A stretch of DNA of 64,000 nucleotides from positions 1 through 64,000 of the forward strand of contig JAOZFG010000003.1 of NCBI GenBank assembly GCA_027491435.1. Direction: 5' to 3'. Numbering within the stretch: the first letter of the stretch is position 1; each line of letters begins with the position of its first letter. The notes under the pieces are model-generated. The model made no database searches, had not been told where the DNA came from, and was given only the letters and a program-made list of their open reading frames with translations. A program made the position numbers and the translations under genes. This stretch comes from Thermoproteota archaeon (GTDB taxonomy: Archaea > Korarchaeota > Korarchaeia > Korarchaeales > Korarchaeaceae). This document shows positions 1 to 64,000 of the stretch, in pieces.

Positions 1-138
1 ATAACTTGTCAAGGGTTGGTGGGCGAAGAAGTTTACTTAGCTATACTGTCAGCAACTGTGGCTGGGGCTGGATGGGTCGTTAAGAGGGCTTGGTCTATCG
101 TAATAGGAGGAAGAGGAGAGAATGACCTAGCGGGATAA
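1..138 (+). CDS. 3' end of a probable small membrane protein (partial, runs off window start)
   Basis: Frame 1 is open from base 1 (ITCQGLVGEEVYLAILSATVAGAGWVVKRAWSIVIGGRGENDLAG) to TAA at 136-138 and has a hydrophobic stretch. Confidence 0.4.
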   Translation: MTCQGLVGEEVYLAILSATVAGAGWVVKRAWSIVIGGRGENDLAG

Positions 139-557
139 AGAAATCATTAAGCTAATCTGGTGGCTTAATTCACGGTTTCAGACCCACTACAGGAAGTTTA
201 TTAAGCCGAGAGGCTGTTGATGTTTGCAAACATAGCTGAGCTCGAGATAATGGACCTATAAGGCGAGTTGGGCTATCTTACTGGGGAAGGCTATTAGAAT
301 TTGCTAAAGAGGAGTAAAGTAGCTAGCTGTGTACTAGCTACATATCAGTCGACCCAATTACTAAGACATCCACGTGAGCAGAAGGTCAGAAGTGTGAACT
401 GAAAAATCAGATAAGCTCCACTATACTGAATCCATCTGCAGGGGTATTAGGAGCCCACGCTCAGCGTGAGCTGGGCACTCCATCCCCCAAGGGTTCGTTG
501 ATGCTCGCACTCCTCATCGCGTGGGCCATCAATACCAACAGGGCAGTCACAAAAACT

Positions 558-1328
558 TTACATCTTGGTTAAGTTCTTAGCGTCCTTCAAGCAGTGCGCC
601 TTAACGTTCCCAAACTCCCACGTCCTGCCTTCCAGTTCAAATAGCTCCACTGCCCTCTTCACCTGGCCCTCCTTCAACGCTTCCATAGCTTTGATGTAGA
701 GGTCGTTGAACCTTCTGTACCTGAACTCAAGCCCCTGGCCCTGCCAGGGCTTCGGGGTCAGATCCTCGGGCCTGTCCACGTCAGCGAACCTCCACCCATG
801 CCTTAGAGACATCAGGTTCATGAGCAGTAGGGATTCGGCAGACCTGTGAAAGTCCGTGACCCTAGCCCCCTTGAGCCTGCAGGCCTCCAACGCCGCCCTG
901 AACGGGGCCTCCTTAACTACCAAGGTTATTAGAGATTCGACTGCCTCCTTGTAGTAGACTCCGTAAACTTCAGCGCTTCCAGCCCCCTCGAATGAGGAGA
1001 TGAGCTCCTCAACGGCCTCTTTGGTGATCCAGGGTAGGTCGGCTGGCAACACTAAGGTTGGACCGATGAAGCCGGCGGTTAAGACCCCCCTGACCGGTCC
1101 TGAGCAGGGCATGTCCCTGTCCACGAGTACTGGAACCCCTAGCATCTCCTTTAGGGTTTTAGCCCTCCTCTCCCCGTTGGTGACCACAATAACCCTCTCA
1201 ACCACTTCCCTCACGGACTCGACCACTCTGACCAGTATCGGCTTCCCCTCAACTGGGTAGAGGAGCTTATCTCTCCCGAATCTCCTGGACAAGCCCCCCG
1301 CCAGTACCACAGAGGCCTTCACTTCCAT
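558..1328 (-). CDS. mobA: Molybdenum cofactor guanylyltransferase
   Basis: N-terminal VVLAGGLSRRFGRDK motif, GPVRGV, LPADLPWI and DVDRPEDL match MobA/NTP-transferase motifs; C-terminal extension. Confidence 0.85.
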   Translation of the reverse strand: MEVKASVVLAGGLSRRFGRDKLLYPVEGKPILVRVVESVREVVERVIVVTNGERRAKTLKEMLGVPVLVDRDMPCSGPVRGVLTAGFIGPTLVLPADLPWITKEAVEELISSFEGAGSAEVYGVYYKEAVESLITLVVKEAPFRAALEACRLKGARVTDFHRSAESLLLMNLMSLRHGWRFADVDRPEDLTPKPWQGQGLEFRYRRFNDLYIKAMEALKEGQVKRAVELFELEGRTWEFGNVKAHCLKDAKNLTKM

Positions 1329-1393
1329 AGTATCGCTCCTGAAAACTCCCCATACCGCTTAAATACTCTAGGAACGGATAAAGAGGGGTTTGA

Positions 1394-3178
1394 ATGAGGA
1401 AGGCCATCCTCCTTTCCATGTTAATCCTTCTCCTCGTGTCTCTGCCAACCTTCTTAGAGGTTAGAGCACAGGAGGACCTGCCTCCCTACCACGTCAAGCC
1501 GGTCAACGGCATCTTCTACCCCAGGATTGGCTATCCAGCCCTGGTAGTCAACGGCTCCACTGTAAAAGTAGTCTTAGAGAGGACGGCCGTGGAATCCGTC
1601 TGGTTAGAGTCCATATACCTGGGGAAGTACGAGCAAGTCATATCTGGGCAAAGGCAGTCCAAACTCGGGGGCTTTGAGGTGACGGTGCTTGAAGTGAAGG
1701 TTAGCGCTCCCCCTGGGCTGTACAACCTGACGGTTAAGGCAAAGGGTAAGGTTTACACGGAGCCAAACTCCGTGGCCGTCTTCCAAGATTACCCCAAGGA
1801 GCTTAAGGTAGTCCACTGGACTGATACCCATTACGGGGTTAGGGACATACCCAAGCACATGACCAATCAGCTCCTGTTCAGATCAGCCATAGCCACCTTC
1901 AATGCCTTGAAGCCAGACCTGGTGCTGCACACGGGCGACGTTATAGATGCTATAGTGGATAAGGGAGAGGAGGAGCCCTTCAGGAGGGCTTACGAGGACT
2001 TGATCTCATTGAGGGTTCCAATAATAATGGTGCAGGGCAACAACGACAACACGGCCTTGGAGAAGGGAGCCTACTACTGGGAGAAGTACTTCGGCCCCCT
2101 ATACGGAGAGGTGAAGTTCGGGCCCTACGGCTTCTACCTAGTCGATTCCGACACGGGCAGGATAGTCATGAGTCAGTTCAAGTACATGTCAGGAAAGGTG
2201 GACATGGGGGTTGGGCTCACCCACTACCCGTTCGACGACAAGGACATAAGGATGTGGGAAGTCGATGAGCAGGGCAACTTCGTCAAGAGCCTTGAGTACG
2301 AGGAGACCGTGAACAAGTTCTTGGAGTTCTCTAAGGATTGGGGTGTTAAGCTCTGGCTCACCGGACACTGGCACAATGACGGGGAGTGGGAGTACGGGGA
2401 CGTGAAGGTTCTGCTCACTGACGCCGGGCAGTACGATCACGGGACCAGCTATGGGGGAGAGGCTGACGACTACGGCCACTACAGGCTGGTAACCCTTTAC
2501 GAGAACGGGAGGTTCTCCTACGATGAGACCAATTCCCTGAGGTCCTTCAACGTTACCTTCCTGAGGAGGCTTTCCTGGACTTCATCTAGCGCGGCTTTCT
2601 ACGTCGCCAGCCTTGAGGAGAGGACCGTGAACGTGACGGTGGTGTTGAGCAAGTATGTGGAGAACCCTAACGTTGAAGGAGCTAAGCTGTTGAGCGCTAA
2701 AGAGGTGGAAGGGAGGGGGATTTACACCCTTCAGGTGAGGGTCAAGGGGAAGAAGCTAGTCGTGATACAAGCTGAGCCCGACAAGGAGAAGCCGGAGGTT
2801 TCAGTAAAAGAGGTCAAGAGCGGTGACAAGATAATGCTGTTCTACAGGGCCGAGGACAGGGGAACCGGGGTTAAGGAGGTCAAGTTCTACTTCTCCAAGG
2901 ACAACAAGACTTGGGAGTTAGTGAAGCCTGAGCTAGACACGGGATGGCCCACCTGGAAAGTGGACCCTGAGGAGAAGGTCTACTACAAGGTGGAGGTGTC
3001 CGACGCCGCCGGCAACAAAGTTGTTAAGTACTTCGTCCACAAGCCCACTAAGCCCACCACGATAATGGTCACTAAGACCGCTGCCACTTCCACTTCTGGG
3101 GCCCTTAACTTGACCTTAGTGGGGTTAGTCGTCGTTGTGGCGGTGGCCCTGATCCTGCTCTTCATAAAAAGGAGGTGA
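1394..3178 (+). CDS. Secreted, C-terminally anchored calcineurin-like metallophosphoesterase
   Basis: Signal peptide; motifs TDTH, TGDVID, GNND, THYP, GHWH; Thr-rich linker, then a TM helix ending in KRR. Confidence 0.85.
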   Translation: MRKAILLSMLILLLVSLPTFLEVRAQEDLPPYHVKPVNGIFYPRIGYPALVVNGSTVKVVLERTAVESVWLESIYLGKYEQVISGQRQSKLGGFEVTVLEVKVSAPPGLYNLTVKAKGKVYTEPNSVAVFQDYPKELKVVHWTDTHYGVRDIPKHMTNQLLFRSAIATFNALKPDLVLHTGDVIDAIVDKGEEEPFRRAYEDLISLRVPIIMVQGNNDNTALEKGAYYWEKYFGPLYGEVKFGPYGFYLVDSDTGRIVMSQFKYMSGKVDMGVGLTHYPFDDKDIRMWEVDEQGNFVKSLEYEETVNKFLEFSKDWGVKLWLTGHWHNDGEWEYGDVKVLLTDAGQYDHGTSYGGEADDYGHYRLVTLYENGRFSYDETNSLRSFNVTFLRRLSWTSSSAAFYVASLEERTVNVTVVLSKYVENPNVEGAKLLSAKEVEGRGIYTLQVRVKGKKLVVIQAEPDKEKPEVSVKEVKSGDKIMLFYRAEDRGTGVKEVKFYFSKDNKTWELVKPELDTGWPTWKVDPEEKVYYKVEVSDAAGNKVVKYFVHKPTKPTTIMVTKTAATSTSGALNLTLVGLVVVVAVALILLFIKRR

Positions 3179-3179
3179 G

Positions 3180-4436
3180 CTACACCCCTATTTTTCTTAA
3201 GAACTCAGCATGCATCTTCATTCCCTCCATTTCAGCCAGCCTTTCAGCCACCTTGGCCAGCTTCCTTCTAAGGTTCTCTTCAAGTCTGGCCACCGAGACT
3301 GCCTTCATGAAATCGTAAATGGTGAGGCCGCCCCTCCTCCTCGAGTATCCAGAGGTGGGAAGCCTCTGGGGTATCCCTATCGCGTAATCTGCTAGAGGAG
3401 AGGGCGTGTTGTAGAGCACCTGCCCAACATTGACCAAGTTAGCGTTGTTGAGCCCATCACCGTAAATGACCACTCTAGAGGGGGAAAGCACGTTTATTGC
3501 CTCTTCCATCTCCTCAACAGGTAGCACTAAGGCTACTGCTCCCCTTAAAGCCTCTTTGACTATCTCAGAGGAGTTGAGGTCCGCTAGCCTCCTATTGACC
3601 TCATCTACGAGATCCTCGCTGTGAGCGATCAATAAGAGCAAGGTGTCTACCCCGTGCTCGGCCTGTGCAATTAGCTCCCAGGCCACGATCTCGGGATCGG
3701 CTCCATGGAGGGCAACCACTACATGCTCGGGCGGGTTAGACGGAAAGTCCACTGGCACGTCAGGGGCTACTATCTGCTTGGCTGCCATGAAGAACACGTC
3801 TCCCGAGCCGAATATCTTCTGAACAGCAGGTATTGTTGCCGTCCCATAGGCCATGACTGCCACCGCTATGGGGCCGCCTATCTTGAACACCCTGTCCACC
3901 TCCGCTACCTTTGCGGCTGCCAGCAGGTATGGGTTAACCCTACCTCCCACCGGTGGGGTGAACAGGAACACCTCGTTAACCCCGGCCACTTTGGCGGGAA
4001 TTGCCGTGTAGAACAGGTTGCTTATGTAAGCGTACTCCCCGGACTCAGGCACGTGTACCCCAACCCTCTCAAGGGGGACCCACCTTATGCCGTAAGAGCT
4101 CCCATCCTCCCACCTCTCTATGACGTTTTCAGGGATCTGCTTCTCGTAGAAGGACCTTATCCTCTCGGCCGTTTCCTCAAGCAGGTTTATGTCTTTCCCA
4201 ACCTTGGACAGGGCGTCATCCATCTCGGCTTTGGATACCTCTAAGTCGCTTAACTTAACGTCCAAGCCGTAGTACTTTCTGACCTGATCGATGACGCCTT
4301 CGTCTCCTCGAAGCTTGACCTCCTCTATTATAGGTTGAACGGATTCCCTGTAAATGGCCAGCATTATCTCCCTGGATTCGGTTTCTGTCAAAAACTTCCA
4401 GGCTTCGGAACCCTTCAGCACCTTCAAAAAGGACAC
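3180..4436 (-). CDS. hisD: Histidinol dehydrogenase-family protein (divergent active site)
   Basis: PLERVGVHVP, AIPAKVAGV, AQAEH, DY..G...LPTSG, GLTIYDFMK, EGMKMH; the canonical PEH motif reads PSR. Confidence 0.75.
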   Translation of the reverse strand: MSFLKVLKGSEAWKFLTETESREIMLAIYRESVQPIIEEVKLRGDEGVIDQVRKYYGLDVKLSDLEVSKAEMDDALSKVGKDINLLEETAERIRSFYEKQIPENVIERWEDGSSYGIRWVPLERVGVHVPESGEYAYISNLFYTAIPAKVAGVNEVFLFTPPVGGRVNPYLLAAAKVAEVDRVFKIGGPIAVAVMAYGTATIPAVQKIFGSGDVFFMAAKQIVAPDVPVDFPSNPPEHVVVALHGADPEIVAWELIAQAEHGVDTLLLLIAHSEDLVDEVNRRLADLNSSEIVKEALRGAVALVLPVEEMEEAINVLSPSRVVIYGDGLNNANLVNVGQVLYNTPSPLADYAIGIPQRLPTSGYSRRRGGLTIYDFMKAVSVARLEENLRRKLAKVAERLAEMEGMKMHAEFLRKIGV

Positions 4437-4711
4437 CCCTATTACAGTGTGGTCGGAATACTTAAATTCATGAGAGGGGATCCGCTTATCAATTTCAGCA
4501 TTACGTTTAAATAAAGGGAAGTGTTTTGGGGCTGGATCCTTTGCGCGGGTAGCCCTTGGGAGGGATCCAGCCCTTCACAAGCTCCAGGCTGCCAATATAA
4601 CGGTGACTTCCAGTTCCTAAAATGTCAGAGGTCGAAATTGAAATTTTGAGCCTCCTTGTCCCTCTCAATTAGTTGAGGCCGATCTATAGGAGTTAAGGGT
4701 TGTGAAGGTCG

Positions 4712-5026
4712 CTAATCACCTTTAATCGCTTTACTAACCGTCCTAACCGTCTTTAAGAAGAGCGGATTCGTCTCGTGAATGTATCTTCTTACCTTTATAA
4801 CTTCATTGAAGACCTCCTCCTGATAGTCCACAACGGCGTAAACCCCTCTGGGAACCACCCAATCTCCTCTCCTCAGGGATAGCGGGGCGTTTAACTCCAC
4901 GTGATACCCTTCGTCGGAGTACAGGTCATCAGGCCACTTCTGATCGCCCTTCACGTGAACTAACTTTGATCCAGGACTCCAGGGAACCTCAGATAGCCTA
5001 GCGACCTCCACCACGTTCAAATGCAT
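4712..5026 (-). CDS. Hypothetical protein
   Basis: 104-aa ORF with ATG start, divergent from the ASCH gene, not overlapping other genes; no motif recognised. Confidence 0.55.
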   Translation of the reverse strand: MHLNVVEVARLSEVPWSPGSKLVHVKGDQKWPDDLYSDEGYHVELNAPLSLRRGDWVVPRGVYAVVDYQEEVFNEVIKVRRYIHETNPLFLKTVRTVSKAIKGD

Positions 5027-5100
5027 AGTATTAGGGTGGGGCTCTAGCCTATTACAGTTCCGGTCAGCACCTTTTTATCCACCTAAGGGAGTAAGGGACG

Positions 5101-5448
5101 ATGGCCAAGAGGCTTAAGTTCAGGAAGAAGTACAAGGACGCCATAGTCTCGGAGAGGAAGGTGACCACCATAAGGCTGAACACTAAGTTAAAGCCTGGGG
5201 ACGTGGTGGACGTCATAGTGGGTGATGAGAGGATAGGCAAGGCTACAGTTGAGGACGTGAGTGAGAGCTCTATAGGCGACCTAACTGACGAGCACGCCAG
5301 GAGGGATGGCTTTTCCTCGAGGGACGAGTTGATCAAAGAGCTTTTTAGTATCTATGGTAAACTTAATCTGGATACTAAGGTGAAGATAATAAAATTTAAA
5401 TTAGTTAATGTCGGTAAATTTACTGAGAATAGCCAAAATAGTAGATAA
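5101..5448 (+). CDS. ASCH/PUA-like domain RNA-binding protein
   Basis: LKF..Y...I...RKVTTIR, KPGDVV and LTDEHARRDGF are typical ASCH signatures. Confidence 0.85.
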   Translation: MAKRLKFRKKYKDAIVSERKVTTIRLNTKLKPGDVVDVIVGDERIGKATVEDVSESSIGDLTDEHARRDGFSSRDELIKELFSIYGKLNLDTKVKIIKFKLVNVGKFTENSQNSR

Positions 5449-5560
5449 CTGTCAAGGTTAGTAGGGGGCCTGGATTGACGGTCAGCCGAGCCGCTTTAGA
5501 CGAATCTCGATAGAAAAGGTTATATTTTTAAAATGGTGTAGGAGCTGGGGTGATGATCCG

Positions 5561-6040
5561 ATGACCGACCCAGTGATACCTCTCAAGCCCATGGGTAGGG
5601 AGGAGATCCACAAGCTTGAGTACAGCCTGCTCATATCATCCTTGGTTGAGATCCTCACAGATCCCAAGTTCCTAGAGCAGCTTAAAGATCCAAGGGATAG
5701 GCTCACCTGGATAGATAGTATAGCCACCGCCGCTGCAGCGCTGGCTAGGGAGAAGGCCGGTATGACCACCAGCGAGATAGCCGACGACATAGGGAGGACT
5801 GAGGCCACGATAAAGAAGCACCTGAAAGGGGAGACTGAAGCCGGGAAGATAGTGTTGGAGGCCTACAAGAAGTTGGAAAGGGGAGAGGTAGACTCCACTC
5901 TAGCCTCTATACTCGGCCTGAAAAAGGCCGAACCCATAAAGGAGAAGATTGCCGAGCTGAGGAGCTCGTTGGTGGGGCTTAAGGAGTCCATCGATCAGCT
6001 CCTAGGTAAGCTTGAGGAGATAGAGAAGAGCTTGGAGTAG
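5561..6040 (+). CDS. Archaeal HTH transcriptional regulator (COG1318-like) with coiled-coil tail
   Basis: RLTWIDSIATAAAALAREKAGMTTSEIADDIGRTEATIKKHLKGETEAG; C-terminal heptads. Confidence 0.8.
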   Translation: MTDPVIPLKPMGREEIHKLEYSLLISSLVEILTDPKFLEQLKDPRDRLTWIDSIATAAAALAREKAGMTTSEIADDIGRTEATIKKHLKGETEAGKIVLEAYKKLERGEVDSTLASILGLKKAEPIKEKIAELRSSLVGLKESIDQLLGKLEEIEKSLE

Positions 6041-6115
6041 GCCCCTTTATTCACTATTTCACGTCCTCCCCTTATATAAGGACACCTTTTTATTGGACTG
6101 TAGCCCCTATACTCG

Positions 6116-7645
6116 ATGAGAGTGTTGGGCCTAGGGAAAAAGAAGAAGGAGAAGGGAATTAAGATAGATTTCGATCAGTCTAGAGGAGTAATAGAGCCCC
6201 ACAAAGGAGAGGAGCTCATAGGCCCCAAGAGAATGGTTGAGTCGATGGGTCTGGAGCACGTGATAGAGCTCGTGCCAGGCCTCGTCTACCGAGGAGTGAA
6301 AGGCTCTTCATATTACGTGGTTGAGCCCCCTCTGCCTGAGCTTCACAAGGAGTTCCTCATATCCAAGGGCAAGGAGTACGTTCTGGCCAGGATAAAGCCT
6401 GACAAGATAGACGAGATGGAGAAAATCTACGAGAAAGCTGCTGAGTACGCCATCAAAGAGGCCAAGATAGAGCCCAATGAGCAGCTCAAGGAGTACTTGA
6501 AGTATTACCTGAAGAGAGAGATAGAGGGCTTTGGCGCCATAGACCCGCTGATGAGGGATCCCTACATAGAGGACCTCACTCTCCCAGGGAGGGGGAGTAG
6601 GCTCGTCTACGTCTATCTAGGGGATCTGGGAGACTGGTTCAGGTCCAACATAAGGATAGAGGAGGAAGAGGCCAGGAGGATAGTCTTGAAGCTCTCGGAG
6701 CTTATAGGAAAGCAAGTCTCCCTAGCAGAACCAAGGCTGGAGGGAAGGCTCCCCGACGGAAGCAGAGTTCATGCTTTATACGGAGAGGCAGCCAGTTCGG
6801 GGGGCACCATATTCACAATAAGGAGGTTCGTGGTTAGGCCCACCATAGAGCAGTTAATTTTATGGGATGCCATCACAATAGAGGCGGCTGCCTACATATG
6901 GGTCCTCATAGAGCACGGCAGCTCTGGATTCATAGTTGGAGAGACGGGTACCGGTAAGACCACCCTGCTCAACAGCTTGCTATCGCTGTTGCCCAAGAGG
7001 AAGCACATAGTTACCGTGGAGGACACGCCCGAGATATACTTGCCTGAGCACGAGAACTGGTCCTCCCTGCTTGGATCCCCCCCTGGGATGGGGCCCAAGG
7101 GCTTGACCATAGTGGACCTGTTGAGGGACGTCTTGAGGATGAGGCCGGACTACGTAGTGGTGGGAGAGAGCAGAGGTGAGGAAACCAGGCTTCTGTTGCA
7201 ATTCATAAACGTGGGACACACCTCGCTGACCACCTTCCACTCGGACACCCTGGAGGGAGTGATAAGGAGGCTTATGAGCGACCCCATAAACATGACCCCT
7301 GAGGAGGTTGCGAGCTTCAAGGTAGCCGCCCTGCTGAGGAGGAGGGGTAAGAAGAGGGGCGTGGTCAAGATAGCCGAGATACTAAAGCCCCCCGGTGAGG
7401 ACAAGGTCGTCCTCAACACGGTGTTTTACAGGAAAGGTGGGATAGAAGGTCCCTTAGTGGGCGATCCAATAAAGACTAGCAAGCTTTTCCCCGAGATAGC
7501 TGAAAAAGAAGGCATACCCATACAGATAATCATAGAAGAGTATCTGGATAAGATACAGGAGCTAGCTGAAAGGGTTGACAGGTATCAGAGGGAGAAGGCA
7601 AGAAAGGATAGGAAGGCGGTTAAGGAAGTTACGATCAAGAGGTGA
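6116..7645 (+). CDS. Type IV pilus/type II-IV secretion assembly ATPase (ArlI/PilB/TadA family)
   Basis: GFGAIDPLMRDPYIED, LPDGSRV, Walker A GETGTGKT, Asp box VEDTPEI, Walker B RMRPDYVVVGESR, His box GHTSLTTFH. Confidence 0.92.
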   Translation: MRVLGLGKKKKEKGIKIDFDQSRGVIEPHKGEELIGPKRMVESMGLEHVIELVPGLVYRGVKGSSYYVVEPPLPELHKEFLISKGKEYVLARIKPDKIDEMEKIYEKAAEYAIKEAKIEPNEQLKEYLKYYLKREIEGFGAIDPLMRDPYIEDLTLPGRGSRLVYVYLGDLGDWFRSNIRIEEEEARRIVLKLSELIGKQVSLAEPRLEGRLPDGSRVHALYGEAASSGGTIFTIRRFVVRPTIEQLILWDAITIEAAAYIWVLIEHGSSGFIVGETGTGKTTLLNSLLSLLPKRKHIVTVEDTPEIYLPEHENWSSLLGSPPGMGPKGLTIVDLLRDVLRMRPDYVVVGESRGEETRLLLQFINVGHTSLTTFHSDTLEGVIRRLMSDPINMTPEEVASFKVAALLRRRGKKRGVVKIAEILKPPGEDKVVLNTVFYRKGGIEGPLVGDPIKTSKLFPEIAEKEGIPIQIIIEEYLDKIQELAERVDRYQREKARKDRKAVKEVTIKR

Positions 7646-7649
7646 TTAG

Positions 7650-9275
7650 GTGCTGAGCGAAGACTTCTTCATCGCCGCTGGAATGGAGGATATGACCCCC
7701 AAGAAGTACTTCTTAAGGATAATTTTGGTAGGAGGGACTCTGTCTGCCCTCTTCATCTACATGTACACGCAGGGCTGGATGGACTTGGCTGGTGCCCTCA
7801 TCCTTTCAATAACTCCTATAATGCTGATAGCCCTCAACCCCGTCCTCAACAAGATGAACCTAGCTGCCAAGTTGGAGAAAGACCTCTGGGCATATCTGGC
7901 CACCTTATGGCTACTTCAGAGGTCACATCGCCCGCTTGGGGAGTCTTTAGAGGCTGCAGGCAACATAACCGACGATAAAGACGTTAAAAACTACTTCAAG
8001 AAAGCTGCCGCTAGGATAAAGGCAGCTGGGACCTTGGAGGGCCTCCAGGCCAACATAAGGTACAGCCCTAGCAACGCCTGGAAGAGGCTTTACACTAGGC
8101 TCATGGACTACTTCTTCACCAGAGGTGAGGCGGTCGATGAGATGCTGGAGACTGAGCTCCATGAGGCCGTAACTAAGACCACGCAAGACATGAGAAGGAA
8201 TATAGAGATGTTAATGCTCATACTGATAATATACGTGCTCACAGCCACGGTCTTCCCATTCGTGATAACCCTGCTATTCACTTTCCAAGCCCTGGTATCC
8301 GGTTTTGGTGGAGGGGGCATGGGGGGCCTTGCCCTCTTAGTGGGAGTGTTGCCATCCCCCATGTTCATAATCTTCTTCAAGATATTGACCCCCAGATATT
8401 ACAAGTTCGACAGTGAGAGCCTGGCCATAGGGTGGGGGGCCTTCTTCACCGGCTTTATGATCGGCCTGATGATAACCTTTTACCTTCCCAACATACTCCC
8501 CCCGGTGGCGGGCGAGGGCTTCCTAGCGGAGATAATAAGCTCGTTCAGGGACGCTAACCTCTGGCTCAGGATGACCTTCGGCCTAATGTTCGGTGGCCTC
8601 TTCGGCTGGCTTGCCATAAGGAAAAGAGAAGCTAGGCTCAGGGGGGAGGCCCTAGATTACCCCCTATTCCTTCAAGACCTCTTCGTAGAACTTAAGGGAG
8701 GAAGGGCCTTCTGTAGGGCTATAGAGGATATGAAGGTGAGCTACAAGAGCCTAAAGGAGTTCATGTCCTTGGTCAAGTACTGGGCCAAGCTCAGGATTCC
8801 TTACACGGACATACTCACGATGATAGCTGAGAGGCAGAGGTACAGCGTCTCCAAGATGTCGACCCTCTTAATAATGAACGCTCTCAAGTCGGGAGTTGAG
8901 CTGAAGGAGGCCTTTGGCACTATATCTAACTTCATGATGAAGGTTAGGGAAATGTGGTTAGAGGCTGAAAGTGAGAAGAGAGGGAACTATATAACCGCGG
9001 TCCTGTCTTTCATGTTCTCAGTGTTTTCACTTGCCTTCTTGGTGAGAATGCTCAACATACCCATATCGGCCAGGGCCGCTGAGGTTGTGAAGGACGGTTT
9101 AATGCTGCAGGGCTTCATACAGGCCTTGGTGATGGGCCTGTCACTAGGGGCCGTGAGGAGTGGCCACCTGACATCCTCGTTCAGGGAAATGTTCCTGTTA
9201 GCAATACCGACGCTTGTATCTCTGGCATTAATCCAATCATGGAACCCGCCTCCCCTCATTTTGGGAGGACACTAA
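7650..9275 (+). CDS. Type IV pilus membrane platform protein (TadC/ArlJ-like, two T2SF-type repeats)
   Basis: Polytopic membrane protein 4 bp downstream of the ATPase; two cytoplasmic domains, including PLFLQDL...KGG...AI. Confidence 0.8.
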   Translation: MLSEDFFIAAGMEDMTPKKYFLRIILVGGTLSALFIYMYTQGWMDLAGALILSITPIMLIALNPVLNKMNLAAKLEKDLWAYLATLWLLQRSHRPLGESLEAAGNITDDKDVKNYFKKAAARIKAAGTLEGLQANIRYSPSNAWKRLYTRLMDYFFTRGEAVDEMLETELHEAVTKTTQDMRRNIEMLMLILIIYVLTATVFPFVITLLFTFQALVSGFGGGGMGGLALLVGVLPSPMFIIFFKILTPRYYKFDSESLAIGWGAFFTGFMIGLMITFYLPNILPPVAGEGFLAEIISSFRDANLWLRMTFGLMFGGLFGWLAIRKREARLRGEALDYPLFLQDLFVELKGGRAFCRAIEDMKVSYKSLKEFMSLVKYWAKLRIPYTDILTMIAERQRYSVSKMSTLLIMNALKSGVELKEAFGTISNFMMKVREMWLEAESEKRGNYITAVLSFMFSVFSLAFLVRMLNIPISARAAEVVKDGLMLQGFIQALVMGLSLGAVRSGHLTSSFREMFLLAIPTLVSLALIQSWNPPPLILGGH

Positions 9276-9333
9276 TCCAGTTTTCCTCTTTTAACCCATA
9301 AATTAATAATCTCTAGGTTCTAGCTCTAATAAT

Positions 9334-9768
9334 ATGCGGGGGATCTCCAGAGTCTTCATGTCGGCGTTCTTGGTTATGCTAGGCTTCATGTTAATCGCCA
9401 TACTATATTACTCAGCAGCTAACGTGTCTCTGGTAACCATGGAGGGGTACGTGAGAGTATCTGAGATGGCTGGGATAGAGATCCTAGGAATGTCCCCTGA
9501 TGGAGGAAATGGTAATGTAGCTGTTATAGTAGTGAGGTCGGTATTCAAAGACTCCATTCCCTATGAGGGACCAAGCTGCTGGCAAGTCTTCATTGATCGA
9601 AGGCGGGTCCAAATACTAGAGCTCAATCCGCCCAGCGGGGCGTTGAGGAAGGGGGATAAGCTCATGATAAAGGTGGATTTTACGGGATTGTCCTGGGATG
9701 CCGACCATGAAATAGAGGTTTATGGCCCTAAGGGAGCCAAGGCCAAGTTCATATGGTTGCCCTCCTAG
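9334..9768 (+). CDS. Archaeal type IV pilin
   Basis: Class III signal MRG|ISRV followed by a hydrophobic helix; paralogous to 12516-12965 (WxVFI, I.VYGP.G.KA). Confidence 0.75.
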   Translation: MRGISRVFMSAFLVMLGFMLIAILYYSAANVSLVTMEGYVRVSEMAGIEILGMSPDGGNGNVAVIVVRSVFKDSIPYEGPSCWQVFIDRRRVQILELNPPSGALRKGDKLMIKVDFTGLSWDADHEIEVYGPKGAKAKFIWLPS

Positions 9769-9778
9769 CCTAAAACTA

Positions 9779-10300
9779 CTACCCTCCTGAAGTATTATCC
9801 CCTGTGCTCCCTCCACCTCCACTTGTTCCTGGAGGTTCTGTCTGCATCACGTTAGCTATCCTGATCATAAAGTTACCTGAGCTGTCCTGGTAGAGATATA
9901 TCCTTATAACCCCAGCGTAGATTTCCTCAGGAGATATTATCTCTATAGGCGATAAGAACGTCGCTCTCCCAGTCCCGTAAAGCCCTGGACCTGCTGTTAT
10001 TCCCACGTTGACCACATATTCCTTATAACCATTGGGTAGATCACGGATCTTCTTTATTGATATTATCACCTCCTTGCCTGATTGTGGAGCTATATATATC
10101 CTCGTCGTCTTGTTTACGTATAGAACACCCATCTGATAACTCTTAGCGACTGTTGAGAGCTCGGCTGCGACGGAGTAAGCTATTGCCTCAGCTTGAGCTT
10201 TTAAACTGGATTTAACGAAAGAGGGGTGTATTGTGAGCAAATAGCCTAAGGAAAAGGCTGTAATCACTAAGATCATAGACCAGATGACTGCTCCTCTCAT
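9779..10300 (-). CDS. Minor pilin-like protein
   Basis: MRG|AVIWSMILV class III-like N-terminus; last gene of the pilin operon; Gly/Ser/Thr tail. Confidence 0.65.
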   Translation of the reverse strand: MRGAVIWSMILVITAFSLGYLLTIHPSFVKSSLKAQAEAIAYSVAAELSTVAKSYQMGVLYVNKTTRIYIAPQSGKEVIISIKKIRDLPNGYKEYVVNVGITAGPGLYGTGRATFLSPIEIISPEEIYAGVIRIYLYQDSSGNFMIRIANVMQTEPPGTSGGGGSTGDNTSGG

Positions 10301-11445
10301 CCCCCGACACCCGCTTGTACCTCAACGTCGACAGCAAAGGGGTACACTATAAAAGGCCTATATATATTGTTATCGGGCGCATACTGAAACTCTATGACGT
10401 AGAGGCCATGTACAGTTCTTAGAAAATCTCTTATATCGCTACCCGCTGGAGGAGGAAGAGAAACTGTTATAGTCCCATCAGTAGTGTGGCCTGTGACATA
10501 GGTTAGACCCTTATAGACTGATCTCACCTCATAATCTCCCGACACCCCACCTCCTGGCGAAACCACTTGTACTGTAAAATCGTAAGGTATGAAGAAGGCG
10601 TTCTTTGTAGCCTTAGGAGATGGATCGAACCTGGCCGTGGGATCGTTTGAAAGCACAGCGCTGCTAAAAGTGCTCTGAGCCAATAGTTTTCCTTTGTATC
10701 CCACTGTAACATTTACTGTTATAGGAGTTGAGGGTTGTCCGTTAAGGAGATAGCAAAGATTATCCGTTGTCTGGAATTTACATACGAAAATGCCATTCAC
10801 AAAGTAGTCTCCACTAGGTGTTATTGGTTCACAGGTGGCGGTGTAGGGGCTTCCCCCTCCTTGATCCTCTATGCTTATGCTGGCATCTATGGTGAACTCA
10901 GCATCGGGCCCTGTAGTATTGCCACCCACCGTTGACCCGTCGGGTAAGTAAGGAACTATATATACTAGTATTGGGTAGTCATCTAGGTCATCACAGTCGT
11001 ACTTGTCGCTGGAAGTTCTTATCCACAGGGTAGTAGTGTCTGGGGTAGCCTTTAAACTTCCATTGACAGGAACAAAAGAATATATATTAGTTGAAATTGA
11101 TTTAGGCTCTCCGGATGATGTGTACACTATTTTTTCCCATATTAGGGGGCTCCTTGATACATTCTTTACATGTATAGTGAAGTTAACCCATGTACCATGG
11201 GAGTCTACTGCTGCCAGAAAGTTTTTTATTTTATTCAATATGTAATCAGGAGTAGAATCTGATGAAGTGTTCCAGTAATAATCGTACATTAAGGTAAAAG
11301 CTATAGTGTGAGACAAGCTCTCTGCCTTATCTCGTGCAGACATTATCAAATCTATCCCTGTGGCTTGATGAACCATGAATAGCCCCCAAGTGATAGCGAC
11401 TATAAGGGCGACACCTACTATGGCCTCCAAAGGCTCTACGTCCAT
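10297..11445 (-). CDS. Large minor pilin-like/surface protein
   Basis: Probable ATG at 11445 (MDVEPLEAIVGVALIV..); single N-terminal TM helix; beta-rich extracellular body with Cys and many N-x-S/T sequons. Confidence 0.6.
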   Translation of the reverse strand: MDVEPLEAIVGVALIVAITWGLFMVHQATGIDLIMSARDKAESLSHTIAFTLMYDYYWNTSSDSTPDYILNKIKNFLAAVDSHGTWVNFTIHVKNVSRSPLIWEKIVYTSSGEPKSISTNIYSFVPVNGSLKATPDTTTLWIRTSSDKYDCDDLDDYPILVYIVPYLPDGSTVGGNTTGPDAEFTIDASISIEDQGGGSPYTATCEPITPSGDYFVNGIFVCKFQTTDNLCYLLNGQPSTPITVNVTVGYKGKLLAQSTFSSAVLSNDPTARFDPSPKATKNAFFIPYDFTVQVVSPGGGVSGDYEVRSVYKGLTYVTGHTTDGTITVSLPPPAGSDIRDFLRTVHGLYVIEFQYAPDNNIYRPFIVYPFAVDVEVQAGVGG

Positions 11446-11447
11446 TC

Positions 11448-11999
11448 CTAACCACCCCACGAGGTTATAATAACCCTATAGAAGCCAGTGTCGCACCAGC
11501 CAAAATCACCAGGATTTTTACACACTACATAAGTAAAGAAGCTTTCACTAACTGTTATTCCTCCTATAGGGGGTCTATTAGAAGGTATTTTTATAGGATC
11601 GCTTTGAAAGGTCCCGCTTGCTTGGTCAAATTTGTACATGTCTATAGCAATGTTATAGTCAGGCGAACCAACCACCATCTTAAATTCATCATAGTTGTTA
11701 TCGGCCCATCTCCTTATACACTCTAACTTCGTGCCATTGAGAGCGTAAGGATAGACTACTTCCCCCTTACCCAGAGCAACTCCTGGGGCAGGAGGTATAT
11801 AAGAAATGCCACAATCAGATACCGAAGTAAAGCCAGTCCAGTCGCCGGCGTTTTTAAGCAAGGTATCAGCTACCTTTCTGACCAAGTACTGCTGAACTCC
11901 TGAGCTAGGGTTGACGTTCTGGCTCATTAAACCCACCATTATAGCTGCGAATCCAATAACTATGAACATAGATACTATGAAAGATAGTATCTTCCTCAT
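11448..11999 (-). CDS. Minor pilin-like protein
   Basis: N-terminal hydrophobic helix, four Cys, lies within the pilin operon. Confidence 0.6.
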   Translation of the reverse strand: MRKILSFIVSMFIVIGFAAIMVGLMSQNVNPSSGVQQYLVRKVADTLLKNAGDWTGFTSVSDCGISYIPPAPGVALGKGEVVYPYALNGTKLECIRRWADNNYDEFKMVVGSPDYNIAIDMYKFDQASGTFQSDPIKIPSNRPPIGGITVSESFFTYVVCKNPGDFGWCDTGFYRVIITSWGG

Positions 12000-12509
12000 T
12001 TATCCCCCTCCTTGAATATCTACCTGAATCGTCTTAGGTTTACCTATCGGGTACTTGACTACTATATCTATCGGAGCTCCAGTTGTAGCTAGTCCTCTAG
12101 CTATGACAGACCACCCCTTGTCAGTATTCATCACTATTGAGATAACGACATTTCCCTGCGGGGTCCCACTTATTGTTAAATTTGAGACGGCGCCTACGTG
12201 AACTACAATTGGCCCACTTTCCACATTTTTAGGTGGATTATATACAGAAATGTTTAGCCAAGCTCCATTGGGGTCACCTACTAAAGAAGTGTCCTCTGGC
12301 AACGTCACCCTCAAAGTAACTGAGTTACCCTCCCCGGCTAGGGCGACGTTCTCTATGGACTGATGTAAATCTCTAGCGATGCTCAGGGCCTGGTTAAACA
12401 GGGCCTCCCTTCTAGACTCCTCTATTTGAGGTTGAATTAAAGATATGGCTAGCCCTATGACTAATATACCCAGAAATAGGAGGACAGTAGTCTCCACAAC
12501 GTGTTCCAA
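12000..12509 (-). CDS. Minor pilin-like protein
   Basis: TTG start after GGTGA; N-terminal VVE plus TM helix, then long helix and G.G....LRV.LP, as in archaeal minor pilins. Confidence 0.65.
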   Translation of the reverse strand: MEHVVETTVLLFLGILVIGLAISLIQPQIEESRREALFNQALSIARDLHQSIENVALAGEGNSVTLRVTLPEDTSLVGDPNGAWLNISVYNPPKNVESGPIVVHVGAVSNLTISGTPQGNVVISIVMNTDKGWSVIARGLATTGAPIDIVVKYPIGKPKTIQVDIQGGG

Positions 12510-12515
12510 TTTAAA

Positions 12516-12965
12516 TCACCCCGGAGGGGTCCAGCCAGCATAAGCCTTACTTCCACCGGGACCGTAAACCCTTATCGACTGGGAACTGGTCGAGCTTATT
12601 GTACCAACGTTAACCCTGATCGTCAGCTGTTCGTTGACGTTAAAGGTTCCGTCGCCGCCGGCGTCAAATACGTCAATTACGGTCACCATGCTCCCATTTA
12701 TAAAGACGGTCCAAGAGCTCGTATCGCCTACTGGAATGTCGTTAGGACCCCTGTTCCTTAGGACTATCTCCGCCTGACCAGCGCTTGGGCTGTTAGGGTT
12801 AAATGCGATTATTTCCAAGTTTGTTTTTGGAGCCGTAGCTTCTGATCCTTTGGCTACCTGAAATACAGCCCCCCTAGCTGCCGAGTAGACAACAACAGCT
12901 AGAGAAACAGACATCACTATGAGCACTACGGCAATAACCACCCTAGAGATGCCCCTTCTCTCTAT
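12516..12965 (-). CDS. Archaeal type IV pilin (candidate major pilin); start extended to an inferred ATA codon
   Basis: In-frame extension upstream of GTG 12941 gives (I/M)ERRG|ISRVVIAVVLIV, a class III signal; body has LRNRG..., WTVFING, IRVYGPGG. Confidence 0.7.
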   Translation of the reverse strand: MERRGISRVVIAVVLIVMSVSLAVVVYSAARGAVFQVAKGSEATAPKTNLEIIAFNPNSPSAGQAEIVLRNRGPNDIPVGDTSSWTVFINGSMVTVIDVFDAGGDGTFNVNEQLTIRVNVGTISSTSSQSIRVYGPGGSKAYAGWTPPG

Positions 12966-13025
12966 CTTCCTTCCCCCTCTAATTGCTTTTATGGAACCCT
13001 ATAAAAAGAAAGAGATAAAAAAGAT

Positions 13026-14744
13026 TTAGTAAGGGGAGGGATTTACTGCCAGCGTAGCTACTTCCATGCCTGTTATGGGAACGAAGTAAACCACTCCCTC
13101 CTCAACTGTCACAGAAGCAGCACGTCCGCTGGCCATTAATGCGCCTCCTCTCAGCGGGTTGCCAGCCATGGCTATGAAGCCCTTGTTCATCCCATCTATA
13201 AGTATATGCATGTTGACTCTACCAGCTCTCATGTAGTACTGTCCGTCGAGCTCCATCATTAAGGCTCCTCTGTACAGGAAGTAATCTAAGCTTATGTTGG
13301 CCTCCAACGTTCCCTCTGCAGGCACAGCTAAGAAGAACACGTGTCTAGCATCGGGTAGTTCGTATCCATCAACCTTTATTTTAGTGGCATTTATCGGCCT
13401 ACCAGCCTTACCTATCATGACATAGCTCTCCTTGACAGTTATTACAGATGCTCCCCTATTGTTTCCTAGCGTAATCTCAACTGTCTGCCCTGGATTGACT
13501 GTGAACACGTTGAAGTGACTGTGCCCATGGTGTCCGTGGAAGTATATCTTGAAGCTCTCCTGAGCGACGAACTTGATAGTGCCCGACACGAGGAAAGTCG
13601 ACCTGCCAGCTCCCATTATGAGGAACTCGTGGTAAACTGCCCCTCCTGGACTGCATCCATCCAGCGGGTAGGTTTGCTCGCCCAGGGTGACCTGCTGAGC
13701 ACACCCGTAAGTCTTGAGAACTCCTCCGCTTGAAGGAACTCCCCAGAACTTTATCACACCCCTGGACATTCCCTTTATCTCAATGTCGTAATTGTTGACA
13801 GACATGCCCGCCTCGTGTTTGCCCTTACCGTCATCAACTGAGTACTCAACGTAACCGCTGTTTACCCTGTAACTCATGTCTATGCTGGCCTGCACGTTCT
13901 CCGCTGGGGCGTGATGCATCATCACTACGGTAGGTCCAAGGTCGGCAATCACGTTCTCTCCGTCCACGTAAATGGCTGAAACGCTAGGTATACCCGTGAA
14001 GCTGAGTATGGTGACGTAATCGTCCCAGACAGCTATCTCTGAGGCTCCAGGGGAGTTCTGAAATACTATTCTGACCTGCTGACCTTTATTGACCTTTATC
14101 TTCCTGGGCCAGAAGGACCCATAGACCCATATCTTGAACTTGTGAGCGGCAGTGAAGCTTATCTCTCCGTTTATCGAGACCTCTCCGTTTGCATAAACGT
14201 CTATATCAAAGGCTACCGGGCAAGTGGAGTTGAGTATGCAGACTTCTCCGCCGCCACCTCCAGTTCCTCCGCCTCCGCTTCCGCCACCGCCACCAGTTCC
14301 TCCGCCACCGCCACCTCCAGTTCCTCCGCCACCTCCAGTTCCTCCGCCTCCGCTTCCGCCACCGCCACCAGGTAGCTCAGACCCGGGTACTACCTTCGTA
14401 AGGTTTATCGACCCATACGTCGTGTCATCCCCTCTGACAGCCGAGAAGTAAACCATGTTATCCTCAGCTGAGTAGTAAGGCGATATAGCTACTCCTTTCT
14501 CCTCCATCTCAATGGAGTACTGCTGTAAAGCGTCATTTATGAAAAGTTCCCTCTGGCTCTTGGGAAGTGCTTTAGCGGCAGACACGACGCTGGCTACGTA
14601 ATTCTTGAGGTCGGTCATTATAGTGTCAAACTGCTCGTCAGCCTGCACTCTAGCTGGCTCTATTGACTGGGCTGATGCGAGCAGGAGTATCGATATAGCA
14701 AAAGCCACTAGGAGTATTCCTCCTGCTCCTCTCCTTCCTACCAT
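13026..14744 (-). CDS. Pilin-like adhesin with Gly-rich linker and two tandem homologous beta domains
   Basis: MVGRRG|AGGILL class III-like signal; poly-Gly linker; duplicated C-terminal domain. Confidence 0.7.
   Translation of the reverse strand: MVGRRGAGGILLVAFAISILLLASAQSIEPARVQADEQFDTIMTDLKNYVASVVSAAKALPKSQRELFINDALQQYSIEMEEKGVAISPYYSAEDNMVYFSAVRGDDTTYGSINLTKVVPGSELPGGGGGSGGGGTGGGGGTGGGGGGGTGGGGGSGGGGTGGGGGEVCILNSTCPVAFDIDVYANGEVSINGEISFTAAHKFKIWVYGSFWPRKIKVNKGQQVRIVFQNSPGASEIAVWDDYVTILSFTGIPSVSAIYVDGENVIADLGPTVVMMHHAPAENVQASIDMSYRVNSGYVEYSVDDGKGKHEAGMSVNNYDIEIKGMSRGVIKFWGVPSSGGVLKTYGCAQQVTLGEQTYPLDGCSPGGAVYHEFLIMGAGRSTFLVSGTIKFVAQESFKIYFHGHHGHSHFNVFTVNPGQTVEITLGNNRGASVITVKESYVMIGKAGRPINATKIKVDGYELPDARHVFFLAVPAEGTLEANISLDYFLYRGALMMELDGQYYMRAGRVNMHILIDGMNKGFIAMAGNPLRGGALMASGRAASVTVEEGVVYFVPITGMEVATLAVNPSPY
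14247..14369. repeat. Low-complexity coding repeat (GGGGT/GGGGS linker)
   Basis: Repeated CCGCCACCTCCAGTTCCT / CCGCCTCCGCTT units encoding about 41 residues of Gly/Thr/Ser. Confidence 0.9.
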
Positions 14745-14981
14745 TTTACCCCCTGCTAAAATGTATTTCTCACCAATAAAAAGGTTTGGTCAATGACCAT
14801 TATTATAAACATGCGCTAAGACCGGATTTCTCGTATTAAGCTCTAAATTATCTCTTTATAGGGCGAAAATATGGAAAATTATGTTGTGTATGTTCAGATT
14901 CTACAAGCTTTACCTGATGACTATCAGAGATTATTTTGAATAAATAAGCTTAAGAAGATGTTTAAATATAAAATGGAGAGC

Positions 14982-15776
14982 TCACTTCGACTCCTCCTCA
15001 AAGATCTCTTCTATCCAGCTCGGCTCCTCTGATTCAACCTCTTTTCTCTCGAAGTAACCTAGCTGACCTAACAACATGACTATATAGAACCCTACGTATA
15101 TTATGGCACCGGCCCAGTTCCTCCTGAAGAAGTCTATTAGGATGTCAGCCCACTCAACTCCATACATTGAAAGCAAGTCTGGCAAAACATTTATAGCTCC
15201 TAAGGCTGACGAAGAGAGTGCAAACGTCAAAGCCTTACCGCTCCCCGTCTGAAGGTAAACGAGCGTCGTTACAATAACTCCGATGCTTCCTATAACCAGG
15301 AATATAGGCATGTAAACTGTCAAGGTAGCTGTAAGGATGGCTGGTGCTAGAGAGGAGAACCAGAACCAACCGAATGGGTCGTAAAGTAGCAGGGTGTGCA
15401 GGAAGAAGGAAGACCATAGAGTCAGGGGCAGGGAATAAATTGACCTCAGTCCTAGCAGCACTATACCGAAGGTCGCAACCATGGCTGAGGTGAACAGGAT
15501 CACGTTAGCCGACACGAACCACTGGAACTCAGTAGTAATTGATATTAAGCTTTTCATGGGGTTTAGGTTGTGGACTTCACCGCTAGAGAACCAGTACCAG
15601 AAAAGAGTAGCCTCTAACGACGTTATAGAGAGGAAGGTGGTTATAGTTAGGAGCATTATCTTTTCCCTTAACCTGATGAAGTTTATCACCAGCCTGACAA
15701 CCATCGCTACAGCAATAATCAGGCTAGTTAAGTGAGCGAACGAATAAGGAAACGTTAATAAACTGGTCAGATCCAT
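14982..15776 (-). CDS. Polytopic (about 7-TM) membrane protein with acidic cytoplasmic tail
   Basis: About seven hydrophobic segments counted by eye; C-terminus ERKEVESEEPSWIEEIFEEESK. Confidence 0.7.
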   Translation of the reverse strand: MDLTSLLTFPYSFAHLTSLIIAVAMVVRLVINFIRLREKIMLLTITTFLSITSLEATLFWYWFSSGEVHNLNPMKSLISITTEFQWFVSANVILFTSAMVATFGIVLLGLRSIYSLPLTLWSSFFLHTLLLYDPFGWFWFSSLAPAILTATLTVYMPIFLVIGSIGVIVTTLVYLQTGSGKALTFALSSSALGAINVLPDLLSMYGVEWADILIDFFRRNWAGAIIYVGFYIVMLLGQLGYFERKEVESEEPSWIEEIFEEESK

Positions 15777-15784
15777 AATATCAC

Positions 15785-16261
15785 CTACCAGGCTTTCTTA
15801 GCCTTTTCACCTGCCCTTTCCAGCAAGCTCTTTCTTTTAGATGAAGACAATCTCTTCTGAGTTAGTTTCTCAACCTCCCTCTCGAAGCTCTCATATATCT
15901 TTGGCAGAGCTTTTTTCAATTCATCGATGGTAACGACACCTCTCTTGAGGAATACCGGGGCTAAGTTGTCCCTGATGACCTTCTCCGCCAGTTCTATCTC
16001 CTCCTCGGTATCCGCTATGAGACCAACGGCCACTAGTTTAGGTCTATCTCCAGTTACCTCCAACCTGTTGGTAACCGCAAGCGCCCAGAAGTTCTCTCCC
16101 CTTATCGTAACTGCTTCCCCTCCAAGAGCCCCGAGCGTGAAGGACCTAAGGGCTATCTTATCCTTAGACTTCTCGCTAATTTTGATTGACGGGTATATTG
16201 CTAACATTTTCGGCCCTTCCTGCTCTAAAGATGCTAGGTACGCTGCCCTCAAAGGTGACAC
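15785..16261 (-). CDS. Putative longin/uDENN-fold protein
   Basis: AAYLASLEQEGPKMLAIYP beta-hairpin motif and an apparent bb-a-bbb-aa pattern. The fold is inferred, not searched. Confidence 0.5.
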   Translation of the reverse strand: MSPLRAAYLASLEQEGPKMLAIYPSIKISEKSKDKIALRSFTLGALGGEAVTIRGENFWALAVTNRLEVTGDRPKLVAVGLIADTEEEIELAEKVIRDNLAPVFLKRGVVTIDELKKALPKIYESFEREVEKLTQKRLSSSKRKSLLERAGEKAKKAW

Positions 16262-16336
16262 CCAGGGCTCCGGTCATTACTAACCTGGTAGGTCTATTAT
16301 ATAAAGTGTGGTAGAACCAATACCACTCTTTAGGGT

Positions 16337-17017
16337 TTATGACTTTAAAAGCCCCAGGGCTATGATAGGATCGCCTAATATCATCGAGAGAACATGGCCG
16401 ACCAATATCAAGGGTATCAGTGGGTAGGCAGGAGCTACCCAGCCGGTAGCGTTTACGTCTTTGTCAGGGAGAGGGGAAGTTATTGCTGATAACAAGAACT
16501 TCCTCCTACCTCTCTCATCCAACCTCTCAGCAGGTACGTCACCAAGCCCTCTTTTCTTAGGAGACAAGAAGAGAAGAGCTAGAGCTTTCCTCCAAAATGG
16601 TTCATCAAACCCTTCCATGAGGGAAGGGTCTTTGCTTATTTCGTATAAGTTCAGAGTTAGTTGCAGGAGGGGAACGAACAGCAGAAGTAGCTTTGAGTAT
16701 ATGAACGTGGCGAAGGCAGGGATTATGGGAGACTCTACGCAGTTAGGGTAACAGGGAGTCATTACAGCTAAGGTTAGGTAGGCTAGGATGTCTGCCTCGC
16801 CCATCAGCTTCCACCTCCAAGACAGGAGGAGGATTAGACCTAGGGGGGTGAACTTAAACAGGTACCTGATTGGGTCTCCTCTGAAGAGCAGGACGTCCAG
16901 TAAGAGCCCTAAAATGGAGCCGACGATCCAGGGAGTATCGGGTATCAGGCGTTGCTTTAGGTCGTAATAAGTGGCTATCCCTAGCACTATAAAGGAGGCG
17001 ATCCACTGTATCATCAT
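16337..17017 (-). CDS. Prepilin/prearchaellin peptidase (A24, PibD/FlaK-like)
   Basis: YYDLKQRLIPD and MGEAD catalytic Asp motifs; C-terminal WVAPAYPLIP motif. Confidence 0.88.
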   Translation of the reverse strand: MMIQWIASFIVLGIATYYDLKQRLIPDTPWIVGSILGLLLDVLLFRGDPIRYLFKFTPLGLILLLSWRWKLMGEADILAYLTLAVMTPCYPNCVESPIIPAFATFIYSKLLLLFVPLLQLTLNLYEISKDPSLMEGFDEPFWRKALALLFLSPKKRGLGDVPAERLDERGRRKFLLSAITSPLPDKDVNATGWVAPAYPLIPLILVGHVLSMILGDPIIALGLLKS

Positions 17018-17090
17018 AACCCCCTAACGGTATATTACAGGCATCGCCGGCCCTTTTATAATTCTGCGTTTAGAAAGTGAGGGGGGCTCT

Positions 17091-17555
17091 TTGAGGAGTA
17101 AGAAAGTAGTCATACTGGGCGACCCCGGAGTTGGAAAGACTACTTTAGCGAAGAGGTTGTCGGAGAAGGCGTTTAAAGAGGTTAACATGACTGTCGGGAT
17201 AGAATTCCATAAAGTGAAAGAAGAAAACTTGCTTTTATGGGATCTAGCAGGCCAAGAGAAGTTCGTGGAGGTTCTCAAGGAGCTTGCCTCCGACAGAGCT
17301 GACTTATTCATTATAGTGGCCGACTCAACGAGCCCCAGGACTTTCGAGAGCGTGTTAGAAAGGTGGATTAAAATAGTAGACAAAAAGAGGACTATACTCG
17401 TCGTGAACAAAGTGGACCTGGCAGAACCCAATGATGAAGACTTAAACATGCTTAGAAAGCTCTCAGTCCCCTTGGTCAAATGCTCTTCAAAGACTGGTGA
17501 AGGTTTGAAAGATCTGATGATGATCATAAAAGGTTACCTATCAGATAACAAGTAA
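17091..17555 (+). CDS. Ras-superfamily (Rab-like) small GTPase
   Basis: G1 GDPGVGKT, G2 TVGIEF, G3 WDLAGQE, G4 NKVD, G5 CSSK; 154 aa; no C-terminal prenylation Cys. Confidence 0.9.
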   Translation: MRSKKVVILGDPGVGKTTLAKRLSEKAFKEVNMTVGIEFHKVKEENLLLWDLAGQEKFVEVLKELASDRADLFIIVADSTSPRTFESVLERWIKIVDKKRTILVVNKVDLAEPNDEDLNMLRKLSVPLVKCSSKTGEGLKDLMMIIKGYLSDNK

Positions 17556-17981
17556 TTTTCAGTGATGGAGTTTAAATTGACATCTCTCATATCTTTACAC
17601 TTTGAGGAGACTCCAATACTGCCTTTTGAACTGGCTCTTAAGCCTTAAGACAGCATTCCCTCGGCCCTATGTCATCTATCGTTCTATTTCGTCATGGTTC
17701 CGTCCAATAACCCTCCACCACTAACTAAATTACACGACCTATCTGAAGCTTCCTCGTCTTTGGGTAACCTTGAGCACGTTACTATCTCCTATAACTTCCT
17801 AGTTCCCCTGAACTCAACACTCTTTGCCTAGCCTAGGAACGCTTTACCCTTAAATCATCTTGCTTCTCCCTAAGGCCCCTCAACCATCCCGCGGCGAGGT
17901 TATAATGAGGGCCAATTTATTCATTTAATGAAAAGAAATTTAACATAAATAGATATATGGTAGGTTTTCCTATATCAGTAG

Positions 17982-18557
17982 ATGTGCCTGGATGAAGTAA
18001 GAGAATGGCCCGATAGAAAGGGGGTGCTTTACGCCGAGGTGAACGTGCCTGAGTTCGGAAAAGTGGTGTTGAAGGACGTGGTGATAATGTCTACCAGGTG
18101 GTGGTCGGACTTCATGTCAGGGATCTCCGTCATCTTCGGGGACAAGGCTTTGAGGCCCATTCTCTACTATTCAGCCTATCGGCTAATGAAGCAGCACAAC
18201 CAGAGGGGGCTCATCAGGAAGATTAGAGAGTACGCTGACATTGACTCCCCTGAGGCCAGGAGGAGGATGTTCCACGTCGCCTCTGAGGTTTTCGCTTGTC
18301 TGGGCTTCGGTAGGATAGAAGGGGTGGAGATTGATGAGAACCACATAAGGGCTGTGGTGAAGGAATCTTTTGAGGCTAGAGGGAGAAAGTCCTCATCTCC
18401 CGTGTGTCACTTCGTGGCTGGAGTCATAGCAGCCCTAATAGAAGACATTTACGGCCTTAGAATAGGCCCTGTAAGGGAGGAGAGGTGTTCAGCCATGGGA
18501 TCTGAATCCTGCCTCTTCGTCGCAGAGCTCATGGAGGAGAGACCCCATGAGGGTTGA
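17982..18557 (+). CDS. V4R-domain sensor/regulator (CorQ-like)
   Basis: LGFGRIE, SFEA, CHFVAGVI and EERCSAMGSESCLF form the V4R three-Cys pattern; upstream of the CODH operon. Confidence 0.85.
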   Translation: MCLDEVREWPDRKGVLYAEVNVPEFGKVVLKDVVIMSTRWWSDFMSGISVIFGDKALRPILYYSAYRLMKQHNQRGLIRKIREYADIDSPEARRRMFHVASEVFACLGFGRIEGVEIDENHIRAVVKESFEARGRKSSSPVCHFVAGVIAALIEDIYGLRIGPVREERCSAMGSESCLFVAELMEERPHEG

Positions 18558-19662
18558 GTCAGCCACTTTAGTCGTGAGGTCTGTAGGGAGGTGCTACCTT
18601 TCCTGTCCCTTTTGTCCCTGGAAGCTAAACAACTCGAGCTTTTTGGATAGATCCTCCCTGGAGGTAACGGTAGATGCGCTGATAGGCTCCATGTTTAAGC
18701 CCGACACCTACTTCATTTGTCCCGACCCCCTAGCCCATCCCGGCCTTGGAGAGTTAATCCAGACTGTTAGGGAGAGGAGGCTCCACGTGACCGTGTTCGT
18801 CCCCGCTTCCACAAGGGTTAGGGAAGTTAACTGGTCAAACCTTCTGAAGGCCGACCAGATCTTCCTATTTTCCTATAATGGCGATGAGCTTTTCGAAGCA
18901 GGTCCCCTGATAAGGTACCTGCTCATGAAGGGGGTCAGCGTTAAGTTAATGGCATTCGTTGTTCCCGGCATGAAACTCGACGAATTCGAGTCAATCATGG
19001 CTTATGCCCAGAGGAGAGGGCTGGAGCTCTGGGCCTCCCTGCCCATACTCTGCCCGATCTCAGAGTGCCCCATAAATCTAGTTAAATTGATGAAATCCTG
19101 GGGGTTCCACGTCACCGAGCCTATAGGGGAGTTCATGAGCGTTTACATGGTCAGAATGGCCTTCAAGGGGGATTACCCAGTTAGGGTCGTAGAGGGTCCC
19201 ATGTGTAGGAAGGACTGTAGGCTCCTCTTCTTAGATTCCAACGGGCTAGTCGGCAAGTGCCCAGCCAGCACTTTTCTAGGCATCTCTTCACCGCTTGAAT
19301 TCGCTGCTGTAGTCAGGAAGGGATGCACCAGGGTAGGGGAGAAGGTCAAGTACTCTTTCGTGACTTCGGTGAAGCTTGTCACCAGTGAAGGGGCCGAAAT
19401 CGATGAAAGGGATCTAGACCTACTCGCCTTATTGGAAGAAGTGGGTAGTTTAAGTAGCGCAGCGAAGATGCTGGGGGTTTCAACCCCTTCCGTGCTCAGG
19501 AGGGTAAGGAAGGTGGAGGAACTCCTAGGAATGAGGTTGTTGGTAAGTAGGAGGGGTGGAGTTGATAGAGGAGGTGTATTCCTAACACCTGAGGCTAGGG
19601 AACTCATAACCAAGTACAAGTCGGTGAAGTCCACCAGCAGCGTCCTCTCCAAGTTCACCTAA
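18547..19662 (+). CDS. Radical-SAM-like Fe-S domain fused to a C-terminal ModE/LysR-type winged HTH (CorR-like regulator)
   Basis: CYLSCPFC (CX3CX2C), additional Cys, then GSLSSAAKMLGVS...RRGGVDRGGVFLTPEA. Confidence 0.75.
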   Translation: MRVESATLVVRSVGRCYLSCPFCPWKLNNSSFLDRSSLEVTVDALIGSMFKPDTYFICPDPLAHPGLGELIQTVRERRLHVTVFVPASTRVREVNWSNLLKADQIFLFSYNGDELFEAGPLIRYLLMKGVSVKLMAFVVPGMKLDEFESIMAYAQRRGLELWASLPILCPISECPINLVKLMKSWGFHVTEPIGEFMSVYMVRMAFKGDYPVRVVEGPMCRKDCRLLFLDSNGLVGKCPASTFLGISSPLEFAAVVRKGCTRVGEKVKYSFVTSVKLVTSEGAEIDERDLDLLALLEEVGSLSSAAKMLGVSTPSVLRRVRKVEELLGMRLLVSRRGGVDRGGVFLTPEARELITKYKSVKSTSSVLSKFT

Positions 19663-19685
19663 CGTTTTAACCTAGTGTTAAAACG
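19663..19685. promoter_or_regulatory. Perfect inverted repeat upstream of cooF; candidate operator
   Basis: CGTTTTAAC-ctagt-GTTAAAACG, about 20 bp upstream of a TTATAATA-like box. Confidence 0.55.
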
Positions 19686-19761
19686 GGTCGTGATGCGTCT
19701 TTTATTGTTATAATATCGGAACAATTATTAAAATGTTCGACTAAGGTGTTCAGGGGGTAAG

Positions 19762-20343
19762 TTGGAAGCGGTGACGATTCCGGAGTACTTGATTTACGTC
19801 GACCCATCCCGATGCGTCGGATGTAGGAGTTGCGAATTAGCCTGTGCTGTAGAGCACTCGTCATCCAAGACCCTTTACGGTGCAATAGCTGAGCTCCCCC
19901 CTCCCAGGCCTAGGACCAAGGTGATTCCAGCTGACGGAATATACGTGCCCATGAGGTGCATGCACTGCGATCCCGCTCCCTGCGTCGAGGCTTGTCCTAC
20001 AGGTTCCATGCACAAAACTGAGGAGGGGTTCGTGATATCCAACCCGAGGAAGTGTATAGGTTGTAGAACCTGTTTGCTAGCCTGTCCCTTCGGACATCCC
20101 AGCTACAGCAGTGAGAACAAGGTGATCAAGTGCGACCACTGTGTTGACAGGATTAGGGCGGGCCTTCCTCCTGCCTGCGTTGAAGCTTGTCCAACCGGGG
20201 CTTTAAGGTATGGTAGGGCCGAAGAACTGTTGGACGAGGAGAAGAGGAGGCGCGCTTTGGAGCTCATTCTGGGACTAGGCGAGGGAGGGGTCGTGTACAG
20301 AAAGGCCAGGGAAGGTGCTCTGCACGCCCTTCTAGGGAGGTGA
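19762..20343 (+). CDS. cooF: CooF-type 4x[4Fe-4S] electron-transfer protein
   Basis: CVGCRSCELAC, CMHCDPAPCVEACP, CIGCRTCLLACP, CDHC..PACVEACP; directly upstream of cooS. Confidence 0.88.
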   Translation: MEAVTIPEYLIYVDPSRCVGCRSCELACAVEHSSSKTLYGAIAELPPPRPRTKVIPADGIYVPMRCMHCDPAPCVEACPTGSMHKTEEGFVISNPRKCIGCRTCLLACPFGHPSYSSENKVIKCDHCVDRIRAGLPPACVEACPTGALRYGRAEELLDEEKRRRALELILGLGEGGVVYRKAREGALHALLGR

Positions 20344-20347
20344 TGGT

Positions 20348-22273
20348 TTGGAGGAGAGAATTTATGAGAGGTTAATGAAGGCCTCCAGGAGGGAGTTCTA
20401 CGAGGGAGTTTCCTCCGACCCCACCGTCCCTCAGCTACTTGAGAAGGCCGAAAGGGATAAGATAGAGACTGTTTGGCACAGGTACCTAGCACAACAACCC
20501 CAGTGCGGTTTCGGCCTTCTGGGGGTGTGCTGCAGGAACTGCAACATGGGCCCCTGCAGGATAGACCCCTTCGGCTACGGCCCACAGAAGGGGGTTTGTG
20601 GGGCCACCGCCGATACTATAGTGGCGAGGAACCTGATGAGGATGCTGGCTGCTGGGGCTGCCGCCCATAGCGATCACGCTAGGGACATAGCTGAGGTGTT
20701 CATGGGCATACCGGAGGGTTGGGCCAAGGATTACGGGATAAATGACAGGGAGAAGTTGGTGGCCGTGGCCGAAAGGCTGGGCATCGAGACCGACGGCAAG
20801 GATGAAAAGGAGATAGCTAGAGAGATAGCTGAAATAGCTTTAATGGAGTTTGGTAAGCCTGGAGAAGATCCCCTTAAGTTCCTAGAAGCCTATGCTCCTG
20901 AGAAAAGGAAGGAGGTTTGGAAGAAGCTCGGGATAACTCCCAGGGCCATAGATAGGGAAGTGACGGAAATGATGCACAGGACTCACATGGGGGTGGACGC
21001 TGACCCACTTAGCTTGATAGCTCATGGGCTTAGAACGGCCCTAGCTGACGGGTGGAGCGGCTCCCTAATGGCAACCGAGTTGAGCGACATAATGTTCGGT
21101 ACCCCGAAGCCGATCAAGGTCTGGGCCAACCTGGGAGTGCTTAGAGAGGATGCGGTCAACATAATGGTTCATGGGCACAACCCCGTATTGTCCATGAAGA
21201 TAGTAGAGGCTGCCAAGGATCCGGAGCTCAACGAGTTAGCCAAAAAGCTGGGGGCCACTGGAGGAATAAACGTTGTCGGAATGTGTTGCACGGGAAATGA
21301 GGTCTTAGTGAGACTAGGTATTCCGGTAGCGGGCAACCTTTTGCAGCAAGAGTTGGCCATAATAACAGGGGCCCTTGAGGCTGTAGTGGTGGACTACCAG
21401 TGCATAATGCCTGCCCTGGTTGACGTTGCCTCCTGCTACCACACCAAGGTCATAACCACAGAGCCAAAGACCCATATCCCCGGGGCCTTACACATAGAGT
21501 TCGACAAGGCCAACGCCCTGGAGACCGCCAAGGAGATAGTGAGAGTCGCCGTGGAAAACTTCCCCAACAGGAGAAAGGACAGGGTTTTCATCCCTAAGGA
21601 GAAGATGGAAGCAGTAGTGGGCTTCAGCGTTGAGGCCATACTTAAAGCCTTAGGAGGCACCTTAAAGCCGCTGGCTGAGGCTTTGAAGGTCGGAAAGATT
21701 AAGGGGATAGCTGGGGTGGTCGGTTGCACCAACCCGAAGACAAGACACGATTACAGCCACGTCACAATAACTAAGGAGCTCATAAAGAACGACGTGCTGG
21801 TGGTGGGCACCGGTTGCTGGGCTATCACCATGAGTAAGGCCGGGTTGTTCAAGCCGGAAGCCGCTGAGTTGGCCGGTCCTGGGCTAAAGGAGGTGTGTAA
21901 GTCTCTGGGTATACCTCCAGCGCTTCACATGGGGAGCTGCGTCGACTGTTCGAGGATGTTAGTGGCTATAGCTGCCCTAGCTGACTACTTCGGGGTGGAC
22001 ATGTCCGATCTGCCCGTGGTGGGATCGGCTCCAGAGTGGATGAGCGAGAAGGCCGTCTCTATAGGGGCTTATTTCGTAGCCTCAGGGGTTCCCGTTCACC
22101 TAGGGACGGTGCCTCCAGTCTTGGGAAGCAAGAGGGTTGTGGAGATACTTACCGAGGAAGCTGAGAAGCTTGTAGGAGGTAAGTTCTTTGTTGAAACTGA
22201 CCCGAAGAAGGCAGCTGAGGCTATGCTGAACATAATAATTGAGAAGAGGAAGAGGTTGGGCTGGCCTGTCTAA
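20348..22273 (+). CDS. cooS: Anaerobic Ni,Fe carbon monoxide dehydrogenase catalytic subunit
   Basis: QPQCGFG...CCRNCNMGPC (D/B clusters), AAAHSDH, HGHNP, CCTGNE, DYQC, VGCTNPK, TGCW, GSCVDC, MSEKA. Confidence 0.96.
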   Translation: MEERIYERLMKASRREFYEGVSSDPTVPQLLEKAERDKIETVWHRYLAQQPQCGFGLLGVCCRNCNMGPCRIDPFGYGPQKGVCGATADTIVARNLMRMLAAGAAAHSDHARDIAEVFMGIPEGWAKDYGINDREKLVAVAERLGIETDGKDEKEIAREIAEIALMEFGKPGEDPLKFLEAYAPEKRKEVWKKLGITPRAIDREVTEMMHRTHMGVDADPLSLIAHGLRTALADGWSGSLMATELSDIMFGTPKPIKVWANLGVLREDAVNIMVHGHNPVLSMKIVEAAKDPELNELAKKLGATGGINVVGMCCTGNEVLVRLGIPVAGNLLQQELAIITGALEAVVVDYQCIMPALVDVASCYHTKVITTEPKTHIPGALHIEFDKANALETAKEIVRVAVENFPNRRKDRVFIPKEKMEAVVGFSVEAILKALGGTLKPLAEALKVGKIKGIAGVVGCTNPKTRHDYSHVTITKELIKNDVLVVGTGCWAITMSKAGLFKPEAAELAGPGLKEVCKSLGIPPALHMGSCVDCSRMLVAIAALADYFGVDMSDLPVVGSAPEWMSEKAVSIGAYFVASGVPVHLGTVPPVLGSKRVVEILTEEAEKLVGGKFFVETDPKKAAEAMLNIIIEKRKRLGWPV

Positions 22274-22274
22274 A

Positions 22275-23057
22275 ATGCCCCTGAGAGTCCTTGTAGCTGG
22301 AAAGGGCGGGGTTGGTAAAACCACGATCTCAGCCCTCCTCTCATTTTTTCTCTCATCTCGAGGAAAGAGAGTCCTGGCGGTGGACACTGATTCAGTGCCT
22401 AACTTGGCTCTCGCCCTAGGACTACCCCAGGAGGTCGCCTCATCAATAACCCCCCTAGTCAGGGATGAAGGGCTCGTCGAGGAAAGGACCGGTGCTAGGC
22501 CCGGGCAGAGCTGGGGGGTCTTCTTCAGGCTTAACCCTAAGGTTGACGACCTGATCTCCAAGTACGGGATAAGGGTTAGGGATGGCCTAAACCTCCTGGT
22601 GGTGGGAAGCATCGACTCGGCGAAGCAAGGTTGCTTATGTCCCTCTATAGCGCTTGTTAAGGCGCTGTTAAGGCACATAATGCTTGAAGAGGGGGATGTC
22701 GTGGTCGTGGACGCCGAGGCAGGGGCTGAGGTCTTCGGAAGGGGACTAGCTGAGAACTTCGACCAGATGTTATGCGTCTCAGAGCCCACAGTCAAGTCCT
22801 TGGAGGTATCCAGGAAGCTCATCGAGATGGGTAAGCAGTTGGGCATAAGGGGGATCTCTCTAGTGGTCAACAAGTTCCGTGGGGGGGCTGAACTGGAGGA
22901 AAGGATAAAGAACACGTTTGACGTCGACGTCTACTTCATCCCCTATGATGAGAGCTTCCTTCAGGCTGAGATGGAAGGTAGAGGGGCAGACACCTATCCT
23001 AAAGACTCTCCAGGAGTTAAATCGGCTCATAAGATATTTCTAGAGCTCTTCGGGTGA
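22275..23057 (+). CDS. cooC: CODH nickel-insertion ATPase
   Basis: GKGGVGKT, DTD..PNL, GCLCP and DAEAG; ATG at 22275 just after the cooS stop. Confidence 0.92.
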   Translation: MPLRVLVAGKGGVGKTTISALLSFFLSSRGKRVLAVDTDSVPNLALALGLPQEVASSITPLVRDEGLVEERTGARPGQSWGVFFRLNPKVDDLISKYGIRVRDGLNLLVVGSIDSAKQGCLCPSIALVKALLRHIMLEEGDVVVVDAEAGAEVFGRGLAENFDQMLCVSEPTVKSLEVSRKLIEMGKQLGIRGISLVVNKFRGGAELEERIKNTFDVDVYFIPYDESFLQAEMEGRGADTYPKDSPGVKSAHKIFLELFG

Positions 23058-23061
23058 TCTC

Positions 23062-25011
23062 ATGGACGTTAAAGTCGGAATTTACGTCTGTCACTGCGGT
23101 AAGAATATAGCTGGAAAGGTAGACGTGGTTAAAGTGGCCAATGAGCTCAGGAAGGATCCTAGAGTTTCAGTGAGCAGGCATTACTTCTTCATGTGCAGCA
23201 GCTCCGGTCAAGAGATCATAAAGCGGGACATTGAAGCTGGAAGGGTGAATAGGATCGTGGTGGCGGCGTGTAGCCCTAAGTTACACGAGCCCCTGTTCAG
23301 GAGAGTTGTCAGCGAAGCTGGACTCAACCCAGGGTATTATGAACAGGCCAACATAAGGGAGCTCGTATCCTGGTCAACTGAGGACCCTGAGAAGGCAACT
23401 GAGAAGGCCATAAGGTACACGAGAGCTGCCTTAGAGAAGGTCGTGTCAGCTCAGCCCATAGAGGTTAAGGAAGTTCCCGTCAACAGGGAGGCGCTAGTGA
23501 TAGGGGGAGGAGTTGCAGGCCTGACTGCAGCCCTAGACTTGGCTGAGAAGGGGATAAGGGTCCACCTGGTTGAGAAGAAGCCCACAATAGGGGGAATGAT
23601 GGCCCTCTTCGACAGGGTGTTTCCCACGGGCGATTGCTCCCTCTGCATACTGACGCCTATGATGGCCGAGGCCGAGGCTCATCCGAACATAACAATTTAC
23701 ACGAACTCCGAGGTCCTCGATGTGTCTGGTTCCGTGGGGAACTTCAGGGTGAGGGTGAGGAAGGACGCTAGATACGTGGACCTCGAGAAGTGTGTGACCT
23801 GTGACACCTGCTCCAAGGAGTGCCCAGTTGAGGTTCCCAACGAGTGGGACGCTTACCTGGGGACCAGAAAAGCCATCTACATACCCTATCCCCAGGCCGT
23901 GCCTCGAGCTTACGTGGTAGACCCCGACAGCTGTCTCTACTTCAGAGACGGTAGCTGCAGGAGATGCGAAGAGGTTTGCCCTACTAAGGCGATAAACTTG
24001 GATCAGGAGCCCGAGATCCTAGAGCTGGAAGTGGGCGCCATAATAGTGGCCACTGGGATGAAGGAGTATAACGCTTCAAACTTAAAGAACTACGGCTACG
24101 GCAAGTATCAGGACGTGATAACTCAATTCGGGTTTGAGAGGCTAGTTAACGTTACAGGGCCAACTCAGGGCGAGATAAGGAGGCCCAGCGACGGGAGGGT
24201 TCCTAAAAGGTTCGTCTTCATACAGTGCGCCGGAAGCAGGGACGTGAACCACAACCCCTACTGCTCCAACGTCTGTTGCATGGTGACGCTCAAGCAGGCC
24301 GAGATAATCAGAAGCGAGATACCTGACAGCCAGGTTTACGTGTGCTACATAGACATGAGGACCCCTAAGAGGGGGTTTGAGGAGATGTACGCGAGGGTCA
24401 GGCAGGAGGGCGTCACCTTCATCAGGGGTAAGCCTGGGGAGGTCAGGAGGGAGGGAGATCATCTAATCGTCGAAGTCTTCGACGAGACCCTAGGGAAGAA
24501 GCTGATGCTTGAGGCAGACATGGTGATACTAGCGGCCGGCTTATCGCCCTCTGATGGCACCATAGGAATTAAAGAGGTGCTTAACGTTGGCGCTGACTCT
24601 TATGGATTCCTTCAGGAGCTTCACCCCAAGCTAAAGCCAGTTCAGACTTCTAGACCAAGTATTTTCATATGTGGTGGAGCACAGGGGCCTAAAGACATTC
24701 CTGACTCCGTGACTCAAGCTAAAGCGGCTGCTAGCGAGGCCTCTGCCCTCCTGATAAGGGGTAAGGTGGAGATTCCAGGGGAGAGGGCTTACGTAAAGCC
24801 GGAGCTCTGCACTGGCTGTGGGGCCTGCGTGGAGGAGTGCCCGTTCCAGGCCATAGAGCTAGTTGAGGGTAAGGCCAGGGTCATTGAGGCCGCCTGCGCT
24901 GGATGTGGGATATGTCAGGGGGTATGTCCCAAGGGAGCCATCGAGAGGAGGCTCTACACTGGAGAGGAAGTTTTGAACCAAGTTGACGGCCTGTTGGAGG
25001 TGATAGGTTGA
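23062..25011 (+). CDS. hdrA: Heterodisulfide reductase subunit A (FAD, multiple [4Fe-4S])
   Basis: VCHCG, AACSP, GGGVAG, FPTGDCSLC, inserted ferredoxin, QCAGSR, CSNVCC, GPKDIPDSV, C-terminal 2x[4Fe-4S]. Confidence 0.94.
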   Translation: MDVKVGIYVCHCGKNIAGKVDVVKVANELRKDPRVSVSRHYFFMCSSSGQEIIKRDIEAGRVNRIVVAACSPKLHEPLFRRVVSEAGLNPGYYEQANIRELVSWSTEDPEKATEKAIRYTRAALEKVVSAQPIEVKEVPVNREALVIGGGVAGLTAALDLAEKGIRVHLVEKKPTIGGMMALFDRVFPTGDCSLCILTPMMAEAEAHPNITIYTNSEVLDVSGSVGNFRVRVRKDARYVDLEKCVTCDTCSKECPVEVPNEWDAYLGTRKAIYIPYPQAVPRAYVVDPDSCLYFRDGSCRRCEEVCPTKAINLDQEPEILELEVGAIIVATGMKEYNASNLKNYGYGKYQDVITQFGFERLVNVTGPTQGEIRRPSDGRVPKRFVFIQCAGSRDVNHNPYCSNVCCMVTLKQAEIIRSEIPDSQVYVCYIDMRTPKRGFEEMYARVRQEGVTFIRGKPGEVRREGDHLIVEVFDETLGKKLMLEADMVILAAGLSPSDGTIGIKEVLNVGADSYGFLQELHPKLKPVQTSRPSIFICGGAQGPKDIPDSVTQAKAAASEASALLIRGKVEIPGERAYVKPELCTGCGACVEECPFQAIELVEGKARVIEAACAGCGICQGVCPKGAIERRLYTGEEVLNQVDGLLEVIG

Positions 25012-25877
25012 GAGTAGTGGGTTTCTGTTGCAATGAGTGCGCCTACGCCGCAGCTGACCTGGCCGGTAGCACCCACAGGGTCCACCCGCCTGAGGTGTTA
25101 GTGGTTAGGATACCTTGCTCAGGGATCGTTGACCCATCTTGGCTCGTGTACGCCTTAGCTAAGGGGGCTGACGCCGTGTTCGTAGCGGGTTGCAGGAAAG
25201 GAGAGTGTCACTACGTTGATGGAAACTTCAAGGCCGAGTCGAGGGTCGCCTTCGTCAAGGAGCTCCTCAAGTCAGTTGGAGTAGAGCCGGAGAGAGTGGA
25301 GATGTTCTTCATGGCCGCCTCAGAACCTCACAAGTTCGTGGAGGCCGCCAAGGAGATGGTAAGGAGGGTCGAGGAGCTTGGTCCCTTGGAGAGGAAGGGG
25401 GCCCCGAAGAGGGAAGGTAAGAAGGGCGTGATAGCCAGCTCCCTCCTGGCAATAGCTAAAACCGTCATTGACGCTCCGTTGCCGGAGATACCTGGGTTTA
25501 GAGTTCCTAACTTCTCAAGTGAGTGCATAGGGTGTGGTGCCTGCGTTGAGACCTGTCCTGAGAGGGCGTTGAAGGTGAGGGACTACAACGGGAAGAGGGT
25601 TATAGAGCTTAACGCCAGGAGGTGCACCTCGTGCGGCAAGTGCGTCGAGGTCTGCGACGAGGTAGAGAAGGCGCTAACCTTGGGAGGGATGACACTAAAA
25701 CAGCTTTTGGAGGAGTGGTCAGTCGTCTCTGCTCACGATCTAGTTGAGTGCGAGGTCTGCGGGAGGCCCTTCGCTACACAGAGGGAGCTCGACAGGTCAG
25801 GTTCCCCGAAGGTCTGCCCCTCATGTAAGGAGAGGTTATCGGCTAGGGCCATGGTCGTAGGGAGGGTAGGGCCGTGA
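25008..25877 (+). CDS. mvhD: MvhD/FlpD [2Fe-2S] subunit fused to a ferredoxin domain
   Basis: FCCNECAYAAADLAG, RIPCSG, GCRKGECHY..GN; C-terminal CIGCGAC/CTSCGKC plus CEVC...CPSC. Confidence 0.85.
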   Translation: MRVVGFCCNECAYAAADLAGSTHRVHPPEVLVVRIPCSGIVDPSWLVYALAKGADAVFVAGCRKGECHYVDGNFKAESRVAFVKELLKSVGVEPERVEMFFMAASEPHKFVEAAKEMVRRVEELGPLERKGAPKREGKKGVIASSLLAIAKTVIDAPLPEIPGFRVPNFSSECIGCGACVETCPERALKVRDYNGKRVIELNARRCTSCGKCVEVCDEVEKALTLGGMTLKQLLEEWSVVSAHDLVECEVCGRPFATQRELDRSGSPKVCPSCKERLSARAMVVGRVGP

Positions 25878-26347
25878 TCGAGGAGATCAAGTCCATCTCC
25901 GGTCAGGACGTCAACTTGTGCTACCAGTGCGGCGAGTGCTCATCTTCCTGCCAGGTAGCAGGGGTTGATGGCTTTTACCCAAGCGTCCTAATTCACAGGA
26001 TAAAACTTGAGGACCCCGGAGTGCTGGATGAGAGAAAGTTTGAGGTCTGCCTGCACTGCTTCCTCTGTACCGTGAGGTGTCCACAAGGCATAAGCTTCCC
26101 AGACGTAGCGACAGCCCTTTCGAACATTTGGGTCAAGAGATACGGTCCTGACAGGGTTGAGAGGGCTTTCCTAAAGGAGTTGAGGGAGAGGGGTTTCATA
26201 AACCCGGTAAGGGTTGCCCTCTCGGCTTTAGGGCTTCACTCCTTCAAATCTCTGAGTTCCAAGGCTTTGAAGCTAATGAGGGCTTCTTCAAGGTCGGGGA
26301 AGGTTAGGGAGGACCTCCTTAAGGAGGTGAGGGAGATTGTCCCCTGA
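25874..26347 (+). CDS. hdrC: Heterodisulfide reductase subunit C
   Basis: CYQCGECSSSC and CLHCFLCTVRCPQ. Confidence 0.85.
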   Translation: MIEEIKSISGQDVNLCYQCGECSSSCQVAGVDGFYPSVLIHRIKLEDPGVLDERKFEVCLHCFLCTVRCPQGISFPDVATALSNIWVKRYGPDRVERAFLKELRERGFINPVRVALSALGLHSFKSLSSKALKLMRASSRSGKVREDLLKEVREIVP

Positions 26348-27068
26348 GGTGTCCTACTACCCGGGGTGCACTGGGACGACCACCGAGAGGGCCTATGTCA
26401 AGACGGCCCTCATGGTCTTGAAAGACCTTGGCTTTGAGGTGAGGCTGTTAGAAGACCTCCCCTGCTGTGGAACTCTGGAAGCCGAGCTGGTCGATGTCTC
26501 AATAACTAAGAGGTTAGCCTCTCTGATAAACAGGGAGGCTGGGAACGTCATAACCGGATGTAGCGGGTGTTACAGCAATATAAAGAGGGGAGGGGGCGAG
26601 GCTACCCACCTCCTGCACTTCTTGGTGAAGGAGGTAGGCCTTAGCGAGGTCAAGAATAGGGTAAAACGTCCATTGAGGTTGAAGGTGGCTCCATATTATG
26701 GGTGTCAGGCCCTAAGGCCTAGATTCCTAGCCATAGACGATCCTGAGGATCCTAAGATCTTTGAGGAGCTTTTGATGGCTATAGGAGCTGAGCCTGTGGA
26801 GTTTGATATGAGGATCAAGTGTTGCGGTGGACCCATTTCGCTGAGGAGACCTTTAGAGGCTAGGAAGATGGCCGAAGAGGTTGTTAAGTCGGCTAATATG
26901 GCAGGAGCTGAAGTTGTAGCTACGATGTGCAACCTGTGTCACTTCATGCTTGACTACTACACTAACGAAATGCCGGTGCTCCACTTCACCCAGCTGGTGG
27001 CCCTGGCCTTCGGGCATCCATTCGAAGAGATGGATTTTGAGGAGCACTACAATAGGGTTTTGAGGTGA
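26337..27068 (+). CDS. hdrB: Heterodisulfide reductase subunit B
   Basis: Two CCG domains: YYPGC..CCG..CSGC and YYGC..CCG..CNLC. Confidence 0.88.
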   Translation: MSPEVSYYPGCTGTTTERAYVKTALMVLKDLGFEVRLLEDLPCCGTLEAELVDVSITKRLASLINREAGNVITGCSGCYSNIKRGGGEATHLLHFLVKEVGLSEVKNRVKRPLRLKVAPYYGCQALRPRFLAIDDPEDPKIFEELLMAIGAEPVEFDMRIKCCGGPISLRRPLEARKMAEEVVKSANMAGAEVVATMCNLCHFMLDYYTNEMPVLHFTQLVALAFGHPFEEMDFEEHYNRVLR

Positions 27069-27072
27069 TATC

Positions 27073-27261
27073 ATGTGTGAGGGTGTAGTTTTCCTGGTGA
27101 GGGATGGTGAGAGGGTCAAGGTCATGGAAAACGTTGTCTCCCTCCACCTGAAGGGTGGAAGGGCCATACTGGTTGACGACTTCGGGAGGGACAAAGTGAT
27201 AGAGGGGGTTAAAGAGGTAAGGGTAAACATGGTGGCCCACGAGATCACCCTCTACCCCTAA
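27073..27261 (+). CDS. cooT: CooT-family nickel-binding protein
   Basis: MCE start, VMENV, DDFG and the C-terminal HEI are typical of CooT. Confidence 0.85.
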   Translation: MCEGVVFLVRDGERVKVMENVVSLHLKGGRAILVDDFGRDKVIEGVKEVRVNMVAHEITLYP

Positions 27262-27301
27262 ACCTTTTTTAGGGGCCTAACTGTTCCGGGCCGGTGGTAG
27301 G

Positions 27302-27871
27302 GTGGCCTCAATACCTCCTACTGTCTCCTACGTCATGGCGGTCTTAGACATGCTAGCTACCTCCATAGCTGCATACATAGCCTGGCTCTCCTACAAGGGT
27401 TACAAGTACGGGTTCCCCAGGATGAGGACGACTTTGGTCTCCTTCTCAGCGCTCAGCCTATCCTTTACAGCTTCAGCTTACGTGTCCCTGCTCCTATCCT
27501 CGCCGCCAAGGGGACCGCCAACTTCGTGGATGCCTCACCTTCTGAGGAATCCCCTGTTCATCGCCGTGCAGTTCGGTTACGCCGTGAGCTACCTAACGTT
27601 ACTGCTGGGATTTAGGAGGGGTGAGGTGGACTATCTTTTCCTCGTGCCCACGTTACCATTCATAGTTGCAATAGCAGTCTACCTGGCGAGCAGGGAGAGG
27701 GCCTCTCCAAAGGCTCAGGTAACTTACTTAGGTTTGGCCCTGTCTCACCTGATCACAACTCTGGCCTTCCTGACGTATAAGCCATGGCTCCTGATAGTAG
27801 GAGAGCTGGTGAGGTCTCTTTCCCTAATCCCCATTGCAATCTTGCTAGGGGAGGCCTGGCATGAGGCGTAA
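27302..27871 (+). CDS. Polytopic membrane protein
   Basis: About six hydrophobic helices; overlaps the downstream wHTH gene. Confidence 0.7.
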   Translation: MASIPPTVSYVMAVLDMLATSIAAYIAWLSYKGYKYGFPRMRTTLVSFSALSLSFTASAYVSLLLSSPPRGPPTSWMPHLLRNPLFIAVQFGYAVSYLTLLLGFRRGEVDYLFLVPTLPFIVAIAVYLASRERASPKAQVTYLGLALSHLITTLAFLTYKPWLLIVGELVRSLSLIPIAILLGEAWHEA

Positions 27872-28124
27872 GTACAGGTCTCAGGCCGCCATAGTATGCG
27901 ACATACTGGAGGCCATATCATCCAAGCCGGGCATAGCTCCCTCTAGGTTAAGCCAGGAGGTAAACGTGCCCTACACGAGGCTAGTTGAGTATTTGGAGCT
28001 CCTCAAGGAGAAAGGGTTAATATTTGATGATAAAGGACTCAATCTAACGGAGGAGGGCTTTAAAATTTTGGTTGAGATGAGGAGGATTAGGAGGATATTC
28101 TCCTCTCTTGGGCTTAAGCTTTAA
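27861..28124 (+). CDS. Winged-helix transcriptional regulator (HTH_45/ArnR1-like)
   Basis: RS...IVCDILEAI, NVPYTRLVEYL..L...GLI, LTEEG. Confidence 0.82.
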   Translation: MRRKYRSQAAIVCDILEAISSKPGIAPSRLSQEVNVPYTRLVEYLELLKEKGLIFDDKGLNLTEEGFKILVEMRRIRRIFSSLGLKL

Positions 28125-29141
28125 TCAGCATATTCTCGGAACCACTGCCCCTAGGGGCCTCTCCATCACTCTAAGCCCGCCCACCTTAGTTTCCAAGATC
28201 ACCATTCCTCGATACTTGGAGCTCTCCTTGACCTCGCCTATTATCGAGGCCCTATCGCACCCTCTCTCCTTAAGGAAGTTTAACACGTCCTCAGAGACCT
28301 CCGGGCTAACTCCCAGGACGGCCTTGCCCTCTGAGGCCAGTTGCAATGGGTCCACTCCCAGAAGCTCTGAGAGGGCCTTAACTTCTTCGGCTATTGGTAT
28401 CGATTCCTCCCTAACGGTTATTAGGAGGCCAGTCTTGGAGGCCCACTCGTTCAGGACCTGCGCTAAACCTCCTCTAGTTGGATCTTGGGCAGCCCTTATC
28501 TGGTCCCCGAACTCCTCTAGGAGGGGGAGCATAACCTGGGTCAGAGGCTTGACGTCGCTCTCAACGCCTTCAATCCCCTGTTGAGCTGCTAGTATAGCGG
28601 CTCCGTGATCCCCAACCGTTCCTGTAACCAGCAACTTATCTCCAGGTTTTAAGGAGGAGTCCAGTATCGGCTTCTCAGCCCAACCCACGCCTACGGTTGT
28701 TATCACCACGCCCCTCAAATCTCCGAAGGGCATGACCTTGAAGTCCCCGCCTACAAGCTTAACGCCGTTCTCCCTAAAGACCTGAATCATGCTGGAGGTT
28801 ATCTTCTTGAGCTCCTCTAACTCAAAGCCCTCCTGAACTATGATTGAGTCCATAGCTGCTACAGGCTTGGCTCCCATCATTAGAACGTCGTTAATCGTGC
28901 CGGACGCTGCTAATACCCCGAGGTTGCCTCCGGGAAAGAAGGGCGGATTTACCGTGTAGGAGTCGACGCTCATCACCAGGTGATTCTCGCCTGCAGGCAG
29001 TGTGGCTCCATCATCTAGTTCATCAGTCCCGACCCCTCCCTCAACCCTCTTCATGTCCTCATCCAGTAGGGAGAGGATGAGCTTTTGTACCATGTCTTGG
29101 GTGGCCTTTCCTCCAGCCCCGTGAGATAAGTTCACTCTCAT
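28125..29141 (-). CDS. hypE: Hydrogenase maturation protein HypE
   Basis: LSHGAGG, DSYTVNPPFFPGG, GTINDV, DPTRGG, C-terminal PRIC. Confidence 0.96.
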   Translation of the reverse strand: MRVNLSHGAGGKATQDMVQKLILSLLDEDMKRVEGGVGTDELDDGATLPAGENHLVMSVDSYTVNPPFFPGGNLGVLAASGTINDVLMMGAKPVAAMDSIIVQEGFELEELKKITSSMIQVFRENGVKLVGGDFKVMPFGDLRGVVITTVGVGWAEKPILDSSLKPGDKLLVTGTVGDHGAAILAAQQGIEGVESDVKPLTQVMLPLLEEFGDQIRAAQDPTRGGLAQVLNEWASKTGLLITVREESIPIAEEVKALSELLGVDPLQLASEGKAVLGVSPEVSEDVLNFLKERGCDRASIIGEVKESSKYRGMVILETKVGGLRVMERPLGAVVPRIC

Positions 29142-29363
29142 CTAATCACCTAAAGATTCCAGCAGCTCTTGCCAGGTCTTTATCATATCCTTAGCCTCCT
29201 CCTCGTTAACTTTTGAGATTATCATGCCCACGTGAACGATAACGTAGTCGCCTGGGCTAACCTCCTCCAGCGTGGCGTCTACCTCCCTCCTTATCCCGTT
29301 GAAGTCGACAAGGGCCCTCCTGCCCTTAACCTCGATAACCCTACCGGGAATCCCCAGGCACAT
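29142..29363 (-). CDS. hypC: Hydrogenase assembly chaperone HypC
   Basis: MCLGIPG and GDYVIVHVG. Confidence 0.96.
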   Translation of the reverse strand: MCLGIPGRVIEVKGRRALVDFNGIRREVDATLEEVSPGDYVIVHVGMIISKVNEEEAKDMIKTWQELLESLGD

Positions 29364-30111
29364 TGATTATCACCTCCACCAGGTCGTTAAAGGCTCTCTC
29401 AAGCTCTGGAGAAGACTTATGCGGTGGATCGCCGGACCTGATAGCCTCCTCTACCGAGGGCTCCATGGGTATTCTGGCTATCACCCTAACGCCCAAGTTC
29501 GAGTAGTCGACCTCGCCGAAGGGCTTCACCTTCTCGCCCCCACAGCTCAGATAGCTCATGTTCTCAACTACTCCCAGCAGGGAAAATCTCTCGTCCCTTA
29601 TCATGTTAATGGCCCTCCTCACGACCTCGATGGAGGCCTTAGATGGAGTGGTGACCACCAACACCTTAGACTTCCTCCTGTTAAACGACCTGAGGGCCCA
29701 GAGGAACTCATCACCTGTGCCAGGGGGCATGTCAACCACCAGGTTATTGGCCGACCACTTGGTCATGGCCATCATCGTGTAAATCAGGGGCCACTTGTCC
29801 TCACCCTTGAACGGGAGGGGAGTCCCTTCCGTGAGTAAGGCTAGGGACATGTACTCCACCTCACCTCTCCTCGCCGGTATTAACCCCTCCTTGCTGGCCC
29901 TTACCCTGCCAACACCTAGAAAAGATGTTGTTGATGGTCCGTGAAGGTCTAGGTCAAGAAGGCCCACCGACAGGCCCCTGTCTGCCATGGTCAGAGCTAA
30001 ACAGGAGGAGACGAAGCTCTTGCCCACGCCTCCCTTTCCCGAAGCTACTATCACCACCCTTTCAAATTCAGAAGCCTTCTTAAGGGCCCATCTTCCCAAG
30101 AAGTCGTTCAT
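29341..30111 (-). CDS. Mrp/NBP35-family ATPase, probably ATPase-type HypB
   Basis: SGKGGVGKS, DLDLHGPS, DMPPGTGD, VENMS without the Fe-S CxxC; sits between hypA and hypC. Thermococcales use a Mrp/MinD-type HypB. Confidence 0.8.
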   Translation of the reverse strand: MNDFLGRWALKKASEFERVVIVASGKGGVGKSFVSSCLALTMADRGLSVGLLDLDLHGPSTTSFLGVGRVRASKEGLIPARRGEVEYMSLALLTEGTPLPFKGEDKWPLIYTMMAMTKWSANNLVVDMPPGTGDEFLWALRSFNRRKSKVLVVTTPSKASIEVVRRAINMIRDERFSLLGVVENMSYLSCGGEKVKPFGEVDYSNLGVRVIARIPMEPSVEEAIRSGDPPHKSSPELERAFNDLVEVIINVPGDSR

Positions 30112-30533
30112 CTGGATCCCTCCAGCCTAGAAACCCTGATTCCCTTGCCTTTAATCGCCTGGAAGTCCCTGCTCTGACATTTAGGGCACTTAATCAGGGC
30201 TGGGGCCAGCTCGGGTATGAAGTGAACAGAGCTTTCCTCAACGCCCTCCTCTAACACCTTCCTGTCACCCTCTATCAGCTCGTGAGAGAACTCCCACTCG
30301 TTGCCGCACCTGGAACACCTGAACACCGTAGGCTCCTCAACGACCGAGAATTCTACGCTCTCAAAGGACCCTCCCTTGGATAGCTCTGTTAGGGCCTCCT
30401 TCAGCAGGGATCCGTCCAGCTCCATCACGCTACCATAACTGACTTCTACGAAGTGAACGTTGGACAGGCCCTCTGACTTGGCCAAGTCTTCCAGGGCATC
30501 TAGGATCATAAACGCAATTGACCACTCGTGCAT
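30108..30533 (-). CDS. hypA: Hydrogenase nickel incorporation protein HypA
   Basis: MHEWSIA, CSRC and CPKC; HFIPEL insertion. Confidence 0.93.
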   Translation of the reverse strand: MHEWSIAFMILDALEDLAKSEGLSNVHFVEVSYGSVMELDGSLLKEALTELSKGGSFESVEFSVVEEPTVFRCSRCGNEWEFSHELIEGDRKVLEEGVEESSVHFIPELAPALIKCPKCQSRDFQAIKGKGIRVSRLEGSR

Positions 30534-31087
30534 CAGGCGCCCCCACACCTGAACATGCCTTCAAGAAAGGCCTTCTCGTTCACCTTCATGGGGAACCCCC
30601 TCTTCCCTAACTCCCTAGTTAGCAGGCGAAGGGCCTTTAAACTGGCTGTCACAACTTCATCTGAAAGATTTTCCCCGAGATCTACCTCTTTAACGGCGAT
30701 CCCCACCACGTAAGCCTCTGGCAGGTATCCCAAGGAGGCTGCAGCCGCCAGCAGAATGTCTGGTGTTATCCCGTGGCTACCGTACTCGGCGACCATCCTT
30801 ATGGCCTCCCTAGACACTTGGGGGTTCACCTTGTACAGGATCACTTGCCCTGGCTCTCCCTGGACGGCATCCACTATGTAGGCCAGCTCAACCCCCTCAA
30901 AATAGTCAAGGAGGTTCAGGCCTCCAAGCCCGCCATCAACCACCAGAAGCCACTCATGATTAATCAGGGAGCCCAGGACCTCGGCGAAGCAGGAGCCCAC
31001 CCCGTCGTCCCCGAGGAGCCTGTTGCCCACACCCATTATCAGGACCTTAGGGCCTCCCTTAACAGGTTCTCCATGACTTGGACACAT
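30533..31087 (-). CDS. Hydrogenase maturation endopeptidase
   Basis: GVGNRLLGDDGVG, VDGG, IVDAV, SHG. Confidence 0.92.
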   Translation of the reverse strand: MCPSHGEPVKGGPKVLIMGVGNRLLGDDGVGSCFAEVLGSLINHEWLLVVDGGLGGLNLLDYFEGVELAYIVDAVQGEPGQVILYKVNPQVSREAIRMVAEYGSHGITPDILLAAAASLGYLPEAYVVGIAVKEVDLGENLSDEVVTASLKALRLLTRELGKRGFPMKVNEKAFLEGMFRCGGA

Positions 31088-31680
31088 TTTCCATCATCTT
31101 CCCAACTTCCTTCAATTATCGAGAACCTTTTAACCCCGGCTAGAACGGCTAGAGCGGTGGCCAAGTCCTCAGGGTCCCTGGACCCGGTCATAGATTTGGA
31201 TATTAGCTCGTTCGCCTCCACCTTATCCCCTGGGACCTCAGCCTGAAACTCCCTTTTGGAGAGCTCACAGGGCCCCTCCTCTATCCTCACTATGACCACT
31301 TGGTCCGGTCCCATTTGCCTGATCTCCTCGACGTCTGCCAGCGGATAGTGGGTGACGTCCATCAGCCTCACGCCAGGGAACTTGGGCAACCTATCTACGG
31401 GAACGTCAGCTGACATGTATAGCACGAGTTTAGTACCCATCCTTATCACCTTTCCGCCCGCCCTCAGGCCAGATAGTTCAGACACTCCGAGGGACCTGAG
31501 CACCTCCTCCTTCATCTTGTCCACGTCCTCATCTCTGGCGTTGGGCATCTGGTAAAGGAATCCCTCCACTCCAAGGAGTTTGAGGGCTTCTCCTTTTACC
31601 TTGGCCTTCTGATCCTCTACCTCTCTAGCTATTGACAGGAAGACCTTCACGACCTCTTTAAGGTTCATCGGGACACCCAA
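31039..31680 (-). CDS. Hypothetical hydrogenase-operon protein
   Basis: 213-aa ORF between isp2 and the protease gene; no catalytic motif recognised. Confidence 0.65.
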   Translation of the reverse strand: MGVPMNLKEVVKVFLSIAREVEDQKAKVKGEALKLLGVEGFLYQMPNARDEDVDKMKEEVLRSLGVSELSGLRAGGKVIRMGTKLVLYMSADVPVDRLPKFPGVRLMDVTHYPLADVEEIRQMGPDQVVIVRIEEGPCELSKREFQAEVPGDKVEANELISKSMTGSRDPEDLATALAVLAGVKRFSIIEGSWEDDGKCVQVMENLLREALRS

Positions 31681-31684
31681 AAAA

Positions 31685-33004
31685 TTATGGGAGGTAGTCC
31701 TGGAGGTAGGAGACTATGTGAACCGCCTTAAACTCCTTGCCGAACTTCTTGGCCCCTTTGTTTATCGTGTGGATGCAGGTGGAGCACCCGGTGACTACGA
31801 GCTCCGCCCCTGACTCTTCTATCTCGTCCACTTTGTTCTTGACGGCGACTAGGTGATCTTTCTCAAGCTCCTCACAGAACTTGGCACTGGAGATTAATTC
31901 GCCCAGCAGCTCCCTCAGCATTCTCCTCCCCTCCTCGGCCATTAAAGATATTCCAGTCCCCCCTCCGCAGCAGTGGGAGTACATCCCTATACCCTTTGGT
32001 AGGTCCCTGTACTGCTTTGAGGTGGCTTTAATCAGGTGCCTGGGCTCCTCTATGAGGCCGCCTCCCCTAGCCATCTTGCAGGGGTCGTGCCAAGTCACCT
32101 TAACCCCGTCTTGTTTCAGATTGAGCTTGCCCTCGGAGTACATTTCGTGGAGGAGTTCTACCACATGAATCACCTTGAAGGGAGCCCTTTCACCGAGCAC
32201 GAAGGGGAGCTCGAACCTTAAGTCCATGTAGGGAGTGCCTCCATGGGATAGCAGCGCCGCCTTCCCTTTGTGGGACTTCACGTAATCCACTATCCTCTTG
32301 AAGACCACCTTTCTGGCCTTCTTGTCGCCCATTATGGTTCCTAACGCCGGTTCTATGGCCAGGGGTTTGGAGGGCATGCTCCAGTTCAGGTTAAGCTTGT
32401 CGAGAAGTTTGACCGTGTCAACTATGACCTCTGGAGTGAGTATGGCCTCTATAAGCCAGGGAAGGTATATTAGGTCGGCTGGCCTGTCAAGGGGAAGCTC
32501 CCCGCCAATTGCCTCCTGAGCCCTCTTAAGCGCCTCGTTCCAAGCGCTAATAAGCCCGTTGGGGAAGTTCCCTGAAACTTCCACGTCCTTTAGTACGGTG
32601 AGGCAGGAGGGGGTCATCCCAACCCTATCTATTATCTGCCTGAGCATCATGATGAGCTCTCCGCTATAAATGCCTAGGGGACACGTCTGGTAGCAGTACC
32701 TGCAGTTGGTACACCTGTAAGCCATCTCCCTTATCCTTTCCAAGTCCTCTTTGTCCCTGGGGAGCTTAGCCCCCACCAGCTCACCCAGAATTTTGCCCGC
32801 GAAGGTCATCTCCTTCCTGTAGATGAACCTCATCTCCTCAGCCTTGTTGACGGGCTCGTACTTGACGTCTGCGTAGTAGAATGGGCAGTGAGGTCCGCAA
32901 AGGCCGCAGGAAACGCAGCCCTCCAGGTAATGTAACCTAACAGGGTCTACCTCCCTGAGAACTGATCTTATGGCCTCTTGAACGCTCATAACCCCCTCCT
33001 CCAT
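31685..33004 (-). CDS. Isp2/HdrD/DsrK-like Fe-S oxidoreductase
   Basis: CVSCGLCGPHCP and CTNCRYCYQTCP; C-terminal CCG domain (HDPC..CCGGG..CSTC). Confidence 0.85.
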   Translation of the reverse strand: MEEGVMSVQEAIRSVLREVDPVRLHYLEGCVSCGLCGPHCPFYYADVKYEPVNKAEEMRFIYRKEMTFAGKILGELVGAKLPRDKEDLERIREMAYRCTNCRYCYQTCPLGIYSGELIMMLRQIIDRVGMTPSCLTVLKDVEVSGNFPNGLISAWNEALKRAQEAIGGELPLDRPADLIYLPWLIEAILTPEVIVDTVKLLDKLNLNWSMPSKPLAIEPALGTIMGDKKARKVVFKRIVDYVKSHKGKAALLSHGGTPYMDLRFELPFVLGERAPFKVIHVVELLHEMYSEGKLNLKQDGVKVTWHDPCKMARGGGLIEEPRHLIKATSKQYRDLPKGIGMYSHCCGGGTGISLMAEEGRRMLRELLGELISSAKFCEELEKDHLVAVKNKVDEIEESGAELVVTGCSTCIHTINKGAKKFGKEFKAVHIVSYLQDYLP

Positions 33005-33771
33005 ATGTCATAAACCTCGTGAAGCTTCCCGAACCAGAAGTTGAAGACGAAGTGGAAGAACTTCGTGAAAGGAAGCAAGATGACTAGGAGCTCCGCGCTA
33101 AGTATGTGAAGTCCCAGGACGTTCTTGTAGGTGACCACGTCGCCAAAGGGCAGGTGATGTGTAGCCATGTAGCCTGTAACTAGGATGAAAAGTAAGAGGA
33201 TCAGCGCTGAAAAGTCGCCCCAGTTCACCCTCTGCAGCCTGTGCTTAACCTTAGCCACCACCCTATCGGCCAGCTTGAAGGCAGTAGCCACTATGGCCAG
33301 CACCGCTAATACGTCCCCGTTAAGCACGACGGTAAGCGGACCCCATATTGTGTTTACGAACTTGAAGGACATTCCACTCACTGGCTGTAGAGGAGCTGTG
33401 ACCGTTAGGGATGAGCTAGTCGCACTGGTAGGTATTGCTAGGAAAGAGAGAGCTTGATATGGCGGGAAATAGTAGGACCACCAGGCCACGTGATGACTCA
33501 GGAGGAAGAGCAGAGGTATAACCCCTAACGTGTGGAGCACTAGGAGGCCCACTAGGAAGTCCACCCTAGACTTCTTCGCCGCCGCTATTATAGCGTGGAT
33601 AAAAGAGTCGATGAGGAGGAACGCCCTCCTAGCCAGGGGCCTTTTCCTCCACTCTGGTCTAGCGGTCTTCCTGTACGTGAACGCGTACCTGGAGAGGCGG
33701 TATATCAACCCAAAAGTGAAAAGCGCAATTGAGGGTAAGAACATGTCGTAAACGGCGAACTCGTATATCAT
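32986..33771 (-). CDS. Isp1/NarI/DsrM-like di-heme b membrane anchor
   Basis: About five TM helices with His residues; LHILSAELL..LPFTKFFH motif. Confidence 0.82.
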   Translation of the reverse strand: MIYEFAVYDMFLPSIALFTFGLIYRLSRYAFTYRKTARPEWRKRPLARRAFLLIDSFIHAIIAAAKKSRVDFLVGLLVLHTLGVIPLLFLLSHHVAWWSYYFPPYQALSFLAIPTSATSSSLTVTAPLQPVSGMSFKFVNTIWGPLTVVLNGDVLAVLAIVATAFKLADRVVAKVKHRLQRVNWGDFSALILLLFILVTGYMATHHLPFGDVVTYKNVLGLHILSAELLVILLPFTKFFHFVFNFWFGKLHEVYDIWRRGL

Positions 33772-33780
33772 ACTCCCCCC

Positions 33781-35556
33781 TCAGACGGTGCACATGGGGG
33801 TGACCAGCTTCTCAATGCGCCTGTTTCCGACGAATATGTGCACTGAGCAAGCTATGCAGGGGTCGAAGCTCCTTATCGCCCTGACCAGGTCTAGCCCTGT
33901 CCACTCATCCGGCCCTACCTCCTCAGTTATGGCAGTTCCTATCACCGACTGCTCGTATGGACCTGTGGCTCCAAACCTACCCTTGGGCGAGAGGTTTGCC
34001 GTGGTCGGGGCGTGTACCTGGTAATTCTTTATCCTGTAGTTCTCCACAACCATCCAGTGCCTGACGCTTCCCCTGGGAGCTTCATCGAACCCGAAGCCCA
34101 CAGCATGTGAGGGTCTCTTCCACGGCCTTGAGGTCTCTAAACTTCCCTTCTTGGCCAAGTCAAGGCCCACCAGGAGGAAATGCCAGGCTGCAGCCACGTC
34201 CAGAGCTACGTTGTAGGCTCTAGCCCTCATCCTCTCTATAGTGGTGGAGGCGCCGACCTTAGGTATATTCCACTCGAAGGTCACGGGCTCCCAAGTGCCC
34301 TGAGGAAGCTCAGAGACCCCGTTGGTCCTGGGAAGATCTATCCTCACCTTACCCCCGCTGTGAAGCGCCTGAACCCACATCCTGGCTATGGGACCAACCT
34401 CTATGGGCCTTATCCTACCATCCTTCCAGACGTACCTGACTGTGCCGGTCCAGGTGTACTTCTCCTTCCAGTTCTGGGCCACCGGGTTGGGTATGGTAGT
34501 CTTGTTCCACGGGTGATACTTGGCCAGCTCTTCCCTTCCCCAGACGACCTGATTACCTAAAGGATCCTCCTGAACGAAGAGCGTGTCCCAGTCCTGATAG
34601 AAGCCCCTATCAACGAGCTCTACTGTGCCCACGTTCATGTCGGTCAGCTTGTCCGTGACGAGCTCTCCGTCGAGTATGAGGCCTGGCTTCAGAAACCTCT
34701 TCCTCCCGGCGTCGTCAACGTTCCCGTAGATTTCCTCGTAGCTCTCTCCCAAGGAGGAATAGGTTTCCGGATCATCGAATATACCTACAGATAGCAGATT
34801 TGGCTTCTCATAAGTCATTCCCTGTTTCTCGTACCCGATTGAGTTGAAGAAGTTCGCTATATCCTCCCAGACAGCTACCACCATCTTAACCCAGGCGGTG
34901 AGCTTGGTCAGCCTGTAAGAATACTGGATCAGTGAATCTACAGTGACCGTAGCTCCTATGCCCCCGGGTATCAGGGTTCTGGGGTGCGGGTGGGTCCCGT
35001 AGAAGAGCACTCCCGCCTGTCTGGCCAGCCTCTGCATTTTGAGGGCCAACATGTAGATCTTGCCCTCCAACGGGTTTAACCCATCTAACAGGTCTCCCAC
35101 AGTTGAGAATCCATGTATATCGGAGTTTTCAGCTTTAGTCGCCTTTGCCTCCTCGTAGACTGATGGGGTCAGCTTGGAGATCACGGCACCGCTGTAGTCA
35201 GGGCCCGCCAGTATGTTCAGGTGAGTCGGGTGATCGTAAATGTGATCGGTGACCGCCCAAGCTAAGTTCCTTATTACGACTCCAAAGGGTTTAGGAACGG
35301 CGCCCAGGGCCATGTCGTTAGCCTTTACCGAGGCGTTGGCATGAGATGCTGCACAGACTCCGCATATCCTGCTAGTCAGGTGTATGGCGTCGGGAGGCTC
35401 CCTCCCCCTTAAGAAGATCTCAAACCCCCTGAACATGGTGGAGAAAGCCCAAGCCTCCTTGACCACCTTGTTGCCCGTGTCCACGACGGCGTTGAGCCCG
35501 AGGTGGCCCTCTATCCTGGTGATGGGGTCTATGAAAATTACCCTCTCTCCCATCAC
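33781..35556 (-). CDS. [NiFe]-hydrogenase large subunit (group 1, probably crenarchaeal 1g-like)
   Basis: IDPITRIEGH, L1 RICGVC, EAPRG, L2 DPCIACSVH followed by a cleavable C-terminal tail. Confidence 0.95.
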   Translation of the reverse strand: MMGERVIFIDPITRIEGHLGLNAVVDTGNKVVKEAWAFSTMFRGFEIFLRGREPPDAIHLTSRICGVCAASHANASVKANDMALGAVPKPFGVVIRNLAWAVTDHIYDHPTHLNILAGPDYSGAVISKLTPSVYEEAKATKAENSDIHGFSTVGDLLDGLNPLEGKIYMLALKMQRLARQAGVLFYGTHPHPRTLIPGGIGATVTVDSLIQYSYRLTKLTAWVKMVVAVWEDIANFFNSIGYEKQGMTYEKPNLLSVGIFDDPETYSSLGESYEEIYGNVDDAGRKRFLKPGLILDGELVTDKLTDMNVGTVELVDRGFYQDWDTLFVQEDPLGNQVVWGREELAKYHPWNKTTIPNPVAQNWKEKYTWTGTVRYVWKDGRIRPIEVGPIARMWVQALHSGGKVRIDLPRTNGVSELPQGTWEPVTFEWNIPKVGASTTIERMRARAYNVALDVAAAWHFLLVGLDLAKKGSLETSRPWKRPSHAVGFGFDEAPRGSVRHWMVVENYRIKNYQVHAPTTANLSPKGRFGATGPYEQSVIGTAITEEVGPDEWTGLDLVRAIRSFDPCIACSVHIFVGNRRIEKLVTPMCTV

Positions 35557-36782
35557 TCCTCCACCTCCTTCTTAGTGGGCTTGGTGATGAAGTGACCAGC
35601 TGCCGCTCCCAAGATGGCTGCTGTTGCGGTTAATCCAGCCATCGTTCCTGTATCTGGCATTGACGGGGCCTGTAACGGCTTATAGAACGGTTCGAACCTG
35701 TCCGGGAACCCTGGCATCGTGCAACCGATGCACACCCCTCCAGTCCTAGTAGGGCCGCCTATCCCGTCGATCCACCCCACCCTGTTCCAGGGGCAGTTGC
35801 TTACAGGTCCCTTGCACCCCACCTCGAATAGACACCTGAAGTCATTGTCCCCGGGCTCGTTTCTGAAGTCCCCTGCTGCGTAGAACCCCGCCCTAGGACA
35901 CTGCTCGTGGGTGGTCCTGCCGAATATATACTTGGGCCTCCAGTACTCATCCAGCTCCGGGAGGGAGAGTAAACCGTCCACAGCCAGTATGAGGTGGCCC
36001 AGAACCCTAAGTATGGCGTTGCCGTTGGCAGGACAACCAGGTATCGCCACAGCCGGCCTACAGTCGCTAGTTGGAGAGACTTTAGGGGAGCACTTCCCCT
36101 CTATGAAGTTAAGGAAGGGCTTGGCCTCCGGCCACCTCCTTATAGCTCCCTTTATACCCCTTAATGGGTCATCGAAGAATCCAAAGGCCCCGGTCGGGCT
36201 CTTTCCATCAGCGGCATACCCCTCCTTAACTCTGGTCGCCACTATTCCCCCATAGCAGGCACAGTTGCCCACCGCAACCACGGCAACTGCCCTCTTAAGC
36301 AGCCTTCTGAACCACTCATTCCCAGTTATGGGTCGCCCGTCCTCCTCACCTAAGACGAACCACCAGCCCCCGGTCTTAGCTGCGTGCTCCTCGTACGGGA
36401 AGGATCCCTCTAACACTAGCACGTAGGGGTCGAGCTCACCGGCCTCCGCCTTGTGCAGGTACTCTAAGGCTGCCTCTCCCCATTCAGGCATTATAGTCTC
36501 GTGGAAGACGACTCTCACTTTACCAGGGCCTATAGCGGGATTCTCGCCGACAAGCACTTGTATCAGGTCGGGGGCGTTTCCCTCGATCATGGATATCGTG
36601 TTGCCAGCGCAATCCTGTGCTTCAAACCAGATCAGGTTTACTGATCCCTGTTTCAGCGTTTGAGCCGCCAATCTCTGCAAACTCATTAAGTCAGGCAGCA
36701 TCAATGAGGTAATGGCCGCTAACTTCAAGAAGTCCCTCCTGGAGATCACGATACCTCCGGAGGAGGAATTCCCTTCACCCAT
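35553..36782 (-). CDS. [NiFe]-hydrogenase small subunit, Tat-exported and C-terminally anchored
   Basis: SRRDFLK Tat motif; CAGN, GNCACYGG, PGCP, HEQC, GCKGP, CIGC; C-terminal TM helix. Confidence 0.94.
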   Translation of the reverse strand: MGEGNSSSGGIVISRRDFLKLAAITSLMLPDLMSLQRLAAQTLKQGSVNLIWFEAQDCAGNTISMIEGNAPDLIQVLVGENPAIGPGKVRVVFHETIMPEWGEAALEYLHKAEAGELDPYVLVLEGSFPYEEHAAKTGGWWFVLGEEDGRPITGNEWFRRLLKRAVAVVAVGNCACYGGIVATRVKEGYAADGKSPTGAFGFFDDPLRGIKGAIRRWPEAKPFLNFIEGKCSPKVSPTSDCRPAVAIPGCPANGNAILRVLGHLILAVDGLLSLPELDEYWRPKYIFGRTTHEQCPRAGFYAAGDFRNEPGDNDFRCLFEVGCKGPVSNCPWNRVGWIDGIGGPTRTGGVCIGCTMPGFPDRFEPFYKPLQAPSMPDTGTMAGLTATAAILGAAAGHFITKPTKKEVEE

Positions 36783-36826
36783 TGGAACACCTCACATTAT
36801 ATCATCGTTACAGATACACATACTTA

Positions 36827-36904
36827 CATATTATAACTCTTGCTAATCAATTTAAGGAGACTTATCATATTATAACTCTTGCTAATCAATTTAAGGAGAC
36901 TTAT
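36827..36904. repeat. Perfect 39-bp tandem duplication in the hydrogenase promoter
   Basis: CATATTATAACTCTTGCTAATCAATTTAAGGAGACTTAT occurs twice (36827-36865, 36866-36904). Confidence 0.92.
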
Positions 36905-37210
36905 CCCGCGTCATCCACCTTAATGATAGCTAATATAACTATAGAACGGTGTTATCTCTAATGGAATTTTACACAATTGTTATTATCATCCTTGATTATT
37001 AACGATTTAAGTGTAAAAATATTAAACAAATCTGCAGATTTACTTCATCGTTAATTGAAAAATATGATTTATTATACAAGTTCAGTAATTATTATTTAAT
37101 TATTATCGGGTGTTAATATTTAAATTAATTAAATAAACGAATTAGCGGAATGATTTTGTGTGAAGTGCCGGGTATGCTAGCTTATATCGATTAAACGTTG
37201 GATATAATGT

Positions 37211-39481
37211 ATGAATTCCGTAAGGGTGGCCGCTAGAATAAGGGTAGTGGGGATCGTACAAGGGGTTGGGTTCAGGCCGTTCGTTCACAGGTTAGCTGTT
37301 AAGCTAGGGTTGAAAGGTTACGTCAGAAATATGGGAGGTAGTGAGGTGGAAATATGGGTTGAGGGAAGCCCGAGGCTAGTGTCAGAGTTTACCCTTAAAA
37401 TAGTAGATGAGAAGCCCCCTCCCGCCAAGGTAGAGGAGTTAAGTGTCGCTTTCCTGAAGGCTAACGGCTACGAAGACTTCAGGATACTGAGGAGCGGAAC
37501 CGAGGCCAAGAGGCTCTCCATGGTGCCACCTGACATAGCTGTCTGCGATGAGTGTCTCAGGGAGGTTTACGACCCTTCGGATAGGCATTACCGCTACCCC
37601 TTCAACAGCTGTGCCTGGTGTGGTCCCCGCTTCTCCATGATGTATCAGGTGCCCTACGACAGGGAGAAGACGTCAATGAGGGACTTTCCATTATGCGACT
37701 CGTGTCTTGAAGAGTATGAGGACCCTGGTAATTTGAGGAGATTTCACGCCCAGGGAATCTCGTGTCCCGAGTGCGGTCCCTCCATTTGGATAGAGGACAA
37801 AAAAGGCAGAAGGCTACCCTCTGAGGACCCGCTGAAGGATGTAGCTAACCTAATAGAGTCAGGCCACATAGTGGCTGTGAAGGGGGTCGGTGGGTATCAC
37901 ATAGCCTGCCTAGCCACCGATGAAGGAGTGATTGAAGAGCTTAGGATGAGGAAGAGGAGGCCTCAGAAGCCATTTGCGCTCATGGCCCTAGACTTGAACG
38001 TGGTGGACAGGTACGCAAGGCTGGATGAACTTTCAGCGGAGCTTTTAAGTGGTCCGGAAAGGCCCATCGTACTTTTGCCCAGCAAGGGAAACCTGCCAGA
38101 GGCCATAGCTCCCGGGTTAGACGTCCTAGGCTTCATGCTCCCCTACACCCCTTTACACCACATGCTCCTCAACGAGGTCAGGGATCGAGTCCTCATAATG
38201 ACCAGCGGAAACGTCAGCGGCAAGCCAATGTGCACTTCAGAGGAGTGCGCCAGGAGGAAGCTGGCCGGAGTGGTGGACTACTTCCTCCACCACAACAGGG
38301 AGATAGTTAACAGGGTCGACGACAGTGTGATCAGGTTAACCGACGGAAGGCCCACCTTCCTCAGGAGGAGCAGAGGTTACGCGCCTTCTTGGGTAAGAAT
38401 ACCCTTCGAGCTTGAAAGGGGCGTGGTGGCCTTTGGGGCTGAGCTTCAGAACGCTGGAGCCATAGGGATTGGTGATAGGGTCGTGCCCACACAGTATGTG
38501 GGGGATATGGACGAATTGGAAAACCTGGAATTCCTGGACGAGGCGCTTAAATTCCTTTACAGGATGTACGGGCTGTCCGACCCCCTGCTAGTCGTGGACA
38601 TGCACCCGGGCTACTCCACCAGGAGGTTGGCTGAGACCTGGGAAGGTGACCTGGTAGAGGTACAGCACCATCACGCCCACATAGCTTCGGTCATGGCGGA
38701 ACACTGGGTTAACGTTGATGAGGGGGTAGTGGGAATAGCCGTGGACGGGCTCGGCTACGGGAAGGACGGGAACCTCTGGGGAGGGGAGGTTATGCTCACC
38801 ACTTACTCAGAGTTTGACAGGGTAGGACGCCTGGAGTACTTCCCAATGCCTGGAGGGGATCTGGCCACGAAATACCCGGTGAGAATGCTCATAGGAGTCC
38901 TCTCCAAGTTCATGAGCCATGATGAGATTTTGGAGTTCCTGGAGACCAAGGGATTGGTTAAAGGCCTGAGGAGAGGTGTCGTGGAGGCGGAGATCGCCTT
39001 AAAGCAGCTGGGATCCTCTCCCAGGATCTCCAGCGTCGGACGATTTCTTGATTCCGTGGCCGCCCTGCTAAAAGTTTGTTTTGTCAGGACTTACGAGGGA
39101 GAACCAGCAATAAAGCTGGAGTCTCTGGCCAATAAGGGGGAGAGGCTGAAGTTAGAGGTGGACGTGAAGGGCGGCGTGGTGCAGGCCCATCAAATAGTTG
39201 AGTTCATATTGAATCAGGAGGGCGCCCGGATAGAGGACCTAGCATATACGGCAATTTACGCCCTGGGCGAAGTCCTCGGAAGGGTAGCTTCTGAGTTCTC
39301 AGATTATTCGAGCGTTGTGGCCGTATCTGGAGGAGCTTCCGTTAACTCCATCTTGATTAGGGGAATCAAGGAGGCGGTGGGGCGCCTCTCCCTCTTGACG
39401 AACTCAAGGGTGCCTCCGGGGGACGGGGGCATCTCCCTGGGCCAGATAGTTTGTGCGGGTGTTAAGCATGTTCAGGGATAA
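37211..39481 (+). CDS. hypF: Carbamoyltransferase HypF
   Basis: GIVQGVGFRPF acylphosphatase domain, Zn fingers, KGVGGYH, QHHHAH, PPGDGGISLGQ. Confidence 0.96.
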   Translation: MNSVRVAARIRVVGIVQGVGFRPFVHRLAVKLGLKGYVRNMGGSEVEIWVEGSPRLVSEFTLKIVDEKPPPAKVEELSVAFLKANGYEDFRILRSGTEAKRLSMVPPDIAVCDECLREVYDPSDRHYRYPFNSCAWCGPRFSMMYQVPYDREKTSMRDFPLCDSCLEEYEDPGNLRRFHAQGISCPECGPSIWIEDKKGRRLPSEDPLKDVANLIESGHIVAVKGVGGYHIACLATDEGVIEELRMRKRRPQKPFALMALDLNVVDRYARLDELSAELLSGPERPIVLLPSKGNLPEAIAPGLDVLGFMLPYTPLHHMLLNEVRDRVLIMTSGNVSGKPMCTSEECARRKLAGVVDYFLHHNREIVNRVDDSVIRLTDGRPTFLRRSRGYAPSWVRIPFELERGVVAFGAELQNAGAIGIGDRVVPTQYVGDMDELENLEFLDEALKFLYRMYGLSDPLLVVDMHPGYSTRRLAETWEGDLVEVQHHHAHIASVMAEHWVNVDEGVVGIAVDGLGYGKDGNLWGGEVMLTTYSEFDRVGRLEYFPMPGGDLATKYPVRMLIGVLSKFMSHDEILEFLETKGLVKGLRRGVVEAEIALKQLGSSPRISSVGRFLDSVAALLKVCFVRTYEGEPAIKLESLANKGERLKLEVDVKGGVVQAHQIVEFILNQEGARIEDLAYTAIYALGEVLGRVASEFSDYSSVVAVSGGASVNSILIRGIKEAVGRLSLLTNSRVPPGDGGISLGQIVCAGVKHVQG

Positions 39482-40568
39482 GGAGTTCGCCCTTAGGGTA
39501 GCTAGGTCAATACGCAAGCTGTCCGGACATCTTGATGAGGTCAAGATAATGGACTTCTGCGGTACGCATGAGTGGACCATCACCCACTACGGTATAAGGT
39601 CGATGATGCCCGAAAACGTTGAGCTGGTCGCGGGCCCGGGTTGTCCGGTGTGCATCACCCCTGGCTACTACGTGAAGGCCGCAGTTAAGCTAGCAATGGA
39701 GGGGATCAGGGTCTTCACCTACGGAGATGCTTACAAACTGCCTACTGGGAGAAGGGAAGAGCCATCAAGCTTAGAGGAGGCTAGGTCCATGGGAGGAAAA
39801 GTGGAGATAGTATACAGCGTTATGGACGCTGTCAAGAAGTCCAGAGATGGGAGGGAATCGGTATTCTTAGCGGTCGGGTTCGAAACTACGGCGCCAGCCA
39901 CCTTCATACCCTTGAAACATGGAGAAGCTCCCAACAACCTCTCCTTCCTAGTGGCCCACAGGCTCACGCCCCCCATAACCAGGTACGTTCTGGACAACTT
40001 CCCCGACAACCCCATCTCCGGCATAATAGCTCCGGGACATGTGTCCACTATAATAGGTGCCAAGGCATGGAGCTTCCTACCCAAAGAGTATGGAGTTCCT
40101 ACCGTGGTATCTGGATTTGAACCTGTGGACGTTCTGCTCTCAATATTGGAGATCCTCAGGCAGATAAGGGATGGAAGGCCTAGATTGGTTAATGAGTACA
40201 GCAGGGCCGTCTCATGGGACGGCAACTTACAGGCTCAAAAACTCTTCCGAGATGTTGCGCAAGTATCTGATGCCGTATGGCGTGGGATAGGCGTCGTCCC
40301 CGAGAGCGGGCTCATTCTAAGCGAAGTCTATAAAGAACAGGATGCTGAAACTAGGTACGGGATTGATGATGAGGGATGGGATGACCTCCCCCCTGGCTGT
40401 AGATGTGCTCAAGTCACTTTAGGCATGATTAAACCTACAGATTGTCCGATGTTCATGAAGTCATGTACACCCGAGAGCCCCTACGGCCCTTGTATGGTGT
40501 CTTCCGAAGGTACTTGTAACATATGGGCTAAACATAGCGGGGCTAGCGTCATTAATCTACCAAATTAA
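39468..40568 (+). CDS. hypD: Hydrogenase formation protein HypD
   Basis: FCGTHE, GPGCPVC, GFETTAP, PGHVS, GPCMVSSEGTC; ATG at 39468 taken as start. Confidence 0.96.
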   Translation: MFRDKEFALRVARSIRKLSGHLDEVKIMDFCGTHEWTITHYGIRSMMPENVELVAGPGCPVCITPGYYVKAAVKLAMEGIRVFTYGDAYKLPTGRREEPSSLEEARSMGGKVEIVYSVMDAVKKSRDGRESVFLAVGFETTAPATFIPLKHGEAPNNLSFLVAHRLTPPITRYVLDNFPDNPISGIIAPGHVSTIIGAKAWSFLPKEYGVPTVVSGFEPVDVLLSILEILRQIRDGRPRLVNEYSRAVSWDGNLQAQKLFRDVAQVSDAVWRGIGVVPESGLILSEVYKEQDAETRYGIDDEGWDDLPPGCRCAQVTLGMIKPTDCPMFMKSCTPESPYGPCMVSSEGTCNIWAKHSGASVINLPN

Positions 40569-40572
40569 TTTG

Positions 40573-40589
40573 TTTTTTTTTTTTTTTTT
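40573..40589 (+). terminator. Oligo-T (T17) tract after hypD; likely archaeal intrinsic terminator
   Basis: 17 consecutive T starting 5 nt after the hypD stop. Confidence 0.6.
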
Positions 40590-40667
40590 GAAAGAAGAAA
40601 GATAAAAGAAATATCATCTGTTAATCCGAAAGCTTTTTTAGAGAGTTAGCCTCCCTATGAACATAGA

Positions 40668-41267
40668 GTGAGCATGAGCGGGGATGATATAATCAGGAAC
40701 TTAAAAGATGTTGTCAGGGACTCTTACGCTCTTATGGGATCGATAATAAATCTAACAGACGAGGAAAGAAAGTATATTGGCGAGGTGGACTTACTAGCGA
40801 AAGAAAAATTAGAAAAAACCGCTGAAATTGTGGTCAGCAGAATTCTAGAGAACGCTAGCTTATTGAACGAGCTGAAGGCCTCGGGGGTTAAGGGTGAGGA
40901 GGTCCGAAAGATAGTTAAGGAAGTACTGGAGTTCACCTCAACCTTAGATAATGAGAAGGGAATAGAGGAGAGTAGCCTTAAAATAGCTCAGGTCAGCTCC
41001 TTCGCCTTAGCTAGAGATATATCATTAGGAACTTACGTAGCTATGATAGGATCGATACACAGCGAGCTGTTGAACATGTTAAACAGCGAGGTGGATGAAA
41101 AAGTACTAGCTATTTCTAAAGCTTTCCTCTGGTTCTCCAGCGTAGCGGCAGAGTCTTATCATCAGGCGGTGTTAACCAGTATAAAGAGATCTGCTGGACT
41201 CCCAGATAATATAATAGATAGGGCCATTAGGATATCGTCCGCTAAGGTTCATGAGAGGCTTGAGTAG
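40668..41267 (+). CDS. Protoglobin/globin-sensor-like protein
   Basis: INLTDEERKYI..., E.IV..IL and WF...AAESY resemble the protoglobin pattern; all-helical. Confidence 0.5.
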   Translation: MSMSGDDIIRNLKDVVRDSYALMGSIINLTDEERKYIGEVDLLAKEKLEKTAEIVVSRILENASLLNELKASGVKGEEVRKIVKEVLEFTSTLDNEKGIEESSLKIAQVSSFALARDISLGTYVAMIGSIHSELLNMLNSEVDEKVLAISKAFLWFSSVAAESYHQAVLTSIKRSAGLPDNIIDRAIRISSAKVHERLE

Positions 41268-41269
41268 AG

Positions 41270-41725
41270 TCATTTTAGCTCTTCAAAGCTTAAATAACAT
41301 TTATCCCCCTCTACCCTAATGTCTCCCAGCGATGTGGACTTGGAACCCCTACTCCTAACTACATAAGCTATTAAATTAAGGAAAGGGCATAGGAAAGGCT
41401 TGATATTGTTTCCTATGAGCTGCCTCTCGACGTCTAGCATTACGCAATTGTTAATTACTGCTGTGAACTTAGATCCATCTCTGCTAATGTCCACCGATTT
41501 GGCTACCCCCATATCCTCAGTTAAAACCCTAGAGATCTCCCTAAGAGCTTCTTCCTCACTAACACCCTCTAAATCCACATTTGATAAGGATTTAAGCCTT
41601 TCATACAATTCCTCACCGACTATGGAGACTGTTGCTTTAGCCCCAGCCCCAAGGAGTTCCCAGAAGGCCTTCTCAAGGGAATAGATTATCTCAAGTAGGG
41701 CCGATTCTCGGCTTAGTTCCGACAT
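41270..41725 (-). CDS. V4R-like/methanogen-output-domain-like protein
   Basis: NNC...CPF...KC three-Cys pattern in an alpha/beta context. Confidence 0.55.
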   Translation of the reverse strand: MSELSRESALLEIIYSLEKAFWELLGAGAKATVSIVGEELYERLKSLSNVDLEGVSEEEALREISRVLTEDMGVAKSVDISRDGSKFTAVINNCVMLDVERQLIGNNIKPFLCPFLNLIAYVVRSRGSKSTSLGDIRVEGDKCYLSFEELK

Positions 41726-42242
41726 AATGACACCTAATTATCTCGAACATGAAACTATTTATTTTTTGTGTTATAAGTTGCGATTATCCTAATAATTAAT
41801 AATTTATCGATATTTGAATTAATAAATTTGTAGTATCTCATAGATAATTTTAGTATATCTCAAAAAACTATCGATTTTTATTATAAGTTTTTCGCTTACC
41901 AGTTATTGAAGTTGATCTAAATTTCTACTCTTGTAAATACAACATAATTACAAATATCTTTAAATAGATTAAGAATTAACTGATTAAAATTTAAATAATA
42001 TAAAGTTAAAGTATCCACCCTGTAATTCCATCAACTTTTTCAAAAAGCATTCTTTTACTTATAATCCTGATGATTACATCACATAGCTTTAAATTTAATC
42101 AAGGAATAATCTATCTAACGAATAATCATTATCATATGTCAGGCGGTTTATTTATGATAGCGCTCTTGCGTCTATTAAGTTAAGATTCATTTTTATAAAC
42201 TGTATATAACTCTAATTAATTAAACTGAAAACTCCAAAAACT

Positions 42243-42893
42243 TTATAAATATTTCTCTAAGTCATCCGATCTTAAAATAAGTCTCTTTACAGTTCCCCAG
42301 CTCCATCTAACGAAGTTAGGTTTAACTCCCTCACTTACAAGCCATTCAATGAACTTCCTAGTCTTAGGATCGCTTGGATAACCTGATCCAAAGTCTACCC
42401 CTATTTCTTTCTTGATTTCATCTATCAGTCTATCCCTCTCAACCTTAGCTATTATGGAGGCGGCTGCCACGTGCAGGTACTTCCTGTCGGCCTTGTTCCT
42501 AGCTATGAGCCTATACCTCATCCCTTTAGTCATTGACTTTATCATTGACGAGAACTTCTTGGTGTTCACCATGGGGGAATCCACTATTGCCAGGGACGGC
42601 CTAAGCTCCCTTATTATCTCAGCCATTGCCTCGGCTTCCAGGTGATTCAACATGTTTCTGGAGACGGCCTCGTCTATCCTTCTTGGATGTATCACCTTAA
42701 CTGAGCAGGAATCGGCTACCTCCTCAATAAGGAGCTTTAATTCTTCTCTCCTCTCCTCGCTTAACAACTTGGAGTCTTTAACGCCCGCTTCCCTGAGTAA
42801 CTTTAATTTAGAGCTTTTTATCAAGACCCCCGCAACTACCATGGGGCCTATCACTGGGCCCCTTCCCGCCTCATCTAAACCCGCTGTCGTCAC
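42243..42893 (-). CDS. rnhB: Ribonuclease HII
   Basis: GLDEAGRGPVIGP, KDSKLL, KAD, VAAASIIAKVERD, GSGYPSDP. Confidence 0.96.
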   Translation of the reverse strand: MTTAGLDEAGRGPVIGPMVVAGVLIKSSKLKLLREAGVKDSKLLSEERREELKLLIEEVADSCSVKVIHPRRIDEAVSRNMLNHLEAEAMAEIIRELRPSLAIVDSPMVNTKKFSSMIKSMTKGMRYRLIARNKADRKYLHVAAASIIAKVERDRLIDEIKKEIGVDFGSGYPSDPKTRKFIEWLVSEGVKPNFVRWSWGTVKRLILRSDDLEKYL

Positions 42894-42928
42894 GAGGTAA
42901 CCTTAAAAGCCATAAAGATAAATCCTTA
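42858..42928. repeat. Direct repeat copy A (rnhB 5' end and upstream DNA)
   Basis: 25-bp exact core CCTCATCTAAACCCGCTGTCGTCAC (42869-42893) plus GTAACCTTAAAA and TAAAGATAA.TCCTTA shared with 44292-44361. Confidence 0.85.
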
Positions 42929-43271
42929 CTCGCTAAGGAGCTTCTCCATCCTAGAGGGCACATCAAACCAAGGTCGAGCGGTTCCTCATAATGGGATATT
43001 CCTCTTAAACAGAAGTAACTCCAACAACTGGTTCTCATGCTTATCCGCTGGACTCGCAAGTAAATTTATGGAGCTATTAAGGGGATTAAAGCTATATGAA
43101 TAGATAACAGGTCCAGTGGGGTGCTGTCAACTTAAGGCTCTTAGGGCCGCTGACATCTACGAGGGGGCCGTCGCTAACTGACCTGAACTTTCAGACCGCT
43201 TCACGTAGAAAAGGTATTGAGCTTACTCAGCTGAACTCACCACTCTCATTCTACAAAAGGACTTTTTAGGG

Positions 43272-43715
43272 TTAGGGGACTACTTTAAGCCAGGGTACAT
43301 GCTTAAAATCCTCATCAAATGTGAGAATGGAGTTTATGTCGTGATGCTTACACGTCAACGCTATTATAGCGTCACTCGGTAACAACCTAAGCTCCTTTAG
43401 AACTCTGTAAAGCTCCTCCTCTGTATACATATCCGGTATAAGTCTTATGTTCAATCTCCTGAGCAACTCCCTAATTACTTCAATCACCTTCCCGGGATAT
43501 CCGTGCTTCTTTATCCATCTTCTAGCTGAGTAAGTCCCGGTCATCCCGTATTTATGCTTCAGATAGTGCATTGTGGATGTATAGATAATCTCATTATGAA
43601 CTACCGTATTTATGACGTAATCTCCTGGATTTTCCTCGAGCAGAGTCAACGCCTCATCCGTTCTAGGTGTTTTATGAATAATGTGGTACAGTATGTTAGT
43701 GTCTAAGAAAATCAC
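43272..43715 (-). CDS. vapC: VapC PIN-domain toxin
   Basis: IFLDTNIL, E, LLPSDAIIALTC, ILTFDEDF. Confidence 0.92.
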   Translation of the reverse strand: MIFLDTNILYHIIHKTPRTDEALTLLEENPGDYVINTVVHNEIIYTSTMHYLKHKYGMTGTYSARRWIKKHGYPGKVIEVIRELLRRLNIRLIPDMYTEEELYRVLKELRLLPSDAIIALTCKHHDINSILTFDEDFKHVPWLKVVP

Positions 43716-43909
43716 GATTGCCAGACCTCCTCGAGATACTCTTCCAACTCTCCCTCGCTGGACTCACCCAGAATGCCGATAAGGTCTTTTAACATCTCTC
43801 TTAAACTCTTTTCAATTCTTACTTTAATTTCCTCACCTTCTTTAAGCTCTATGGGGTCTAATGGTTTAAGTACTCCCCCTTCATACTTGACCCTCACAGC
43901 CCTAGACAA
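43712..43909 (-). CDS. vapB: VapB antitoxin (AF2212/DUF104-like)
   Basis: VKYEGGVLKPLDPIELKEGEEI; overlaps the vapC start; TTG at 43909 after a G-rich SD. Confidence 0.85.
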   Translation of the reverse strand: MSRAVRVKYEGGVLKPLDPIELKEGEEIKVRIEKSLREMLKDLIGILGESSEGELEEYLEEVWQS

Positions 43910-44291
43910 TAGTACCCCCCGATTAAATTGGCCTCGTGCCAATTAGCCTTTTCCCTAGACGATCGGTTACCACGCCAAAACTCGCTGCAGCCTTTTCGCT
44001 TAAACTTATTTTAAGTTTTCTGAGAAATTGTAGTAAATTCATATTAAAAAGACGGATTAATTTTATATTTAGGGGAGTTCAATGGTCTCAGCGGACTGTT
44101 AGCTTATGAGCTTAAGTAAGCTTCAGACCATTAAAGCATTTAGTTACAGATTTCTTAAGGTAATGACCTTAAGTGATGCTAGATTGTATGGAAAATATAT
44201 ACGTTACACAGGAATCTTCAATTTATAGGGGACTTAACCGGCTGCAACTATAGCTTTAAGGTCCGCTGAGCGCTAGCATCTCAATGTACCC

Positions 44292-44361
44292 GCCCCTCCT
44301 ACCTCATCTAAACCCGCTGTCGTCACAGGGTAACCTTAAAAACCGGTAAAGATAATCCTTA
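44292..44361. repeat. Direct repeat copy B (orphan rnhB 5' fragment)
   Basis: Exact core at 44302-44326; on the minus strand reads MTTAGLDE and then diverges from rnhB. Confidence 0.85.
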
Positions 44362-44363
44362 TT

Positions 44364-45977
44364 ATGCATAAAAGGCTTGTCATTCTGTTGCTTTTAGCGT
44401 TGCTGATCCCCATAAGCCCGACAAAGGCTTTTGGTAAGGACGTAGTCATTCTCTCCAACGACATAGACGAGCAGGCGGCTATGATCGTTAAGAAGGCTTT
44501 TGAGGATACAGGCGCTGAAGTGGAGCTCCTTAAACCTGGAACGAAAATACCGCCTACCAAGTTGCTGGTAGTCATGGGCGGTCCCATGGCCCCTGAAGTT
44601 GGAAGTTTCGCTTCCCATCATCTGCCTGAATATGAAAGGAAATCCCTGATCTTCCAAAAGGGCTATTGGACCTGGTTTATAAAGCCGTTAAAGGATAAGA
44701 GCCTCGTCATAATAGCTGGTAACACAAGAAGGGAGACCAGGACCGCTGCTGAGGAGTTCGTCGCCCAAGGATTCCCGGAGTTCCTCACGAGCAAGGGAGT
44801 AAGCAACCTGTTCACTGAGGAGGAGCTCAGGAAGGGAAAGGAATTTGGTTACGAGTGGGCCTGGAACGGGAAGAAGTACAGGATCTCTGTGAAGATACCT
44901 CAAAATCTGTACGATTTCTACAGGGTTAAGCCTAGGATGAGCCTGGTGGCTGAGTACAACGAGACGGTTGGGGGTAGGAAGAGGAGCGACTTCATGATCA
45001 CCTGGTACCTTATGGCTAAAACCCCCCATCAGGAGCCAGTCATCAAAGAGATAGCCTCTCAACTCGAAGAGATAGCTGATAAGGAGGGTCTCTCAGAATA
45101 TGATAAGGCCTGGTTGGTCTCCTCCTTCGTGCAGAGCCTCACTTACCAGAGGGACCTAGGTAGCTTAGGAGGGGAATACCCCAAGTACGTGGTCGAGACT
45201 TTATGGGACGGAGGGGGCGACTGCGAGGACACGACCATACTCCTGATATCCCTGCTGAGGGAAATGGGCTACGACACAACTTTCCTTCTCATGCCTGGCC
45301 ACGCCGCCGTCGCTGTGGCTTTGAACCCTGGGGACGTCAAGGGGCCCAGGGTCAGGAACTCTGTAGAGGAGTATGGATACCTCTCCTTGGTTCTCGTAGA
45401 CTCGGATGACCTGTACAAGAAGTACGTCTCCTACGTCAGAGGCGGAGATATACCTGTACTTGAGTTCAAGCTCAATGGGAAGAGTTACTTTTACGTGGAG
45501 ACTACAGGAGAAGGCTGGAAGCCCGGCTGGGTGCCTTATCTTCTAGTCCTTGGGTACTTTAAGAAGTTTCCGATATACGTGATAAGCGTCGACAGGGCGC
45601 CCTTGCCCCTTATAGCTGACTACGTGACCGTCGTCAGGAAGGCAAATAACGGAATTGGCCTATCCATACTAGTGAAGGTGATGAACGCTGGCGAGGAAGA
45701 GGCCCCAAGTACTAGGCTTATAGTGGGCATAACTCCGGGATCTGAGGTCAAGGTGGGCGGCGTGAAGCCCAACGTCAGGGGAGAGGTCACAGTTAAGGCT
45801 TCCGTCAAGGAGTTTCCTACGAAGTACGAGGTGGAGATACCTGAGCTTGAGCCTGGGGAGAGCAGGTTCCTGCTGATCACCCTGTACTATGGGGGAGGGA
45901 CCGCTGTGGAGACCATCACCCTGAAGCTGGGCAAGGTCAACGTGGATAACGTGAGGACAAGGCCCCTCAACCCCTAG
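44364..45977 (+). CDS. Secreted transglutaminase-like (Cys-His-Glu/Asp) protein with C-terminal Ig/CARDB-like domain
   Basis: Signal peptide; YPKYVVETL, GDCED, PGHAAV, YFYVETTG. Confidence 0.8.
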   Translation: MHKRLVILLLLALLIPISPTKAFGKDVVILSNDIDEQAAMIVKKAFEDTGAEVELLKPGTKIPPTKLLVVMGGPMAPEVGSFASHHLPEYERKSLIFQKGYWTWFIKPLKDKSLVIIAGNTRRETRTAAEEFVAQGFPEFLTSKGVSNLFTEEELRKGKEFGYEWAWNGKKYRISVKIPQNLYDFYRVKPRMSLVAEYNETVGGRKRSDFMITWYLMAKTPHQEPVIKEIASQLEEIADKEGLSEYDKAWLVSSFVQSLTYQRDLGSLGGEYPKYVVETLWDGGGDCEDTTILLISLLREMGYDTTFLLMPGHAAVAVALNPGDVKGPRVRNSVEEYGYLSLVLVDSDDLYKKYVSYVRGGDIPVLEFKLNGKSYFYVETTGEGWKPGWVPYLLVLGYFKKFPIYVISVDRAPLPLIADYVTVVRKANNGIGLSILVKVMNAGEEEAPSTRLIVGITPGSEVKVGGVKPNVRGEVTVKASVKEFPTKYEVEIPELEPGESRFLLITLYYGGGTAVETITLKLGKVNVDNVRTRPLNP

Positions 45978-45985
45978 GTGATCCC

Positions 45986-47131
45986 ATGGCTGGGGACGTC
46001 TTCGGGAGGGCCCTCCGGCTCATTTCTTTCGGGGAAAGCCATGGAAAGGTTGTTGGAGCCGTCCTTGAGGGCGTTCCCGCCGGCCTTCCCTTATCTGAGG
46101 GGGACATACAGTGGCTCCTTGACCTGAGGAGGCCCGGGCAGTCTTCAGTCACCACCACCAGGAGAGAGGAGGACAGGGTCAAGATACTCAGCGGGGTCTT
46201 CAAGGGGAAGACCACCGGAGCCCCCATAGCAATGGTCGTTGAGAATGAAGACGTGATATCCTCCTATTACGAGGAGTACTTCCACAGGCCTAGGCCGGGA
46301 CACGCCGACTACGTGGCCAGGCTGAAGTATGGGGGCTTCAACGACTACAGGGGAGGGGGCAGGTTCTCAGGAAGGATAACCGTGTCCATGGTGATGGGCG
46401 GGGCCGTGGCCATGAAGCTCCTCAAACTAATTGGAGTGGAGGTCATGGCCTACACGCTGGAGATAGGAGGAGTTAAGGCTGAAAATTTCACCTTAGAGGA
46501 CGTGAGAGCCAGGTACAGGAATGAAGTTAGAACCCCCGACGGGGAGGCGGCCCTTAAGATGAGGGAGGTAATAGAGAGGGCTAGGAGGAAGGGGGACAGC
46601 GTAGGTGGCATAGTGGAGGTTCTGGCCCTCAACCTGCCTCCGGGGCTAGGGGAGCCCATCTTTGACACGATAGAGGGGGACCTAGCCAAGGCCATGTTCG
46701 CTATCCCAGCGGTGAAGGGAGTAGAATTCGGCTCTGGTTTTAAAGCGGCTAGAATGATGGGATCTGAACACAACGACCCCTACATCATCAGGAACGGCAA
46801 GGTTTCCTTTGCCTCCAACAACCACGGGGGCGCGCTGGGGGGAATGACCACAGGAGCCCCCCTGGTCATGAGGGTCGCCTTTAAGCCCACAGCCTCGATA
46901 GCTAAGCCCCAACGAACCGTGGACCTCAGGACCATGGAGGAGGTCACTATAAGAGTGAAGGGCAGACACGACCCCTGTATAGTGCCCAGAGCTGTCCCGG
47001 TGGTGGAGGCGATGACCTCTTTAGTCCTGGCTGACCATGCAATTTTATCAGGGTACATACCCAAGGTTCTCGAAGGTGCCCCTGATGGAGGTAAGGGAGA
47101 GGATAAGGGAGGTCACCCTGAAGATCTTTGA
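45986..47131 (+). CDS. aroC: Chorismate synthase
   Basis: FGESHG, RRPGQS, RPGHAD, RGGGRFSGR, GRHDPCIVPRA. Confidence 0.97.
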   Translation: MAGDVFGRALRLISFGESHGKVVGAVLEGVPAGLPLSEGDIQWLLDLRRPGQSSVTTTRREEDRVKILSGVFKGKTTGAPIAMVVENEDVISSYYEEYFHRPRPGHADYVARLKYGGFNDYRGGGRFSGRITVSMVMGGAVAMKLLKLIGVEVMAYTLEIGGVKAENFTLEDVRARYRNEVRTPDGEAALKMREVIERARRKGDSVGGIVEVLALNLPPGLGEPIFDTIEGDLAKAMFAIPAVKGVEFGSGFKAARMMGSEHNDPYIIRNGKVSFASNNHGGALGGMTTGAPLVMRVAFKPTASIAKPQRTVDLRTMEEVTIRVKGRHDPCIVPRAVPVVEAMTSLVLADHAILSGYIPKVLEGAPDGGKGEDKGGHPEDL

Positions 47132-48404
47132 GCTCTACGGGGAAAGGATGAGGCTCGTTAACAGCATTGCCAGGGTAAAGAGGGAGAAGGGACTTCCAGT
47201 AAGGGATAGGGAGGTGGAGGCCTCCCTGTGGGAGGCCGTCAAGAGGAAGTGCCAGGAGGAAGGGTTAAACGAGAGGAACTGTGAGAGGATGTTCGCCCTC
47301 CTTATAAGCTCGTCCATTGAGGCTCAGGTGCCCAAGTCCGGGGCTGGCGCCCACATAGAGATATTTAGAAGGGCTAAGGCCATGGAAAGGGAGGGCAGGA
47401 AGGTCTACCACCTGGAGGTAGGAGAACCCGCGTGGGGCCCGCCTGAGGAAGCCTTGGAGGCCCTCTTCGACTCTGTCAGGAAGGGGGAGATAAGGTACGG
47501 ACCCTCCACAGGGTTGCCCAGGTTTAAGGAGGCGGCCTCAAGGTGGGTCAGCAGGAGGGACGGCGTAGATGTGGGGCCTGATTCCTTAGTCCCCACCCCC
47601 GGATCCAAGTTCGCCCTTTTCGCGTTGATGTCAATGCTGACCGACAAGGGGGATAGGGTGGGGTTGATAAGGCCTACCTGGCCGGGATACCTGGGGATAG
47701 CCTCATCTCTGGGACTAGAGGTCGTTTCCGCCGAGGAGGACTTCGAAGCCCTCAGGGGCTCTCGAGTGATAGTGGTGTGCTCTCCAAACAACCCAGATGG
47801 TAGGGTTCTCTCCAGGAGCCAGCTTGAGGAGCTAGTTGAAGTTGCTTCTGAATCCAACTCTTACATAGTGAGCGATGACGCCTACGCTGAGCTTTCCTTC
47901 GTTGAGAGGACCCCGGTCACTAAGATCTACGAGAGGGCCATAAGCGTAAACTCCATGTCTAAGGCGTTCGGAATGACCGGCTTCAGGATAGGCTACGTCT
48001 ACGGGCCTAAAGAGGTGGTTGACTCTCTGGCCAAATTTCTAGCCGTTACGGTGACCAACGTCCCTGAGTTCATACAGGAAGCCGCTGGGGCTGCCTTGGA
48101 GGTTGGTGAAAAGCATCTAGCCCAAGTTAGGGAGAGGCTCTCTAGCATGTTGAGGTTTGCTGAGGAGAACCTTAAGAACACGAAGCTGGAGTTCAAGAGG
48201 CCTGATGGTGGCCTATACCTCTTTCCTAGGGTTGAGCTCGATGGATTTGACTCTCTGCAGTTCTCTAGGGAGCTTCTAGAGAAAAAGGGAGTTGCTGTAG
48301 CCCCTGGAATAGCTTTTGGCCCCTACCCGGACAGGATAAGGGTCACCTTCGCCAGCATGCACGGGTACGAGGGGATCCCCCTGTTAAAGGAGGCATTAGC
48401 TTGA
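47085..48404 (+). CDS. Chorismate mutase (AroQ) fused to a class I/II PLP aminotransferase
   Basis: N-terminal R..I...T..I...R.....IA..K...GLPVRD..E; SPNNPDG, DDAY, SMSKAFGMTGFRIGY. Confidence 0.85.
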   Translation: MEVRERIREVTLKIFELYGERMRLVNSIARVKREKGLPVRDREVEASLWEAVKRKCQEEGLNERNCERMFALLISSSIEAQVPKSGAGAHIEIFRRAKAMEREGRKVYHLEVGEPAWGPPEEALEALFDSVRKGEIRYGPSTGLPRFKEAASRWVSRRDGVDVGPDSLVPTPGSKFALFALMSMLTDKGDRVGLIRPTWPGYLGIASSLGLEVVSAEEDFEALRGSRVIVVCSPNNPDGRVLSRSQLEELVEVASESNSYIVSDDAYAELSFVERTPVTKIYERAISVNSMSKAFGMTGFRIGYVYGPKEVVDSLAKFLAVTVTNVPEFIQEAAGAALEVGEKHLAQVRERLSSMLRFAEENLKNTKLEFKRPDGGLYLFPRVELDGFDSLQFSRELLEKKGVAVAPGIAFGPYPDRIRVTFASMHGYEGIPLLKEALA

Positions 48405-49198
48405 GGGCCCTGGTAGTGGGAGCCGGCTCAATGGGAAGCTGGTTTGCCAGGCTTCTCTCGGAGAGAGGATGGGAAGTGGACCTCCTAGACGTCTCCTACG
48501 AGAGGGCCTTAAGGGCCTCAAAAGAGATTGGGGGGAGGGCGGTCAAGGAGCCCTCCTCCAGTTACGGGCTGGCTCTAATAGCGGTTCCCATAAGGGAGAC
48601 CCCTAAAGCAATAATGGAGCACCACGAAAGGGCAGAGGTGGTGGTGGAGATATCCTCCGTTAAGAGCGGGGTTGTGGGCCTGATAAGGAAAGCAGAGCTT
48701 GAAAACGTGCTCTCTATACACCCCCTCTTCGGGCCCGGGCTCGAGGACCCTGGAGAGGGCAAGGCAGTCCTGGTGCCAGTTAGGGACCCTGAGAGGGAGC
48801 TAAGGGTGGCTAAATCCCTCTTCCCCTTTAAGTTCTTGGTCAAGGACGTCGCCTCTCATGATAGGGCCATGGCCTGGTTGGCAGTATCTCACGCCGTGCT
48901 GAACGCCTTCTTGGCCTCTACTGAGGACGTGTCAGACTCCCTTGACGAGATGTCGACCACTACTGTAAGGGCCCTTCTCACGCTGGCTGGAGCTTCCCTA
49001 ACTCAGAGCCCCTCCCTAACAGAGGAACTCATTAAGGAGAATCCCTTCTTTCAGCAGGAATTCTCTCGATTTTTGGGGGAGCTCTCCCGCTTCTCCGAGG
49101 ATCCAACCTCGGTGATAAATAGGGTGAGGAGGTGGAGATCCCTCTTAAACGCTGACAGGTGCTACAAAGCCCTGTATAAGATGCTCAGGGAACTGTAA
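48401..49198 (+). CDS. tyrA: Prephenate/arogenate dehydrogenase
   Basis: GAGSMG Rossmann motif, EISSVK, SIHPLFGP, HDRAMA. Confidence 0.88.
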   Translation: MRALVVGAGSMGSWFARLLSERGWEVDLLDVSYERALRASKEIGGRAVKEPSSSYGLALIAVPIRETPKAIMEHHERAEVVVEISSVKSGVVGLIRKAELENVLSIHPLFGPGLEDPGEGKAVLVPVRDPERELRVAKSLFPFKFLVKDVASHDRAMAWLAVSHAVLNAFLASTEDVSDSLDEMSTTTVRALLTLAGASLTQSPSLTEELIKENPFFQQEFSRFLGELSRFSEDPTSVINRVRRWRSLLNADRCYKALYKMLREL

Positions 49199-50123
49199 CT
49201 GGGTTCTGATCGGTGCTGGGCTCCACTTCCTTCTTAAGCTCTTCCTCCAGGAAGACAGGTCTCAGGAAGAGCGAGTAGTGCATCCTAGGTGAGTAAAACT
49301 TGGTCTTACCCTCAAGCCCCCTCTCCCTAAATCTCCTCTCCAGGTCCTCTAGGCTAAGCTGATCTGGCAGCGTGGAGAGGCCACCGAAGGTGAAGGTCCA
49401 CTCGTCGCTGAAGGATGGTACGTATGCCTTCGCCATGGTCACCTTTGGGAAGGCCTCCCCCATGGCCCTGAATATCCTCAAGAAGGCCACCCTGTTGTTG
49501 GTTAGCCCTTCGCTGTGGGTCACGGCGAGCCCGCCCTCCCTCAGTATTCCTCTAACGGCCTCGTAGAACTCCTTAGTGTAGAGCCTGGCAGCCTGCCCTT
49601 TGGGGTCTGTCACGTCCAGCACTACCACGTCGTACTTCTCCTCAGTAGTCTCCACGTAGGCCCTGCCGTCGTTGAACACTAACTTTACCCTTGGGTCCTC
49701 GAAAGCCCCTTGGGGCATCTCAGGTAGGTGCTCCTTGACGAGCTCTATGACCGATTTGTCCAGCTCGACTAGGGTAACCTCCTTGACAGGGTGCTTTAAT
49801 ATCTCCCTGAGCGCCCCTCCATCACCACCCCCTATGACCAAGACCTTCTCAGGGTTATCCAGCGTCAGCAAGGCTGGATGGATCAGGGTTTCGTGGTAGA
49901 TGAACTCGTCCCCCAGGGAGAACATGGTGACGTGGTCTATGTAGAGGGACCTTCCCAAGAAGGGGGAATCCACTATCTCTATCAGCTGGCCGGCCTCGCT
50001 CTTGAAGGAGGTCACCACCCTATCAACAGCAGTTAGCGTGGCCATCCACTCGTTGACCATCTCAAGGTAGAGCAGGGTTCCATCGACTTCCATTATTCCG
50101 GGCTTGGGGAACTTGTACTTCAT
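49185..50123 (-). CDS. speE: Polyamine aminopropyltransferase (spermidine synthase)
   Basis: DEFIYHETLIHP, VLVIGGGDGG, VELD, DG, DVTDP. Confidence 0.92.
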   Translation of the reverse strand: MKYKFPKPGIMEVDGTLLYLEMVNEWMATLTAVDRVVTSFKSEAGQLIEIVDSPFLGRSLYIDHVTMFSLGDEFIYHETLIHPALLTLDNPEKVLVIGGGDGGALREILKHPVKEVTLVELDKSVIELVKEHLPEMPQGAFEDPRVKLVFNDGRAYVETTEEKYDVVVLDVTDPKGQAARLYTKEFYEAVRGILREGGLAVTHSEGLTNNRVAFLRIFRAMGEAFPKVTMAKAYVPSFSDEWTFTFGGLSTLPDQLSLEDLERRFRERGLEGKTKFYSPRMHYSLFLRPVFLEEELKKEVEPSTDQNPVTVP

Positions 50124-50201
50124 ACGACTTCCGGCGGTGGACAAATAAAAGTGAATGGTCATAACTTATCTTGATCAGGTGTCGTTAGGGAGGGTGCGAG
50201 T

Positions 50202-51575
50202 TTGAGCTGGTCCGTCTTAAAGGCGTTAAGAGAAAATCCAGATGTTCTCAGGGAGAACCTGAGGAAGAGGTTCATGCCAGCTGAGCTGGTGGATAAGGCC
50301 CTGGAGCTAGATAAGAAGTGGAGGGAGGTGGTGACCGAGCTAAATCAGGTGAGGGAGAAGAGAAATAAGATAAATAGGATGATCCCCCGAGTTTCAAAGG
50401 AAGAGAGGGAAAAGCTGATTAAGGAATCTAAGGAGCTGGCCAGATTAGAGGAAGAACTTAACAGGAAGGCTAGAGAGCTTAGTGAGGAGAGGGATAGAGT
50501 TCTTAGCTCTCTTCCAGCCCTACTCCACGAATCAGTTCCCATAGGGCCTGATGAAACCTATAACAAGCCTATCAGATTCTGGGGGAAGCCAAGGGTTCCC
50601 AAAAGCAAGCTTGAGAGTTTCCTTAAGGAAACGGATGGGTTTAAGGTAGAGTACGAGCTCATAGACTGGGAGCCCAGAGGTCATGCGGATCAGCTTGAGC
50701 AGGTTCTTAAGCTAGGCGACACGCTCAGGGCTGCTGAGATATCAGGTAGGCGGTTCTTTTACCTTTACAAGGACATAGTTTGGCTCGAACAGGCCCTCAT
50801 AATGCTGGCCCTAGACCATTTAACCAAGAAGGGGTTCGTGCCCGTTATACCGCCTTACATGATGAGGGAGAAGTATTACCTCGGGGTCGTCGATCTAGAA
50901 ACGTTCAAGGACAGCATATACAAGGTGGAGGACGAGGACCTCTACCTAATAGCCACCTCAGAGCACCCGCTAATAGCTATGCACGCTGGCGACACATTCG
51001 TGGAGGAGGAGCTCCCCAGGCTCTACGTCGGGGTCAGCCCCTGCTTCAGGAAGGAGGCTGGAACCCACGGGAAGGACACTAAGGGGATCTTCAGGGTCCA
51101 TCAGTTCACCAAGGTGGAGCAGATAGTCTTCTCATTACCGGAGGAGAGCTGGAAGTGGCATGAGGAGCTCATAAAGAACGCTGAGGAAATCTACCAGATG
51201 CTGGAGATACCTTACAGGGTAGTTAACATAGCCTCCGGTGACTTGGGAGCTGTTGCCGCCAAGAAGTACGATTTAGAGGCCTGGTTTCCAGCACAGGGTA
51301 GGTACAGGGAGCTGGTTAGCTGTAGCAACTGTCTGGACTGGCAGAGCTATAGGCTCAGGATAAAGGTGGACAGGAAGGGCAGGAGGGAGTTCGTACACAC
51401 CTTAAACAGCACGGCTTTGGCTACTACCAGGACCATAACTGCAATACTGGAGAACTTCCAGAGGGAGGATGGGTCTGTAGAGATACCTAAAGCCCTAAGG
51501 AAGTACCTAGAACCCTTTGAGGCCGCTCCAAAGGACGTGATAGTCCCTATAAAGGAGAAGTACGTGAAGACCTAA
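50202..51575 (+). CDS. serS: Serine--tRNA ligase
   Basis: N-terminal coiled coil, LIATSEHP, FRKEAG, GIFRVHQF, ELVSCSNC, HTLNST. Confidence 0.97.
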   Translation: MSWSVLKALRENPDVLRENLRKRFMPAELVDKALELDKKWREVVTELNQVREKRNKINRMIPRVSKEEREKLIKESKELARLEEELNRKARELSEERDRVLSSLPALLHESVPIGPDETYNKPIRFWGKPRVPKSKLESFLKETDGFKVEYELIDWEPRGHADQLEQVLKLGDTLRAAEISGRRFFYLYKDIVWLEQALIMLALDHLTKKGFVPVIPPYMMREKYYLGVVDLETFKDSIYKVEDEDLYLIATSEHPLIAMHAGDTFVEEELPRLYVGVSPCFRKEAGTHGKDTKGIFRVHQFTKVEQIVFSLPEESWKWHEELIKNAEEIYQMLEIPYRVVNIASGDLGAVAAKKYDLEAWFPAQGRYRELVSCSNCLDWQSYRLRIKVDRKGRREFVHTLNSTALATTRTITAILENFQREDGSVEIPKALRKYLEPFEAAPKDVIVPIKEKYVKT

Positions 51576-51648
51576 CAATACCTGCGTATTAAATTCGCCG
51601 GCAAGTAATTAATAAACGGGGATGTTCAGGAGACCTGAAGGGATGTAA

Positions 51649-54561
51649 ATGAAGGTGAAGGTCGCCCTCCTTGTGCTGCTTGGCTTGATTCTTTTGACGC
51701 TAATTCCAGTTAGAGCAGAGGGCTTCGGCGAGGTGTGGAGTGAACAGGTTAGAGAGCCCCTTATAACGGGAATTAGGGCCGTGGATCCGACAATATACAA
51801 AGACTACTTGCTAGTGGTTGGCGGAAAGGGCAACAAGCTCCTAGCGTTCAAACTGGAGGATGGAAGCTTTTTGTGGGAACAGAGTTTAAGCGCTACGATA
51901 ATAGCCCCTCCTGTGGTGGTTAACCTCTCTAAAGAGGTTCTAGTTGTGGTTCTAACCAGCACCAATGACCTCTTCGCCATGGACCTTCTGAACAATGGAA
52001 CCATAAGGATAAAGGGGCTCAAACTGGGGGTCAACTTAATCGACTCGAGGCCCGTGGTTAACGGAAACGACCTAATAGTTCCCACGTATAAGGGCGCCTT
52101 ATTGGTTAACCTCAGGATCCGGGAGTTAGTTGACAAGCTTGAGCTTAACTACACGGTCAAGAGCTTAGTCTATAAGGGAGTCCTCTACTTCGTGGGGGAG
52201 AACGCTGTTTCAGCCTACAACTACAGCGAGGGATTTAAATTCCTCTGGAGCAAGAGCTTCGATAAGGAGGTACTAAGGTGGGGCTTCGGCGAAGAGTATG
52301 GGGTGTTCTTGCTTGAAGACATGTCTTTAGTGTCCCTGAACCTGAAAAGCGGGGAGGAAAAGGTCAGAATTGGGAGGGAGTCCCTAGGAATACCTAAGGT
52401 GCCGCCCGCACCCGGTATTATACCAGTTAGAGAGCTGGCGCACATAGCCTTCAACGACGGCACCCTTCTCTACGTGGACCCAGCAACCCTTAAGGTGTTG
52501 GCTAGGGAGAAGACCTTCAAAGTGCCCGTTTACCAACCAGTTATTGTAGGAAATGCCATAGCTTACCTATCTGAGGATGGCAACTTAACCCTCTACGATT
52601 ACAGGAGGACTAGAACCCTTCTGAGGATGGCCTTCGAGGGAGTTCCCTCCAGCAACGTAGTGCTGGCGGAGACGAACAGCTCATACTATGCCACCTTCGT
52701 GGAGAGGAGCGGGCTCTTGAGGGTGTTTAGCATACCCAAGCACATACCCGTCGCTTCTATCAGTGAAAAGGACGGCAAGTACCAAGTGGAGGGCTACCTG
52801 TGCAGAATAGAGACGGAAGGAGAGCCGGCCACGATGGGCTATTACGTCATGGCACCAGATGGATCAATTATAGAGGAGAAGCCCAATCTTGGGGTTGTGA
52901 AGCCCGGCACTTGCGGTGGTTCTAAGTTCAGCCTTGAAATCTCCGGGCCATTCCTGCTGGGAGTTATCTTCAACGGCACCAAAGAATACCCTATTCACAG
53001 GGTAGGGACGGAGGCTTTACCTCCTGTAACTCAGACACAAACTCAGTCAGCACTTACTCAGACACAAACGTTAACTCTGACGACGCAGCCAGCTCAAACC
53101 GTCAAGGTAGAGGTGCCTGCTAAAGTGAGCATAGGCGACTACCTAGTGGTTAAGGTGACCGGTCCCAACGTCTGGGGCGTTGATAAGGTCACGGTGTCAG
53201 TTAGCGGGCCTAACGTTGAAGATGTCTCGAACACCTTCGATGTGGGAGACCAGCTGAACCTTCAGGTGAAGGCTAGAGCCGTAAAGGGAGGTAAGGGCGA
53301 GATAAGAGTTGAGTTAAGGTCTGACGGGAAAGTGTTGAAAGCCATCGAGAAACAAGTTGAGTTCGTAATGAGTGAAATTGTGAGCGTTAACGCTCCTAAG
53401 CAGGTCAGCTTGGGCGAGCAGTTCGGGGTGAGAGTAGCTATAATCAACAAAGTTAAAGATAAGGGCAACTTCACCGTCAAGGTTTTCCTAGATGGGCAGA
53501 GTAGCGTGGCTAACTTGGGCGCTCTCGGGTTTGGGGAGAGGAGGGAAGTAGACCTCAAGCTGAAGGCTGATAAGGAGGGGCTGCTCAACCTCATGGTTCA
53601 GGTTTTAGTGGACGGAGAGGTCGTTTACAGCAGAAGCTTTGGAGTTAGATCTGTTAAGAGGGCTCAGGCACCTCCAGCCGCTTCGCCGAGCCCCACTAAG
53701 CCCAGGCCATTACCGCCATCCCCCAGCGCTGGGAGGCAGGGGGCGATTCCAGAGGACATGACTAGTATATTGGAGATAGCCCTGGCAGTGGTGCTCGTCG
53801 TTGGAGTAATACTGTTGCTCAGGAGGTCTCTAACCAAGCCAGCTAAGAGACCTGCCAAGAGGAAGCCAGTAGAAGCTCCTCCAATTGAAGTTACCGCTGA
53901 AGAGCTAATCCCCAGTGCTGAGGAAGAGGGATTCGAGTTAATCCCGGAGGAGGTCCCAAAGGAAGAGGCCAAGCCAGAGGAGGTGTCGATAGAAAGTGAA
54001 AGCAAGTTCTTTGAGCCTGCGGAGACCTCTGAGGTTACACCTCCAGAGGTTGAGGAGTTTAAAGTGCCGGAGGTGGAGATCGAGGAGTTACAACCCACAG
54101 AGCACCTACCACCTCCAATAGAGGATGAAGTTGTGGAGCTTATGGACAAAGCCAGAAGGAAGCTTTCCAGTGTAAAGATTAAGCTAGCTGAGCTGGAGGA
54201 CATCCTGGGATTTGAGGCCGCTCCCTATAAACTTACGGACGTTGAGAGTAAGATCATGAACGCCGAAATGGCTTATAAAGCTAAAAACATGAAAAAGGCC
54301 AAGAACCTGCTGGAAGAGGCCCTTGAGGACTTAGAGTCCCTTGAGAGGGAGGTCGATGAGGCTAAAAAAGCTCTTGTAGACGGGTGGGGGTCGGTGGAGA
54401 GCAGGATCGAGGTGATGCTCAAGGTCTGGGGCAGGGCCCCAGCCAACATGCTGACTATGGTGCCCCCAGGCTTCAGGATAATAGCTTTGGAGAGGTACAG
54501 GAGGATGCACGAGGACAAAAAGTTGGAGTTAAGGGGGGATGAGCTCTACCTAGTGGAGTGA
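51649..54561 (+). CDS. Single-pass membrane protein: extracellular PQQ-like beta-propeller and Ig/CARDB domains, cytoplasmic acidic/coiled-coil tail
   Basis: Signal peptide; AFKLEDGSFLWEQ-type blade repeats; Thr/Gln and Pro linkers; TM ILEIALAVVLVVGVILLL followed by RR; long Glu/Pro-rich then helical region. Confidence 0.72.
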   Translation: MKVKVALLVLLGLILLTLIPVRAEGFGEVWSEQVREPLITGIRAVDPTIYKDYLLVVGGKGNKLLAFKLEDGSFLWEQSLSATIIAPPVVVNLSKEVLVVVLTSTNDLFAMDLLNNGTIRIKGLKLGVNLIDSRPVVNGNDLIVPTYKGALLVNLRIRELVDKLELNYTVKSLVYKGVLYFVGENAVSAYNYSEGFKFLWSKSFDKEVLRWGFGEEYGVFLLEDMSLVSLNLKSGEEKVRIGRESLGIPKVPPAPGIIPVRELAHIAFNDGTLLYVDPATLKVLAREKTFKVPVYQPVIVGNAIAYLSEDGNLTLYDYRRTRTLLRMAFEGVPSSNVVLAETNSSYYATFVERSGLLRVFSIPKHIPVASISEKDGKYQVEGYLCRIETEGEPATMGYYVMAPDGSIIEEKPNLGVVKPGTCGGSKFSLEISGPFLLGVIFNGTKEYPIHRVGTEALPPVTQTQTQSALTQTQTLTLTTQPAQTVKVEVPAKVSIGDYLVVKVTGPNVWGVDKVTVSVSGPNVEDVSNTFDVGDQLNLQVKARAVKGGKGEIRVELRSDGKVLKAIEKQVEFVMSEIVSVNAPKQVSLGEQFGVRVAIINKVKDKGNFTVKVFLDGQSSVANLGALGFGERREVDLKLKADKEGLLNLMVQVLVDGEVVYSRSFGVRSVKRAQAPPAASPSPTKPRPLPPSPSAGRQGAIPEDMTSILEIALAVVLVVGVILLLRRSLTKPAKRPAKRKPVEAPPIEVTAEELIPSAEEEGFELIPEEVPKEEAKPEEVSIESESKFFEPAETSEVTPPEVEEFKVPEVEIEELQPTEHLPPPIEDEVVELMDKARRKLSSVKIKLAELEDILGFEAAPYKLTDVESKIMNAEMAYKAKNMKKAKNLLEEALEDLESLEREVDEAKKALVDGWGSVESRIEVMLKVWGRAPANMLTMVPPGFRIIALERYRRMHEDKKLELRGDELYLVE

Positions 54562-57500
54562 TCTCCTCATCACCACTTTCTCCAGTATCTCCTCGTAAAG
54601 CTCATTTATGACCTCCTGGTGATCGGCTTTACCTTCTTCCACTAAGCTCATCTTTCTCTCCAAGAGCCTGGTCCTCTCCTCACTTATCAAGTCCTCGTAC
54701 TTGTTGACCAGGTAATTGTAAACCTCGATCCCCAGCTTTGTAGGCAGGAGCTTGCCCTTCCTCTCCACCACGTACCTCCTGATCAGCAACTTCTCCATTA
54801 TGGTGGCGTAGGTTGAGGGCCGGCCTATTCCCCTCTCCTTCATCAGGGCGACAACGTCCCCTTGAGTGTAGAGCGGAACCAATGGCACCTTTACGTGCTT
54901 CACGTCTATTTCAATTTCCTTCGCTTTTAGCTCGGGCATGACCCTGTAGAAGTAGGGGTAGATGGTGGCCCAGCCGCCCTCAACTGCTACAACTCTCTCG
55001 TCTACGAGTTCAACCCCGTCAAACTTTAGCTTGTACTTCTGCTTCTTAACTACGCTCTCCCTGGTCTGGGAAGCCATGAACCTCTTGAATATCAGATCAT
55101 AGAGCCGGAAGTGGTCCTTCTTCATTGGTTCTGGCGGTATTATCACTCCCTCCTTAACGTACTCTATCAGATCGCCGGTGCTGAGCGGTTTTGTAGGCCT
55201 TATACACTCGTGGGCCCCTCCCTCGCCCCACTTCCTAGGGACGAACTCATCTCCTAGGTACTCGGAGGCTACCCTCCAACCCGCGTCGCTAACCCTCGTG
55301 CTGTCCGTCCTGTGGTAGGTTATCAGACCTGCCTCAAAGAGCGATTGAGCTACGTCCATTACTCTCCTGGCGTCCATTCCCAGGACCCTATTAGCCTCCT
55401 TTATCATCTCGTCTGTCGTAAACGGTGGCGGAGGTACTACCCTCTCCTCTACAGTCTCTACCGGCTCTACAAAGGCCTTTCTCCTGCCTTGCTCCCCGTA
55501 CTTTCCCTCAACCCTGAGGAACAGCTGGTCGCCCCTTATCAGGGTTATGACCTTCTTCTTCTTGTGTTCCTCATACCTCTCTATTATCCATCCTAAGGTG
55601 GGGGTCTGGGCCCTCCCGGCTGAGAGAGACCTGTTTTTGAAAACTTTCTGAAGTTCTTCGGAGAGTTCGAAGCCTATCCACCTGTCCTCAATTCTTCTGA
55701 CTATCTGAGCCTTAACTCTTGGCTCGTTTATCTCAAGGAGCTCCTGCATAGCTTTCATTATCGCCCTCTTGGTCACCTCATGAAACTCAGCTCTGTATAC
55801 CTCCTTGGCGATGCCCCTGATCATCTGGTATATGTCCCAGGCTATCTTCTCTCCCTCAGTGTCCGGATCGGTCCCTATGAGGACCCTGTCAGCCTCGTAG
55901 GCCAGCCACCTTATCGCCTCTATGTTGTCCCTGCTGTCCCTTATGTTGGTGGACCCGCATCTGGGACACCTGTCCCCGTCGGTGAACTGGTAGCCGCAGT
56001 CGTAGCACCTCTTGATGGATGAGTACATGGGTATGAAGGTCCTGGTGTCATCGTACTCCTCTATGAGGACCCCGTGATAGCCGCCCACGGTGGACAGGTC
56101 CACCACGTGTCCCCCGCTGGCCGCCACTGTAACCACGTAGTTGCCGGTGGTGGTCTCATAAGTAACCACGTTCCCTATTATCCTCTTGCTCGGCTTTCCG
56201 AAGAACCTAGCTATGGTTCTGGCCTTATTTGGGCTCTCAACCACGAATAACACGGTTTTTAGGAGGCCTGCCGTCTCTCTGAATTGTCCCTTAAGCTTCA
56301 GGTACTTCTCACGATCTTCATCTATTTCCTGTCTCAAAGAACTTATATCAACTTCGGAAACTTCGTAAAAATCTATGTCGTAAGCGCTGGCTCTCTTGAG
56401 AAAGCCTGTAAGGAGGGGATCCCTGTCGTAGACGAGGCTAGCGCCTTTGGTCATTCCACCAGGGTAAAGACGGGAGGCCCTGCCAGAGGCTTGTATGTAG
56501 CTCCTTATGTCTGGGATGACCACCTTCATAGTCTCCGTGTCTAGGACTATGTCCCCTGACTTGGATACCCTTTCTAGCGTTTCCTTGGACGATAGCACCT
56601 CCTTTAACTTCTCCCTGACCCTCTTAACGTTCTCCTCGGTTGGTCTGACCCTAGCGGCCATGGCGAGCCTCCTCTCGGCTGGGCCCAAGGCCTTGGCTAT
56701 TACCGAGAACATGGCGACTACCACGTTGTCCTGCATTTCCTCTACTTCCTTCACGGTGAGCTCGAACCTTGGGACGCCGTAGAACACAACGTACCTTATC
56801 CTGTGTGGGAGGTCCACCCCCCTGACCAGCACCCCGTAGGGCTTCGCGGCACCGATCAAGGCGTCCAGTTCTCCTTTGACGAATGAGTTCAACAGTTCCT
56901 CGTCATAACCGGACATGACCCCTGCTTTGAGGCCCGCCTCGCTAAGCAGGGACTTTACCCTGTCGGCCATCTCCATCTTAGGAATGAAGGCCAAAAGGCC
57001 TGGGCCCATCTCCTTGATGAAGCTCAGGAACCTTTCCTCGTCCTTGGTGAACATGTCTACGATGTTCCTCAGGTACTCCTGCCTTATCACCCCAACGTCA
57101 AAGCCTAACAGGTTTCTGAAAAGTTGGGCCCTCTTACCAGGCCTTCCAGTCGCCGTTGATACCACTAAAACTCCCTTAGGCCTCCTATCTACTGGCTCCC
57201 CCCTGTAGGCCTTCCTTATATCTTCGTCGGTGAACCCCATTAGCTTCAGCACTTTGTCCACGTTTCTGGAGTTCTTCAAGAAGGAGTCGACGTCGTCTAC
57301 GAATATGAATGAGAAGGGGGCAGCCCTCCTTATCTCCTCAGCCCTCCTTGACAGGAACTGGGAGGTGGTTATTAGGATGTCAAAGTCCCCCTCAGTAAGC
57401 TTCTCCATGAACTCCCTCTTCTCCTTGGCCTTCATGTCCCCGCGGTAGGCTAATATAGAGACTTCCTTGCCAGCCTTCTCCACGTAGCCTTCCAGGATCT

Positions 57501-57834
57501 CCTTGGCCTGGCTGACCAGCAGGGAGGTTGGAAATATTAGGTAGCTTCTACCCTCACCGGCCAGGTAATAGCTAGTGATCAGGCCAAAAACCGTCTTGCC
57601 AACTCCCGTGGGGGCTATGGCAGCGAAACTCCTTCCCGACAGGACCCTCTTGGCCCAAGTCCTCTGAACCTCCCAGGGAGGCGAGCCCACGCACTTCCTG
57701 AAGAATTCCTGGTAATCCTCTAGCCTCTCCATCAGTTCCCTAATTTCCTCGGTTATGCAGGGCTCACCATCAGCGAACACGAGGCCCCTGTCGGGACAGA
57801 GCTCCTTGAAGGCCGCCTGGATCATCCGATTCAC
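54550..57834 (-). CDS. rgy: Reverse gyrase
   Basis: APTGVGKT and DDVD helicase-like domain, GRASR, VVESPNKA, CYDC..CPRC, TDPDTEGE, LITYHRTDS, GIGRPSTY. Confidence 0.97.
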   Translation of the reverse strand: MNRMIQAAFKELCPDRGLVFADGEPCITEEIRELMERLEDYQEFFRKCVGSPPWEVQRTWAKRVLSGRSFAAIAPTGVGKTVFGLITSYYLAGEGRSYLIFPTSLLVSQAKEILEGYVEKAGKEVSILAYRGDMKAKEKREFMEKLTEGDFDILITTSQFLSRRAEEIRRAAPFSFIFVDDVDSFLKNSRNVDKVLKLMGFTDEDIRKAYRGEPVDRRPKGVLVVSTATGRPGKRAQLFRNLLGFDVGVIRQEYLRNIVDMFTKDEERFLSFIKEMGPGLLAFIPKMEMADRVKSLLSEAGLKAGVMSGYDEELLNSFVKGELDALIGAAKPYGVLVRGVDLPHRIRYVVFYGVPRFELTVKEVEEMQDNVVVAMFSVIAKALGPAERRLAMAARVRPTEENVKRVREKLKEVLSSKETLERVSKSGDIVLDTETMKVVIPDIRSYIQASGRASRLYPGGMTKGASLVYDRDPLLTGFLKRASAYDIDFYEVSEVDISSLRQEIDEDREKYLKLKGQFRETAGLLKTVLFVVESPNKARTIARFFGKPSKRIIGNVVTYETTTGNYVVTVAASGGHVVDLSTVGGYHGVLIEEYDDTRTFIPMYSSIKRCYDCGYQFTDGDRCPRCGSTNIRDSRDNIEAIRWLAYEADRVLIGTDPDTEGEKIAWDIYQMIRGIAKEVYRAEFHEVTKRAIMKAMQELLEINEPRVKAQIVRRIEDRWIGFELSEELQKVFKNRSLSAGRAQTPTLGWIIERYEEHKKKKVITLIRGDQLFLRVEGKYGEQGRRKAFVEPVETVEERVVPPPPFTTDEMIKEANRVLGMDARRVMDVAQSLFEAGLITYHRTDSTRVSDAGWRVASEYLGDEFVPRKWGEGGAHECIRPTKPLSTGDLIEYVKEGVIIPPEPMKKDHFRLYDLIFKRFMASQTRESVVKKQKYKLKFDGVELVDERVVAVEGGWATIYPYFYRVMPELKAKEIEIDVKHVKVPLVPLYTQGDVVALMKERGIGRPSTYATIMEKLLIRRYVVERKGKLLPTKLGIEVYNYLVNKYEDLISEERTRLLERKMSLVEEGKADHQEVINELYEEILEKVVMRRSLH

Positions 57835-57913
57835 TCCCTTAATAACGGATGATTACCGGCGTAAAACGTATCATAAAACCCCTTTTTAACTTCTTAAAAA
57901 GCGTTTTCACCGG

Positions 57914-58252
57914 ATGAGAGCGGTGAGGTTAGCCATAACGATCAGCGGTGATTCCAGTAGGCTGGTTGAGGGCGTTGCAGTTGTGGAGCTGGATAGGTCG
58001 GGCCTGGTGTCCGATATAATGTTCATAGGGGGAATAGAATCCATGGATGTAGAGTCTCTGAGAGAGCTGCTATCTGAGCTGGACGTCGACTACATACTGG
58101 TCAAGGAAAGCCTGGCAGGCTACCTGGGCTTTCGGAATAGAGTTTACCTTTATAGGTCGGATGGAATAAAAGATATACTTAGGGAGTTTCTTACCGGTAA
58201 GGTAAGGCCCCTCGAGGAGGACCAAGGGGAGCTCCCCACTCCCTGGAATTGA
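57914..58252 (+). CDS. Hypothetical protein, possibly NifB/NifX-like fold
   Basis: Size and the pattern L...DVDYIL...IL.EFL.GK resemble the NifX family; weak. Confidence 0.45.
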   Translation: MRAVRLAITISGDSSRLVEGVAVVELDRSGLVSDIMFIGGIESMDVESLRELLSELDVDYILVKESLAGYLGFRNRVYLYRSDGIKDILREFLTGKVRPLEEDQGELPTPWN

Positions 58253-58261
58253 GGTGAACCT

Positions 58262-58486
58262 ATGAGGAAGGTGGTCAAGCTCAGGTTGAAGAGGTACGAA
58301 AGGGATGGGAGGCCCTACGTCAGCTACCTGCTGACGGCCCCGAAGGCCTTCGTCGAGGCTCTTGGGTGGGGCGAGGGCACCCTGCTGGAGGTCACCCTCT
58401 CCGACGGATTCCTGGTTTACAGGCCTTACAAGGTTCAAAAAAGGAAGGTCAGGTACCACAGGCTTCAGCTAACCTCCAACAGATAG
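58262..58486 (+). CDS. AbrB/MazE/SpoVT-type DNA-binding protein
   Basis: SYLLTAPKAFVEALGWGEGTLLEV. Confidence 0.8.
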   Translation: MRKVVKLRLKRYERDGRPYVSYLLTAPKAFVEALGWGEGTLLEVTLSDGFLVYRPYKVQKRKVRYHRLQLTSNR

Positions 58487-59622
58487 CCCTTAAGGTAATG
58501 TGTCCAGGGATGTAATGGATCCACGGGGTGGTCCGGGGACTGCCCTCTCTTGCCCAGAACCTTGAACTCCTTGCCAGTCAGCTTGGCGGCCCTCTCTAGG
58601 ACCTTAAGGAAGGTCCTCTCGTCCACGAACTGACTGCAGCTGCTGGTGAATATAAGTCCCGATTCCACCTTCTCCATGGCGGCCGCGTTAACTGCGGTGT
58701 AGGTCCTCAGGCCCGCGTTCAGCATTTCTCTCCTAGGCACTAAGGCTGGTGGGTCCACTACAACCAGGTCGTAGATGTTGTGATCGGACTCCATGAACTC
58801 CTTCACCCTCTGAGCTACGCCCGCCACCTGGACCCGGTTGAGCTTGGCGTTCTCCCTCAAAAGGGCTATAGCCTCCGTCGACTCGTCAACTGACGTCACC
58901 TTCGCCCCTGATATGGCCGCGTGTATGCCGAAACCCCCCGTGTAAGAGTAGAGGTCCAGCACCTTCATGTCAGGGCCAGCCAGCTCTCCCACTTCTAGCC
59001 TGTTAGGCCGCTGGTCTATGAAGAAGCCCGTCTTCTGCCCTTGCACCACGTCTACCTTGAAGAGAGAGGGTCCCTCCCTTATTATCGCCTCCTTCTTCCC
59101 TCCCTTTATAAACCTCCTCTCCGTTGGGAGGTTCACCTCCCTCCTGGGCCTGCTGTCGTTCTTAAGGAATATGGTGTCCGGCCTCAAGAGCTCGTCCAGG
59201 ATTGAGGTTATCTTGTTAATCCTCCTGTCTATCCCAAGGGAGGTGGAGGACATCACCACCAAGTCGTCGTACACGTCCACTATAAGGCCAGGAAGCCCAT
59301 CGGCCTCGCTGTGAACTAGCCTGAAGAAGTTCCCCAGGTTCAGCCTCTCCCTCATCCTCAAAGCGGACTCGAGCCTGCTCCTGAAGAGCTCCTCAGGCGA
59401 GAACTTTAAGTCCGTTGATAGAACCCTCACCGCTATTGCCCCCACTCCTTCGAAGAAGCCGTAACCCAGCGCTTCCTGTTCGTCCTTAACTACTACAAGG
59501 TCCCCCCCGCTTACCGGCCCCCTCACCTCCTTGACCCACTTCACGTATATGTTTCTGACCCCCTTCCTTAGCCTCTCTGCCCCTCCCTTCTTCAAGATCA
59601 CCTCTCCAACGAAGGACCACAT
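58465..59622 (-). CDS. RlmI-like SAM-dependent rRNA m5C methyltransferase
   Basis: PUA-like N-terminus, SEADGLPGL, GQKTGFFIDQR, LDLYSYTGGF, DPP, TSSCS, DHP..YLK. Confidence 0.88.
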   Translation of the reverse strand: MWSFVGEVILKKGGAERLRKGVRNIYVKWVKEVRGPVSGGDLVVVKDEQEALGYGFFEGVGAIAVRVLSTDLKFSPEELFRSRLESALRMRERLNLGNFFRLVHSEADGLPGLIVDVYDDLVVMSSTSLGIDRRINKITSILDELLRPDTIFLKNDSRPRREVNLPTERRFIKGGKKEAIIREGPSLFKVDVVQGQKTGFFIDQRPNRLEVGELAGPDMKVLDLYSYTGGFGIHAAISGAKVTSVDESTEAIALLRENAKLNRVQVAGVAQRVKEFMESDHNIYDLVVVDPPALVPRREMLNAGLRTYTAVNAAAMEKVESGLIFTSSCSQFVDERTFLKVLERAAKLTGKEFKVLGKRGQSPDHPVDPLHPWTHYLKGYLLEVS

Positions 59623-59623
59623 C

Positions 59624-60754
59624 TTACCTCCTCAACATCAGCGGGTCCTTTGGAAGGGCCTCCGTGAGAACTTCAGCTTCCTTCTTACCTATCACCACGG
59701 TGTCCTCTATCCTTATTCCTCCCCATCCCTTTAAGTAAATGCCTGGTTCGTCCGTGACGGCCATCCCCTCTAAGAGCTTACCAGTGGCCCCTACCACTAC
59801 CCTGGGGGGCTCGTGTATGTCTATGCCTATGCCGTGTCCCAGAGTGTGCACGTAATATTCGAGGAGGCCCCTATCGTGTAGGACCTTCCTTGCCTCTACA
59901 TCCGGCTTCTCCAGCTTCTGCCCGTCCTTCATGTAGTTGAGGGCCCTCTCCTGAGCCTCCTTGACCGCATCGTACTTTAGAAGGAAGTCCTCGTCTGGCT
60001 TGCCCACGAACATGGTCCTGGTCATGTCACTGCAGTAGCCCTCGTAAATGGCGCCGAAGTCCATCAGAAGTATCTCATCCCTTCCCAGCTTCTTCTCGGT
60101 GACCACGTGATGGGCGTTGAACGAGTTCGCTCCGATGGCCACAATTGGAGGAAAGCTAGGCCCTGAGGCGCCCAGCTCCACCATTTCAAATATCAGCCTG
60201 TTGGCTATTTGCCTCTCAGTCATTCCCTCCCTTATCTCCAGGTTTTCAAAGGCCTTTATTGCTATTTCGGCACTCTTCTTCATGACTTGTACTTCGTACT
60301 CGCTCTTAACCGCCCTCATCCTGACCAGCTGCTCCGTGACGTCTACGATGGCCGCGCTCTTCTTCCCCCTCCTGGTCTTCTTTCTGAGAAGCTCGATCTG
60401 CTTACTGTCCTGTAGGAAGTCTACAGCTATCTTCCTTGTCCCCTCCCCGAACTTCTGGGCGAAGTACTCAACGACCTTGGGGTTCCTCACTTCCTCCCTC
60501 TTGAGGCCGAAGTAAGGCCTTATCACGTCCACCTCGTAGGGGCTCTCCTGTTCGGCCAGCTCATCCCCGAAGGCGTACTTGGCGATCAGCACTGGATCCC
60601 CGCTCCTAGGGACCACCAGCATCATAGCGTTCTTCGTGCCCGAAAGGTAGAACATGTTGCTCTCCCTCTGAATCAGAGTGTAGTCAACGCCCCTCCGGGA
60701 CATCCACCTCTTCAGCCTCCTAACCCTCTTATCCAGCTCCTTACGGGGGATCAT
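59624..60754 (-). CDS. Xaa-Pro peptidase (M24B)
   Basis: RAVKS..E, DFG...GYCSDMTRT, HTLGHGIGIDIHE, EPGIY, GIRIED. Confidence 0.92.
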   Translation of the reverse strand: MIPRKELDKRVRRLKRWMSRRGVDYTLIQRESNMFYLSGTKNAMMLVVPRSGDPVLIAKYAFGDELAEQESPYEVDVIRPYFGLKREEVRNPKVVEYFAQKFGEGTRKIAVDFLQDSKQIELLRKKTRRGKKSAAIVDVTEQLVRMRAVKSEYEVQVMKKSAEIAIKAFENLEIREGMTERQIANRLIFEMVELGASGPSFPPIVAIGANSFNAHHVVTEKKLGRDEILLMDFGAIYEGYCSDMTRTMFVGKPDEDFLLKYDAVKEAQERALNYMKDGQKLEKPDVEARKVLHDRGLLEYYVHTLGHGIGIDIHEPPRVVVGATGKLLEGMAVTDEPGIYLKGWGGIRIEDTVVIGKKEAEVLTEALPKDPLMLRR

Positions 60755-60757
60755 GGC

Positions 60758-61042
60758 CTAACCTCCCAGGATGTTTAGGACCTTCACAAGGCTTCTCTCA
60801 GCTTCATCCATCCTGCCTGACCTTGCCGAGCCCACCGAGTTTATCAAGAGCAGTTCAACTTCAGAATTTAGCTTTTCTGGGGTGAGGGCCGGTATTACCC
60901 TATCTATTAGGAGCTTCACCCTCCGACTACAGCTCGGGTACACGGACCTTAACTCGTTGAGGATGGCCTTTACAGACTGCTCTTTCCTCTTCTCATCTGA
61001 CCTAGACCTTATCTCCTTTTCCCACCTCTTGAAAAACGACAT
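60758..61042 (-). CDS. Hypothetical small helical protein
   Basis: 94-aa ORF in operon spacing between fdhE and the peptidase. Confidence 0.6.
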   Translation of the reverse strand: MSFFKRWEKEIRSRSDEKRKEQSVKAILNELRSVYPSCSRRVKLLIDRVIPALTPEKLNSEVELLLINSVGSARSGRMDEAERSLVKVLNILGG

Positions 61043-61053
61043 GGGATCCCTCC

Positions 61054-61881
61054 CTACTCATAACCCTCCTCCTTAGCCAAGAGGTCCAAGTCCATGGTGA
61101 TTATAGGGTAGAACTCTCTAGGAATGCCAGGAAGTTTCCTCTCGTCCACGACCTTCCAGTACTTCCCGCAAGCGTCACAGAAGTAAAGCCTATAGGCTCC
61201 CCCCTCCAGCTCGTAGAACCCTAGCTTCTCGTTATCTTCGTTACCGCAGAACGGGCACTTTATCCTCTTGAAGGGCCACTCCATCCCGCAGACCTCGCAC
61301 TTGAGGGTCAGCTTACCCCCCTCCCCGTGCAGGAGTCCGACTTTCGTATGGCTCCCGCAGACGGGACAATAGCCGTTGCCCCAGTTAGAACCATCGAAGT
61401 GCTCCCTGAAGCTGTCCCTTATCGAGAAGAGAAATGGTTGCACCACCCAGACTGTGAGGGCCTGCAGTATTTCGGAGTTAACCCTTGTTTTATCAGCTAA
61501 CTCTAGGACGCCCTCCTCCCCTTCCCTGAGGGCCGTCTCAACTAACTCCTCCAGGTTAAGGGCCCCCTCAACTATTGCACTCTCCACCTCGGCTAAGTCC
61601 TCTACCATATCCTCCCTGTGAGCCTTAACAACGCTGATTATCTTTAAAGCAGCCTCTTTGAGCTCTTTCTCCTCAAATTTAAAATCTATGAAGTCTACCG
61701 CCGGTTTTCCTGTGTTAACTACGCTGTTAGCCACCTCCTGAAAATTCACCGATGAGAACTTCTCCCGCAACCCCTCAGATATTATCCTCTGAACTGTTAT
61801 AAGCTCCGAAAAAAACAGCAGGGGTTCCTTGAGGTCAGGCCTCTTCTCAGAGAGCCTCTCTATCGCTTCCCTTGCTTCCAT
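61054..61881 (-). CDS. fdhE: Formate dehydrogenase accessory protein FdhE
   Basis: CPVCG, CEVC..EW...R.KCPFCGN, CDACG.Y.K. Confidence 0.92.
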   Translation of the reverse strand: MEAREAIERLSEKRPDLKEPLLFFSELITVQRIISEGLREKFSSVNFQEVANSVVNTGKPAVDFIDFKFEEKELKEAALKIISVVKAHREDMVEDLAEVESAIVEGALNLEELVETALREGEEGVLELADKTRVNSEILQALTVWVVQPFLFSIRDSFREHFDGSNWGNGYCPVCGSHTKVGLLHGEGGKLTLKCEVCGMEWPFKRIKCPFCGNEDNEKLGFYELEGGAYRLYFCDACGKYWKVVDERKLPGIPREFYPIITMDLDLLAKEEGYE

Positions 61882-61994
61882 CTCGATCCATCTAGAATAC
61901 CCTCATCCCTTTTAAATTATGCTCGTAGACCTCCTCTCTGCGCTTCACCGGGGTAACGTGCCTTTAAGCATCACAAAAGAAGGGAGAGGGGAAG

Positions 61995-62729
61995 TTATTC
62001 CTTGGCCCTCTCGTACCAGCTCGGGTGATGCTCGGCCACGTACTCCTCGGTGAGCCTACCGGTCCTGAACATGGCCCTGACGAAGGGCCTGTGCTCGGGT
62101 ATGAGGAGGGCGGCGTACACGTGAATTACCAGCCCTATGGCCGCTATGAAGAAACCTATATCGTGTAGCAGGTGAGCGGCTTCCCAGACGCTGGCCGGGA
62201 AGGCGTCCCTGAACCACATTACGATGCCGGTCAAGTACATTATGACCATGCCTATCGAAGCAGTCCAGATCCAGCCCTTCTGCCCTAGGTTGTACTTGGG
62301 GAACTTGACGGGCTTCCTGTGTATGTAGTAGTCGATCATGTCCTGAACGCCTTTCTTGAAGCAGGAGAAGCTCCAGCACTCTGGCATGAATTCGGACTTC
62401 TTTAAGTCGGCGAGCATCTTTATGAAGAACGGGATGAGCACCATCGCAAGGCCCACAGCTGAGAGCCTGTGTATAAATCTAGCCACTTGAACTCCGAGGC
62501 TGTAGGGGTCATAGCCGCTGATTATGGTGGACAGTGGGTAGCCGAAGATGTAGGCAAGCCACCCGAACCAGTCCTTGCTTATTAGGGGCAGCCCAGTTAT
62601 GAAGAAGAATAGAGTGAAGTGTATCAGGTGTTTGTGAGCCCATATTTGGGCCTCGCTAAAGGCCCTCACTGATTCACACTTGCTCCTCCACTCGGCCAAG
62701 GAAATGCACTCCTCAGCCATATCACTCAC
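61995..62729 (-). CDS. Formate dehydrogenase gamma subunit (cytochrome b556, FdnI-like)
   Basis: Four TM helices with His ligands; KYNLGQK, TGIVMW, HVY, AMFRTG, HHPSW. Confidence 0.88.
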   Translation of the reverse strand: MSDMAEECISLAEWRSKCESVRAFSEAQIWAHKHLIHFTLFFFITGLPLISKDWFGWLAYIFGYPLSTIISGYDPYSLGVQVARFIHRLSAVGLAMVLIPFFIKMLADLKKSEFMPECWSFSCFKKGVQDMIDYYIHRKPVKFPKYNLGQKGWIWTASIGMVIMYLTGIVMWFRDAFPASVWEAAHLLHDIGFFIAAIGLVIHVYAALLIPEHRPFVRAMFRTGRLTEEYVAEHHPSWYERAKE

Positions 62730-63519
62730 CTCCTCCCTCCTCCTCTTTCTTCTTCTCTTCCATCCTCTTAGCCCTCCAGAAGACTAGGTGGCCTAAAGCA
62801 CCTATGAGGGTCAGGCCCACTAGGCCCCACCCAATAGGCCTTATGGCGTCGATGGTAGCCCTTGCAGCCTTTCTCGGATCCTTGAGGAGCCTGTCTCCGA
62901 AGTATTTGGGGTCGGTGAGCTTGCCCTTGTACTTCTTGGTCACGTATATGTAGTGGGTCTTGCCCACGTAGTCGTTGACGTTGTCCCCGTAGACCTCATA
63001 GCCCTCTGACTTGAACTTGTTGACCAGCTCATCGTAATCTCCGAAGACCAAGGCGTCAGTTGGACAGGCTGACACGCAAGCAGGCTCCAAACCGTTCTGT
63101 ATCCTGTCGATGCAGAAAGTGCACTTGTACACCTTCTCCGTGTACTCGTCATACCTGGGAACGTCGTAGGGACAGGCTTCTACGCAGTACCTGCAGCCTA
63201 TACACTTGTCCTCCCTGATCACCACGGCCCCGCTCGGGTGCACTTCTATAGCGCCCACAGGACAGGCGTTAGCGCAGGGGGCGTTGCTGCAGTGCATACA
63301 CTGCCTCTTGAAGAACAGCCAGTGGAAGCCATCACCGTCAACCACCTCCTTGGCTTCCATGACCATCCAGACGTTGGGCAGCAAGTCAGGCGGGTTGGTC
63401 ATCGTCGGGCTGAAGCTGGTAACCTCTGGCCTCGTGTTGTTCCAGACGTGACAAGCTACCTGGCAGGCCCTACAGAAGATGCAGTTATCAACATTAAAGG
63501 CTATGGCCTTCTCCCCCAT
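62722..63519 (-). CDS. Formate dehydrogenase iron-sulfur (beta) subunit (FdnH-like)
   Basis: CIFCRACQVAC, CMHC..APC, CIGCRYC, CTFC..PAC; C-terminal TM helix. Confidence 0.9.
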   Translation of the reverse strand: MGEKAIAFNVDNCIFCRACQVACHVWNNTRPEVTSFSPTMTNPPDLLPNVWMVMEAKEVVDGDGFHWLFFKRQCMHCSNAPCANACPVGAIEVHPSGAVVIREDKCIGCRYCVEACPYDVPRYDEYTEKVYKCTFCIDRIQNGLEPACVSACPTDALVFGDYDELVNKFKSEGYEVYGDNVNDYVGKTHYIYVTKKYKGKLTDPKYFGDRLLKDPRKAARATIDAIRPIGWGLVGLTLIGALGHLVFWRAKRMEEKKKEEEGGGE

Positions 63520-63524
63520 CTAGA

Positions 63525-64000
63525 TCACCTCACCCTAACACCAGGTAGGTTCTCCTCATTCGCCTTGTAGTCGTACTTGTCCGGCGAGGCCTTCCTTATG
63601 TAGGCCAAGAAGGCCTTGGTCTCCTGCATCGTGGTCACTAGGTCCATGAATATGTCCGCTATCAGGTTGGCGACGGCATATGTGGAGTGAGCTCCCTGCC
63701 ATCCCCAGTGCCAGGGTATGTTGACGACGTAAACCTCCTTTCCGTTAACGCTCAGCTTGGGAACCCTGTTGGTCACCATGGCCCTCAAGTAGATCCTGTT
63801 TCTCTTGTTTCCAACTTCCACGATGTCTCCTGGCTTTATTCCCAGTTTATCGGCTAAAGGCTTGGGTATGTCGACGAATGGTTCGGGAACCAGCTCTGCA
63901 AGCAATGGCACGTTCCTAGTCAGCTGACCTGTGTGGAAGTGCTCCACCATCCTGTTGGTCGTCACCACGACTACAGCGGCGTCACTTGGAGCCCCTAGCT
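63525..64000 (-). CDS. Formate dehydrogenase alpha subunit, C-terminal molybdopterin-dinucleotide-binding domain (partial)
   Basis: TTNRMVEHFHTG, PEPFV, IPWHWG, AN...D......ETK; ORF continues past the window end. Confidence 0.88.
   Translation of the reverse strand, partial: LGAPSDAAVVVVTTNRMVEHFHTGQLTRNVPLLAELVPEPFVDIPKPLADKLGIKPGDIVEVGNKRNRIYLRAMVTNRVPKLSVNGKEVYVVNIPWHWGWQGAHSTYAVANLIADIFMDLVTTMQETKAFLAYIRKASPDKYDYKANEENLPGVRVR

Follow-up and report, generated by a model that had tools for sequence, protein, structure and literature searches.

A putative CO-oxidising, HdrABC-type disulfide reductase encoded by an archaeal coo-hdr operon

The 64,000-nucleotide stretch of archaeal DNA analysed here (the window) carries genes for HdrABC and MvhD within a CO dehydrogenase (CODH) unit. 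The reading that we favour, with fair confidence, is that the operon encodes a single CO-oxidising, HdrABC-type disulfide reductase, putative in substrate and activity, in which CooS-CooF takes the place of MvhAG, FdhAB or FlxABC. The operon occupies positions 19762-27261 of the + strand in the order cooF-cooS-cooC-hdrA-mvhD/ferredoxin fusion-hdrC-hdrB-cooT, according to open reading frame (ORF) calls and family scans:

19762-20343, + strand: cooF, 4x[4Fe-4S] polyferredoxin, 193 aa (Fer4_11 PF13247, 81 bits; four Cys clusters)
20348-22273, + strand: cooS, monofunctional Ni,Fe CODH, 641 aa (TIGR01702, 779 bits, cut-off 478)
22239-23057, + strand: cooC, Ni-insertion ATPase, 272 aa in its longest frame (P-loop CbiA/ParA families)
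23062-25011, + strand: hdrA, full-length bifurcating-type flavoprotein, 649 aa (aligns to HdrA of 5odc; NF040770)
25008-25877, + strand: mvhD joined to a HycF/NuoI-like 2x[4Fe-4S] ferredoxin and a CxxC...CxxC, 289 aa (FlpD, 158 bits, residues 3-125; Fer4)
25874-26347, + strand: hdrC-like 2x[4Fe-4S] subunit, 157 aa (Fer4_17, Fer4_8)
26337-27068, + strand: hdrB-like catalytic subunit, 243 aa (PF02754, 76 bits, two CCG stretches)
27073-27261, + strand: cooT, CODH Ni chaperone, 62 aa (PF10133, 43.1 bits, cut-off 27)

Successive genes from cooF to cooT are spaced by +4, -35, +4, -4, -4, -11 and +4 bp; the -35 overlap between cooS and cooC applies to the longest cooC frame, and cooC orthologues align from residue 8. 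An earlier, sequence-only reading of the locus had given this gene order, neighbouring genes overlapping or standing no more than 4 bp apart, and had noted that the operon contains no genes for ACS, MvhAG, Flx or an energy-converting hydrogenase; ORF calls and family scans confirmed both points. It had also described the hdr genes as nested in the coo unit. In G030, a relative of the same family that has no hdr genes at this locus, cooT lies directly 3' of cooC, and thus the hdr genes are truly inside the coo unit.

CooS residues 19-641 align with PDB 6t7j (1015 bits), the closest solved relative, a Thermococcus CODH named Tc CODH2 in PMC13703895. The metal-cluster motifs of the two enzymes are identical letter for letter, in agreement with the earlier view that the CooS cluster ligands are intact. 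The 16 cluster Cys of CooF are invariant in 15 aligned sequences, and the protein is related to HycB-type subunits in solved complexes (7z0s_B, 3e-16). The cooC product matched no CooC-specific model in the family scans; its identity is 38-57% with the ATPase encoded beside cooS in other genomes and 61-75% with the product of the gene at the same position in relatives.

HdrA aligns with residues 4-650 of 5odc HdrA (658 bits) and has the FAD motif GGGVAG as well as every Cys motif. Its best NCBIfam model is that of the HdrA2 type, NF040770, at 815 bits and below the cut-off of 1100. The HdrC-like subunit (TIGR03290, 46.7 bits, under the cut-off of 160) has eight Cys that are invariant in 13 of 13 orthologues. 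The HdrB-like subunit, which scores 112 bits with TIGR03288 (under the cut-off of 345), aligns to HdrB of 8rvv and 5odc and is shorter than methanogen HdrB. Both of its CCG domains are intact, as had been proposed, since all 10 Cys of the two motifs (C11, C43, C44, C75 and C78; C123, C162, C163, C198 and C201) are conserved in all 12 orthologues compared. However, none of HdrA, HdrB and HdrC reaches the cut-off that NCBIfam sets for the CoB-CoM enzyme, which counts against the favoured reading.

An HdrA orthologue (68-86% identity) was found in 13 of 60 other genomes searched, all of one family. The cooC-hdrA junction lies on a single contig in 12 of the 13, and in the remaining genome the operon is split, each half lying at the end of a contig; eight of these related loci are complete from cooF through hdrB. 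Metagenomes yielded 17 loci with the fusion protein, eight of them of the coo-hdr type, five of which are complete from the V4R gene upstream (see below) to hdrB. Thus, the linkage of cooC and hdrA noted earlier is conserved. Related genomes and metagenome contigs repeat the gene order with proteins that are 57-84% identical, and by this comparison the coo-hdr linkage is far beyond chance. Outside the family, the 80 nearest CooS loci all lack an hdrA adjoining cooS; only L044 among them has hdrCBA, some 6-7 kb from cooS. Two genomes, G038 and G039, encode CooS proteins 81-82% identical to this one but do not have this hdrA adjoining. Both observations count against the favoured reading.

Judging from gene content, relatives swap these modules, combining CooFS with an energy-converting hydrogenase or HdrABC with MvhAG. 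G030 has cooF-cooS (71%)-cooC-cooT followed by Mrp/NuoL, NuoH and NuoK-type genes, and the nearest foreign locus, L015, has cooFSC with a complete energy-converting hydrogenase. The coo-hdr operon shares the cooF-cooS-cooC(-cooT) module and the regulator type with such CODH-energy-converting hydrogenase systems (CooS-CooF-Coo/Mch hydrogenase), whereas their membrane hydrogenase is replaced here by soluble HdrA-MvhD-HdrCB. Another relative of the same family, G026, has the classical set of the methanogen H2:heterodisulfide/ferredoxin oxidoreductase MvhAGD-HdrABC (5odc, 8rvu), arranged as hdrA-mvhD (146 aa)-mvhG-mvhA-hycI-hdrC-hdrB. The coo-hdr operon resembles that enzyme in its full-length HdrA with all cofactor motifs, in the MvhD domain of its fusion (125 bits), and in the two CCG motifs of HdrB and two clusters of HdrC. 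It differs in having cooF-cooS as donor genes instead of MvhA/MvhG, an extra 160-residue ferredoxin/CxxC domain on MvhD, and an HdrB about 50 residues shorter.

The kind of domain added to MvhD is an observation beyond the earlier reading. Residues 156-262 of the fusion match hydrogenase-4 subunit H and HycF (8.6e-14 with HycF residues 37-132), and the best non-orthologous match among the loci examined is the NuoI-like subunit of the CODH-linked energy-converting hydrogenase of L015 (37% over 108 aa, E 9e-13). Of the hydrogenase, it appears that only this ferredoxin-like input subunit was retained, as part of the MvhD fusion. Among 43 genomes of the phylum, the full-length 289-aa protein occurs in 13, all with the coo-hdr operon, and 36 other MvhD matches end by residue 145; the C-terminal extension is thus present in 13 of 13 coo-linked copies and 0 of 36 others. 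By this survey, MvhD with a C-terminal HycF/NuoI-like 2x[4Fe-4S] domain and CxxC...CxxC is new and, within the phylum, restricted to coo-linked copies. The invariant Cys of the fusion are 7, 8, 11, 37, 62 and 67; 173, 176, 179 and 183; 206, 209, 212 and 216; and 248, 251, 270 and 273.

Complex prediction for CooF and the fusion scored 0.66 (0.64-0.69 over the runs), and the best control scored 0.00; 58 of 80 solved complexes attain this mark, as do 2 of 110 mismatched pairs. At least 71% of contacts are common to the runs, the partner pLDDT is at least 85, and the predicted contacts join CooF 99-112 to fusion residues 176-182, 215-219 and 256-284, that is, the added domain. The prediction, which covers two of the three partners that the earlier reading had proposed to model (CooF, MvhD/Fd and HdrA), passes, and the fusion protein is proposed to be an adaptor between CooF and HdrA. 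The score measures model confidence, and the pass may mirror the likeness of CooF to HycB and of the added domain to HycF, which we take to be direct neighbours in solved formate hydrogenlyase (7z0s). The predicted interface would correspond to that of HycB-HycF, although the HycF-like domain would pass electrons to MvhD and HdrA instead of to a hydrogenase small subunit.

In the proposed path, CO would be oxidised at the CooS C-cluster and electrons would pass through the CooS B/D clusters and the four [4Fe-4S] clusters of CooF to the 2x[4Fe-4S] domain fused to MvhD, and then by way of the [2Fe-2S] cluster of MvhD to the HdrA FAD. HdrC would relay one branch from the flavin to HdrB, whose two non-cubane clusters would reduce a disulfide or persulfide other than Mcr-made CoM-S-S-CoB; the other branch would probably run via the HdrA ferredoxin domains to soluble ferredoxin, which the single group-4/Nuo-like membrane complex of the genome could re-oxidise. 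That the proteins associate physically, that electrons flow in this direction and bifurcate, that the substrate is of this kind and that CO induces the operon are inferences. CO has an E0' of about -520 mV and can reduce ferredoxin directly; thus, bifurcation is not required for reduced ferredoxin, which gives the bifurcating type of HdrA no obvious reason and counts against the favoured reading.

This direct reduction, possible on textbook potentials, also favours two separate, co-regulated enzymes, an explanation that we regard as unlikely but as the most serious competitor. CooS-CooF would reduce soluble ferredoxin, and HdrA-MvhD/Fd-HdrCB would oxidise ferredoxin or another carrier to reduce a disulfide, with the added domain as entry point for soluble ferredoxin. 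In Methanosarcina HdrA2B2C2, ferredoxin oxidation is reported to drive disulfide reduction, and the HdrA2 type of the best HdrA model fits such an enzyme, as do the many monofunctional CooS-CooF pairs without a fixed partner among the CooS loci compared and the separate CooS of G038 and G039. However, cooC and cooT flank the hdr genes in every related locus, the genes overlapping or standing 4 bp apart, and both the coo-only distribution of the added domain and its predicted docking on CooF argue for a single CO-oxidising complex.

The rest of the genome, which is 99.46% complete, is consistent with CooS-CooF as the donor. It contains one Prismane/CODH family gene (cooS, the only Ni-CODH), one full-length hdrA and one FlpD/MvhD gene, and no Mvh-type hydrogenase was found in it. 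Of the sulfur-related genes for which a search had been suggested, mcrA and DsrC were not found; only two TusA genes and a ComA-TrmB fusion turned up. Since no mcrA was found, there is no source of CoM-S-S-CoB in evidence. The genome search identified no candidate disulfide substrate, which counts against the favoured reading. A hydrogenase near the coo-hdr operon adds to the earlier description of the locus:

31685-36782, opposite strand: [NiFe] hydrogenase, Tat-exported, and its HdrD/DsrK-like partner (distance downstream of the operon, 4.4-9.5 kb)

The same wiring might serve CO-driven thiol homeostasis or detoxification, keeping a low-molecular-weight thiol or protein thiols in the reduced state and removing CO, rather than energy-conserving respiration; we consider this improbable, more so than two enzymes. 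The lack of a respiratory disulfide source among the genes searched (mcrA, DsrC) fits this role, and the operon occurs in about half of the genus (HdrA in 10 of 20, CooS in 9 of 20), as an accessory trait would. The CODH-IV of Carboxydothermus has reportedly been proposed to act in oxidative-stress defence. However, a full bifurcating-type HdrA with all ferredoxin domains is elaborate for simple thiol reduction, and the membrane hydrogenase of the genome, together with its HdrD/DsrK-like partner, fits a disulfide as respiratory acceptor.

It is very unlikely that another donor feeds Hdr and that the coo position is incidental. The candidates would be the [NiFe] hydrogenase proper (33781-36782, the single PF00374 match of the genome) or a molybdopterin formate dehydrogenase, two molybdopterin enzymes being encoded. 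However, the hydrogenase carries a twin-arginine signal on its small subunit and comes with membrane and HdrD/DsrK-like partners of its own, its proximity to the operon is not kept at the loci of relatives, no MvhA-type gene was found in the genome, and the molybdopterin genes lie far from the operon. Least probable of all is a complex running in reverse (CO2 to CO by confurcation) or a vestigial one, its hdr genes being functionless relics of a methanogenic ancestor: work on the probable lineage calls conserved HdrABC/MvhD 'puzzling' and discusses ancestral methanogenesis (PMC10667645), but no ACS-type CODH able to use the CO was found in the genome, and 42 cluster Cys (CooF 16, fusion 18, HdrC 8) as well as the 10 in the CCG motifs of HdrB do not vary across three genera whose proteins are 45-86% identical.

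The donor replacement put forward by the sequence-only reading is thus supported by linkage, absence of another donor, the coo-only domain and predicted docking, and we read the swap as giving a putative CO:disulfide, perhaps also ferredoxin, oxidoreductase. FdhAB-MvhD-HdrABC (7bkb) and FlxABCD-HdrABC are precedents for an exchangeable donor module of HdrABC-MvhD; the donor here is a Ni-CODH instead. Four metagenome loci (L169-L172) encode a CooF-like protein, hdrA, an MvhD-ferredoxin fusion (32-36%), hdrC and hdrB; Pfam scans place a Fer4_22 protein and a NAD_binding_1/DHODB-type protein upstream in L169, and the four are read as Flx-like. Literature searches, which reached neither supplements nor one founding genome paper, found no paper describing a coo-hdr operon or a Ni-CODH as Hdr donor, consistent with the suspected novelty. 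These observations suggest that, in one family of small archaea of hot-spring type, non-methanogens burn CO to reduce a putative disulfide.

A regulator pair directly upstream of the operon (17982-19662), and DNA elements at either end, were also observed; the pair, too, goes beyond the earlier reading:

17982..18557, + strand: V4R-domain protein, 191 aa (PF02830, 44.9 bits), overlapping the next gene by 11 bp
18547..19662, + strand: regulator, 371 aa, with a C-terminal LysR/ModE-type HTH (PF00126 HTH_1, 41.9 bits, residues 288-351)
19663..19685, + strand: perfect inverted repeat with core GTTTTAAC-N5-GTTAAAAC, candidate operator, read from the sequence
near 19700-19717, + strand: A/T-rich box, 3' of the repeat
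19754-19758, + strand: GGGGG ribosome-binding stretch upstream of cooF
27255..27275, + strand: hairpin CCCCTAAA / TTTAGGGG with a T6 run over the cooT stop codon, read from the sequence

The V4R gene is kept at the same position in relatives (50-60% identity). The regulator, whose 280 N-terminal residues matched no family in the scans and whose TIGR00637 ModE domain scores 52.5 bits (below cut-off), lies upstream of cooF in relatives at 41-46% identity (70% in a partial match in L137) and at 25-26% in L015 and L016, the two nearest foreign cooFSC loci. CorQR of Thermococcus onnurineus likewise pairs a LysR-HTH protein with a V4R protein, both encoded next to a CODH cluster (PMC6557876, PMC4791640). 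Compared by domain make-up, the V4R protein is a candidate CO-sensing partner of the regulator, and by analogy the pair probably turns on the entire unit in response to CO; the difference from CorQR is that the regulated unit would take in the hdr genes. Upstream of cooF, orthologous loci have repeats of a related CGTTTT...AAAACG type, as well as a TCGGA motif, and the inverted repeat is a candidate operator. The hairpin, absent from the list of a bacterial-type scan whose output was not above its shuffles, is a possible transcript end.

The coo-hdr operon is real and conserved. Open reading frames and Pfam/NCBIfam scans define ten closely packed genes at 17982-27261 on the forward strand, in which genes for a heterodisulfide reductase (Hdr) lie between two genes of the CO dehydrogenase (CODH) set, cooC and cooT.

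Genes of the coo-hdr operon and the pair preceding it (window coordinates)
17982-18557, + strand: V4R protein (V4R domain)
18547-19662, + strand: regulator (LysR/ModE-type HTH)
19762-20343, + strand: cooF, polyferredoxin
20348-22273, + strand: cooS, CODH (TIGR01702, 779 bits, cut-off 478)
22239-23057, + strand: cooC, P-loop ATPase
23062-25011, + strand: hdrA, flavoprotein
25008-25877, + strand: mvhD fusion, MvhD joined to a ferredoxin
25874-26347, + strand: hdrC-like, 2x[4Fe-4S]
26337-27068, + strand: hdrB-like, two CCG domains
27073-27261, + strand: cooT, Ni chaperone

The spacings from cooF to cooT are +4, -35 (with cooC in its longest frame), +4, -4, -4, -11 and +4 bp, which bears out the gene order and tight packing described in the sequence-only reading. 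That reading had also noted the absence of an energy-converting hydrogenase or Flx gene, and family scans agree: they found no group-4 hydrogenase or antiporter-like genes in the operon and no NAD(P)H-binding FlxA-type gene in the cluster. Beyond the operon (27302-28124) lie two genes, one for a membrane protein of 189 aa with four helices and no family match and one for an 87-aa protein. The former (27302-27871) was rejected as an operon member because the loci of relatives have no match to it. Rfam and tRNA scans of the window returned zero matches.

CooS passes the curated cut-off of TIGR01702 and thus classes as a monofunctional Ni,Fe-CODH. In the printed alignment with the solved Thermococcus CODH 6t7j (1015 bits) its Cys- and His-bearing cluster motifs are identical, so that the cluster ligand motifs are intact, as had been claimed; the assignment of these residues to the B, C or D cluster is presumed here. 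The 6t7j enzyme is named Tc CODH2 in the available part of PMC13703895. A genome-wide search found one Prismane/CODH gene, and no CdhA-type match of the kind that methanogen control genomes gave; the single gene implies that there is no ACS-type CODH, and CooS accordingly stands outside any ACS complex. CooF is HycB-like by sequence match, and its 16 cysteines are invariant in 15/15 sequences. A CooS match (61%) in a genome of the same genus (G019:C12:6171-8012) carries one in-frame TGA, possibly a selenocysteine codon or a break.

The Hdr subunits are likewise well preserved. Residues 3-645 of HdrA align to residues 4-650 of HdrA in the solved MvhAGD-HdrABC complex (5odc_A). The alignment spans the FAD motif as well as the Cys motifs of three Fe-S domains (N-terminal, inserted and C-terminal), and these motifs are kept. 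Ten cysteines of the two CCG motifs of the HdrB-like protein are invariant (12/12), confirming that both motifs are complete, and eight cysteines of the HdrC-like protein are invariant (13/13). All three subunits score under the CoB-CoM NCBIfam cut-offs (HdrA 815/1100, HdrB 112/345, HdrC 47/160). An sHdr-type sulfur-oxidation system was rejected because HdrA is the full 649-aa form, of which the short form (6tjr) matches residues 323-563 only. An HdrA match (50%) in a distant archaeon (G056:C1:543920-545881) has one in-frame TGA, for which selenocysteine or a break is possible.

The linkage was surveyed from HdrA, from the fusion protein and from CooS. Among 61 genomes (relatives and the organism's own), 36 have an HdrA match, and 13 genomes other than the organism's own have orthologues with 68-86% identity; these 13 belong to family f1, genera g1, g2 and g5. 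Fourteen loci were taken from these 13 genomes. In 12 of them cooC immediately precedes hdrA, and the remaining two stop at or within hdrA; eight loci are complete from cooF through hdrB, with the V4R and HTH genes preceding. The sole genome without the junction, G006, has cooF-cooS-cooC at one contig end and hdrA at the end of another. A metagenome scan with the fusion protein yielded 17 loci: eight of the coo-hdr type (64-66% identity; five complete from V4R to hdrB and three broken by contig ends), four of a distant type in which the fusion is 32-36% identical, and five with plain MvhD. The 80 nearest CooS loci in species-representative genomes, a survey that possibly left out the records closest to the organism's own genome, share 52-68% identity and represent many phyla of Bacteria and Archaea; hdrA adjoins cooS in none of them. 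One (L044) has hdrCBA about 6-7 kb from cooS, and two have ferredoxin-domain matches of 52-64 aa only. A linkage widespread among CooS relatives was therefore rejected. The expected association of cooS with hdrA is firmly conserved within the family but absent from the 80 nearest CooS loci, and thus, as far as surveyed, confined to one family.

The most distinctive protein of the operon is the 289-aa MvhD-ferredoxin fusion. Its first 130 residues are MvhD (125 bits to 5odc_D), and residues ~156-263, in the added domain, match HycF, hydrogenase-4 subunit H and NuoI-type 2x[4Fe-4S] subunits. In an alignment of 13 orthologues all MvhD cysteines, two CxxCxxCxxxC motifs and C248/C251...C270/C273 are invariant. 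Within a phylum sample of 43 species genomes, the fusion finds a match over residues 3-287 in the organism's own genome and 12 others, all with the coo-hdr operon; the other 36 MvhD matches all stop by residue 145. The best non-orthologous match to the added domain among the fetched loci (37% over 108 aa, E 9e-13) is a NuoI-like subunit of a CODH-linked hydrogenase (L015:18383-18910). MAFFT alignment shows that both proteins have two [4Fe-4S] motifs followed by CxxCG...CxxC. The same layout is found in a 159-aa protein adjoining cooS (L155:8872-9351). In five further loci (L038, L046, L049, L077 and L085) it makes up the C-terminal half of a 2Fe-2S/NuoG-like protein encoded beside cooS. The module thus recurs beside cooS in distant bacteria and archaea, alone, as a NuoI-like subunit or behind a 2Fe-2S NuoG-like domain. 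From these alignments we infer that it is a recurring entry by which acceptor machines draw electrons from CooF, here fused to MvhD, and it may be a general CooF-coupling unit.

Complex prediction with CooF (15-sequence alignment) and the fusion (13-sequence alignment) gave a score of 0.66 (runs 0.64, 0.66 and 0.69; best control 0.00), passing a mark attained by 58 of 80 solved complexes as well as by 2 of 110 mismatched pairs. Contact agreement between runs is 71% or more, and partner pLDDT does not fall below 85. On the CooF side, the confident contacts involve residues 99-112, around the C98-C108 cluster motif; on the fusion side they involve residues 176-182, 215-219 and 256-284, which belong entirely to the added domain. 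The sequence-only reading had called for a model of CooF, the fusion and HdrA; the prediction covered the CooF-fusion pair, and for that pair it supports binding of CooF by the added domain. HycB and HycF presumably touch in the solved formate hydrogenlyase (7z0s). As CooF is HycB-like and the added domain HycF-like, the docking pass may rest on that likeness, and the model argues for a contact of the HycB-HycF kind.

Comparison with other loci shows both halves of the operon in other company. In a genome of the same family (G030), cooF, cooS (71%), cooC and, directly after it, cooT are followed by two Mrp/NuoL-type genes, NuoH and NuoK-type genes, by gene content an energy-converting-hydrogenase (ECH) context. 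The nearest foreign CooS locus (L015, 68%) has a regulator gene and cooF-cooS-cooC, with NuoL, a group-4 [NiFe] large subunit, NuoH and a 175-aa NuoI-like ferredoxin downstream; in L018 (CooS 65%), cooFSC precedes genes for NuoF-like and 2Fe-2S/4Fe-4S proteins. Another genome of the family (G026) has the classical order hdrA-mvhD(146 aa)-mvhG-mvhA-hycI-hdrC-hdrB. In a different family, G038 encodes a CooS 81% identical to that of the window, with cooF (L149, G038:C4, 3161-7615) and no cooC at the locus; genes for a polyferredoxin of 278 aa and a two-CCG protein of 277 aa diverge from cooS-cooF, so that CODH and a CCG-type reductase are paired a second time here, in a simpler form. From these contexts it follows that one CooFS module meets different acceptors and one Hdr core different donors. 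The CODH-hydrogenase clusters share the CooFSC(T) module and regulator type with the coo-hdr operon, whereas the group-4 hydrogenase/antiporter genes of G030 and L015 are absent beside cooFSC in the window. A metagenome locus of the distant type (L169) encodes a Fer4_22 protein, an NAD_binding_1/DHODB-type protein, a CooF-like protein, HdrA and a fusion (32-36%), and L170-L172 additionally have hdrC and hdrB after the fusion. These four look, from their genes, like an Flx-Hdr relative with a like fusion; their FlxA-type gene is absent from the cluster in the window.

Flavin-based electron bifurcation has its model in the HdrABC-MvhD complexes, for which H2, formate, F420H2 and NAD(P)H modules are known as donors. 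The Hdr of the coo-hdr operon would work like the Mvh-, Fdh- and Flx-fed forms with a new donor. CO would be oxidised by CooS and the electrons taken up by CooF; the 2x[4Fe-4S] domain added to MvhD, and then the [2Fe-2S] cluster of MvhD itself, would carry them to the flavin of HdrA and on to HdrC/HdrB, where a disulfide would be reduced; a second branch from the flavin would probably lead to ferredoxin. We consider it rather probable that the operon proteins form one CO-driven disulfide-reducing complex. The chances are about even for the fuller proposal, in which Ni-CODH physically serves as donor module to a flavin-based bifurcating complex of the HdrABC type. Under this proposal, MvhD would have acquired by fusion the HycF/NuoI-like input subunit of an ECH linked to CODH, and CooF electrons would have been redirected from protons to disulfide (and ferredoxin). 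CO is about as reducing as ferredoxin, and bifurcation is therefore not required to obtain reduced ferredoxin. The large drop from CO to disulfide may be used to guarantee ferredoxin reduction at low CO; alternatively, HdrA may here act simply as a two-electron collector.

In the literature, the available part of a survey of Ni-CODH contexts (PMC6344411) lists Hdr-like COGs only within the Wood-Ljungdahl group. Full-text searches, covering main texts other than the lineage's founding genome paper, found no paper with cooS and hdrA in one operon; an earlier mention may exist, for example in supplementary gene tables listing both side by side.

The remainder of the genome (1.64 Mb, 43 contigs, 99.46% complete; the window lies on contig C36) bears on donor and acceptor. 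It has one full-length hdrA, four more matches being ferredoxin domains only, and one MvhD gene. A single group-4/NuoD-like gene (PF00346) is on a contig other than the operon's, and two molybdopterin enzymes are encoded away from the operon. The genome has one PF00374 hydrogenase, encoded in the window at 33781-36782 (-), with a twin-arginine (Tat) signal on its small subunit.

Hydrogenase region of the window
31685-36782, - strand: [NiFe] hydrogenase cluster; small subunit with twin-arginine signal and C-terminal anchor
28125-31087, - strand, and 37211-40568, + strand: hyp genes flanking the hydrogenase cluster

Because this Tat-signal enzyme, which has its own partners, is the sole PF00374 hydrogenase, no genes for MvhAG (cytoplasmic group-3c [NiFe]) and no Mvh-type partner for Hdr, wherever encoded, were found in the genome. 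After the hydrogenase come a His-rich membrane protein with five helices (261 aa) and an HdrD/DsrK-like protein of 439 aa (Fer4_8 and CCG); the set resembles H2:disulfide chains of the Vht-HdrDE or DsrMK type. The hydrogenase/hyp cluster does not adjoin the operon in relatives' loci and was rejected as part of the same unit. That a membrane hydrogenase and an HdrD/DsrK-like partner of it are encoded in the same window as the operon suggests genuine use of a disulfide as electron acceptor by this organism. Among the disulfide partners proposed earlier, mcrA (MCR_alpha) and DsrC were not found in the genome, but two TusA genes were. A ComA (phosphosulfolactate synthase) homologue fused to a TrmB-type HTH (G000:C16:26244-27215; L182:9245-10216, - strand) adjoins succinate dehydrogenase/fumarate reductase genes, near a sulphur-transport-family protein.

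If the proposal is true, CO joins the list of HdrABC-MvhD donors as one that by itself matches ferredoxin in reducing power, and one may then ask what purpose the bifurcating flavin has. It would mean CO-dependent disulfide respiration in a non-methanogenic archaeal lineage, the Korarchaeia, and would explain the retention of an otherwise 'puzzling' Hdr. The operon predicts that these archaea have a further thiol/disulfide couple. The ferredoxin/CxxC module, small and transferable, seems to link CooF with varied acceptor machines and may help in reading many Ni-CODH loci lacking an assigned role. Hdr genes of Korarchaeia are called puzzling in the absence of Mcr in the available part of PMC10667645, and the coo-hdr operon offers a concrete testable role for them.

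The operon also has a candidate control region. In the available parts of PMC6557876 and PMC4791640, CorQR of Thermococcus onnurineus, LysR-type DNA-binding and V4R-domain proteins flanking a CODH-hydrogenase cluster, are reported to switch this cluster on when CO is present. The V4R and LysR-HTH pair beside the CODH cluster in the window matches the CorQR definition in that part of PMC6557876 by domain make-up and position, a likeness known at the domain level, and is conserved together with the operon in relatives. Bacterial-type scans of 17700-27600, which tell nothing certain about an archaeon, listed 7 promoter-like sites (4.7 +/- 2.4 in shuffles) and 11 terminator-like sites (8.9 +/- 3.8). 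Direct reading found a six-T hairpin overlapping the cooT stop codon, unlisted by the bacterial-type terminator scan. Between the regulator gene and cooF lies a perfect 8+8 inverted repeat (19663-19685), a candidate operator for the CorR-like regulator; after it, at 19700-19740, come an A/T-rich box and the motif TCGGAAC. Orthologous loci have comparable CGTTTT...AAAACG repeats, and also TCGGA motifs, upstream of cooF.
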